Positions 1 through 64,000 of a stretch of 64,000 bases of DNA are shown piece after piece (the stretch's first letter is position 1; the number at the start of each line of letters is the position of its first letter). Both the position numbers and the translations under genes were made by a program. The notes under the pieces were generated by a model. It did not search any database and was not told where the DNA came from. It saw only the letters and a program-made list of their open reading frames with translations. The DNA comes from Macrostomum lignano (taxonomy: Eukaryota): positions 186,001-250,000 of the forward strand of contig NIVC01001178.1 of the NCBI GenBank assembly GCA_002269645.1. The letters run 5' to 3'.

Positions 1-612
1 CTCAGTTGCTGTGCCAGCCTCCCAGATCCTCAGTTGCTGGGCCAGCCTCCCAGGTCCTCAGTTGCTGTGGCACTAGTCTCCCAGATCCTCAGTTGCTGGG
101 CCAGCCTCCCAGATCCTCAGCTGCTGGGCCAGCCTCCCAGATCCTCAGTTGTTGGACCAGCCTCCCAGATCCTCAGTTGCTGGGTCAGCCTCCCAGGTCC
201 TCAGTTGCTGTGGCACTAGCCTCCCAGATCCTCAGTTGCTGGGCCAGCCTCCCAGATCCTCAGTTGCTGGGCCAGCCTCCCAGATCCTCAGCTACTGGGC
301 CAGCCTCCCAGGTCCTCAGTTGTTGGACCAGCCTCCCAGATCCTCAGTTGTTGGACCAGCCTCCCAGATCCTCAGTTGTTGGACCAGCCTCCCAGATCCT
401 CAGTTGCTGGGCCAGCCTTCAAGATCCTCAGTTGCTGGGCCAGCCTCCCAGATCCCCAGTTGCTGGGCCAGCCTCCTAGATCCTCAGTTGCTGTGCCAGC
501 CTCCCAGATCCTCAGTTGCTGGGCCAGCCTCCCAGATCCTCAGTTGCTGGGCCAGCCTCCCAGGTCCCAGTTGTTGGACCAGCCTCCCAGATCCTCAGTT
601 GCTGGGCCAGTC
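1..612. repeat. 28-bp minisatellite CCTCAGTTGCTGGGCCAGCCTCCCAGAT (receptor intron)
   Basis: Direct tandem copies; same family as 62010-63045. Confidence 0.95.
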
Positions 613-642
613 AGTTACTCTCCATCACACCCCACCCCGCAG

Positions 643-1108
643 CATCAACGGCATGATCGACCCTTCGCCGCCTCTGGTCCAAGGCACCAAGCGCTACTTC
701 GCTCCTGAGATCCTGGACTCGAGCCTGGACACCCGCTGCTTCGAGTCTCTGACCCAGGCTGACATGTACGCCTTTGCGCTGGTGGTGTGGGAGACTCTGC
801 TGCGCTGCCGTCTCCCAGACTCCGATCCCGTGCCCTATCGGCTGCCATTCAGTGAGCACGCTCCCAACGACCCGTCTGTCGAGCTGATGCAATCTCTAGT
901 CTGCGAACAGGCACTCAGGCCGACCGTATGCCAGCACTGGCTGACGAGTTCCTACTCATCAGCTGTTGTTGAAATGATGACCGAATGCTGGCAGCACAGG
1001 GCCAGCGCTCGGCTGACCTCCCTTCGGGTGAAGAAATGCCTTCGGGATTTGGACGAGTCGTTTCGTCGAAGTGATGTACAAGGAGCTGAGGCTGATTGCA
1101 ATTGTTAG
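643..1108 (+). CDS. Type I TGF-beta/activin/BMP receptor Ser/Thr kinase, last coding exon (upstream exons outside window)
   Basis: Acceptor ...ccaccccgcAG at 641-642. Motifs GTKRYFAPEIL, FESLTQADMYAFALVVWE, DPSVELMQSLVCEQALRP and ECWQHRASARLTSLRVKKCL match type I receptor kinase subdomains VIII-XI. TAG at 1106-1108. The ORF-track extension to 149 is intronic repeat. Confidence 0.9.
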
Positions 1109-1199
1109 GTTTTAATCAGCTTTAATAGTTATCATTCGACTGGGTGCTAGATGGATATAGATCATAATACACCGCTGTTTAGGTCATTGTATTCTTCAA

Positions 1200-1600
1200 T
1201 TCTAAAATCCCAACATCCCAAATCCCCATTTTTGAATCTCAAATCCCCATTCTCAAAATCCCAGATCCTCATTATCAATATCAAAGAACCCCATTATCGA
1301 AGTCCCAGATCCCATCCTTCGAATCCCAGATCCCCATTATCAATATCAAAGATCCCCATTATTAAAATCCCCAGATCTCAAAACTCCAGATCAACGTTAT
1401 CAAAATCCCAGATCCTCATTATCAAAATCCCAGATCCTCATTATCAAAATCCCAGATCTCCACTCTCAAAATCCCAGATCCTCATTATCAAAATCCCAGA
1501 TCCTCATTATCAAAATCCCAGATCTCCACTCTCAAAATCTCAGATCCACATCCTCAAAATCCCAGATCCCCATCCTCAAAGTCCCAGATCCCAATTCTAT
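1200..1600. repeat. Degenerate ~22-bp array CAAAATCCCAGATCCTCATTAT
   Basis: Tandem copies downstream of the receptor stop. Confidence 0.85.
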
Positions 1601-2319
1601 TCTAGTCTAATCCCCTAAACGATCTCAAGTCCTAAACACCATGGTTGCCTTTGTAGTAAAAGTGCATATTTTGTTATGTATTAATAATTGTTTTATTAAC
1701 TGTAGTAAGAATTGCACAGCGCACTTGCCTTGCTCCGATTACAAAGTTAATCTTAGTTTTCCAGCTGTGCCCTTTTTCAATTATTTATGTTTAATTTCTT
1801 CAAATATACATCTTTCAACTTCACAATGACTGTAGACTAAATTACGAAAAAATATATAATTCTTTTATTCTACTTCAAGTAGCTAAAATGTTTATTTTAT
1901 GCCAACTTGTTATTACTGCTTGATTTTTACTACTAATGTTCAGGTTCATTAGTAGAATAGCTGGGTTTTTTCTCTGTAAAGTATAGTAGTATCTGATTGT
2001 TAATCAGAACTTGTGCTGTTGCAATACTTATATTACACTTTCTCCTGCATATTGTGCATTAATGATAACTTGAGCAGGTTTTTAAATTAAATATTTAACT
2101 GCGGCCTTTCACTGATCATTAGGCAACTGTTTTGTACATAATTGTCTTCTTTTATTCAATGTTTTATTAAGTTCTGTTTTTATATCTAAACTGGTTATAA
2201 TGATGTATCTATATGCTTTTGTTTGTATCACCTGAAGATACCACCGCCTTAATAATATATGACATATATCCATATATACTCATTTTTATCGATTTTAAAA
2301 TAGACTTGGAATCTTTTTA

Positions 2320-3275
2320 TTGTGGTCAAAGTTGGGGTCATTTTAAGGTCAAGTAATCGAAGGCCAAATGTTAACTGAAGGTCAAAGAATCATGGCTTAA
2401 GGTCGCATAAAGTCAATTGGAGTTACAGTTTGAGGTCTTATGAAGGTCAGGGGGTTGTAGGGTTTGGAAGGAAGGGGTTGTAGCCTAGTGGTCAGAGCGT
2501 CGGACTCTCGACGCTCGGTTGTTGGTTGTCGGTTGTTGGTTCGATTCTTGACCCACTGGAACAATTTATGTTCTTAAGCAAGACACTTAACTCTGAATTG
2601 CTTCAGTTCAATCAATTATTATTATTATGAAGGTCAAGGAATCACAGCTTAGGGTCATGTGAAGGTCAAACAATTGCAGGTTAACGTTGTATGAAGGTCA
2701 AAGAATCACAGTTTAAGGTCATATAAAGGTCAAACAATCATAACTTAGGGTCTTATGAAGGTCAAGCAATCATAGCTTAGGGTCATGTGAAGGTCAAACA
2801 ATCATTGCTTAGGGTCTTATGAAGGTCAAGCAATCATAGCTTAGGGTCATGTAAAGGTCAAACAACCGCAGTTTAAGGTTGTATGAAGGTCAAAGAATCA
2901 CAGGTTAAGTTCATATGAAGGTCAAACAATCATAGCTTAGGGTCATATGAAGGTCAAGCAATTATAGCTTAGGGTCATGTGAAGGTCAAACAATCACAGC
3001 TCACAGGACTGAAGCAGCACATGACTGCTTGAGTCATGTGAAGGTCAAACAATCGCAGGTTAAGGTTGTATGAAGGTCTAAGAATCACAGGTTAAGGTCA
3101 TATAAGGGTCAAACAATCATAGCTTAGGGTCTTATGAAAGTCAAACAATCATAGCTTAGGGTCATGTGAAGGTCAGAGAATCACTGGTTAAGGTCATGTG
3201 AAGGTTAAAGAATCACTGGTTAAGGTCTTTATAAAAGTCAATGAGTCACAGCTCTGGGTCATATGAAGGTCAAAA
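2320..3275. repeat. 32-bp array GAAGGTCAAACAATCATAGCTTAGGGTCATAT
   Basis: About 28 degenerate units upstream of ATG5. Confidence 0.9.
2470..2610 (+). mobile_element. tRNA-derived SINE family A, 3'-truncated copy inside the AGGTCA array
   Basis: GGGGTTGTAGCCTAGTGG (A box), GGTTCGATTC (B box), then CTTAAGCAAGACACTTAACTCTGAA. Same head as the copies at 18.6 and 32.4 kb. Confidence 0.75.
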
Positions 3276-3309
3276 ATTACAATTTATTGTCGTATAAGGG
3301 TCACACGCC

Positions 3310-3337
3310 ATCCTGCACCCCCGCCAACGCCCCGCAG
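3310..3337 (+). promoter_or_regulatory. Candidate spliced-leader trans-splice acceptor of ATG5
   Basis: catcctgcacccccgccaacgccccgcAG resembles the window's other C-rich CGCAG acceptors. It is in phase 0 with ATG5, and no upstream donor or ATG-bearing exon was found. Confidence 0.6.
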
Positions 3338-4538
3338 ACGACCCCGGACTCTATTCAACGCCAGGTGTGGGACGGCAAGCTGCCTGTCTGTTTCGTTCTG
3401 CCCGAAGACCCAGACGTGCCGCCGCTCTACTCGCTGGTGCCTCGAGTCGGCTACTTCCCCGCTCTGCTGGACCGGCTCCGGGCGCACCTGTCGCGGCACG
3501 CCGGAATTGACGAGGACTCCCCAGGTGCTCAACAGCTTTGGCTTCGCAGCGCCGGTCGTCCACTTCGCTGGCACCTACCAGTCGGCCTCTTGTACGATTT
3601 GGAACGACCGAAACCTCCTCCGTTGCCATGGGAAGTGGAGATTCGAACTCGCGACTTTCCAACTGACGAACTAGTATCCTTCGGACCTAATAACAGTTTG
3701 GAATCGTATTTTCTGTATTGCCTCAAGGAGGCGGACGCTTTGAAGCACCGGGCTCGGGTGATTAACGAGATGGGCGAGCGGGAGCATCGCCAGCTTTGGC
3801 AGGGCCTGCTGAATGATCAGTTCGATCAGTTCTCAGTTGTCAACCGGAAATTGATGGAAGGCGAAGCCAAGTACTTGCCGTTTCGTATCTATCAGCAGGA
3901 AGCCGATGGTAAGCGTGGGGAGAAGTGTCCTAAATTAATCCTAAGTATCGCTTCTTAAATCTCCATGCTACTGAGAATTGCCTTTTAATCTCACCTGAGA
4001 AACGCCCCTGCCTAAAATCTTACCTGAGAATCGCTCTGCCTCAAATCTCACCCGAGAATCGCTCTGCCTCAAATCTTACCTGAGAATCGCTCTGCCTCAA
4101 ATCTTACCTGAGAATCGCTCTGCCACAAATCTCACCTTAGAATCGCTCTGCCTCAAATCTCACCTGAGAATCGCTCTGCCTCAAATCTCACCTGAGAATC
4201 GCCCTGCCTAAAATCTCACCTGAGAATCGTCTTTAACCCCCTGCCATCCCGCAGGCGGCCTGTCTGTCCTGCAGTGCCTGGCCAAGCCTCACCGTGAGGA
4301 CTCAACTCCGTTGACCTTATCGGACCTATTAAGAATTTGTATGCCAAATTTCGCCGATCCGGTCACCTTGGCAACGCACGGCGTCTCGTTGCCAATGGAG
4401 ACGCCGTTGGCTTGGGCCTACGATAAGCTGGCTTATCCCGATAATTTCTTACACCTGGTGCTGCAGCCCAGCAGGTGCAACAGCGCCGGCGATGGCGAGA
4501 GCTCCGCTATGCAGCTTGACAGCTCAAGCGAATTCTGA
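3338..4538 (+). CDS. ATG5: Autophagy protein 5; exons 3338-3908 and 4255-4538; no cognate ATG found
   Basis: RQVWDGKLPVCF, PRVGYFP, PLRWHLPVGLLYD, CLKEADALKH (conjugation Lys, human K130 equivalent), ETPLAWAYDKLAYPDNFLH. Intron GTAAG at 3909 to cccgcAG at 4254 keeps phase 1. Confidence 0.93.
3985..4230. repeat. 28-bp array AAATCTCACCTGAGAATCGCTCTGCCTC (ATG5 intron)
   Basis: About 8-9 units. Confidence 0.95.
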
Positions 4539-4579
4539 CTGTGATATGATATGATAGATAGTCGATTATTGGGGGTTTC

Positions 4580-5140
4580 CTGTGTACATTTGGGTGTGTT
4601 GCTATGCTATTGCTAGGTACATTTTATGTGTACATTTAGGCTTGTATGTACATTTGAGTGTACACTTAGGCTTGTATGTACATTTGGGTGTACACTGTGG
4701 CTTTTATGTACATTTGGGTGTACACTGAGGCTTGTATGTACATTTGGGTGTAACACTGAGGCTTGTATGTACATTTGGGTGTACACTGAGGCTTGTATGT
4801 ACATTTGGGTGTACACTGAGGCTTGTATGTACATTTGGGTGTACACTGAGGCTTGTGTGTACATTTAGGTGTACACTGAGGCTTGTGTGTACATTTGGGT
4901 GTACACTGAGGCTTGTATGTACATTTTGGTGTACACTGAGGCTTGTATGTACATTTGGGTGTACACTGAGGCTTTTATGTACATTTGGGTGTACACTGAG
5001 GCTTGTGTGTACATTGGGGTGTGCACTGTGGCTTGTATGTACATGTGGGTTACATTAAGGCCTGTATCTGTACGTTTGAGTGTACATAAAGGCTTGGTTG
5101 TACATTTCAGTGTATTTTAAAGCTGATGTGTACATTTGGT
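4580..5140. repeat. 30-bp array GTACATTTGGGTGTACACTGAGGCTTGTAT
   Basis: Tandem copies just after the ATG5 stop. Confidence 0.95.
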
Positions 5141-5724
5141 TGCAAATTAAAGTTTGTATGTACGATAAGGTATTGCAGCCTTTGCAGACTTATTAGCATT
5201 GAAATTTAACGTCATCCAGACAGGCACTTGAGTGTTCGTGTGTAAATACCTGTGTCTGTGTTTGTGTGTGTCGTTTTTGCTTACGTTTGTCTGATGATTA
5301 TTCTGTTCTCCTGTCGGTCTGTCCGCTATAAACGCCGCAAATATTAGATGTTGTTCAGTATATTTTGTCAATTGTCCACGATTGTTGAACTTCAATTTAT
5401 AAAATATTTTTTAGCATGCATAGCACTTAAATTGGTGTCTTTCCAATCAATTTTGTAATTATATATATATAATGTACAGTACTGAATAGTGTTGTGTACT
5501 GCTATGATTTTCCAGGAACCCCTGTCTATGTCAGCTACTCGCATGATATGATAAACAGTTTCATTGAAGTAAAAGATACAATCATTTTAATTATGAAGCG
5601 TTTAGTAGCCTAATAAACGATAATAAATTATTATCATTATAAATACTGTTTGTACACACAAGCTCTTCATAAAAATGTTTTTAATTAATTTATTTATTTA
5701 TCAATAATATGCTGACAGTCTACT

Positions 5725-5845
5725 AAAAACTTCAGGAGTTCTAGTCTTGCTCAAGGGCACAAATTGTTCCAGTGGGATCGGGATCGAACCCCCCCCACCT
5801 TCTATTCGTGAGTCTGGCGCTCTAACAGGCTGCAAACCCCTTAAG
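5725..5845 (-). mobile_element. SINE family A, partial degenerate copy
   Basis: gctcaagggcacaaattgttccagtgggatcgggatcgaaccccc...gtgagtctggcgctctaac matches the 18.8 kb copy. Confidence 0.7.
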
Positions 5846-6736
5846 ACATTACAATATTCGTCATAAAACAGTTAAAACACAAAATTCGTTGTTTAATTTC
5901 TGATCGTGAACGAACAGTTGTTATTACGACCCATAATTTATTTTTTTGTTACTATAGGAGTCAAATTTATTATACAGAATATCATATAGTGAAGTATCGT
6001 TTTACTTTTACTAATAAGGTACATATATGTATAAGTACGCTATGAATGAAGCCGCAAAACAAGACGAAAAAACGCTTTTTTTGTTATATTTATTTACCTG
6101 TATTGGCTTGAATTTGCAGTGGAACAACTGCCCCCCCCCCAGGTTGAGGTGTTCCATCGGTCCCAAGCACTCCTGTAACTTTAGAGACCCCCTACAACTT
6201 TGAAGACACCCCAACAACCCACCCGTTAAAACCAAGAAACTTACATTAGCATAGACACAACTTAAACCTCAGACTCCCCTAAGCCCCGCCCGGACAGCAT
6301 TAAACCATCTTGGTTTCTAAAAACCATCTAAAACCCTCTGGACACACCCCTAAAACACACCAGAACCCCTGAAGCCCCTTTTGGACATCCCTAAACCCCT
6401 CGGACATCCCTAAAATCCCCGGACACCCCTGAAACCCCTCGGACACCCTAAAAAACCTTTAGACACCCTTGAAAGCCCCTGGACACCCCAAAAGCTTATA
6501 ACCCTATAAAAATTAAATCCAACCTAAACTGCTTTACGATGGCCGAATTGAACCACTAACAGAGGTGAATAAAAGTACAAAACAAGGACAAAAACGCAGA
6601 GCTAATTTTGTTTTTTCTGACAATAGAGAGCTGACAGAACCTTATTTAATAAGATCATTTGATATTTTAGAAAAACACGTACTACATATAGTACTATTGA
6701 GATTCAGTAGTCTGGACGATTCTATTATCTTAATTT

Positions 6737-24692
<17,956 letters not shown>

Positions 24693-25214
24693 ATTGGGGG
24701 GAGGGAGGGGGCTGTTTGAAGATGCTGGATATTGATGAGGCGGAGATAGGAGAGATCTCGCTCGGGCTCCCAAACCTGTGCTTTTAGGCACCAAGGATGT
24801 AAAGGAAGGTATGAGCATGATTGGCTAGGAAGACAAGGCACCTGTTGCAGTGTCCCCAGGAGCGGTGGCGAAGGCGGGTGCATCCAATCTGCGGTCTCAC
24901 AACCGAAGCCAAAAACCCTGCCATGCGTGTGTATCTTGCCTGTTCAGAAAGCGATCAACTGACCTGGTCTCCTGCCCCGCCCAAAAATCTCTTAGATGTA
25001 TATTTATGGTCTTGTCCAATGGGGGCCCGGCATTACCTGGCCGTGTTCAAGATACTACCCGTTCGAAGATATGTTATAATTATTTCGTAGACAAAATCGT
25101 ACTATAATATGTTGAACACATAATTAAAGTCCCATATTTATATAGTTTTAAAAAAAAATTCAAACGTTTCAAAACTACTGCCACTTAGAGAAAAGCGATG
25201 ATGGCGCTAATTTC

Positions 25215-26420
25215 TAGGATAGCAATGGCACCCCTAGGATAGCAATAGCGCCCCTATGATCTTTATGGCGCCCCAATAAGAATGGCAATGGTGCCCCTAG
25301 GAACTCGATGGCGCCCTAGAATAGCAATGGCGCGCCTAGGATAGCAATGGCGCCCCTAGGATAGCAATGGCGCCCCTAGGATAGCAATGGCACCCCTAGG
25401 ATAGCATGCAATGGCACCCCTAGAATAGCAATGGCGCGCCCAGGATAGCAATGGCACCCCTAGGATAGCAATGGCGCCCCTAGGATCTCGATGGCGCCCT
25501 AGAATAGCAATGGCACCCCTAGGATCTCGATGGCGCCCTAGAATAGCAATGGCACCCCTAGGATAGCAATGGTACCCCTAGGATAGCAATGGCACCCCCT
25601 AGGATAGCAATGGCACCCCTAGGATAGCAATGGCACCCCCTAGGATAGCAATGGCGCCCCAAGGATAGCAATGGCGCCCCTAGGATAGCAATGGCGCCCC
25701 TTGGATAGCAATGGCACCCCCTAGGATAGCAATGGCGCCCCTTGGATAGCAATGGCACCCCTAGGATAGCAATGGCGCCCCAAGGATAGCAATGGCGCCC
25801 CTAGGATCTCGATGGTGCCCTAGAATAGCAATGGCACCCCTAGGATAGCAATGGCACCCCCTAGGATAGCAATGGCGCCCCTAGGATAGCAATGGCGCCC
25901 CTAGGATAGCAATGGCGCCCCAAGGATAGCAATGGCGCCCCTAGGATAGCAATGGCGCCCCTAGGATGGCAATGGCACCCCCTAGGATAGCAATGGCACC
26001 CCTAGGATAGCAATGGCACCCCTAGGATAGCAATGGCGCCCCCTAAGATCTCGATGGCGCCCCCTATGATCTCGATGGCGCCCCCTAGGATCTCGATGGC
26101 GCCCCTAAGAATCTCGATGGCGCCCCCTAGGATCTCGATGGCGCCCCCTAGGATCTCGATGGCGCCCCCTAGGATCTTGATGGCGCCCACTAGGATCTCG
26201 ATGGCGCCCCCTAGGATCTCGATGGCGCCCCCTAGGATCTCGATGGCGCCCCCTAGGATCTCGATGGCGCCCCTAAGGATCTCGATGGCGCCCCCTAGGA
26301 TCTCGATGGCGCCCCTAAGGATCTCGATGGCGCCCCCTAGGATCTCGATGGCGCCCCCTAGGATCTCGATGGCGCCCCTAAGGATCTCGATGGCGCCCCC
26401 TAGGATCTCGATGGCGCCCC
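25215..26420. repeat. 20/21-bp array ATGGCGCCCCTAGGATAGCA grading into ATGGCGCCCCCTAGGATCTCG
   Basis: Two sub-arrays upstream of the CtBP ATG. Confidence 0.95.
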
Positions 26421-26944
26421 TATATATTCTTTAACTATTCTTGTTTACTGACTGCCCACGTTCGCAGTTGCCATACCCCAATATTTTTTATTAGAAAACT
26501 CCAAGGCACTACTTAAAATCGAATTCTAACGCAATACTTGTTTTTGGCTAGAAACGATACACAGCATCTTAGCAGAACACACAGCAGTTCCCCTAATTTC
26601 CTATTTCATTATCCTCGAACGCAGATCCCAAACGTGACCTCCCAGGGGTTGATGCAGAATTTCATATTGAAAAAAGCACATACTCCAACAGCCAGTCGTG
26701 ATTTATAGTAGCATCGAGACTCGGGATAAATATGGAATATACAAACGAGATCGACTCCCAGAGGCGCCAGGTGCAGCATGGAAGATGTTTGCTAATTAAA
26801 GGATTAAAGATAAATACGTTATAGACGAGACAATAATTAGCATGCACTACAGATTGAGCGTAAATGGGTAATCCATCCATATAGTTTTGAGTTAATAATC
26901 AGTGCTAAGTTTATAATTAGTACGAAAGTTATAAAAAATTTAGG

Positions 26945-27125
26945 GTTTTGGCGCCTGAGAATCCGTGGTTTTGACGCATGAGAATCCGTGGTTTTGACGC
27001 ATGAGAATTTGTGGTTTTGGCGCCTGAGAATTTGTGGTTTTGGCGCCTGAGAATCTGTGGTTTTGGCGCCTGAGAATTTGTGGTTTTGGCGCCTGAGAAT
27101 CTGTGGTTTTGGCGCCTGAGAATTA
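26945..27125. repeat. 23-bp array GTGGTTTTGGCGCCTGAGAATTT
   Basis: About 8 units. Confidence 0.9.
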
Positions 27126-27389
27126 ATGGCTCCAAGGTTTCCAATGTTTTACTAAATCAAAAATGAATTATATACTTCAGAATAAGTCAACGAAAAATGA
27201 TCATGCAACCCCACAGAGTCTCATAAAAGTTCAGTATGAAAAATAATTTACAGAGTCACTACTGTCTATTTACACGAGCGAAATAGCAAGCTAATTTTGT
27301 GAGTTCAAGATTAGCTTCAGCTCTGGCATATTTTAGGCTCGTAAAAAGTAACGAATGGAAAAATTATTTTCATTCGAAGTAAACGATAT

Positions 27390-28265
27390 AATCCTGGGGG
27401 GAGATTTTCTAGGGTGGTTTATCGAGAGGCAGATAATCTAGGGATAATCTAGGAGAAGATTGTCTGGGCAGATTCTCAAGGGGAAGATTCGCAAGGGTGA
27501 TATTCTCAAGCTTGAGATTCTCAATGGGAAGTCTCAAGGGTGAGATCCTCAAGAGCGATATCCTCTAGGGGAAGAGTCCCATTGAGGTCCCATAGACATC
27601 TCGATTTTAAGGTTGTGATTCTCAATGGAAAGAGTCTTAAAGCTGAGATTCGCAAGGGTGAGATTCTCAATGGAAAGAGTCTTAAAGCTGAGATTCGCAA
27701 GGGTGAGATTCTCAATGGAAAGAGTCTTAAAGCTGAGATTCGCAAGGGTGAGATTCTCAATGGAAAGAGTCTTAAAGCTGAGATTCGCAAGGGTGAGATT
27801 CTCAATGGAAAGAGTCTTAAAGCTGAGATTCGCAAGGGTGAGATTCTCAATGGAAAGAGTCTTAAAGCTGAGATTCGCAAGGGTGAGATCCTCAATGGAA
27901 AGAGTCTTAAAGCTGAGATTCGCAAGGGTGAGATTCTCAGGGGTGAGATCCTCAAAGGCAAGAGTCTCCAGGTTGAGATTCTCAAAGGCAAGAGTGTCAA
28001 GGGTGAGATTCTCAAAGGCAAGAGTGTCAAGGGTGAGACTCTCAAAGGCAAGAGTGTCAAGGGTGAGATCCTCAAAGGCAAGAGTCTCCAGGTTGAGATT
28101 CTCAAAGGCAAGAGTGTCAAGGGTGAGATCCTCAAAGGCAAGAGTCTCCAGGTTGAGATTCTCAAAGGCAAGAGTGTCAAGGGTGAGATTTTCAAAGGCA
28201 AGAGTCTCCAAGTTGAGATTCTCAAAGGCAAGACTGTCAAGGGTGAGATTTTCAAGAGTGAGACC
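27390..28265. repeat. 15-bp array (GAGATTCTCAAGGGT-like) with 45-bp and 30-bp higher-order units
   Basis: Periodic; stop-free on both strands. Confidence 0.9.
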
Positions 28266-28689
28266 CCGAAAAAGTTGATTTGCGAAAATCTTGAAAAAAC
28301 AAAGAAGAAACACCTTTTTTTTGCTAAAAATTTTAAGCAAACGATGAACTCGCATCGCAGACAGCAGGCCACAGTAGTGAAACACACGGAGTGTTAAGTA
28401 GTAAATACTACAGTAGTTTATCAGCACATTTAGTTTTTTTATTTGCAAATACAATCACAAAAAGTAACTCACTTAGTTAAGTGATAAGGCAGGTTAAAGC
28501 TGCATGACAATCGTGCAGATTCCGGAAAATATACGACAAGACAAAATCATTAACAAGTGCCGTGCATAACACAAAAGTTTTTATTTTAAGAACAAAATAC
28601 TCGGCAAAGACAAATATTAGCAGCTTAAAAATGATTAGCCTCAACTGAACCAGAACTAAAGCTACTGCCAAAACTTTGATGCAGTGTTT

Positions 28690-29780
28690 CTAAGAAATCA
28701 AAGAGTTTCTAAGAAAACAGATTTTTCCGTCTCAGTTTCTAAGAAAGTGGATTCTTCCATCTCAGTTTCTAAGAAAGTGGATTCTTCCATCTTACTTTCA
28801 AAGAAAGTGGATTCTTCCATCTCAGTTTCTAAGAAAGTGGATTCTTCAAATCCCAGTTTCTAAGAAAGTGGATTCTTCCATCTCAGTCTCTAAGAAAATG
28901 GATTCTTTTATCTCAGTTTCTAAGAAAGTGGATTCTTCACCTCAGTTTCTAAGAAAATGGATTATTTCATCTCAGTTTCTAAGAAAGTGGATTCTTTTAT
29001 CTCAGTTTCTAAGAAAATGGATTCTTTTATCTCAGTTTCTAAGAAAGTGGATTCTTTTATCTCAGTTTCTAAGAAAGTGGATTCTTCCATTTCAGTTTTT
29101 AAGAAAGTGGATTCTTCCATCTCAGTTTCTAAGAAAGTGGATTCTTCTATCTTAGTTTCTAAGAAAGTGGATTCTTCCATTTCAGTTTCTAAGAAAGTGG
29201 ATTCTTTTATCTCAGTTTCTAAGAAAGTGGATTCTTTTATCTCAGTTTCTAGGAAAGTGGATTCTTCCATCTCAGTTTCTAAGAAAGTGGATTCTTCTAT
29301 CTTAGTTTCTAAGAAAGTGGATTCTTCCATTTCAGTTTCTAAGAAAGTGGATTCTTCCATTTCAGTTTCTAAGAAAGTGGATTCTTTTATCTCAGTTTCT
29401 AAGAAAGTGGATTCTTTTATCTCAGTTTCTAGGAAAGTGGATTCTTCCATCTCAGTTTCTAAGAAAGTGGATTCTTCTATCTTAGTTTCTAAGAAAGTGG
29501 ATTCTTCCATTTCAGTTTCTAAGAAAGTGGATTCTTCTATCTCAGTTTCTAAGAAAGTGGATTCTTCCGTCTCAGTTTCTAAGAAAGTGGATTCTTCTAT
29601 CTCAGTTTCTAAGAAAGTGGATTCTTTTATCTCAGTTTCTAAGAAAGTGGATTCTTTTATCTCAGTTTCTAAGAAAGTGGATTCTTTTATCTCAGTTTCT
29701 AAGAAATTGGATTTTTCCGTCTCAGTTTCTAAGAAAGTGGATTCTTTCATCTCAGTTTCTAAGAAAGTGGATTCCTACAT
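28690..29780. repeat. 30-bp array TCAGTTTCTAAGAAAGTGGATTCTTCCATC
   Basis: About 36 units. Confidence 0.97.
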
Positions 29781-29930
29781 GCCAATATTTAGGAAAACTG
29801 ATTATCTTACCTCCATTTTTAATCAATTTCTTCGAAAGTCAAAGTAAGCAAGAAAAAAAATATAAAACTGAAACACTGAATAATCACACCGGATCATATA
29901 ATTCGAACAGTTCAATAGAGAAATTAAAAA

Positions 29931-30992
29931 TCAGTCAACCATGGAGTGAGAATTCTCCGATCGAGTCTGTTGCTGCTGCCGCCGCAGTTGCCTATCCTGA
30001 CTATAGGCCAGAGCCATCTGCCTTCGAGTGGCCTCAAATCGTTCAACATCGACCAGCCAGCCCTGATAGTCAGCTGGCAATCCGATGGAGTAGTGCTGAT
30101 GGCAGGGCAGTCCGAGCACCTCCGTCAGCATGTACGGCTTCAGCCAGCCAACCAGCGATGTGTGCCCGAATGTGTAAGCGCCGCGCTGATGATAGAACAG
30201 CACTCCATCTAGCTGGGTTGGCGAGAGATTCAGGTGATGCATCATATTGAAATTTGGGTGTGTTATCATAGAGACAGGAGCCATGTGAACTTCAAGCGAA
30301 ATTGTCACACAACCGGTCAGAGACATTGCTGCCCATTACGCCGACTCCCCTGAGCAGGCACACAAGCGCGCGGATACGTAGGCAGTCATATGCATAGGCA
30401 CACACTTACACAGGAGTGCACAGTGGCCCTAACTTTATTTATCGTTAGGCATGTACACTTTACTGCGCCTTAAGGGGGTTGGCCCTCAATACCGTTAATT
30501 GCACGAGCAGAGCCAAGCCGAGATTCCAATTTAGTCCAACATGAGTGTGACTGCACTTGGAATCGAGCCTGGACCGCTGGCGTATCACAGCGCCGCGCTA
30601 GGCCAGTATAATTATACCATCGTTGCGTTACAGTAGGAAAATAATAAAAATTTTAACAGTAAAAAGAAGAATTATAACAAACCCTATTTCTAAAAATCTT
30701 CCTAAGAAGGCTTTCACTCACCGGGAAGGGCGGCTGCAACGTCAGGAATTCCGCCAGACACTCTCGCTGGCAGGAGTGCGACTCAACAATGAGAAACGGA
30801 TGTCGATTTTTTGGTGTTCGTCGGCAAACGTTCGGCGCCGATTCGACAAAGTTGGTCTCCAGCCAGTGGAAGCGGAGGGACGTCTAAGGAAGAAACAAAT
30901 AATGACAGTGTTTTTTTAGTTTCAAATTGAAACCAATGAATAGTTTAGCAGTTCTAAGCCAGTACGATTGCCGATTTGGCTGACAGACAGAC

Positions 30993-31035
<43 letters not shown>

Positions 31036-34000
31036 CAGAATCAGCCTCAGAAAACACAGAATCAGCCTCAGAAAACACAAAATCAGCCTCAGAAACACAG
31101 AATCAGCCTCAGACACACAGAATCAGCCTCAGAGACAGAATCAGCCTCAGAGACAGAATCAGCCTCAAACACACAGAATCAGCCTTAAACACACAGAATC
31201 AGCCTCAGACACACAGAATCAGCCTCAGACACACAGAATCAGCCTCAGACACACAGAATCAGCCTCAGACACACAGAATCAGCCTCAGAGACAGAATCAG
31301 CCTCAGACACACAGAATCAGCCTCAGAGACAGAATCAGCCTCAAACACACAGAATCAGCCTCAAACACACAGAATCAGCCTCAAACACACAGAATCAGCC
31401 TCAGAGACAGAATCAGCCTCAAACACACAGAATCAGCCTCAAACACACAGAATCAGCCTCAGACACACAGAATCAGCCTCAGAGACACAGAATCAGCCTC
31501 AGAGACAGAATCAGCCTCAAACACACAGAATCAGCCTCAGACACACAGAATCAGCCTCAGAGACACAGAATCAGCCTCAGACACACAGAATCAGCCTCAG
31601 AGACACAGAATCAGCCTCAGAGACACAGAATCAGCCTCAGACACACAGAATCAGCCTCAGACACACAGAATCAGCCTCAGACACACAGAATCAGCCTCAG
31701 AGACACAGAATCAGCCTCAGACACACAGAATCAGCCTCAGAGACACAGAATCAGCCTAAGAGACACAGAATCAGCCTCAGACACACAGAATCAGCCTCAG
31801 ACACACAGAATCAGCCTCAGATACACAGAATCAGCCTCAAACACACAGAATCAGCCTCAGACACACAGAATCAGCCTCAGAGACACAGAATCAGCCTCAG
31901 AGACACAGAATCAGCCTCAGAGACACAGAATCAGCCTCAGACACACAGAATCAGCCTCAGACACACAGAATCAGCCTCAGATACACAGAATCAGCCTCAA
32001 ACACACAGAATCAGCCTCAGACACACAGAATCAGCCTCAGACACACAGAATCAGCCTCAGAGACACAGAATCAGCCTCAGACACACAGAATCAGCCTCAG
32101 AGACACAGAATCAGCCTCAAACACACCAGGTCACCTCAGTATCGTAGAGCTGCAGGTCTCTCCAGTGCATGATGTCCAACACGTGGAAGCTGCTGGTGTC
32201 CCAGATGCAGTCCAGCACTGTCAGGCCCGCCCTAAACTGGCGGCAGCCGCCAGGCAGCTCAGACGGGAAGGTCATGATGCAGCGGCCTCGACGATCGAAA
32301 GTCTTGGTGATGCCCTGCCAATTCGCGCATTGAAGCGTCAGGATGGTGGCATATTCAGTCTTAGGAGAAAGCGCCATATTGAGACAGCTGGCTTGAAACA
32401 GTAGGGGCTATAGTCAGCCTAGTGGTTACATTGTCGGACTCACGACTGAAAGGTCGGGGGTTCGATTCTCGACCCACCCACTCAGAAGAAATTGTATCCT
32501 TGAGCAAGAAACTTAACTCTGCATTAGCTGGGGTAATTGAGGGTGTGTGTGGCGACCCCCCAGTCCTTGGACTGAACAGCCGTACGCAGCCTTCAGATGC
32601 GCCGCGCAATCTGCGGCTGAGCTGTCGGTTGCACATCTGGCCCAATTAGGGCAGGTGTAATCAATTTTTAGTATTATTAATAGCTTAAAATACTAACAAA
32701 CGCAGCTATATTTTGAGTCATTGAGACAATTATGAGCACAAAAATAGCAGTCAATTATCTTAAGATTACGTTATACATGGAAGTACATCCCACCACAAGT
32801 AACCTTTCTTCAGCAACCATTTTAAAGAAAATAGAATCTTTCATCTCACTTTCTACGACACTAGAATCTTCTATATCAATTTCTAAGAAACTGAATTCTT
32901 CCATCTCGATTTCTAAGAAACTGAATTCTTCCATCTCAATTTCTAAGAAACTGAATTCTTCCATCTCATTTTCTTAAAAACTGAATTCTTCCATCTCGAT
33001 TTCTAAGAAACTGAATTCTTCCATCTCAATTTCTAAGAAACTGAATTCTTCCATCTCAATTTCTAAGAAACTGAATTCTTCCATCTCAATTTCTAAGAAA
33101 CTGAATTCTTCCATCTCAATTTCTAAGAAACTGAATTCTTCCATCTCAATTTCTAAGAAACTGAATTCTTCCATCTCAATTTCTAAGAAACTGAATTCTT
33201 CCATCTCAATTTCTAAGAAACTGAATTCTTCCATCTCAATTTCTAAGAAACTGAATTATTCCATCTCAATTTCTAAGAAACTGAATTATTCCATCTCAAT
33301 TTCTAAGAAACTGAATTCTTCCATCTCAATTTCTAAGAAACTGAATTCTTCCATCTCAATTTCTAAGAAACTGAATTCTTCCATCTCAATTTCTAAGAAA
33401 CTGAATTCTTCCATCTCAATTTCTAAGAAACTGAATTCTTCCATCTCAATTTCTAAGAAACTGAATACTTCCATCTCGATTTCTAAGAAACTGAATTCTT
33501 CCATCTCGATTTCTAAGAAACTGAATTCTTCCATCTCAATTTCTAAGAAACTGAATTCTTCCATCTCAATTTCTAAGAAACTGAATTCTTCCATCTCAAT
33601 TTCTAAGAAACTGAATTCTTCCATCTCAATTTCTAAGAAACTGAATTCTTCCATCTCAATTTCTAAGAAACTGAATTCTTCCATCTCAATTTCTAAGAAA
33701 CTGAATTCTTCCATCTCAATTTCTAAGAAACTGAATTCTTCCATCTCAATTTCTAAGAAACTGAATTTTCCATCTCAATTTCTAAGAAACTGAATTATTC
33801 CAACTCAATTTCTAAGCAACTGATTTATTCCAACTCAGTTTATAAGAAACTGATTTATTCCAACTCAGTTTATAAGAAACTGATTTATTCCAACTCAGTT
33901 TATAAAAAACTGATTTATTCCAACTCAGTTTATAAGAAACTGATTTATTCCAACTCAGTTTATAAGAAACTGATTTATTCCAACTCAGTTTATAAGAAAT

Positions 34001-34951
34001 TGATTTATTCCAACTCAGTTTATAAGAAACTGATTTATTCCAACTCAGTTTATAAGAAACTGATTTATTCCAACTCAGTTTATAAGAAACTGATTTATTC
34101 CAACTCAGTTTATAAGAAACTGATTTATTCCAACTCAGTTTATAAGAAACTGATTTATTCCAACTCAGTTTATAAGAAACTGATTTATTCCAACTCAGTT
34201 TATAAGAAACTGAATTTTCCAACTCAAATTTCTAAGAAACTGAATTTTCCATCTCAATTTCATGAAACTGGATTTTCCATCTCAATTTCTAAGAAACTGG
34301 ATTTTCCATCTCAATTTTTAAGAAACTGAATTCCTATCTTAATTTCTAAGAAAAAAGAATTTTGTTATCCTCATTTCAAAGAAAATGGACCGTAGATCTT
34401 TTTCATGTAACCTTACTAACCTTAGCAGCCACAACTAGCACTCGCTTGCCCTGCGGACAGAGTTTCAATAAGAATTCAGTTTCCAAATTATCCGGTATTT
34501 CCATCAACCATTCGGACAGCATCAGCTGATTTCGATAATTCTTGCCGGGTCGACGTTTCCGCTGAAGGCTCTCGGCTGTATCGTCGGCTGTGAGCTCCTC
34601 GGTGGCCAGAGTTTCGTTAGTATCGGCCACGGATACTAAATCATCGTCAAGATCGTCATTTTCATCGACATCTTTAGTAGTCCAATCGTCCTCGGCAAGA
34701 CGTCGGGCCAGCGACATTGCATTAAATCGACGCTGCTTTTGCAACTCCAATTCTTTTCGACGTCGTTCAACCTGATCGAGGGCCGCCCGGCCGCGGTTCT
34801 TGTACATGGACTGGTGCCGGTCCATGGCGCAACTGACGGGCACCGCGTGTCGAGTATTGGCTGCAGCCAGACTCTGACACAAATCTGAGACTGCATCGGG
34901 ATCCGATGGATGCGGCGACGACTGATTGATTGACGTCTGATTTTCAGCCAT
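29931..34951 (-). CDS. SNUPN: Snurportin-1 (m3G-cap snRNP import adaptor), 4 exons, about 384 aa; alternative in-frame ATG at 34984
   Basis: Exons 34951-34421, 32314-32135, 30883-30722, 30212-29931, all phase 0 GT-AG. IBB-like ERRRKELELQKQRR...ARRLAEDDW; YRNQLMLSEWL; CPQGKRVLVVA; LDCIW; LDIMHWR; DGVLFYH; LVGWLKPYM. Confidence 0.93.
30290..30606 (-). mobile_element. tRNA-derived SINE family B in SNUPN intron 3
   Basis: Minus strand TGGCCTAGCGCGG...GGCTCGATTCCAAGTGCAGTC...AAATTGGAATCTC...GAGGGCCAACCC. Homologous to 42470-42720. Confidence 0.65.
30980..32122. repeat. (ACAG)n followed by 18-20-bp array ACACAGAATCAGCCTCAG (SNUPN intron 2)
   Basis: Fills most of the intron. Confidence 0.97.
32401..32635 (+). 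mobile_element. SINE family A copy in SNUPN intron 1
   Basis: GCCTAGTGG...GGTTCGATTCTCGACCCA...CCTTGAGCAAGAAACTTAACTCTG...GGCGACCCCCCAGTCCTTGGACTGAACAGCCGTACGCAGCC. Internal deletion relative to the 18.6 kb copy. Confidence 0.8.
32860..34345. repeat. 30-bp array TCAATTTCTAAGAAACTGAATTCTTCCATC with a variant block at 33830-34210 (SNUPN intron 1)
   Basis: About 49 units; related to 28690-29780. Confidence 0.97.
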
Positions 34952-35522
34952 TGATTGACAGGTTTCTGAACTGTCAACTGTCATGAAATTCAAGCAACGT
35001 GAGGCAATCTCAGTAGCTTCTCTGCATGATTAAACTACCAACCAAGCTGAGTTGTCAGCAATTCAACAATCAGTCTACCAAACTATTCGATAAGAACTAA
35101 CAAAAGTATGGTTCTAATATATATATTTTAAAATCACAATAAAGTAAATATATAACGGTTTCTTTATTCCTATCCTACACAATTATAATCATAGATTACA
35201 GAAGACAATCAAATTGAAATAAAGCAACAATGACGAATGAAACTCCAAACTTCCTGTCAGGAACTAGCTAGCATATATCTCAAGATTTATTTACAATTCC
35301 TGTTTGAACAACAATTTTAAAGCATTTTAATCATTACGTTGTGCCACTGCAACAAGCGATCAATAGATTTCTTCATGCCTTATTTTGATGTCAGTGTTAA
35401 ATCACCGAAACTTTAATACCTTTTACCAGTTAAACCAATGCTGTTTTACAGATGTTTCAGAACAAAATGCCGTCATCAAGTGTTTTAAAGACTACTGGAT
35501 AGTTTAAAAAGCAACTATAGAC

Positions 35523-37415
35523 TTAGGCAATCTTCTCAGCTACAGCCTGTACAAACACTCGATCAGCTCGAACACCTTCCCGCCTATTAATTGTCTCCCT
35601 GAGCACGTAGCAGCACTGCAGCACTCGCAGACCGGCACCTTGGCACAGCGATTCCAACTCTTCAACAGTGAAGAAATACGAACAGGTGCCGTCCTGACGC
35701 ACGTAGCGCGACTCGGCTAGCTTGGTGCCTCGACCAAACCTCAGCTGGCAGTGGTCGTGCAAGCCGTAGTCTCTAATTAACAATCGACCACCCGAGCACA
35801 ACAGGGCTGCGGCATTAGCAACTGCGGTTGGCATTTCCGCGGGTTTAATAGCCGACAGTACAAACACCATAGCGGCTAAGTGAACGCTGCTTTCATTCCA
35901 ATCGTCCAGATGCCCAGCAGCCAACAAGACAAAATCAGACGAAGTTAAATCGGCGCAGAATGCTTTGAACCGATTGTCATTCTCGTCAGTTCGTTCTCGT
36001 TGCCAACGTTGCACAGCCATGTTCACTGCCCGAGGAGAGAAATCGCAAGCCAACAATCGCAGATTGGGCAGCTCAGCTAGCAGCGGCATGGCAAAGTTGC
36101 CAACGCCGCAGCCCAGCTCAGCCAGGATCAGCGGCTGGTCGCCACCATCGTTTTGCCTACCAGCCAGCTCTACAAACTCCCTCTTAGTCCAATGCCGATC
36201 GCGAAAGAATCTATCGCCATTGCGATTGTAGAATTTGTCCCAATTACGCTGCACCTCTGAGTCAATTTTATTGGCACGAAAATCGTTCACTAGTTGCTGA
36301 CTGGACAGCAACTGTTGCTCCGTTTCTGTCAGCGGACGAGGATCGCGGGTTTTATTCTGGAAAGATGACTCGTCATCAGCTTGGTCTTTTTGATGGTCAT
36401 CAGCTTCGGCCTCTGTTGGTGATGATGTCTCGCGAGTCTGGTTCTCAGAAGGCGTCTCAATCTGGACATCAGTCTGACTAGAGTCAATCTCTTTCTCTCT
36501 ATGCTGGTCGGCAGCATCAGCCTCCCTTACTGATGTAGATTCGCGAGTCTGAATCTGGAAAGATTCATCGTGTTCCTCATCATCAGCATCATGACAATCA
36601 TCGCTACGCTCTCCGCCCAGCTGCTCCTCTAACTCCTTGGCCAGCTCTCCATACGACAGGCGCCTACGGTTATCACTTTCGGCGGCCAAACTAGCAAGAT
36701 GACGCGACTGCACTTCCTTAACATCATTAGCATCGCGACAAGCAGCATAGGCGTCTAACAAGTCGGCATTGAGCTGACGAAATGCTTCACCCCAGCCGAA
36801 TCTTGATAGCACAATATCGGCATCGGAGTCCAATCCCACTATGGATAACCCAGCAGCGAATGCTTCTACGCAAGATAGATTAATCGGCTTGCCATAATTG
36901 ACAGGATTAGCAGCTACCAAGTAAGGAAGCAGTCGTTCATTGTGACACTTCATACGCGACCAGGGAGTCGATTGCAACTGTGCCCAGGAGCAATCCACTA
37001 CGGCTAGGCCTCCCCGACGAACGATTTCGGCATCGGCTGGAGAAATCTGCTCCGTAGCAACTGGCGTCAAAACTACGCCGCCAAAACGACTACCAAGTCG
37101 AAGTTCCGACACTAATCCCAGTAGGGTCAGACGACGTCCGGTGCACTTTTTCGGATCGCAATGACCTAGATCCCACATTGCTAAGGGTATGGAAAGCTTC
37201 GATTGATTCAAATCTTCGTCGCTACTCTTGCCATTGTCGGATGCAGCTGTTGCGCCTGCAATTCTATGCGCTAAGCCTTCATTATCACTGCCATTGTCAG
37301 TTTTGTCGTGTCGGTAAACCCGTCTGTCCCGATTCTGGGCTCGTTTCTGCTCAGAGGCTTTGCGTTTTCCAGCGGCGGTATTCTTTGATCTATTGCCGCG
37401 TTTCTTATTGTCCAT
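35523..37415 (-). CDS. TSR3-METTL6: Intronless 630-aa ORF: TSR3 (18S rRNA aminocarboxypropyltransferase), acidic linker, then METTL6-like tRNA m3C32 methyltransferase
   Basis: N-half: LAMWDLGHCDPKKCTG, VVDCSWA, RLLPYLVAANPVNYGKP, LSCVEAFAA, FGWGEAF. C-half: NWDKFYNRNGDRFFRDRHWTKREF, ELGCGVGN, CDFSPRAV, FVLSAI, RDYGLHDHCQLRF, YVRQDGTCSYFF, RVFVQA. No stop and no Met between the two domains. Confidence 0.92.
   Translation of the reverse strand: MDNKKRGNRSKNTAAGKRKASEQKRAQNRDRRVYRHDKTDNGSDNEGLAHRIAGATAASDNGKSSDEDLNQSKLSIPLAMWDLGHCDPKKCTGRRLTLLGLVSELRLGSRFGGVVLTPVATEQISPADAEIVRRGGLAVVDCSWAQLQSTPWSRMKCHNERLLPYLVAANPVNYGKPINLSCVEAFAAGLSIVGLDSDADIVLSRFGWGEAFRQLNADLLDAYAACRDANDVKEVQSRHLASLAAESDNRRRLSYGELAKELEEQLGGERSDDCHDADDEEHDESFQIQTRESTSVREADAADQHREKEIDSSQTDVQIETPSENQTRETSSPTEAEADDHQKDQADDESSFQNKTRDPRPLTETEQQLLSSQQLVNDFRANKIDSEVQRNWDKFYNRNGDRFFRDRHWTKREFVELAGRQNDGGDQPLILAELGCGVGNFAMPLLAELPNLRLLACDFSPRAVNMAVQRWQRERTDENDNRFKAFCADLTSSDFVLLAAGHLDDWNESSVHLAAMVFVLSAIKPAEMPTAVANAAALLCSGGRLLIRDYGLHDHCQLRFGRGTKLAESRYVRQDGTCSYFFTVEELESLCQGAGLRVLQCCYVLRETINRREGVRADRVFVQAVAEKIA
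36357..36368 (-). promoter_or_regulatory. Candidate internal splice acceptor at the start of the METTL6 domain
   Basis: Minus strand TCATCTTTCCAG|AATAAAACC. Phase 0 with the ORF (37415-36356 = 353 codons). Confidence 0.5.
36555..36566 (-). promoter_or_regulatory. Second, duplicated candidate internal acceptor in the TSR3-METTL6 linker
   Basis: Minus strand GAATCTTTCCAG|ATTCAGACT. Phase 0 (37415-36554 = 287 codons). Confidence 0.35.
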
Positions 37416-38889
37416 TGTTGTTGGTTTTTATTAGCTTTGATGCAACAATCAGAAATTTCAAATACGGTCTTAGGTTTAATAAAACTAAAGAAAGTTCATC
37501 CATCCACCTATACTAATTGTCTAAATCACTATACTAAAAATGAGTTCTTTCTCATACGTTTAATTGTTAGCAAAAACGATTCAACCGATTTTTACTTAAC
37601 TTGCACCGTTCGATCAGGAATCTTTAGGATTCAGCACCTTGTGACCTGTCATGGGAATCAATAATTTTGCTTCAGGCGCCAAAATATAGCGTATTCGGCG
37701 CCAAAATAAGCGCCTCTCTGCGACGCAAAAATGAGTTGCCTGCCTGCGGCGCCAAAATTTGCCGCTTTCAATTGTTTTGTCTATGGCCAAGCCTATAGCC
37801 TAGCAGTGGATCAAAATACTATAGTGGAGCTAGCTGAATAACTTAATAATTGCTTTTTACGCTCATACTACTGAACAGAGAGTACTTTTGCTACTCTCTA
37901 CTTTGAACAGTGTCAACTAAAAATGGTTTGAGTCAAGCTAATTATATAGTTACCATTTGTACGAGTATGTGTATATTCCACCACACTGACATAACCAATT
38001 AGCACTCGAAATTAAAATTGTGAAAAAACTATTTGGCCTATCCTACTTACTCTTGCTTTAAAGGCAAGAAACGCTAATCTCACTACTGAATAGATAATAG
38101 ATTATAGCAAATGAGTAGCATATGTAAGTGCTACTAATGAGACCTATACTAACGTTACCATATGATTTACTAAAAAAACAGAAAGATAAAATAAATAACT
38201 CAGTTTATATTTTTGCAGATAAATTTGTGCATATTATATATTGTATATGCAAATGGCAGTTAACACGAATGCGAGAAACGTTTAACATTAACTGTCATCG
38301 ATGTAAACAATTCCTGACAACAGTAAAACAATAACAGAGATTAAATTTTCGTTCTGGATACACTGGCTCGCCCATATCGCTGCCTGAGAAAGATTTACAA
38401 AGGAAATAGTAGGCATAATTACATAAGTACACATACTTTGTGTGTATATAAGAGAAGAGAAGAGTGTAAAACCTAACGATTATTATGCTACTAAAAGTAT
38501 TTAGTAAGTATATATACGCCTATATGTATAACCGCACTCGTTTGAATTTCAAAGTCCAATTAATTGAAGCACCGCAATAAACAAAACGTTTTGTGTCGAT
38601 TAGCTATTCAAATTTTTTAGTCTGAAGTAAGTATATGTACCAGAATCGATGCCTGCCTGATTAATAGAAATGATTTAAACTCAACACACCAATAAATATG
38701 CCTGATATTGCTGATATAAATAAAATGAATTAATCATCAAATTATTAGTGAATGGGCAGTAGGTGAATGGGCAGTGATTCGGTGAATCGGCAGTAGGCCG
38801 AAGTCACCGAAGGCAGCCCACAGCCCGATGAAAACGGTACCAAGAAGGCCAAGAAGCTTCGTTGAATAGTTGCTGCAGGTCTAACTCTA

Positions 38890-39152
38890 GACGTCTCTAG
38901 AACGACGAGATGTCACTGTAAAAGTCGCCAAAAAGTTGTCAAAAAGTTGTCAAAGAGTTGACCAAGAGTCAATCGAAGGTGATTTTTATCTGCGGCGGTA
39001 CAGTACAGCCGTTTCTGAGGCGTATCAGAGTCGCTGTAAAATCACTGAGTTGCGTCTAAAGCGCATCTGTGCATTTAATCAATTAAGTATTGTATTTCGC
39101 ATTGATAAAAACCCTAATTAGTCTACTTGAGTAAGTAGAAAGTTAAGCGCTA
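38890..39152 (+). repeat. Dispersed repeat ending in a hairpin; second copy on - strand at 56755-56940
   Basis: Shared blocks CTCTARAACGACGAGA, TCTGAGGCGT..AGAGTCGCT, TTTCGCATT, TTAGTCTACTTGA.T.AGTAGAAAGTTAAGC. Confidence 0.7.
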
Positions 39153-39475
39153 ACACAACAAATCTTCTACAACTCAAGAAGTGATGCACTCGTGACTCAA
39201 GCGTCGCCCCAGTTTACAATGACTCTTTAAGCGAATCTTGTCACGATAACGTTTTACGTTCAATAACGTTCAATTTTCAACTGAATGTTAGGACCACAAT
39301 AATTATTTAAGCTTTCAACTACTGAAACAAAGTAGTATAGTGTGTTTACATATCTACAACAGTAGCAACACATGGTAGAGTTAGGGCTAATTTAAACTTC
39401 AGTTGTTTTCAACGAATTTTTCGGGTGTACATGAACTAATCAGTATTGACACGCATTTCAGCAGACTGCAAGCAG

Positions 39476-42365
39476 TCACAACCAAGCTACAACAACGGTC
39501 ACATTATCGGTTGACCCGGCAGCCACAGCCATATCAATCAGAGCATTAGCAGCTGCAGCTTCGCTCTTAGTTGAGTCATCAGCTTGCATAGCAACTAGCG
39601 CGGCGGCTGCATCGTTAGGCGCCACAGCGTCCCACAGCCCATCGCTAGCCAGCACTACGCAGACATCTTTACTTCCGTCTGCATCTTCGCTGAGTTTCAA
39701 TTGCCGATGCACGACTTCCGGTTCAGGTGTTGATCCTGTAACTCCGCGATCGCCCAGACTGCGAGTGACAGCCAGCACGCCATTCAGTCTTGGCGGGTTG
39801 CCGTCCATCACGAAGCCGCCAGCAGATTCCACTCGGCTACGCTCAGCCGGGATGCTGGGCCTATGCGGCGGCGCTGTCAGCTGGGTTGCTAGGCCGTTGC
39901 TATGCACTAGCCAGGCTTCCGAGTCGCCAGCCCAGGCTACAGTTAACTGATCACCGGATAAGATGCACACCTGTTTTTTTAAGAGTGAAGACATTATACT
40001 TACATGTTTAATCCGCTACCAGCAGTTAGGCATCCCAACTTAGGATGCAACATTTCAAACAGAAAAGGATTTGCGGGGATATTTGGGATTATATAACCAT
40101 TTGTATGGATATCTGAGATTACGTAGGGACGCTTGGCATTATAAAGGGATTTTTAGGGATATCTGGGATTACATACGGATTTTGGGGGACATTTGGGATT
40201 AGATAGGGATTTGTAGGGATGTTTGGAAGTAGATGGGATGAGATATTTGGGGTTAGATAGGGATTCTTAGGATATTTGGGATTAGATACGGATTTGTAGG
40301 GATTTTTGGGATTAGGATGGATATCGGGGATAAGATAGGGATTGTAGGGATATTTGGGATTAGATAGGAATTTGTGAGGACATTTGAGATTAGGGGATTT
40401 CTAGAATATAATTAGGATTAGACAGGGATTTGTGGGGATATTTGGGATTAGATACGGATTTGTAGGGATATTTGGGATTAGGATGGATATCGGGGATAAG
40501 ATAGAGATTGTAGGGATATTTGGGATTAGATAGGGATTTGTAGGGATATTTGGGATTAGATAGGGATTTGTAGGGATATTTGGGATCAGGATGAATATCG
40601 GGATATCGGAGATTACCATAAGAAAAACACTGAAGTATTTCCGCACAGTTGGTACACAAATAAAATTTTCATGCCCCGAACAAACCGTGCAAGTGGCTCC
40701 GCCCGATGCTCCGCATTGGCTAGCGGCTTCGCCTAATTTCGCGTCGGCATCGACAAACGTTCGACGAAGTCTTTCAACCAATTCTGACTTGCTATCAGAG
40801 TCGCTATGAGAAGAATAAGACAGGAACAATGGCAGCAGATAGGAAGCGGCCAAGTCGGCTCCGTCGCTGCCCCCGTGACCGTCCAGAACGGCCAAGAAAT
40901 TCGCCTGGCTATTGGCGTCCGGCGAGAATGCCGACACCAATAGGCGATCTTCATTGCGTCGGCCGCGATTTTTTGCGCTTGCCTGTTTGTTTGACGAGTT
41001 TGAGAGACTTTTCTTTCATAATTTAATCTCTAGTCCAATTCTTATGCTTGTTTGGGATACTGTCTTAACCTCTGTTCTACCCCAGTTTGATACTCTGTTC
41101 TACCCCAATTCGATACTCTGTTCTACCCCAATTCGATACTCTGTTCTACCCCAATTCGATCATCTGTTCTACCCCAATTTGATCATCTGTTCTACCCCAA
41201 TTTGATCATCTGTTCTACCCCAATTCGATACTCTGTTCTACCCCAATTCGATACTCTGTTCTACCCCAATTTGATCATCTGTTCTACCCCAATTCGATAC
41301 TCTGTTCTACCCCAATTCGATACTCTGTTCTACCCCAATTCGATACTCTGTTCTACCCCAATTCGATACTCTGTTCTACCCCAATTCGATACTCTGTTCT
41401 ACCCCAATTTGATCATCTGTTCTACCCCAATTCGATACTCTGTTCTACCCCAATTTGATCACCTGTTCTACCCTAATTTGATCACCTGTTCTACCCCAAT
41501 TTGATCATCTGTTCTACCCCAATTTGATCATCTGTTCTACCCCAATTTGATCATCTGTTCTACCCCAATTTGATCATCTGTTCTACCCCAATTCGATCAT
41601 CTGTTCTACCCCAATTCGATACTCTGTTCTACCCCAATTCGATACTCTGTTCTACCCCAATTTGATCATCTGTTCTACCCTATTTTGGTCATCTGTTGTA
41701 CCCCGATTTGATCCTCTGTTTTCCCCATTTTAATATGTTATCGATCATAGATCCATTCTATATTTTTCCATATCCAATCGCTTGTTTACAGATATTCTGT
41801 TCTACAGCTCTCTACTTAATATTACCAACGCACAAAACCGAAGGCTCACATGAGACACAAGCCGAGCGCAGCCACGCCTAACCACTGTTGGCGCATCAAC
41901 ACTATCATGTCTGGGCGTTGCCTTATCGCCATTATCATCATCATTGCTACTAATGTTTCTTTCTTCCATGTCTCCAAGGCAACTGCATAATTTCTCTTTG
42001 GCATCACAGTCGGCCAGCTCGCGAACAACTTCGCCAACTAATCTCTGAACAGCTCGATACTCAGGCTTAGCAGTTTCATTATCTTGGCTAATAAAGCGAT
42101 TAGTGAACTGAGATCCAAGCAAATATTGCATTAGCTTAGCTTGAGCTCTCCAACCCATTGTTGAATCATTATTGGCATCGGATTGCACTACTTGCAATAG
42201 GTAAGGCGTCAATAAGTCTAGAATTTGTTTAGCAAAATAGCATTGAGCAGAATGAGCATCGGCGAAGCATTGAAATGGAGGTCGAGACACTGCGGACGGA
42301 TCAGCAAGAGATTCAACTGCCTGTTGGGCTGCTGAGACAATCAACTCTGATGGACAGCTTGACAT
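39476..42365 (-). CDS. PP2C/PPM-family phosphatase, PPM1E/PPM1F-like, 3 exons, about 443 aa
   Basis: Exons 42365-41826, 40982-40686, 39970-39476, all phase 0. KNRGRRNEDR, AVLDGHGG, GATCT, AWAGDS, HRPSIPAERSRVESAGG, RLNGVLAVTRSLGD, LASDGLWD, GSTDNVTVVV. Extra N-terminal region as in PPM1E/F. Confidence 0.88.
40070..40615. repeat. Degenerate ~30-bp array GGGATATTTGGGATTAGATA... (PP2C intron 2)
   Basis: Tandem copies. Confidence 0.88.
41070..41710. repeat. 23-bp array TTCTACCCCAATTCGATACTCTG (PP2C intron 1)
   Basis: Tandem copies. Confidence 0.95.
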
Positions 42366-42469
42366 GTTTTCTTGGGTTCAGTGTTTTGAGTTTTCTATAA
42401 TTTGGCTGCAATAGTTAAATAATATTCTTTAAATGCAAGAGAAAAATAAAAGACCTAATTTATGAAGAG

Positions 42470-42720
42470 AGCCATAACCTAGTGGTCTAGAGGAGTGCTC
42501 TAATGTGCCAGCAGCCTAGACTCAATTCCCAAGTGCAGTCGTGTTAATTGAGGCTAAATTGGAATCTCATCTTGGGTCTGCTTGTGTAATTACTGCCCTT
42601 GAGGGTCAACCCACTCAAGGCACAATGAAGTGTACACTCTTGTGTGTCTGCTTAGGGGTGTTGACAGTGTAGGCAGTAATGCCTCTCACTGGCAATGAAA
42701 CAATGCTGCTTTAAGTGCAC
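42470..42720 (+). mobile_element. SINE family B, CpG-decayed copy
   Basis: cctagtgg...agactcaattcccaagtgcagtc...aaattggaatctc...gagggtcaaccc aligns to the 30.3-30.6 kb copy, with CG changed to CA or TG. Confidence 0.65.
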
Positions 42721-43714
42721 TAGGGTATAACTATCTTTTGTATCTTAAACAAGCCAACACATTTAATATTTGTTCATTTTCATATATATTTTGCATTAAC
42801 TAATCTGTAGCATAGAATCTCCAACTAATAATACTAAAAATGAAAACTTCTCCAACTAAAACTAGGAAAACAAAAAATATTAATTACTTCACAAAACAAA
42901 TGCTTAGCTTGGCTTGTTAATAAATGATTATTAAGACTAAAATAAATAAATATGCTTTAAAAATAAAAGTACATTGTGGCAACCTAATCAGTGTGCAGCC
43001 AGTTTAGAAGGTGCACTTGCACTAAAACTAAAGTATTTGACCTACTATATTGGGATAGATGCACTCAGTCTAACATAGTTTGCTTAGCTAGAGGTTGGCT
43101 TTTCTTATGCCACTATTTTGCACACAATTTTAAAAGGCCAGTAAACCATGCAATATTCTATAATATACATACTAGCTACTTTATCAGTAATCACCAAGGT
43201 TGCATAACTAACTAAAGTAAACTAACTAAACTATAACTAACTAAATCCAACTAAAGTACTTTACTAATAGGTAAATTATAAGGAGCATGTCTATATGATG
43301 GCTATAATAGAGGTCTACCTAGAAAAAGCAGATATCTTCATTAGCATTAGCCTATCCATATCAACAATCACTTGCCACTTTGGAGAAATAGCCATTGATA
43401 ATTTGATATTATGTATAGTCAACACATAAGAAACACTTAAGATGCAAGGTTGTCATCTCCTTCCATTGCTTTTTATTTTTGATGATAATCTAAAACCATT
43501 ATTTAATATTTATATGATTTTTTAACATTTTTAGTTATCTAAATACCTTCAAAATATTGATTTATTAATAAAAATTTAGATTAAATAGAAATATTGAATT
43601 AAACAAGCCATGACCATGTGATCCTAATAATGTTTAGATCTAAGAGCAAAACTCAAGTCTGAAGATTGAAATATATTGCCTTGGGTAACTAGTACTTAAG
43701 TCTGGGGCCAATGT

Positions 43715-44400
43715 ATAGATAAATTTATTAGTAAAAAGAAGAGAGGAAAAAGAAAGCAATTATGATAAAAAAGAAAGTGGAAATAGGATATGATAGAGAG
43801 AAAATAAAGGGGAGTAAAGTGGGAATAAAGAAGAAAAAAGGAGAGAGAAAAAGGAAAAAGAAAAAAGAAGAGATCAGATAGAAAAGAGAAAGCATAAAGT
43901 AGGAAGAAAAAAATGAGAAAAGAGAAAAGAGGATAGATATAAGTATAGAAGAGAAAGAAGAGAGAAGAGAGGGAGAAAAGGAAGGGAATAAAAAAAGAAA
44001 AAAGAGAAAAGAAAGAATAGTGGAAAGAAGAGAGAAAAAGGGTAGAAAAAAAGAAAATAAACAGAAGAGAAAGAAAAAAGAAGAGAGAAGTAAATGAAAG
44101 AGGAAAGATGAGAAAGCAAAAATGAATGCTAAGAAAGGAAATATGATAGAGCAGAGATAAGAGAGAAAAAAGGGATGAGAGAGCAAAAATGAGAGAAAAG
44201 AAGAAAGAGCAAAGAGAAAAGGGAAGAGAACAAAGAGAGGAGAGAATAAAGACAGAGAAGATGAGAGAAAATAAAATAAAAAAGAAATGGGAGAGAAGAA
44301 ACAAGAGAAAAGAAAAAAATAAAAGATAAGAGAAAAAAGAGAAGATAGGAGAAAAGAGGAAACTAAGAAATTAAAAAGGAAAGGAAAGGTTGATAAGATA
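43715..44400. repeat. A/G-rich low-complexity tract
   Basis: Almost purely purine. Confidence 0.9.
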
Positions 44401-45289
44401 TCTTTTTTTCTTTATTGATAGGTTGCTTTGGATTATATTGTCTAATAAAATAGTTAAGTACTAAATGGTTAAGTTTTATTTCTTAGCTATGATATTTAAA
44501 AAGTTTTATAGGCCTAGAGGATTTGAAAGGTAAGATTTAGGTCACAGAATTTAGCTAATCAATTTTAGATTTAGATAATAGAATTTTGGCAATAGGAGTT
44601 CAAACCTCATTTTCTTAATAGAAGATGTCCACTTGTAATAGGCTAGCCTACTATAATAATAGTGTACATGTGCAGTGATTTTGTCTGCTGCCTTTTTGTC
44701 TATGGGCAGATGAAACAACTTTTTCTGGCAGACAAATCGGACGTGGGTCCTAGAATTTTTGCAGTCTACATTCTACGATGAATGGACTTTTATGAATTAA
44801 AACAAATAAAAATGAAAGTATAATATTTCTATTATAAAATAAAATCATGACACTAGGCTCCATTCTATCTACCTAGGCCTACCACTCTAGATTAGGGGTC
44901 CCTAACCTATTGTTGGCAATGGGCTGCATTAGATTAGGCCTAGACATTAGTTAGGCCTATCTAAGATACATGGATTTCATAGACACTGCTATATAATATC
45001 CATAAAAGTTAAAGTCTGCCTTGTGCGTATTATTAATATTAGCTATAACTAGCAATCTAGCGCGGCCCCCCTTTAGGGCGCCCAATAAGAAAGGAGCAAA
45101 AATAGTTCACGGAAAACAATAAAAAAGCACATTTTCTTAAACACCAATTTCTTCTTCACTTTTAAATATCACCTTAGCTTGTATTTGGGTACAATTGTCA
45201 TGGACAAAGATGTTTAAAAAGTGAAAGAATCACTTTTTCTCTAAAATTAACAAACAGACAACCAACAAAATATAGCTTCCCCTAAATAG

Positions 45290-45640
45290 AAAATATTCCC
45301 AAGACAGCAAGCACCCCCCTCCAAAAGTAAACAACCGCAGATAGCAAGCATCCTCTAATGCTCATAGCAAGCATCACCCTAGATAGCAAGCATCTGCAGA
45401 TAACAAGCATCCCCCAGATAGAAGCATCCTGTAGATAGGAAGCACCCCCCCAGATATTATCGAAGCATCCACATAAATAGCAAGCATCCTGCAGATAGCA
45501 AGAATCCCTAAATAGCAAGCATCCTTGGATAGAAAGAATCCCATACATGTAGCCAGTACCCCCCCCCTCCCAAATAGCAAATATCCCCCCTTGAGAGCAA
45601 GCATCCTCTAGATAGCAAGCATCCGCGAGACAGCAAGTAG
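45290..45640. repeat. ~17-bp array GATAGCAAGCACCCCCA (degenerate)
   Basis: Same family as 49430-49985. Confidence 0.85.
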
Positions 45641-45819
45641 CTAGTGCAAATGTTACCTCTGCTAATGCAATAATCGCTTTCTCAGGTTGTGCAACAATCC
45701 ACGTCTCAATGAGCGCAATATCTCTCTTTTAGACAGCGCAATAATCAGCTTCTCAGCTAATGCAATAATCCTTTACTCATCAAGTCCAAAAATTGATGTC
45801 TCAGCTAGTGCAAAAGCCC

Positions 45820-47680
45820 TTTCTAATCTAGTGCAATAATCCTTGGCTTATCAAGTGCAATAATCCTTGGTTTATCAAGTGCAATATTCATTGTTATCAA
45901 AGTGCAATAATCTTTGGCTTATCAAGTGCAATATTCTTTATTATCAAGTGCAATAATTGATGGCTTATCAAGTGCAATAATCCTTGGTTTATCAAGTGCA
46001 ATAATCCTTGGTTTATCAAGTGCAATAATCCTTGGTTTATCAAGTGCAGTAATCTTTGGTTTATCAAGTGCAATAATCCTTGGTATATCAAATGCAATAA
46101 TCTTTGGCTTATCAAGTGCAATAATCATTGGCTTATCAAGTGCAATAATCCTTGGTGTATCAAATGCAATAATCTTTGGCTTATCAAGTACAATAATCAT
46201 TGGCTTATCAAGTGCAATAATCCTTGGTTTATCAAGTGCAGTAATCTTTGGTTTATCAAGTGCAATAATCCTTGGTATATCAAATGCAATAATCTTTGGC
46301 TTATCAAGTGCAATAATCATTGGCTTATCAAGTGCAATAATCCTTGGTTTATCAAGCGCAGTAATCTTTGGCTTATCAAGTGCAATAATCTTTGGTTTAT
46401 CAAGCGCAGTAATCTTTGGCTTATCAAGTGCAATAATCTTTGGTTTATCAAGTGCAGTAATCTTTGGTTTATCAAGTGCAATAATCATTGGCTTATCAAG
46501 TGCAATATTCTTTATTATCAAGTGCAATAATCGATGGCTTATCAAGTGCAATAATCATTGGTTTATCAAGTGCAGAAATCTTTGGCTTATCAAGTGCAAT
46601 AATCTTTGGTTTATCAAGCGCAGTAATCTTTGGCTTATCAAGTGCAATAATCCTTGGTGTATCAAATGCAATAATCTTTGGCTTATCAAGTGCAATAATC
46701 ATTGGCTTATCAAGTGCAATAATCTTTGGCTTATCAAGTGCAATATTTATTGGCTTATCAAGTGCAATAATCCTTGGTTTATCAAGCGCAGTAATCTTTG
46801 GCTTATCAAATGCAGTAATCATTGGCTTATCAAGTGCAATAATCCTTGGTTTATCAAGTGCAAAAATCCTTACAGTAATCCTTGGTTTATCAAGTGCAAT
46901 AACGCTTGGTTTATCAAGTGCAATAATCCTTGGCTTATCAAGTGCAATAATCCTTGGCTTATCAAGTGCAATAATCCTTGGTTTATCAAGCGCAGTAATC
47001 CTTAGTTTATCAAGCACAGTATAATCCTTGCTTTATCAAGTGCAATAATCCTTATTTTATCAAGAACAGTAATCCTTGGTTTATCAAGTGCAGTAATCTT
47101 TGGTTTATCAAGTGCAACAATCCTTGGTTTATCAAGTGCAGTAATCCTTGGTTTATCAAGTGCAATAATCCTTGGTTTATCAAGTGCAGTAATTCTAGGT
47201 TTATCAAGTGCAATAATATTTGGTTTATTAAGTGCAGTAATCCTTGGTTTATCAAGTTCAGTAATTATTGTTTTTTCAAGTGCAATAACCCTTGGTTTAT
47301 CAAGTGCAATATTCCTTGATTTATCAAGCGAAGTTATCCTTGGTTTATCAAGTGCAATAATCCTTAGTTTGTAAAGCATAGTAATCTTTGGTTTATCAAG
47401 TGCAATAATCCTTAGTTTGTAAAGCATAGTAATCTTTGGTTTATCAAGTGCAATAATCCTTAGGCCCCTATTTTATCAAGAATAGTAATCCTTGGTTTAT
47501 CAAGTGCAGTAATCTTTGGTTCATCAAGTGCAATAATCCTTGATTTATCAAGTGCAGTAGTCCTTGGTTTATCAAGTGCAATAACCCTTGGCTTATCAAG
47601 CGCAGTAATTCTTGGTTTATCAAATGCAATAATCCTTGATTTATTATCAAGTGCAGTAATCCTTGGTTTATCTAGCGCCA
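45820..47680. repeat. 24-bp array TCAAGTGCAATAATCCTTGGTTTA
   Basis: About 75 units with a duplicated block of about 575 bp. Confidence 0.95.
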
Positions 47681-47734
47681 TGATTCAGGTCTTTTTATTT
47701 AGTTTTTTTTAATAAAAGCTAATAAAAAGTAGAA

Positions 47735-48770
47735 GACATTCTTAGAATACAAAGTAGAAGAGATTCTTAGAATAGAAAGTAGAAGACATTCTTAGAATAC
47801 AAAGTAGAAGACATTCTAAGAATACAAAGTAGAAGAGATTCTTAGAATACAAAGTAGAAAAGATTCTTACAATACAAAGTAGAAGACATTCTTCAAATAC
47901 AAAGTAGAAGAGATTCTTAGAATAGAAAGTAGAAGACATTCTTAGAATACAAATTAGAAGAGATTCTTAGAATACAAAGTAGAAGACATTCTTAGAATAC
48001 AAAGTAGAAGACATTCTTCGAATAGAAAGTAGAAGAGATTCTTATAATACAAGTAAAAGAGATTCTTAGAATACAAAGTAGAAGACATTCTTAGAATACA
48101 ACAAAGTAGAAGAGATTCTTAGAATACAAATTAGAAGACATTCTTAGAATAAAAAGTAGAAGAGATTCTTAGAATACAAAGTAGAAGTCATTCTTAGAAT
48201 ACAAAGTAGAAGATATTTTTAGAATACAAAGTAGAAGAGATTCCTAGAAAACAAAGTAGAATTCATTCTAAGAATACAAAGTAGAAGAGATTCTTAGAAT
48301 ACAAAGTAGAAGACATTCCTAGAATAGAAAGTAGAAGACATTCTTAGAATACAAAGTAGAAGACATTCTTAGAATACAAAGTAGAAAACATTCTTAGAAT
48401 ACAACAAAGTAGAAGAGATTCTTAGAATACAAAGTAGAATTCATTCTAAGAATACAAAGTAGAAGAGAATCTTAGAACACAAAGTAGAAGAGATTCTTAG
48501 AATAGAAAGTAGAAGACATTCTTAGAATAGAAAGTAGAAGACATTCTTAGAATAGAAAGTAGAAGACATTCTTGGAATACAACAAAGTAGAAGAGATTCT
48601 TAGAATACAAAAAGTAAAAGACATTCTTAGAATACAAAGTAGAAGACATCTTAGAATACAACAAAGTAGAAGAGATTCTTAGAATACAAAAAGTAGAAGA
48701 CATTCTTAGAATACAAAGTAGAAGAGATTCTTAGAATGCAAAAGTAGAAGAGATTCTTAGAATAGATTTA
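47735..48770. repeat. 24-bp array AGACATTCTTAGAATACAAAGTAG(A)
   Basis: About 42 units. Confidence 0.95.
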
Positions 48771-49429
48771 TATATCCAACACTCACACCAATTCAATTGA
48801 GTTAAAGTCACACAAAGCAGTTATGACATAATCAATTTCTTAGGCAAGTCAGTACCAGTCTCTATTAAAGTTAGCAATATGGTTACGCAATATAAATCAA
48901 GTGTTATGCTATGCTTCCACACTGCGTTTTCAATACTGTGACGCAATTCAATTCAGTGTCAAAATTCAGCCAGTACATAGACAATAAATAAAAAGCCTAT
49001 TATAATGATGCAATCTATTTCAGAATCAGAATTCAACCAGTCAGTTTTTTTTCTAGCATTCTTAAAATGCATTTCAAGTCAAAAAGTTTGCTTGACCTTT
49101 GCAAAAAAGCATGTTTTTTTGAATATTTAATCCCTTTAGCATTTACCAATTTCTTAGCCAAGATACATGTACTGTCCCGGGAAAATTTCTGATCGAACAG
49201 TGCAAATTCGAACAAAATTGGTCAAGCCATTCAGGAGAAAATCAATTTTGTACAAACAAACAACTCATTTTTAGTATATGGACTAGCAATCTTCGCCCCC
49301 CGATGGGGGACATCTAGATAGAATCTCTGTTCTCTGCAAGTATCAATAAGATGGTCAAACAAAGCCTTCACAATTCACATAGTCAATAAAAAAACTGCTC
49401 AGATGAAGTGCAATGCAAAAAGAAAACAT

Positions 49430-49985
49430 CCTAAGACAGCAAGCATCCCCCCAGATAGCAAGCACCTCCAGATAGCAAGCACCCCCCAGATAGCAGGCAC
49501 CCCTAGTTAGCAAGCACCCCCAGATAGCAAGCACCCCCCAGATAGCAGGCACCCCCCAGATAGCAAGCACCCCCCAGATAGCAGGCACCCCCCAGATAGC
49601 AAGCATCCCCCAGATAGCAAGCACCTCCAGATAGCAAGCACCCCCAGATAGCAAGCACCACCAGATAGCAAGCACCCCCAGATAGCAGGCTCTCCCAGAT
49701 AGCAAGCACCCCCAGATAGTAGGCTCTCCCAGATAGCAAGCACCCCAGATAGCAAGCACCCTCAGATAGCAAGCACCCCCGATAACAAGCACCCCAGAAA
49801 GCAAGCACCCCCAGATAGCAAGCACCCCCAGATAGCAAGCACCCCCAGATAGCAAGCACCCCAGATAGCAAGCAACCAATTGATAGCAAGCAACCAATTG
49901 ATAGCAAGCACCCCAAGATAGCAAGCACCCCAGATAGCAAGCAACCAATTGATAGCAAGTATTGATCCTTAAATAGCAAGCATCC
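49430..49985. repeat. 16-18-bp array GATAGCAAGCACCCCCA
   Basis: Tandem copies. Confidence 0.93.
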
Positions 49986-50079
49986 ACTGGACAATAAGTA
50001 GCAAGTGCAACAATTTCTTTAGCTTTATAATGGCTCCTTTGTGATTGGCATGACGCTTCTTTTTACATTTGAAATTGCG

Positions 50080-51345
50080 TCTCCTATGTTTGACTTGGTG
50101 GCTCTTTACTGTTCGACATAGTGGCTCTTTAATGTTTGACATGGTGGCTCTTCTATTTTTGACATGGTGGCTCTTTAATGTTCTACATGGTGGCCCTTTA
50201 ATGTTCGACATGGTGGCTCTTTACTGTTAGACATGGTGGCTCTTTAATGTTTGACATCATGCCACATTTATGTTTGACATGGTGGCTCTTTAATGTTCGA
50301 CATGGTGGCTCTTTTAGGTTTGATATAATGGCTCTTTAATGTTTGACATGGTGGCTCTTTAATGTTCGACATGGTGGCTCTTTTATGTTAGACATGGTGG
50401 CTCTTTTAGGTTTGACATGATGGCACTTTTATGTTTTGACATGGTGGCTCTTTAATGTTTGACATAATGGCTCTTTTATGTTTGACAATGTGGCTCTTTA
50501 ATGTTTTACATGGTGGCTCTTCAATGTTCGACATGGTGGCTCTTTAATGTTCGACATGGTGGCTCTTTAATGTTTGAAATGGTGGCTCTTTAATGTTTGA
50601 CATAAAGTAACATATATGTTGGACATGGTGGATCTTTAATGTTCGACATGGTGGCTCTTTTATGTTCGACATGGTGGCTCTCTTTATTATGACATGGTGG
50701 CTCTCTTTATTATGACATGGTGGCTCTTCTATGTTTGACATGGTGGCTCTTAAATCTTTGACATGGTGGCTTCTAAATGTTTGACATGGTGGCTCTTTAA
50801 TGTTCGAAATGGTGGCTCTTTAAAATTCTACATGGTGGCTCTTTAATGTTCGACATGGTGGCTCTTTAATGTTCGAAATGGTGGCTCTTTAATGTTTGAA
50901 ATGGTGGCTCTTTATTGTTTGACATAAAGTCACATATATGTTTGACATGGTGGCTCCTAAATGTTTGACATAGTGACTCTTTATGTTTGACATGGTGGCT
51001 CTTTTATGTTCGAAATGGTGGCTCTTTAATGTTTGAAATGGTGGCTCTTTATTGTTTGACATAAAGTCACATATATGTTTGACATGGTGGCTCTTTTATG
51101 TTCGACATGGTGGATCTTTTTTGTTCTATATGGTAACTCTTTTATGTTTGATACGGTGGCTTTTTAATGTTTGACATGTTGGCTCTTTTATGTTTGACAT
51201 GGTGGCTATTTTATGTTTGACATGGTGGGTCTTTTATGTTTGACATGGTGGCTCTTAAATGTTCGACATGGTCGCTCTTCTATGTTTGACATGGTAACTC
51301 TTTTATGTTCGATATGTTGTCTCTTCTATGTTTGACATTGCGCTT
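50080..51345. repeat. 23-bp array ATGTT(C/T)GACATGGTGGCTCTTTA
   Basis: About 50 units; CG/TG dimorphism. Confidence 0.95.
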
Positions 51346-52965
51346 CTTTTATATTTAGCATTTTTTGTTTTTTTAAGTGTTTTAATAAAAAAATTTTTTT
51401 GCACTACTAAGATTCAAACCTAGGTCGCTACATTAGCATTCCAGTGTGTTCGCATCAGGGCTATCTCTTTTCAATTGGAGAACATGAATTGTGGCCCTTA
51501 TAATTCAATTCTTACAGCAAGTCACTTGGAGTAAAAAGTTATGACATAATCAATTTCTTAGTCAGCCAGTATCAGTCTCAATTTAAGTTAGCAATATTGG
51601 TTACGCAATTTAAATCAAGTCGTGTGTGCATTTTTTCGGCACTGTTTTCAACTTGTTGTGATGCAATCTTTATCACAATCGGAATTCAGTCAGTCAGTTT
51701 TTTTCTCTAGCATTCTTACAATGCATTTCAAGTTGAAAATTTGGCTTAACCTTTGCAGAAAAGCATGTTTTTTGAATATTTAATTCCTTTAACATTGAGC
51801 AATTTCTTAGCCAAGATGCATGTACCGTCCCAGGAAAATTTCTGATCGAATGGTGCAAGTTTGAAGAAAATTGGTTGAGCCATTTTTTCTGATATCTATC
51901 GCATAGCTAGTTAGTTACAGACATTTCATTTTTAGTATATAGGATAGAGGCTTGCACCCTTAAATCTTAAATGCCATGTCACTTATCAATAATCACTAAG
52001 TCCTAAGACTAGGCCCCTAAAAATAACTCAGCATCAGCAGACTGCATTGGAAAGAGTGATGCAGCTGCAGCTGTAGGCTGCGGGCCCAAACCAAACAGAA
52101 ATGGATACTGGATAGTATGGGGGCCCACTGGCCTAGGGCCGCAGGTTAAGGACCCCTTCATCCCTGCTCTAGACTAGGCCTAGCTTAGCTAGAGACTTGG
52201 GTCTAGGCTAGTCATTAGGTAGTTTAGTAGACCTAAAATTCATGGAGTTTTGTAGTCTCACTAGGCCTAGTCTGAGCGGTCTGGACCTAGAAATGACAAA
52301 TCGCTAAGTTTTTTAACCTAGGCGGATAGGCCTAGCGCCTAGCTAGCAATTTATAAGCCTTGTTGCCTAATTTCCCTAAGGCCAAGCTAACTAACATAAT
52401 GTACATTAAAATTTTACATGTCATAGGCGACGCGCATATACCCAGCAAGTAGTCAAGTTACTGCATGTCCGTGATTTCCCACTTGAACTTACTAATCTAT
52501 AGTCTTAAATTTAAAAATTAAAACAACATTTTTCCATAATACAAAGTTAAAACTGTTATTCTTATAAAAGTTTTTTATTTTAATGTTGCAAAATAATTTT
52601 AATTATAAGAAACAGCCTAGCTTGCAATTTAAAAACTATTGCCTTTGCTTTAAACAGTTTTCTTCGAAAGAAGCTTTTTTCTAAGAATAACAATTTTTTT
52701 AAAAGAAATAGTGTTAGGTATCCCCCCGAGCCGAATGAGCCTGACCAAAACTTTTTTGTTGTTCTTTGTTGCTATACATGCTACCATGTGACTCTGTCAC
52801 ACTTATCTTGGTGTGTCCCCCATAGAAACTTCACCTTGGACGTCCTTGGGGGTATCCACGCTTTTCGGTGCCTGTGCTTTTCGGTGCCCGGCAATCTGGG
52901 GCACCGAAATGCCGGGCACCGAAAATCACGGGCACCAAAATGCATGGAAACCTCCTTGGTGTATC

Positions 52966-52997
52966 CCCCCCATAGGAAATTCCTGGCTACGCCCCTG
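52966..52997. mobile_element. Solo terminal repeat of the same MITE family
   Basis: ccccccataggaaattcctggctacgcccctg matches the right end at 7850-7882. Confidence 0.5.
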
Positions 52998-53596
52998 TTT
53001 CGCATCTTACATCACAATTATTTAAATATTTATCTCATTTAGGCTTATTTCTTGTGTTGGTACTGGTAGTGTTTTGCAGTTAATGTTATTTTTCTTCGGG
53101 CCTATCACCTTGGCATTAGCTAGTAGGTCTAGGCCTATGGTCTATGACTACTGACTATTTTATGTTTTGAATAGTTTAGTCTTAGAGATAGCAGACTTGT
53201 ACTCAGCTACCAGTTGAATAAATAAATATGTTAGACTTCTTTTTTTCTTTCTAATCTAAAGCCTACTTTTAGAAAAGTGTAGGCCAACAGCCTTACACTA
53301 GGCCAGGTTCTAACCTCTATTTCCTATAATAACTTTTTGTTTAGCACATTGGGGTTAGATGCTTAGGCCAAAACCAAGAAAGTGGTAAATTTTTATTTGT
53401 ATGCCTAGTTTAAGCTATATGCTAATACAAAAATTTGTCATTTGACACTATGTTGGCCTATCTATTGTGTCATGTAGGCCTATGCCAGGATATTCCCTAG
53501 GGCTAGGGCTTAATGTATATTGAAAAAATGGTAGGACCCTTGTTTTGCACTGGGATTTCTGGGAATGCATATTACCTTCTGAATTATAGCTAGGCC

Positions 53597-53894
53597 CATA
53601 TATGCGCAACCTTCAAAATTTGGTTGGCCATGCAACTTAGTTTTAACAAAAATGTGACGTAGTTTTTAACTAAAAATGCAACTTACATGTAAAAAAACCC
53701 TAAAGCAAAATTAGCGCAACTTTGGGTAAATGGCAGAAGTAACTATAACTGTCTTATTAAGCAAAAATGCCTCATCAGCTACTTAATTCTACTACTTGGG
53801 TGTTTTTTCAGATGGGCATTTTTGCGACTTCCTTGGTTGGCTGCCAAATTAGTCAGCCAAATCAGCTAACTTGGCCATCTGTTGCGCATGTATG
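53597..53894. mobile_element. hAT-like MITE, about 300 bp
   Basis: TIRs CATATATGCGCAAC and GTTGCGCATGTATG. 8-bp flanks GCTAGGCC and ACTAGGCC (7/8, TSD-like). The same end motif recurs at about 56361-56375. Confidence 0.65.
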
Positions 53895-55508
53895 ACTAGG
53901 CCTAACCTAAGCCTACTATAGTGAAATTTATCCAAAATTAATAGACATAGGCCTTATCCTAATGCATTCTATGCAAAAAGTAAGGCATAAAAATAAATAT
54001 GTATGCATGCAAAACTTCAATAATTGTTTTTTTTTGTCTAAGTCTAAGTCTTTCTAGTCTAAGGGAGCTTTAATAAATTAATATTATAATAAAGTTACCA
54101 TTCTCTATTGCTACATTTATATCCATAAGTATAATATATATACTTTTGGGCAAAAAATCTATTGTTCTAAGTGCCCTTCTTTCTAAAAAATCTTTGTTCT
54201 ATACACTTGATTTATGAAATCATCAAGCCCTAACCTAAATATTTAAAAGCCAATACTTGGTGACCAAGTCTTAGTGACTTGCATGTTGTAGACCATTGTT
54301 ATCATTATTCTACTTCTAGGCCATAATCTAGGTCTAAGTCTAAAAAATTAAATAGTGTTATAAGGGATTTATTTATAGGCCTAGCTAAAAACAATAAAAA
54401 GATTTATTTATATAACTAATATATAATATTTTGACTAGGGCTTAGACTAGACCCAATTAATCTAACTAGTTCACAAGATAGCAAAAGTAGGTATAAAAAA
54501 CCAATCAACTAAGCTTAAAAATTGTATATATAAATCTATATATCCTTTAAAAAGAGTTAATAAACTAGTCTATATGGGTCACATATATGGTGAACTACAA
54601 AGTCTTTTTATCCAACTTGTAAGTCTTTTGGAACTTTACAATAGCAATCTAGCTTGCTCAAAAGATTTGTCTTTTCTTAACATGTTTCTCTAGCAATCTT
54701 TTTCTTTGCCTTTGTTTACCTTGTCTTTTCTCTTTTATTTCTCTTTTAACCTGCAAGAATGCACTAAACACTATATATATAGCCTTTAGGTAATATAATT
54801 GCTAACCCTGTTATATAGTAGATATAAGAATACACAAAAAATATTTTGAAAAAAGAAAAAGAATAAAAAGAAACCTATATAAATGATCAAAATAACCATA
54901 TCAAAAGAGAAAAAAACTTTAGCTATTTAATGCCAATTAGAAAAATGGTTTTAAGTTGCATATAGCCTTTTGTGGATGCTATCTAACTCAGTTTTAAATT
55001 TTAGTTCTGGCATGGCATAAGAAGTCTAGTGCATGTATACTAGTATAGAAAATTTATGGACAGATGATTGTAGCACAACATCGGAGGTTTCTATTTATGT
55101 CTAGATGGGTTTTTCTAAAAGCTCTTAGTATATATTCATAGGTTTTTGAACAGTATTTTAATAGAAACATGGAAGCAAAGCTAGATTGGAAATTAAAAGA
55201 CTCATTAGATACAACTATATTGTTTTAGTCAATCAAAATCTATTAAGTTTTACACATGTAGCAACTATATACCATGTATTAAGCATGTGTTTGAGTGCAT
55301 GTCTGCATAACTTGTATGTGCTCAAAATTCCACAAATATGATTAGCAGCAGCCATGAACCTACCAAGTATATAATATGTTGTTATAAGGATATTGATGTC
55401 AAACTATTACTATAATTTTTATATGGCATGCCAGATGACACTTAAAAATCTATCAAATGGCGTTTGTTTGCAGTCAGCCACAAAAGCTACCAAGTTACCG
55501 CTGCATCC

Positions 55509-57758
55509 ATGACTGCCAGCTGCATTGCCCTGCCATCATTCGCTGATGCCACCTCAGCTGCTGCCGCCATCCCAGCTGCTGTGTCTTCCTCATCTTCTGC
55601 AGCAGCAGCAGCCGCAGCAGCAGCAGCTGCTCAATTCTCGCCATTGATTTTATTCGAATGCACTTTATCCAATGCCAGCCTGCTAGTGGAGTCCATGCCC
55701 GATCGCGACCTGCTGCACGCTTTAAGAATTGTTGCAGCGCTGCACAGTCGCGTTGTTAACGTCATGGATCCGCGATATGATCGACTCTGCCGGCTTGGCG
55801 ATGCTGCCTCTGCTGCTGCTGCTGCTGCTGCCGCTGCTGCATCAGCCGCACCCAATACTGAGGAGTCGACATCAAACACCGATCAGCATCCAAATGTTGA
55901 TGTAGATACAACTGAAGCCACCCGACAGCAGCAGCAGAATCAGAGGCGGAATCGTAGGCGTCAGACTCAAGCTAGCCGATTAGCTGCTAAACTAGGGTCT
56001 ACTACTGCTAGTAATACTGATAGGGCTCGAATTGGTACTAAGCAGTCCAGTACCATTACTACTACTACTACTAATAATAATAATAACAGCAGTAACAGCA
56101 ACAATGGTGTCACCTCAGTGGAAGATTGCGATGAGGTAAGAGACCAATTCTTTTGATGAAGTACAATATGTATTTCTGTTCAAATTTAAGAAAGTTGAAG
56201 AATTTTTCCACCCAAAAAATTAGACATAGTACTAATTAGATGCCGAGGTATTTAGCCCCAATAATTACTCAATTTACTCCCGCTGTTTACCCAAAATCAC
56301 GTTAATATTTGCTTAGGTTTCTTTTCATATGTAAGTCGCATGGCTGGTGTAAATCAGAGGGGTTGCGCATGTATGCCATGTTTTGATATCAACACCGTTT
56401 TTTTTCGCATAAAGCCTTCAAAACCAATCCGACATCCATTCAGTCACATGGCACGGCCTCGGCAACCGCTACGCCGCCACCCGAAGACCTCAGAGCTGGC
56501 CCGTCTGACGGTGCCGGCTCCGATTTACTGTTCAAATTCGGCAATATCAAAACTGAGAGTCAACGGCAGAGCCGGCGTAGGCAAGCCAGTGCAGCTGGAC
56601 TGTCTATGGCCGCAACCGCCAGCAGTAGCAGCAGCAGCAGCTACCCGATCGAGTGTAAAACAATTTTTCGTCGGGCCTACAAAGCGCTGAAAGGTGGCGG
56701 CGCGCATTTGTTCGACTTTTCTAAACCGTAAGAAGAGTTGTTTTTGTTTTGGCCATAAGCTTAACTTTCTACTAATTCAAGTAGACTAAGTAGTGTTTTT
56801 AGTTATAAATGCGAAATGCATTTATAATTCATAAAAGTGACTCAGTAATTCTTAAGCGACTCTAGCACGCCTCAGAGATACGATTCTTAGGCGAATGTTA
56901 CCGAGTTGATGTCTCGTCGTTTTAGAGTCGTTTCCGGTCACTTATATTTTATTTTACCTGATCATTGACGCTAGTCATCCATCTAATTGGCTATGTGATA
57001 GACTGAATTTGTTTAACAACTATTCTAAAATGATTTACAGGTTTGTATCGCCGTTCAATCAAAAGGTGGCCAGTCAGGTGTTAAAAAAGGCCCAGGAGAT
57101 GGCTATTGGCAAAGATTGGCCAGTCGATGTATGGAAAAGTGAGTTTGTTTCTTTGTTACTAATGTACCTAAGATTTATCAGTTTGAAACTTTCATTAATA
57201 AATCCTATTTGAACTTGCTTCCCCTATTCAGAGATACCCAACCAGTACAAGATCAACGCAATGTTCTTCGATTTTCGGTGCAAAATTAAGCGCAAAAATC
57301 AATTAAGCGTAAGTGTGAATTTTTTCATAAAAATCTTTAAATTTCTACTTATAAGTAGTTTAACTTGAATTTTTTGTTTAATTTTTTTTCAGAAGCTCAG
57401 CCGACGCCAAAAAGGCCTAGAATTATTATCAGACCGTTTGCCAGCCGAATCGATGAACAAATTTCAAAGCGTACTGACTAGAGATTACATGTCTAGCGAT
57501 GAGGAATGCTCGGCAACTAGTGCCGGCTTGAGCACAGTTCGAGTTCGTCGTTTAGCCTGGGAGTCGGACGAATTGCGCAGTTTAAAACGTCAGCTCGATG
57601 CCGAGTTTTACGCGTCTCAACAGTGCCTGATTGGGACCGCCGGACACCAGCTGGAGGCTTCATCTTCTTCATCAACTATATCTCTAGCGCCTCCAGAGTC
57701 TTCTGTTGTTAGTCAACGACTGCCTCCAAGCGACGCTCCAGAATGGGCTGTTAAGTGA
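55509..57758 (+). CDS. Uncharacterised 5-exon protein (about 483 aa): Ala/Gln/Asn-rich N-terminus and C14orf93-like C-terminal domain
   Basis: Exons 55509-56135, 56444-56727, 57041-57138, 57232-57308, 57393-57758 join in one frame (phases 0, 2, 1, 0) with strong GTAAG/GTGAG donors. C-terminal YMSSDEE...VRRLAWESDELRSLKRQLD resembles the recalled C14orf93 motif MSDEE...VARPPRFR...LCYHLD. The exon 2 acceptor choice and the family call are less certain. Confidence 0.65.
56755..56940 (-). repeat. Second copy of the 38.9 kb dispersed repeat, in intron 2 of the C14orf93-like gene
   Basis: Reverse complement aligns to 38890-39152. Confidence 0.7.
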
Positions 57759-58064
57759 ATTAATGAGGTCACTTACTATCAGTATGTCAAGTTGCGGTTG
57801 TACTATCAAATATCGGATTAAGGTTGCTAGCTACTTGTGCATAGCGAATTTATATTGATTTTTTATAGTCATATCAATGTCCATGTGTCTGTCAGTGTGT
57901 GAAATTAAATCAACTCTTGCTTCCACGATTGCGCTTAGTGTTCAGGGTACTGCTAATGTTTATATCAAGTATCATATGCATCTGTTTTGTTTGTGTTAGT
58001 TTGGTTGATTATTTTCTAAATTTAATAAAATTTTGTTACAGATAATTAGGGCATTTTGAGTTGC

Positions 58065-59050
58065 TAAGACTTGTGAATCTGAGTATTGGGGATCAGGGAA
58101 CTGAGTATTTGGGATTGTGAATCTGAGTATTTTAGGATCAGGGACCTGAGTATTTAGGATTGTAAATCTGAGTATTTTAGGATCAGGGACCTGAGTATTT
58201 GGGATTGTGAATCTGAGTTTTTTGGGATCAGGGACCTGAGTATTTGGGATTAGGGATCTGAGTATTTGCGATTAGGTATCTGAGTATTTGGGATCAGGGA
58301 TTTGAGTATTTAGGATTGGGGATCTGAGTATTTGGGATTAGGGATCTGAGTATTTGGTATTAGGTATCTGAGTATTTGGGATTGGGGATCTGAGTATTTG
58401 GGATCAGGGATTTGAGTATTTAGGATTGGGGATCTGAGTATTTGGGATTAGGGATCTGAGTATTTGGTATTAGGTATTTGGGATTGGGGATCTGAGTATT
58501 TGGGATCAGTGATCTGAGTATTTAGGATTGGGGATCTGAGTATTTGGGATTAGGGATCTGAGTATTTGGTATTAGGTATTTGGGATTGGGGATCTGAGTA
58601 TTTGGGATCAGGGATTTGAGTATTTAGGATTGGGGATCTGAGTATTTGGGATTAGGGATCTGAGTATTTGGTATTAGGTATTTGGGATTGGGGATCTGAG
58701 TATTTGGGATCAGGGATCTGAGTATTTGCGATTAGGTATCTGAGTATTTGGGATCAGGGATTTGAGTATTTAGGATTGGGGATCTGAGTATTTGGGATTA
58801 GGGATCTGAGTATTTGGTATTAGGTATCTGAGTATTTGGGATTGGGGATCTGAGTATTTGGGATCAGGGATTTGAGTATTTAGGATTGGGGATCTGAGTA
58901 TTTGGGATTAGGGATCTGAGTATTTGGTATTAGGTATTTGGGATTGGGGATCTGAGTATTTGGGATCAGTGATCTGAGTATTCAGCATCAAGGACCTGAG
59001 TGTTTAGGATCATCACGAAATTGAATATTTAGAATTCAAGGATCCGAGTA
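58065..59050. repeat. 22-bp array GGGATCTGAGTATTTGGGATTA with higher-order blocks
   Basis: Tandem copies. Confidence 0.93.
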
Positions 59051-60284
59051 TTTAAAAGATTTTATTTCTTTTAAATTAATCTCACTTTCATTAACATACC
59101 TGCTAGTTTGGCCTAATTATTAAAAATGAATTTTTATTTTTTTAAACATGCAGGTCAACATTTTATTAACACCTTAATAGCTTATTAATGTTGTGTACTA
59201 TTTTTACAAGTATAATATTTGTAGTGTAGTAAAAACGATACTTTCAAATTTCTATAAAAAGATTAATGGTAATAATAGATTAATTATTCAAATGCCTGTC
59301 CGTTCCTGTGTTTTTATTCAATTTTTACTGGTTAAAACTAGTCATTTAGAGATTACACAGCTGTAGTTATTAATACTCATACTACCTCACTGGCCATAAG
59401 ATAATTATCTCTTAGTTCTTGCTTATTCACCAAGCTTTGGGGGTCCAGCATTTTCAATCATTTTTTTCTGATATGATAAGCTCTGTTCATTGAAATAAGT
59501 TTTTTGGTTTTCCTTTATATATAATACTATTAGTAATACTTACATTTTTGAAACAAAAGTACACAGTCGAATACCTCAGCTCTTCCTACATCCTTTGCAC
59601 TTTTTTGCCAGATTTTCAACTGGTGTTTTTATTATCCTACTAATAGTAATTAACATTAACTGCCTCAGTCAGTCAGTGAAATATTTGTTTGTTAACCTGC
59701 AGTCGAAATTGAGTCAGTCTTTCATTTTTATTGCGTGTCTGTAGATTTTTTCTTAGCTTGAAAGTAATTAGCTTAGCTTAGTTGCATTGTCTCCCATATT
59801 TATAATTTCGTTCAGGTATTTTGGTGCAATATTATTGCTTATTATTATTATTATTAGTGTTCTCCTTGTGCTGCATAGCAACCCTTTAGATTATCAAAAT
59901 ACAAATATATCATATTTTAGATTGCCAGTTGCTATTGGCATTGAATGAAGCAAATTTTCAGTCTATTGAATAGAATTGACTTTTTTCTTTAAATTATTAC
60001 GAAAATAGAATTGTCGATTGCTTTGTATTTATTTGGAGACTTTTTAGACGATTTGAAAATTTCATTAAGCATTTACCGGTATGTATAGATAGTTAATAGA
60101 AATAGTATAAAAATTAATTTTAGCAAGATTCTTGCACTGCAAAAGTTATTGCCGATCAATGCACTTACTCGTAAATTCAAATGCTTATTGCACGTGGTAG
60201 CTGAAACAAATAAGTTTGGAATACAATTTGAAATAAGTGGCAAATAGAATAACATTGACAGGGTGATAGAATGCCGTTCACAGG

Positions 60285-60950
60285 GGATAAAACCCATTCA
60301 CAGAGGATAAAATCCCATTCACAGAGAAAAGAATCCCATTTACGGGGAAATAATTCCATTCACAGATGATAGAATCCCATTCACAGAGGAAAGAATCCCA
60401 TTCACAGGGAAATAACTCCATTCATAGGTGTTAGAATTCCATTCACAGGGGATAGAACTTCATCCACAGAGGATAGAATCCAAATCACGAGGAATAGAAT
60501 CCCATTCACGGAAGAATTTCATTCACAGGGGAAAGAATTCCATTCACAGCAGATAGAATCCCATTTCACAGAGGATATGATCCCATTCACAGGTGATAGA
60601 ACCCCATTCACGGGGATAGAATCCCATTCACAGAGGATATAATCCCATTCACAGGGGATAGAATCCCATTCACAGAGGATATAATCCCATTCACAGGGGA
60701 TAGAATCCCATTCACAGAGGATATAATACCATTCGCAAGGGAAAGAATCCCATTCACAGGGGATAGAATCCTATTCACAGGAGATAGATCCCCATTCACA
60801 GGGCCCGGGATAGAATCATATTCACACAGGATAGAACCCCATTTACAGGGAATAGAACCCCATTCACAGGGGATAGAATCCCATTCACACAGGATAGAAT
60901 CCTATTCACATGGGATATAATCCCATTCACATTTGATAGAATCCCATTCA
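60285..60950. repeat. 21-bp array CCCATTCACAGGGGATAGAAT
   Basis: Tandem copies downstream of MAD2. Confidence 0.92.
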
Positions 60951-61311
60951 GCGCGTTACAACTTCCCATTCAACTTCAACAAGTAAGATCCTATTAGAAT
61001 CGCGCAGACTGCAAGTTATTCATTGCATACCAGCAATTCACATCAGTTTATAGGAAGTATCAGGTATAAAAATCATACAAATATTAAATTTTCAAATTGA
61101 AATACGGAAAAACTGTTTGATTTGTAAACTTTTAGTACGAGTTCGCTTGCAAATATAACAAAAAATAATCGGAAATGCGTCAAACAAAATGTAGAAAAAT
61201 TACAAAAAATACAAAAACTACTACTAGAAGTACCACTGTAAGCATTGAAGCAGAACTTGAAAGTTATAGTTAATATTATTGTATCTAATTAGCATATTTT
61301 TATAGCAGACT

Positions 61312-63249
61312 TCATTCGTTCGGATTGAGTTTATAAGCCACCAAAGAGTCCACCTTGTGAATTGAGGTGGTAAACGATTTCAATTTCACTTCGACAGAAT
61401 TGGACACCAGCTGAGGTCCAGTATCGGCCCATTCGCCGCTGGGCAATTCCGTGTTCTTGTCGCAGTAAATCAGCAGTTCAAAACTGCCTGTAATTTTCAA
61501 AAAAAAAATCCTTCAGCTTAACAAACTATTTAGTTAAACTCCGAGACAACAAAGCAAATTAAAAAAACGACAAACTTACACTGGAAATCCAGAGCCGGTA
61601 GAAAGGTGACGCTGGCCACAATTTGGCGGATAACATCGGCGATGTCTTTCTTCACTTGCTTCTCGTCTTTCTCTGCCACCATTCTATTTTATGAAAAATT
61701 GGTTCAAACTACTTATAGTGGATAAGTAAAAATATCGGATTTTTGATTGAAAAAATCACACCGGCTTACTGAAAGTAGTATAAAAGACAACCTCAATACT
61801 CACGGTTCATCGGACTTAGCAGATTTGTCGCATTTAATGTCGAACTGCCAGCGTTCGACCACTTCCTGGGTGGACACTCGACGAATAACAAGCACCAGCT
61901 TCTCAATCACCAGGTCGCTGAGCCATTCTGAGTGGTTTTTTACAATAAAATCTTTAGGTGTTTATTTCAGGCGTGAAGGACGGAAACATGTACAGTCATC
62001 TCTGGAGTTTTTAGGATCTGGGAGACTGGCCCAGCAACTGAGGAGCTGGGAGGCTGGCCCAGCAACTGAGGAGCTGGGAGGCTGGCCCAGCAACTGAGGA
62101 GCTGGGAGGCTGGCCCAGCAACTGCGGATCTGGGAGGCTGGCTTAGCAACTGGGGATCTGGGAGGCTGGCCCAGCAACTGAGGATCTGGGAGGCTGGCCC
62201 AGCAACTGAGGATCTGGGAGGCTGGCCCAGCAACTGAGGATCTGGGAGGCTGGCCCAGCAACTGAGGAGCTGGGAGGCTGGCCCAGCAACTGCGGATCTG
62301 GGAGGCTGGCTTAGCAACTGGGGATCTGGGAGGCTGGCCCAGCAACTGAGGATCTGGGAGGCTGGCCCAGCAACTGAGGATCTGGGAGGCTGGCCCAGCA
62401 ACTGAGGATCTGGGAGGCTGGCCCAGCAACTGAGGAGCTGGGAGGCTGGCCCAGCAACTGCGGATCTGGGAGGCTGGCTTAGCAACTGGGGATCTGGGAG
62501 GCTGGCCCAGCAACTGAGGATCTGGGAGGCTGGCCCAGCAACTGAGGATCTGGGAGGCTGGCCCAGCAACTGAGGATCTGGGAGGCTGGCCCAGCAACTG
62601 AGGATCTGGGAGGCTGGCCCAGCAACTGAGGATCTGGGAGGCTGGCCCAGCAACTGAGGATCTGGCAGGCTGTCTGCCCAGCAACTGAGGATCTGGGAGG
62701 CTGGCCCAGCAACTGAGGATCTGGCAGGCTGTCTGCCCAGCAACTGAGGATCGGGGAGGCTGGCCCAGCAACTGACACTCTGGGAGGCTGGCCCAGCAGC
62801 TGAGGATCTGGGAGGCTGGCCCAGCAACTGAGGATCGGGGAGGCTGGCCCAGCAACTGACACTCTGGGAGACTGGCCCAGCAGCTGAGGATCTGGGAGGC
62901 TGGCCCAGCAACTGAGGATCTGGCAGGCTGGCCCAGCAACTGAGGATCTGGGAGGCTGTCCTAGTAACTGAGGATCTGGGAGGCTAGAACAGCAACAGGA
63001 TCTGGGAGGCTGGCGCAGCAACTGAGGATCTAGGGTGGGGGTGCTCAACAACAAAACTTGGGGTGACAGTTGATCTATTCGATACAGCTAGAAGTAACTC
63101 ACGCTTCACTTGTTCCAATATCTTGATCAAATAGGCCTTAAGCTTCTCATCCGATGTCACAAGAACAGTGAGGCCATACTTCTGCTCAAACGAAAAGGAT
63201 TCGCTTGGATAAATGCCACGTTGGTAAAGGATGGAATTCACTGCATAAT
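61312..63249 (-). CDS. MAD2L1: Mitotic spindle checkpoint protein MAD2 (HORMA); exons 63249-63103, 61927-61804, 61683-61580, 61487-61312; first exon not found in window
   Basis: VNSILYQRGIYPSESF..QKYGLTVLV, KLVLVI, ERWQFDI, IRQIVASVTFLP, CSFELLIY, GPQLVSNSVEVKLKSFTTSIHKVDSLVAYK. Phases 1, 1, 2, 1 are consistent. Confidence 0.95.
62010..63045. repeat. 28-bp array CTGGGAGGCTGGCCCAGCAACTGAGGAT (MAD2 intron)
   Basis: Reverse complement of the array at 1-612. Confidence 0.97.
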
Positions 63250-64000
63250 CTAAAATGATTTAAGAAAGTTTGGGCAAGGATGCAATATTTATTGACATTT
63301 TTGCATCAAATTCAAAAATCTTCTTTGTTGTTAAAACGAGGTGCCGTCGAAACCGGCGCGGGTCAGTTCCGAAGAACTCTGCCGCAGTTATATTTTGTAT
63401 TTGATCGAAAGAATTAAAAATATTTACAAGATTTCGATTTGAATATTTATACGAATATTGAAATAAAAATATACATATATAAAACTATTTTTCAATATTT
63501 TGCAGTATTTTGCACGCATTTGGGGATAAAAAAGAGGGGAGGGAAATCCCACACAAAGAAGGGATCTAATAAAAGCAGGACATCTAAAAAATACATGCTA
63601 GGTATTTGAAGGCCTATTGAGAATAAAAGCAAGACATTAAGGTAAAAAATAGAGATTAAAAATGCAATAGCGCATATTTGGATTTAGTTGTAAAAATAGA
63701 ATGAATATAGTAAAGGTGTAAAAAAGCAATTAGTGATATTTGTAGAGCAGTTGGGTAAAAAACACGGTTGGGAAAATTGTAAAAAGAAACGCGAGGAGAC
63801 ATAGAGATTACCTAATCAGTCCTAATGACTGATCAACCGATCTCCGTCTCAGGCAGCAAGTTTAGTTTTATTAGTTGCGTTTCAGAGCGTGGTCACTTCC
63901 GGTTTGGAAGGCTGGTAGCCAGCCTAACCCTGGGGTGGGATTCCCCTGTTTCTTTCCCGACGCCTCATGGCATCCCAGAGGACATTGAGGACGGGGGTTC

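Follow-up and report, generated by a model that had tools for sequence, protein, structure and literature searches.

The 64,000-nt stretch of Macrostomum lignano DNA examined here (the window: positions 186,001 to 250,000 of contig NIVC01001178.1, assembly GCA_002269645.1) carries a two-exon ATG5 gene on its + strand. Coding exon 1 (3338-3908) supplies codons 2-191 and the first base of the next codon, and coding exon 2 (4255-4538) encodes the UblB domain and ends in the TGA stop codon at 4536-4538; both exons were assigned by Pfam and alignment. The phase 1 intron between them (3909-4254) begins with the donor GTAAG, ends with the acceptor CCCGCAG and contains a 28-bp minisatellite at 3987-4229 (Tandem Repeats Finder). 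When spliced, the exons form an unbroken 284-codon ORF, and the alignment to ATG5 runs across the junction. The product matches three Pfam families (PF20638, PF20637 and PF04106; ATG5_UblA, ATG5_HBR and UblB), all above the cut-off, so that the UblA, helix-rich region, UblB architecture is present along with the ATG12-acceptor lysine. With human ATG5 (chain 4gdk_B) phmmer gives an alignment over residues 2-264 with E=7.6e-62, in which human K130 is paired with the K of LKEADALKH; the conjugation lysine is thus kept. Identity to mollusc and insect ATG5 is 42-43%, and the matches of that homologue search included no Macrostomum or close flatworm protein. The protein collections searched hold no correct standalone M. 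lignano ATG5. The sole entry with the sequence is P0244 (UniParc UPI0007A18E81, 1035 aa), an older chimeric model from another genomic copy for which an exact look-up returned no record. Two transcriptome papers on M. lignano do not mention ATG5, ATG7 or ATG12 in their supplementary tables, and a metagenome scan with the 5' end of exon 1 gave no match.

Upstream of ATG5 on the same strand lies the last coding exon, with stop codon, of a TGF-beta/activin type-I-like receptor kinase gene (643-1108, stop 1106-1108), recognized by a Pfam PK_Tyr_Ser-Thr/Pkinase C-lobe match. Its acceptor is also CCCGCAG (636-642), and the exon recurs in P0244. The spacing agrees with the initial annotation, which had placed ATG5 2.2 kb downstream of a co-oriented receptor gene: from the receptor stop to the ATG5 acceptor there are 2229 nt. 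This AT-rich + strand stretch (1109-3337) comprises the receptor 3' UTR and the presumed ATG5 outron. It contains a 22-bp minisatellite (1211-1596, Tandem Repeats Finder), a tRNA-derived SINE-like element (about 2461-2625) and a 32-bp minisatellite of 20.7 copies with the unit TATGAAGGTCAAACAATCACAGCTTAGGGTCA (2626-3281, Tandem Repeats Finder). The last of these ends 56 nt before the acceptor and contains ATGs as well as stops in every frame. No homology or coding signal was found in the intergenic stretch upstream of 3338.

Tandem repeats and the SINE account for about 1200 of the 2229 nt, which leaves a repeat-adjusted distance between receptor and ATG5 of about 1 kb or less, before the receptor 3' UTR is subtracted. 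M. lignano operons have been defined by co-oriented genes, a repeat-adjusted intergenic distance below 1 kb and a trans-spliced downstream gene (PMC8629364). A position for ATG5 as the putative downstream gene of an operon is plausible. Trans-splicing in M. lignano does not require an operon.

The 5' end of the ATG5 reading frame

Translated in the ATG5 frame, positions 3149-3910 read ...Q, stop, VTALGHMKVKNYNLLSYKGHTPSCTPANAPQ/TTPDSIQRQVWDGKLPVCF..., where the stop is the TGA at 3242-3244 (+) that closes the frame upstream, as seen both in the translation and in the ORF list. The sole in-frame ATG between this stop and the exon (3263-3265, +) lies in the last, degenerate unit of the 32-bp minisatellite, as had been proposed and as the Tandem Repeats Finder array (2626-3281) bears out. 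Initiation there would add 25 residues (MKVKNYNLLSYKGHTPSCTPANAPQ) to ATG5. Other ATGs occur 5' of it at 3241, 3196, 3164 and 3134, so transcription would have to start within 3244-3262 for the one at 3263 to come first. The first 290 nt of exon 1 itself are free of ATGs in all frames, and the earliest in-frame ATG inside it is at 3770 (codon 145), 3' of the conserved ATG12-acceptor lysine. The claim that this ATG5 has no start codon of its own therefore stands, with in-frame ATGs limited to 3263 and to codon 145 onward; no genomic AUG is able to yield the conserved N-terminus.

What is missing can be counted from the homologues. The N-terminal length was scored in 93 ATG5 homologues carrying the W.G motif, and the conserved Trp has index 11 in 81 of them; in the window exon read without Met its index is 10. 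Exactly one codon, that for Met, is therefore missing. An AUG joined to position 3338 gives MTTPDSIQRQVW..., in frame and with no stop before 4536-4538, and phmmer pairs residue 2 of this product with the second residue of human ATG5 (chain 4gdk_B). The collinearity with the human protein that the initial annotation had stated is thus found by alignment as well.

Directly in front of the exon is a 40-nt C-rich tract (3298-3337, +; 53% C) that ends in the 3' splice site CCCGCAG (3331-3337) and is the proposed spliced leader (SL) trans-splice acceptor. Its presence in phase 0 before the first conserved codon is as expected from the earlier reading. The terminal CAG (3335-3337) fills the codon position taken by the initiator ATG in orthologues. 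GC content rises from 0.25 in 3258-3297 to 0.75 in the tract and is about 0.6 in exon 1. A generic pyrimidine-tract score is uninformative here because the local acceptors are C/G-rich, and a comparison of CCCGCAG occurrences was used instead. The heptamer is found nine times in the 64-kb window (3.5 expected), and three of the nine are the acceptor of the receptor last exon (642), the site at 3337 and the acceptor of the ATG5 intron (4254). Both homology-verified neighbouring acceptors, that of the receptor last exon and that of the ATG5 intron, therefore use the same motif as 3337. That an acceptor falls exactly on the boundary between codons 1 and 2 of ATG5 exceeds chance: a random acceptor is in phase 0 one third of the time, and the exact boundary would be hit much more rarely, since 87% of relatives share one N-terminal length.

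A search of 1109-3337 for a cis-spliced micro-exon, which the initial annotation had listed as a check, returned no consensus donor in the right phase. The sole GT[AG]AG in the 2229 nt upstream of the acceptor is at 1705, and no upstream ATG is in phase with it. Phase 0 candidates in which an ATG precedes a GT do occur upstream of 3338, with donors that are all off-consensus (GTCAAA, GTTGCC); where donors in the window have been verified, they read GTGAG or GTAAG.

A spliced leader as probable source of the start codon

To our knowledge, initiation at an SL AUG in vivo has been demonstrated in the literature only for schistosome mRNAs. Cheng, Cohen, Ndegwa and Davis are said to have described in 2006 the 3'-terminal AUG of the flatworm SL as an initiator methionine in Schistosoma mansoni and S. 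japonicum. As PMC9851317 summarizes that work (Cheng 2006), 28% of trans-spliced mRNAs in S. mansoni have the SL AUG in frame, and it is required by more than 40 cDNAs. In Echinococcus granulosus the SL AUG also serves as an initiator, a use conserved among Neodermata, and the Echinococcus study relied on the same argument from conservation of the N-terminus (PMC3510090). Every flatworm SL ends in AUG (PMC12582326). SL-AUG initiation is an established flatworm mechanism, and ATG5 does not represent a new one. The M. lignano SL is 35 nt long, CGGTCTCTTACTGCGAAGACTCAATTTATTGCATG, ending in ...CAATTTATTGCATG (PMC8629364); this published leader exon ends in AUG as well. The trans-spliced share of M. 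lignano genes is about 30%, or 38.8% in the first annotation (PMC8629364, PMC5730564), and is 45.3% for genes conserved with human (PMC8629364). Cis donors in this species have the motif GT[G/A]AG, from which about 35% deviate, and acceptors end in CAG (PMC8629364).

An AUG donated by the SL is probably the best explanation for the start of ATG5, trans-splicing being deduced here from the DNA. The explanation is preferred because the SL ends in TTGCATG, 45% of conserved genes are trans-spliced and no in-phase consensus cis donor lies upstream. The genomic initiator codon of ATG5 would have been lost, with the 3' splice site CCCGCAG (3331-3337) standing in place of the ATG. Transcription of the pre-mRNA would begin at a promoter within the repeat-rich spacer of 2.2 kb, or would continue into ATG5 from the receptor gene by read-through. 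Since no matching 5' donor is available upstream, the acceptor at 3337 would be used for SL trans-splicing, and the leader's 3' end (...UUGCAUG) would give the junction AUG/ACG ACC CCG (as DNA, ...TTGCATG/ACGACCCCGG). The terminal SL AUG would then be in frame and the first AUG of the ATG5 mRNA, and the predicted product is a 285-residue ATG5 of canonical N-terminal length, MTTPDSIQRQVWDGKLPVCF.... Trans- rather than cis-splicing at 3337/3338, and the start of the ribosome at the SL AUG, are thus predicted steps. The earlier claim that ATG5 translation depends on trans-splicing holds in part: there is no usable genomic ATG, and an SL AUG added by the predicted splicing would restore the N-terminus.

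Several observations count against the SL reading. The context of the SL AUG is weak (U at -3), and the top trans-acceptor motif, [T/C]TNCAG, has a T at -5 that the acceptor CCGCAG lacks; the motif covers only about 44% of M. lignano trans-acceptor sites (PMC8629364). No M. lignano ATG5 transcript or standalone protein was found in the collections searched, and a homologue search with the receptor last exon gave no match, so that this neighbour is likewise unannotated and expression of the window copy is putative. Most M. lignano genes exist in several copies, and the copy in the window need not be the expressed one.

Rfam and tRNA scans of the window gave no hits, and no SL RNA gene was found in it. 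The outron shares 10 nt (3280-3289, CAATTTATTG) with the SL, a match that was weighed as a relic or pairing site but is probably due to chance, as five such 10-mers occur in the window. A literature search found no paper linking ATG5 with trans-splicing in flatworms.

Other sources of an N-terminus can be proposed. A cis-spliced upstream exon or micro-exon joined to the acceptor at 3337 could supply the ATG, and two candidates are in phase 0 and free of stops. The ATG/GTTGCC at 1641-1643 would contribute Met only, across a 1694-nt intron, and with its ACCATGG context would give exactly the canonical ATG5 length; ATGAAG/GTCAAA at 3263-3268 would contribute Met-Lys across a 69-nt intron. The proportion of M. 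lignano cis donors that deviate from GT[G/A]AG (about 35%; PMC8629364) leaves room for both. However, GTTGCC and GTCAAA are off-consensus at a locus where all verified donors of the window are GTGAG or GTAAG, and no homology or coding signal accompanies an upstream exon 5' of 3338. About two ATGGT are expected by chance per 2.2 kb. The minisatellite units hold about 13 equivalent ATGAAG/GTCA sites, the 3263 candidate among them, and that candidate would shift the Trp to offset 12, seen in one of the 93 homologues. A cis-spliced start is accordingly considered quite unlikely. Initiation at 3263 with no splicing at 3337 is rated as very unlikely. It would make ATG5 with a 25-residue extension partly encoded by the minisatellite, and it predicts N-terminal peptides MKVKNYNLL... 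/ MKVKNYNLLSYK.... The frame is indeed open from 3245 with this ATG in frame, and a few annotated ATG5 isoforms of other animals have long N-terminal extensions. The open frame, however, reaches only 31 codons upstream, about chance level; the extension would consist of a repeat unit plus the C-rich tract ending in the locus-typical CCCGCAG; the ATGs at 3241, 3196, 3164 and 3134 precede it unless transcription starts within a 19-nt window; and an acceptor motif on the canonical codon-1 position would become a coincidence.

The remaining alternatives concern the neighbouring gene and the other copies. ATG5 could be a C-terminal fusion to the receptor kinase, with the donor GAT/GTACAA (1075/1076), eight codons before the receptor stop, cis-spliced to 3338 and giving the junction peptide ...FRRSDTTPDSIQR. 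P0244 has an in-frame junction of this kind (...DESFRRSD/TTPDSIQ...), but it is a plain ab initio chimera, which past ATG5 runs into ORFs antisense to a CtBP gene and includes a garbled kinase-domain stretch. The donor GTACAA is off-consensus, and such a fusion is without precedent among 981 ATG5 relatives (E<=0.001), of which, among the matches listed, almost all are 200-350 aa. This fusion is scarcely credible. The window copy might instead be a non-functional or untranslated duplicate without its first codon, or be initiated at a non-AUG codon, with an ATG-bearing copy elsewhere providing ATG5. M. lignano has a hidden polyploid genome and duplicated contigs (PMC8629364), the TSR3-METTL6 gene described below occurs in three copies, and no annotated ATG5 protein was found for the window locus. 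Against a decayed copy, the 284-codon ORF is intact over two exons, with domains and key lysine conserved. Over 262 residues the second genomic copy, that of P0244, shows only two differences; its exon starts at the same point, and the predictor found no ATG for it. That independent older model chose the same acceptor (...RRSD/TTPDS). A silent or non-AUG-initiated duplicate is thus highly improbable, and an SL-donated AUG at the junction with 3338 is preferred.

A rejected companion case and possible wider implications

METTL6 had been put forward as a second, independent case of an SL-donated start in the window, and this did not hold. METTL6 forms the C-terminal part of a 630-codon ORF that fuses it to TSR3 and opens with an ATG of its own at 37415-37413 (stop 35525-35523); TSR3 (Pfam Fer4_RLI and Ribo_biogen_C) comes first and a METTL6-type methyltransferase follows. 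More than 25 proteins of cestodes, trematodes and monogeneans contain the fusion. Three M. lignano copies are each annotated as one CDS, even though the M. lignano annotation pipeline cuts transcripts at SL peaks (PMC5730564). An in-frame TTCCAG/AAT at 36357/36356 makes a stand-alone METTL6 form possible in principle, and nothing requires it. The Met-started product was not on record in an exact look-up. A MAD2-like gene at the window end was weighed as a further test case; its 5' exon is not definable.

A stronger proposal can be derived from ATG5, in which the ancestral ATG was replaced by the CAG of an acceptor, the protein is translatable only from SL-trans-spliced mRNA, and the gene may mark a whole class of conserved genes that have been missed. 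In this full form it is doubtful. If true, the autophagy capacity of a regenerating flatworm would hinge on trans-splicing, and, since ORFs are called after removal of the SL, current annotations may miss M. lignano genes of the class, call them 'partial' or join them to neighbours. If confirmed, ATG5 would be a conserved housekeeping gene that needs the SL for its start codon, and a clean example from a flatworm that is not parasitic; it would support SL-AUG initiation as ancestral in rhabditophoran flatworms. In annotation, such genes would be dropped, truncated or fused to a neighbour wherever the SL is cut off ahead of ORF calling or an ab initio predictor demands a genomic ATG. In the protein collections searched, M. 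lignano ATG5 appears only as a 1035-residue receptor-ATG5-antisense chimera.

Relation to known spliced-leader systems

The closest counterparts are the parasite genes reported in Cheng 2006 and PMC3510090. As in the ATG5 of the window, the SL ends in AUG, the conserved ORF begins at a phase 0 acceptor, none of the genomic AUGs fits the conserved N-terminus, and the argument is collinearity with orthologues. In contrast to those neodermatan species, M. lignano belongs to the Macrostomorpha and is an early-branching, free-living flatworm. The parasite cases rest on SL-bearing cDNAs and reporter assays, whereas trans-splicing of ATG5 is read from DNA only.

Within M. lignano, Wudarski et al. 2017 (PMC5730564) and Ustyantsev and Berezikov 2021 (PMC8629364) worked with the same assembly, Mlig_3_7. 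ATG5 resembles the genes of these two papers in being a conserved gene, of a class that is 45% trans-spliced, with a CAG acceptor and a co-oriented upstream gene across a repeat-rich spacer of about 1 kb or less once repeats are subtracted; its acceptor CCGCAG differs from the top [T/C]TNCAG motif of PMC8629364. Both studies trim the SL before ORF calling, and the portions of their text covered here say nothing of a start codon role for the SL AUG. The slORFs found with slORFfinder (PMC9851317) resemble ATG5 in that the start codon of the ORF lies in the SL. That work, however, deals mostly with near-cognate NUG codons carried by the SLs of nematodes, tunicates and kinetoplastids, and often with novel or alternative ORFs, whereas in ATG5 a canonical AUG would open a conserved housekeeping ORF.

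ATG5 and its missing codon

ATG5 is encoded on the forward strand by two exons, 3338-3908 (donor GTAAG) and 4255-4538 (TGA at 4536-4538), separated by an intron (3909-4254) that contains a 28-bp minisatellite of its own. The spliced frame runs for 284 codons without a stop, and the predicted product has all three ATG5 Pfam domains. It matches human ATG5 (4gdk_B) over residues 2-264 (phmmer, E=7.6e-62), and alignment to 4gdk_B shows that the ATG12-acceptor lysine, K130 of the human protein, is kept. The closest relatives in a homologue search, with 42-43% identity, are ATG5 proteins of molluscs, insects and nemerteans.

Read in the ATG5 frame, 3149-3910 translates as ...Q*VTALGHMKVKNYNLLSYKGHTPSCTPANAPQ and then TTPDSIQRQVWDGKLPVCF..., the in-frame stop being at 3242-3244. 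Upstream of the conserved part there is just one in-frame ATG, at 3263-3265. A 32-bp array of 20.7 copies is placed at 2626-3281 by Tandem Repeats Finder, so that this ATG falls within its last, degenerate unit, as the initial annotation had it. The first 290 nt of exon 1 lack an ATG in any frame, and the earliest in-frame ATG of the exon, at 3770 (codon 145), is past the conjugation lysine. The start codon must therefore derive from upstream of 3338.

By comparison with homologues, exactly one codon is absent from exon 1. Among the 120 best ATG5 homologues, 93 have a W.G..P motif near the N-terminus, with the Trp at index 11 (Met plus 10 residues) in 81 of the 93; exon 1 alone puts it at index 10. 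Residue 2 of Met plus exon pairs with residue 2 of human ATG5 (phmmer), and the CAG of the acceptor sits at the initiator codon position. The original proposal that an added AUG would give the canonical N-terminus exactly agrees with both comparisons.

The boundary at 3337/3338 is also marked in base composition. GC is 0.25 in 3258-3297, 0.75 in 3298-3337 (53% C) and about 0.6 in the ATG5 exon. The tract 3298-3337 terminates in CCCGCAG, in agreement with the C-rich cgcAG acceptor first described ahead of the first conserved codon. This heptamer is found nine times in the window (3.5 expected), and three of these lie at 642 (acceptor of the last exon in the upstream TGF-beta-type receptor kinase gene), 3337 (the site before ATG5 exon 1) and 4254 (ATG5 intron acceptor). 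Acceptors 642 and 4254 are set by protein homology. The sequence observation on the ATG5 start is confirmed.

Possible sources of the start codon

The spliced leader (SL) of M. lignano is CGGTCTCTTACTGCGAAGACTCAATTTATTGCATG (PMC8629364). Joined to 3338, it would form the junction ...UUGCAUG/ACGACC, and its AUG would be in frame with ATG5 and the first AUG of the mRNA. About 30% of M. lignano genes are trans-spliced (PMC8629364; 38.8% in the first annotation, PMC5730564), as are 45.3% of those with a human homologue (PMC8629364). Trans acceptors finish in CAG, the top motif being [T/C]TNCAG (~44% of sites; PMC8629364), and in the passage of PMC8629364 that cites Conrad et al. 1993 trans-splicing is directed by an acceptor without an upstream cis donor. 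On the sequence, the ATG5 start is best explained by an AUG supplied by the SL, and this reading is probably correct.

A cis-spliced micro-exon in 1109-3337, the check proposed initially, was sought by screening all ATGs there whose open frame reaches a phase-0 GT. Candidates do exist, namely ATG/GTTGCC at 1641 and ATGAAG/GTCAA(A/G), which recurs in the minisatellite units, including that of 3263. All have off-consensus donors, against the GTAAG (ATG5) and GTGAG (three CtBP introns) verified in the window, which agree with the published M. lignano cis donor motif GT[G/A]AG (PMC8629364). The single GT[AG]AG of the interval (1705) is out of phase with all upstream ATGs, and an ATG from a cis-spliced exon with a weak donor is unlikely. 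Use of ATG 3263 without splicing is quite improbable: it would add 25 residues encoded by repeat and tract to the N-terminus, and transcription would have to begin within 3244-3262 because ATGs 3241, 3196, 3164 and 3134 come first. Little probability attaches to an inactive duplicate copy or non-AUG initiation.

A receptor-ATG5 fusion protein is the least probable source. Its junction, ...DESFRRSD/TTPDSIQ..., is present in P0244, an older, independent M. lignano gene model that was the one 100% match to ATG5 in an exhaustive representative search (UniParc/MetaClust UPI0007A18E81, 1035 residues, no contig on record). P0244 corresponds to window ~1-12300 (+) and consists of an unrelated N-terminal part, the receptor kinase, ATG5 to residue 262 and ORFs antisense to CtBP. 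This ab initio chimera has a junction that combines a weak donor, GAT/GTACAA (1075/1076), with the ATG5 acceptor at 3337, and the fusion is rated an artefact. Two substitutions in its ATG5 part (M220L, A224T) indicate another genomic copy, in which the exon again starts exactly at TTPDS. The predictor likewise found no ATG for ATG5, and P0244 illustrates how a missing ATG misleads ab initio prediction. M. lignano ATG5 was absent from the matches of a word-indexed homologue search; a homologue search with the neighbouring receptor and a metagenome scan for the 5' end of exon 1 gave no match.

Spacer, repeats and neighbouring genes

The stop-to-acceptor distance from the receptor (stop 1106-1108) is 2229 nt, the 2.2 kb originally reported. 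Tandem repeats or a SINE-like element account for about 1200 nt of it, leaving a repeat-adjusted distance of ~1 kb or less, within the <1 kb operon criterion of PMC8629364. ATG5 is thus a plausible downstream operon gene, judged by position. The majority of trans-spliced M. lignano genes are outside operons.

The minisatellite at 2626-3281 carries 26 direct [AG]GGTCA motifs, presumably similar to nuclear-receptor half-sites; 13 occur as TGAAGGTCA (n=15 in the window, all + strand). ATG5 is flanked by two inverted tRNA-derived SINE-like elements, 2461-2625 (+) and ~5744-5830 (-), with arms (2538-2584 and 5744-5790) 81% complementary; ARAGORN called neither a tRNA. A 10-nt SL identity, CAATTTATTG at 3280-3289 (+), 48 nt upstream of the putative acceptor for trans-splicing, is probably chance, since the whole window has five such 10-mers.

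The window DNA is eukaryotic, with GC-rich exons in AT-rich surroundings dense in minisatellites. CtBP (8035-17620, -) has at least six exons, minisatellite-filled introns and its own ATG. A 28-bp family, CTCAGTTGCTGGGCCAGCCTCCCAGATC, is found at both window ends in opposite orientations, in a receptor-kinase intron (1-610, +) and beside a MAD2-like (HORMA) exon (61965-63087, -); its orientation relative to the host gene is identical. Long open frames kept in this family are a repeat artefact that swells ORF lists.

PP2C phosphatase (39476-42365, -; own ATG at 42365), TSR3-METTL6 and snurportin (29931-34981, -; NCBI-annotated CDS, 394 aa) form a tight co-oriented minus-strand cluster that may be an operon. 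The snurportin CDS begins at ACA 34981 (-), directly after a genomic ATG (34984-34982), with no AG before it. The bases upstream, AATTTCATG, are similar to the SL 3' end AATTTATTGCATG, and trimming of SL reads may have produced this 5' boundary as an artefact. An acceptor-like, in-frame CTGAG/ATT lies 27 nt further upstream.

TSR3-METTL6 and spliced-leader start codons

TSR3 is an 18S rRNA aminocarboxypropyltransferase and METTL6-type enzymes are tRNA methyltransferases; both use SAM. The minus-strand stop-to-stop ORF 35526-37427 (634 codons) is 100% identical to P0121, the deposited protein placed on NIVC01001178.1 of assembly GCA_002269645.1, range 211523-233427. Within it, one 630-codon ORF with its own ATG (37415-35526, -; stop to 35523) encodes TSR3 (Fer4_RLI and Ribo_biogen_C, residues 81-243 of the 634-codon ORF) and then the methyltransferase (430-604). 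The linker (~36330-36690) is acidic and internally repetitive. TSR3-METTL6 proteins are annotated in cestodes, trematodes and monogeneans (Schistocephalus, Mesocestoides, Spirometra, Schistosoma, Trichobilharzia, Opisthorchis, Clonorchis, Paragonimus, Fasciola, Echinostoma and Cichlidogyrus in the homologue search), and non-flatworm matches have just one of the two parts. This looks like a flatworm-wide gene fusion joining two RNA-modifying enzymes that use SAM. Three M. lignano copies each have it as a single CDS, even though the annotation pipeline splits transcripts at SL peaks (PMC5730564). An in-frame TTCCAG/AAT at 36357/36356 makes a stand-alone METTL6 possible on paper, but nothing requires one, and METTL6 is therefore not an independent SL-AUG case alongside ATG5, against the METTL6 model of the initial annotation. 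The deposited proteins, marked 'partial', start KPTTMDNKK..., four codons before the ATG and directly after an in-frame TAA (37427, -); CDS starts in Mlig_3_7 thus follow transcript ends, not ATGs.

Initiation at the SL AUG is not discussed in the M. lignano trans-splicing paper (PMC8629364), and the literature searched gave no link between ATG5 and flatworm trans-splicing. The interest of the ATG5 case is modest; its value is mainly for annotation practice and as a probable extension of a known mechanism to a flatworm that is free-living and branches early. Every flatworm SL 3' end is AUG (PMC12582326). In Schistosoma mansoni, according to Cheng et al. 2006 as cited in PMC9851317, the SL AUG is in frame in 28% of trans-spliced mRNAs and over 40 cDNAs need it. 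The SL-AUG start is already established in flatworms, and ATG5 would be a further instance.

Follow-up and report, generated by a model that had tools for sequence, protein, structure and literature searches.

A predicted TSR3–METTL6 fusion protein of Macrostomum lignano and its occurrence across flatworms

How do two enzymes that apparently both draw on SAM, one related to modifiers of ribosomal RNA and the other to modifiers of transfer RNA, come to be written in a single reading frame? The question is raised by a locus of the flatworm Macrostomum lignano, lying in a window of 64 kb (the whole stretch of DNA that was analysed, on contig NIVC01001178.1). An ORF scan found on the minus strand, at 35523–37415, one ATG-to-stop frame of 630 amino acids, with no in-frame stop between residues 1 and 630; the runner-up in the window is of 363 residues. 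A preliminary description had reported there a stop-free ORF carrying a complete TSR3 domain, an acidic linker and a complete METTL6 domain, and on this the ORF scan, Pfam and a search of PDB sequences agree. From the N- to the C-terminus, a complete TSR3 domain is followed by a disordered, acidic and Met-free linker of about 80–110 residues, then by a complete METTL6 domain:

35523–37415, minus strand: complete fused TSR3–METTL6 ORF, intron-free (ATG at 37415–37413, TAA stop at 35525–35523)
37188–37415, minus strand: basic N-terminal tail, residues 1–76, weakly conserved and predicted to be disordered (composition, identity, pLDDT)
36699–37187, minus strand: TSR3 catalytic domain (18S rRNA aminocarboxypropyltransferase), residues 77–239 (Pfam, PDB alignments, Foldseek)
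36378–36698, minus strand: linker, residues 240–346, made of the TSR3 C-terminal helices and then an acidic disordered tail, with no Met and no stop
35544–36377, minus strand: METTL6 domain (tRNA m3C32 methyltransferase), residues 347–624, with m3C-specific RNA-binding elements and a Rossmann core

From M155 to M443 the chain has no other Met, in keeping with the Met-free stretch that had been noted before the second domain. The METTL6 part is thus devoid of a start codon of its own, and a second protein cannot start from a Met there. The product is identical to the M. lignano protein recorded for this contig (P0001), and two GenBank proteins from two other M. lignano loci, PAA86104.1 and PAA65574.1, are near-identical to it. 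The frame is open at these three separate loci, which differ by a few substitutions, and the proteins of the other two are collinear with that of the window. We consider it very probable that M. lignano has here one genuine gene, whose product would be one polypeptide of about 70 kDa comprising two independent SAM-dependent RNA-modifying enzymes.

The identity of the N-terminal half comes from two Pfam families, Fer4_RLI (PF04068) at residues 77–109 (E 9e-13, 48.2 bits for a cut-off of 23) and Ribo_biogen_C (PF04034) at residues 114–239, covering profile positions 1–126 of 127 (E 4e-49, 165.9 bits for a cut-off of 29.9), which together make a complete TSR3. In the PDB sequence search, archaeal Tsr3 (5ap8, 5apg) matches residues 81–238 (E 3e-23 and 6e-21). 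An AlphaFold2 model, in which most pLDDT values of this domain lie from 82 to 96, is superposed by Foldseek on 5ap8_C with a target TM-score of 0.89 and an rmsd of 2.1. The roles of individual Tsr3 residues are known, including that of the Trp lining the SAM pocket (yeast W114, VdTsr3 W73; PMC4872110). This Trp has its counterpart here, and so have the acidic residue at position −3 relative to it, the Ser/Thr binding the carboxylate of acp and the basic residues for RNA binding: in the alignment T92 corresponds to VdTsr3 T19 (yeast S62), D141 and W144 to yeast E111 and W114, and R161 to yeast R131. The motif D141-C-S-W144 is invariant across 26 fused proteins, M. lignano included, as are the R94 and R161 columns. 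The half thus resembles the TSR3 known from yeast, human and the archaeal structures (5AP8, 5APG) in its two complete Pfam domains, its fold, its DCSW pocket, its acp-carboxylate Ser/Thr, its conserved basic RNA-binding residues and its acidic C-terminal tail. It differs from stand-alone TSR3 in that the tail has no stop and runs into a second enzyme, and in M. lignano has been lengthened by in-frame duplications. Yeast Tsr3 remains active when it has lost its 76 C-terminal residues (PMC4872110), which makes an appendage at that end plausible.

The C-terminal half is a METTL6, and the names given to both halves in the preliminary description proved correct in homology searches. Pfam models of class I methyltransferases match residues 426–600, and human METTL6 (8owx, 7ezg, 8p7b) matches residues 347–624 with E about 1e-63, from nearly the first residue of the chain; for 8owx the aligned residues are 3–268 (E 1.3e-63), and human MASLQRKGLQAR is aligned with ESSFQNKTRDPR of the window protein. 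Foldseek gives a target TM-score of 0.87 against 8p7b_A for the AlphaFold2 model. The likeness to METTL6 extends over its full length and takes in the N-terminal element specific to m3C enzymes, the internal insertion and the beta-hairpin. The METTL6 motifs NWDKFY (391), FFRDRHW (403), LGCGVGN (434, within ELGCGVGN), ACDFS (456), FVLSA (518), RDYGLHDH (548), YVRQDG (571) and DRVFVQ (618), together with NDF, are present, most of them invariant or nearly so across the 26 fused proteins. Residue by residue (roles as in PMC11479938), F379 aligns with F32 of METTL6, which contacts seryl-tRNA synthetase (SerRS), W392 with W45, and F404 and R407 with F57 and R60; motif I, D458/F459 (D110/F111), F518 (F158), Y550 (Y190), R573 (R213) and R619/F621 are there as well. 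Among the best 120 database matches of this half, a set that omitted the window's own protein and the neodermatan fusions and could miss diverged stand-alone neodermatan copies, all named proteins are METTL6, and none is METTL2 or METTL8; on this best-hit evidence the half would be a METTL6 orthologue rather than a METTL2 or METTL8. With human METTL6 (7EZG, 7F1E, 8OWX, 8P7B) it shares a near-full-length alignment, the WDxFY and FFxDRHW motifs, motif I, the D-F acidic loop, the residues of the C32 pocket and the SerRS-contacting Phe. It differs from it in having no start codon of its own and in standing behind an N-terminal extension of 350 residues; neodermatan orthologues differ further by large insertions in the Rossmann core. 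Since the N-terminal helices of METTL6 touch SerRS (PMC11479938), such an appendage might hamper this contact.

Outside the two enzymes the chain is poorly conserved. Residues 1–75 have a pI of 10.15 and a mean identity of 0.08 to the 25 other fused proteins, with pLDDT below 50 at residues 1–71. In the AlphaFold2 model as a whole (pTM 0.43), two confident domains, at about residues 72–250 and 360–630, are parted by a stretch with pLDDT below 50 at residues 268–358. Residues 271–352 contain 28 Asp and Glu for 6 Lys and Arg (pI 4.05); their mean identity to the other fused proteins is 0.06, gaps making 54% of the alignment cells. The linker of about 110 residues in the preliminary description is acidic as stated, and predicted to be disordered, but it is not a new spacer: the stand-alone TSR3 of Nucella aligns to residues 22–348 of the query, through the linker, most of which matches the acidic tail at the C-terminus of TSR3 proteins that stand alone. 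The M. lignano linker contains repeats:

36343–36571, minus strand: degenerate repeats of linker sequence, duplicated in frame and spaced 111 and 87 nt apart (seeded repeat finder)

One family (D1) is of 66 nt with 71% identity and a spacing of 111; another (D2) has three copies, spaced by 87 and 111, and all spacings are multiples of 3. Part of what is repeated is the beginning of the METTL6-homologous segment (DESFQIQTRE, SENQTRE, DESSFQNKTRD). Tandem Repeats Finder reports no repeats in the linker, the duplications being visible only with the seeded finder. They have lengthened the M. lignano linker. The distance from DCSW to NWD is 250 residues here versus 153–236 in most fused proteins, with only that of Paragonimus kellicotti (P0024, 288) being longer.

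Public databases contain the same architecture for some 25 named flatworm species, M. lignano included. The search of related flatworms called for in the preliminary description thus found the fused ORF in cestodes, trematodes and a monogenean, with genera such as Schistosoma, Fasciola, Clonorchis, Paragonimus, Spirometra, Mesocestoides and Cichlidogyrus. The 26 fused proteins align end to end, with 37–45% identity to the window protein. In an exhaustive search of 1.84 billion representatives, six clusters only match both halves; four of the six are named, all of them flatworms, and in this search the TSR3–METTL6 domain order was not found outside named flatworms. No stand-alone flatworm TSR3 or METTL6 is among the matches listed. 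The claim of the preliminary description that no such fusion was known, which was to fall if the fusion proved already widespread in databases, is contradicted by these species, PAA86104.1 and PAA65574.1 being among the entries. The further idea of a lineage-specific fusion holds in so far as it is confined to one lineage, that of the named flatworms, but the lineage is of phylum level and the trait is not peculiar to this genome; by all appearances it is phylum-wide. We found no paper describing the fusion, the papers naming both TSR3 and METTL6 being concerned with neither flatworms nor a fusion, and the supplements of the flatworm SL paper mention neither enzyme.

Because cestodes, trematodes, a monogenean and M. 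lignano have the domain order in common, the fusion most likely predates the split between Macrostomum and Neodermata. It would have arisen once, before Macrostomorpha and Neodermata diverged, and most likely was retained in every flatworm lineage sampled. A neighbour-joining tree of the METTL6 halves gathers them in a clade with a support of 87, inside which a stand-alone marine sequence (P0128) is also found; the tree of the TSR3 halves has no resolution (support 6), so that the case for a single origin rests on the shared architecture and on the METTL6 clade. P0128, carried by marine (TARA) metagenome contigs, is the closest METTL6-only relative, with 51% identity and an acidic N-terminus. 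We considered that it might be a fragment of another fusion and rejected this: it is a stand-alone intronless gene whose ATG is preceded, one codon earlier, by a TGA, and upstream of it there is no TSR3. Near the Mesocestoides fusion gene, 4.5 kb on its downstream side, is a methyltransferase gene; it was likewise discarded, not being METTL6-like.

Is the fused frame real, and are both of its halves enzymes? Flatworm annotations are known to merge genes of operons into chimeric models (PMC12582326), so the multi-exon neodermatan models alone are no proof, and the repetitive, low-complexity linker of M. lignano is a place where an assembly or sequencing error could hide a stop or a frameshift between two adjacent genes. 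We nevertheless reject an artefact of assembly or prediction, and deem it extremely improbable. At three M. lignano loci, told apart by a few substitutions, no stop interrupts the frame, every repeat spacing in the linker is divisible by 3, and a separate second protein would have no Met to initiate it. Two other genomes bear the junction in continuous sequence: exon 2 of Cichlidogyrus spans residues 205–417, unbroken across the junction, and contig L004 has a continuous genomic ORF across it. Two spliced cDNA contigs cross it as well. One (L006) has an uninterrupted fused ORF of 561 residues, in contrast with the 7–9 exons of three mapped trematode and cestode genes. The other (L007), RNA-derived, has one of 628 residues and bears at its start the 3′-terminal 20 nt of the Fasciola spliced leader, the fasciolid fused mRNA being therefore SL-trans-spliced at its 5′ end. 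In M. lignano, the TBONE annotation cuts transcripts at observed trans-splice and poly(A) sites (PMC5730564); cutting at peaks of SL reads, it left the ORF fused at both loci with GenBank models. On the basis of the trematode cDNA contigs and of this transcriptome-based annotation, the fused ORF is transcribed as one mRNA. The locus differs from SL-resolved operons and chimeric operon models of flatworms (PMC8629364, PMC12582326) in that neither a stop nor a poly(A) site parts the two coding regions, which stay in one open frame, and it resembles them in its same-strand neighbours, its acceptor-like linker motifs and the ATG-bearing SL of the species; we read it as one cistron, not two. That one half might have decayed into a scaffold, leaving the protein with a single activity, finds some encouragement in Schistosoma isoform models that omit essential METTL6 motifs: P0031 is without the WDRFY…FFK segment, and S. 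japonicum models of 470–475 residues likewise want parts of the METTL6 half. Yet in each half the residues for catalysis and for binding SAM and RNA hardly vary, if at all, among the 26 fused proteins, mean identity across them is 0.51 in the TSR3 core and 0.40–0.42 in the METTL6 half versus 0.06 in the linker, and the matches listed contain no stand-alone flatworm TSR3 or METTL6. A pseudo-enzyme is accordingly very unlikely.

With two active halves, the TSR3 part, of SPOUT-like fold, would by homology act on helix 31 of 18S rRNA, adding the SAM-derived aminocarboxypropyl group to the m1-pseudouridine that becomes hypermodified there, a step timed to late cytoplasmic maturation of the 40S subunit. 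The METTL6 part, a Rossmann methyltransferase with m3C-specific RNA-binding elements, would make m3C32 on tRNA-Ser with seryl-tRNA synthetase. Joined by TSR3's own disordered acidic tail, the halves would keep both activities, each working on its own at the end of a flexible tether; what is gained may be obligatory co-expression rather than a new chemistry. Fusions of the 'Rosetta-stone' type are often read as the sign of a functional link. Such a link between ribosome maturation and tRNA modification, here purely conjectural, would couple the last cytoplasmic 40S step, near the P site, with modification of the anticodon loop of tRNA-Ser. TSR3 and METTL6 are well understood singly. What is unusual is their physical joining, kept across a whole phylum, and the fusion offers a concrete case for setting a functional link against a benefit of co-expression only.

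How the M. lignano gene came to be without introns is a separate matter. It had been described as intronless among multi-exon neighbours, and so it is: on the same strand lie a PP2C gene 2 kb upstream and a snurportin gene 0.54 kb downstream, both multi-exon to judge from the part of each profile that a single ORF covers (39476–39994 for PP2C profile positions 106–255 of 255 only; 34403–34993 for the start of snurportin only, whose gene takes more than 2.4 kb for a product of 394 residues). M. lignano genes have 4.9 introns on average (PMC5730564). The fused gene has none versus 8 in Schistosoma, 6 in Mesocestoides, 6 in Spirometra and 2 in Cichlidogyrus. Since orthologous fused genes have 2–8 introns, this absence appears to be specific to M. 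lignano, distinct from the fusion event and uninformative on its origin, and the suggestion that it pointed to a retro- or operon-derived fusion loses its ground, though the fusion may have come from an operon all the same.

The intron counts would fit a copy processed by reverse transcription from an intron-bearing fused gene or, alternatively, an ancestral fusion born as an intronless retro-insertion, with introns gained later in Neodermata. Two TSR3-half introns match those of Lingula TSR3 in phase and within 1–4 alignment columns (262/263, phase 1; 285–290/286, phase 2), and one METTL6-half intron is 1 nt away from an intron common to Owenia and Lingula. The segments in which these matches lie are, however, of low complexity and poorly aligned, and none of the METTL6 introns is at exactly the position of an outgroup intron. 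The 220 nt that follow the stop show neither a poly(A) remnant nor an A-run, no intron-bearing parent is known (the other two M. lignano loci encode collinear proteins), and gradual loss of introns would give the same outcome. We find the retro-copy quite possible, somewhat short of an even chance.

Less likely still is that the locus yields two products, the fused mRNA and a second one made by trans-splicing of the SL into the linker, where the following motifs are found:

36555–36563, minus strand: first TCTTTCCAG acceptor-like motif, ending at codon Q287, with I288 next, phase 0
36357–36365, minus strand: second TCTTTCCAG acceptor-like motif, ending at codon Q353, with N354 next, phase 0, at about the canonical METTL6 start

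The trans-splice acceptor motif of M. lignano is [T/C]TNCAG, which TCTTTCCAG fits, and its SL reads …TTATTGCATG, ending in ATG (PMC8629364). Joined to AATAAAACCCGC or ATTCAGACTCGC, this SL end (…CAATTTATTGCATG) would supply the start of METTL6 alone, that is, Met followed by residues 354–630, or 278 residues and about 31 kDa, which would account for a METTL6 part without its own Met. Nowhere in the 64-kb window is there a copy of the SL sequence. Several points give this scheme some appeal: TCTTTCCAG is found just twice in the window, both times in the linker and before a phase-0 codon, the 9-mer being kept 9/9 in two repeat copies otherwise 77% identical; about 15% of M. lignano genes are in operons (PMC8629364), and parasitic flatworms have internal SL acceptors as well as acceptors serving both cis- and trans-splicing (PMC12582326). 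The site could then be a relic, or a still used part, of an ancestral TSR3–METTL6 operon after loss of the upstream stop, and the locus a living intermediate between operon and fused gene, making both the fusion and free METTL6. But the two copies stem from one duplication and are not independent, and at least two matches occur in 33 of 100 shuffles of the window, so that the count is not unusual. The Gln codon probably reflects coding conservation, the matching place being occupied by SLQ in human, IQK in Owenia and GFQ in the marine P0128. TBONE left the gene unsplit at both loci with GenBank models, no METTL6-only M. lignano protein was found in the protein collection, and the linker intron of trematodes and cestodes, being in phase 1, would put the ATG of the SL out of frame there. 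Taken together, this makes a second product improbable, and we keep to the single fused protein.

That fused protein persists in a lineage where trans-splicing of an AUG-bearing SL should offer an easy way of dividing the gene anew. Its models in parasitic flatworms, usually named '18S rRNA aminocarboxypropyltransferase', share with M. lignano the domain order, the junction and the 37–45% identity over their full length; they differ in their 2–8 introns, and M. lignano stands apart by the second longest core spacing and a less diverged METTL6 half. Common to schistosomes, liver flukes and tapeworms and not found outside flatworms, the architecture is a parasite-specific feature of two conserved enzymes. 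Most database entries name one half only, TSR3 or METTL6, and a correction is due.

One chain that carries both a TSR3 and a METTL6 enzyme is encoded by what is by far the longest open reading frame of the window, the runner-up having 363 aa. This gene, its domains and its neighbours are as follows.

35523-37415, minus strand: TSR3-METTL6 open reading frame, a single ATG-to-TAA frame, 630 aa
aa 77-109 of its product: Fer4_RLI (Pfam)
aa 114-239: Ribo_biogen_C (Pfam, profile positions 1-126/127)
aa 426-600: class I methyltransferase models (Pfam)
39476-39994, minus strand: last exon of a PP2C phosphatase gene, same strand as the fusion gene, ending 2 kb upstream
34403-34993, minus strand: first coding exon of a snurportin-1 gene, same strand, starting about 0.54 kb downstream of the fusion stop

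With both Fer4_RLI and Ribo_biogen_C present, TSR3 is complete. A search of PDB sequences matches aa 81-238 to archaeal Tsr3 (E 3e-23 and 6e-21) and aa 347-624 to human METTL6 (E ~1e-63), from nearly the first METTL6 residue. The stretch aa 271-352 is strongly acidic (28 D+E versus 6 K+R, pI 4.05), and the protein has no methionine between M155 and M443. An AlphaFold2 model, for which 26 fused homologues were the input, contains two confident domains separated by aa 268-358 with pLDDT <50; its pTM of 0.43 is as expected for a model of two beads on a flexible string. Its top structural matches in Foldseek are METTL6 (target TM-score 0.87) and Tsr3 (0.89). Reading frame, Pfam and PDB matches, linker composition, AlphaFold2 and Foldseek thus agree, and the preliminary description of one frame with TSR3, an acidic Met-free linker and METTL6 was correct.

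Since chimeric gene models that join members of one operon are a known feature of flatworm annotations (PMC12582326), the fusion calls for a direct test at the RNA level. The TSR3/METTL6 junction lies within one continuous frame in M. lignano and within one exon (aa 205-417) in Cichlidogyrus. It is again inside a single exon in L004, a genomic contig (SRR33002330), where the exon, with borders CAG/ and /GTAAGT, reaches from where the TSR3 core begins (KLAMWDF) to the METTL6 core. The 5′ end of L007 (SRR5929441), the protein of which clusters with that of Fasciolopsis buski, is GCCCTGTATATTAGTGCATG, identical to the 3′-terminal 20 nt of the spliced leader published for Fasciola, and an uninterrupted fused frame of 628 aa follows; L006 holds another of 561 aa, also uninterrupted. 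As the orthologous genes have 9 coding exons in Schistosoma, 7 in Mesocestoides and 7 in Spirometra, L006 and L007 are spliced mRNAs across both enzymes. At L007 1-35, the leader ATG lies 15 nt ahead of the annotated start codon, in the same frame and with no intervening stop (ATG CCG TAC CTT GTT ATG): translation could begin at the leader AUG, adding MPYLV. For the fused gene of Schistosoma rodhaini (P0031) and of S. japonicum (P0265-P0267), alternative isoforms have been modelled; they are devoid of the WDRFY...FFK segment and the C-terminal METTL6 third, or are 470-475 aa long. If real, they would yield products with TSR3 activity alone.

How widespread is this architecture? A word-indexed search retrieves about 28 proteins in which a single chain has both TSR3 and methyltransferase domains, and every named one comes from a flatworm: cestodes (Schistocephalus, Spirometra, Sparganum, Mesocestoides, Anoplocephala), trematodes (seven Schistosoma species, Trichobilharzia, Heterobilharzia, Calicophoron, Fasciola, Fasciolopsis, Echinostoma, Opisthorchis, Clonorchis, Paragonimus) and the monogenean Cichlidogyrus. 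When 1.84 billion representatives are scanned exhaustively with HMMER, only six clusters match both halves; the four that can be named are all flatworms, the others being P0009, placed with trematodes in neighbour-joining trees, and P0029. TSR3 and METTL6 are separate in molluscs, annelids, brachiopods, echinoderms, chordates, fungi and plants. Common to medically important flatworms, the fusion was not found outside the phylum in the databases searched. The neighbour-joining tree of the METTL6 half gathers all fused proteins in one clade (support 87), with one stand-alone marine sequence inside, while that of the TSR3 half gives no resolution. Macrostomorpha being the sister group of all other rhabditophorans, the fusion would date back at least to the rhabditophoran ancestor if it arose only once. 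The fusion is real and ancient and extends across the phylum. The preliminary description knew of no such fusion, and had taken wide presence in databases as the sign that it was not new; this is what we find, as fused proteins are already public, mostly named for one half. It is a variant of known enzymes, of which we found no published description in the searchable literature. L004 and P0021 (UniParc UPI00060CFE81) are two related fused proteins; the L004 linker is very acidic, with E/D runs, and L004 has no stable place in the trees.

Both halves look active, judging from their sequence. Columns that do not vary, or hardly vary, among 26 fused proteins include, for Tsr3, D141-C-S-W144 of the SAM pocket, C91/G93/R94 and R161, and for METTL6, F379, W392, D393, F403/F404, D406-R-H-W409, G435-N440, D458, F518-A522, Y550, R573, R619 and F621. 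They map to residues found important by experiment: S62, E111, W114, R60, K65 and R131 in yeast Tsr3 (PMC4872110); F32 (SerRS contact), W45, F57, R60, motif I, D110/F111, F158, Y190 and R213 in METTL6 (PMC11479938). Compared with the other fusions, the TSR3 core has a mean identity of 0.51 and METTL6 one of 0.40-0.42, falling to 0.06 in the linker. Each half has every family feature examined, with activities predicted on that ground. Best hits indicate that the second half is orthologous to METTL6, no METTL2 or METTL8 name appearing among its best 120 matches. Neither P0001 (the window protein) nor the neodermatan fusions appear among the best 120 of a search restricted to this half. The M. 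lignano half has greater similarity to the stand-alone METTL6 proteins that amphioxus, nemerteans and molluscs possess (45-49% identity) than to those of parasitic flatworms. Its closest METTL6-only relative (49-51% identity) is P0128, an intronless stand-alone protein of a marine eukaryote, with an acidic N-terminal stretch of its own, on L011-L013 (ENA and TARA marine metagenome contigs). We have here a clean Rosetta-stone case, usable to test whether late 40S maturation and the modification of tRNA-Ser are coupled.

The alignment of stand-alone Nucella TSR3 reaches query residues 22-348, so that most of the linker matches the acidic C-terminal tail of TSR3 itself. In yeast, 76 residues of the Tsr3 tail can be removed with activity kept (PMC4872110). 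METTL6-homologous sequence begins directly after the tail (human MASLQRKGLQAR versus ESSFQNKTRDPR in the window). From DCSW to NWD, M. lignano has 250 aa, surpassed only by Paragonimus kellicotti P0024 (288 aa), most others having 153-236. Its tail contains degenerate in-frame duplications, at spacings of 111 and 87 nt, with DESFQIQTRE, SENQTRE and DESSFQNKTRD as copies of the duplicated junction segment.

Could a free METTL6 nevertheless be made? The last three bases of the M. lignano spliced leader are ATG, and it is joined at acceptors of the motif [T/C]TNCAG (PMC8629364). Within the 64-kb window, the acceptor-like TCTTTCCAG has two occurrences; each is in the linker and precedes a phase-0 codon, and one is near the canonical METTL6 start, where trans-splicing would give M + residues 354-630. 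We consider this unlikely: the two sites are copies from a single duplication, the Gln codon is kept as coding sequence in stand-alone METTL6, the TBONE annotation leaves the gene unsplit and, the neodermatan linker intron being of phase 1, the leader ATG would be out of frame in Neodermata. An operon at the fusion locus is rejected, because no stop codon separates the TSR3 and METTL6 parts. Operons are called in M. lignano from a spacing of <=1 kb and a trans-spliced downstream gene (PMC8629364); the fusion-snurportin distance, ~0.54 kb, is inside that limit.

The product, located on contig NIVC01001178.1 (assembly GCA_002269645.1), shares its 90%-identity cluster with PAA86104.1 and PAA65574.1 (GenBank, other M. 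lignano contigs) and a 630-aa UniParc entry, which differ from it by a handful of substitutions, the frame being open all through. The three copies may stem from the hidden polyploidy ascribed to M. lignano (PMC10468722). Its GenBank annotation is a genome-guided transcriptome in which spliced-leader and poly(A) sites seen in experiments served to divide transcripts into genes (PMC5730564); both fusion loci with GenBank models were left uncut.

The M. lignano gene has no intron, for a species mean of 4.9 per gene (PMC5730564), and its neighbours, PP2C and snurportin, are both split, as had been noticed. Trematodes and cestodes have introns in common at phase 0 in the TSR3 core, at phase 2 after the SYxxxYAxLD motif, at phase 1 in the linker, and at two METTL6 sites. 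A phase-2 intron of the METTL6 core is present in all four flatworm genes mapped, and L004 has a donor, TC/GTAAGT, at the corresponding position. In the TSR3 half, two introns have the phase of Lingula TSR3 introns, offset by 1-4 alignment columns, and one METTL6 intron is 1 nt off an intron common to Owenia and Lingula. These matches being suggestive, not clean, we consider it more probable that introns are ancestral and M. lignano lost them than that the polarity is the opposite, without taking this as settled. Under both polarities, the intronless state, once read as a hint of a retro- or operon-derived origin, is a property of this lineage's copy and gives no evidence on the origin of the fusion; no poly(A) remnant was seen after the stop codon.

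Dozens of minisatellite arrays (periods 7-48 nt, each 0.2-2.3 kb) fill window positions 1-34353 and 40133-63031, accounting for many long frames on both strands and for extreme GC and AT skews; none exceeds the score threshold in ~34400-40100, where the fusion gene lies together with flanking exons of the genes next to it. Some recur inverted: the 28-nt unit CTCAGTTGCTGGGCCAGCCTCCCAGATC (1-610) is the reverse complement of that of 62013-63031, and the 21-nt unit TGAGTGCCTGCGGCGCCAAAA (7330-7809) is almost a reverse complement of that of 20999-21702. Arrays 28704-29774 and 32825-34353, the latter within the snurportin gene and presumably intronic, have related 30-nt units with ...GAATTCTTCCATCTC... 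(or ...GGATTCTTCCATCTC...).
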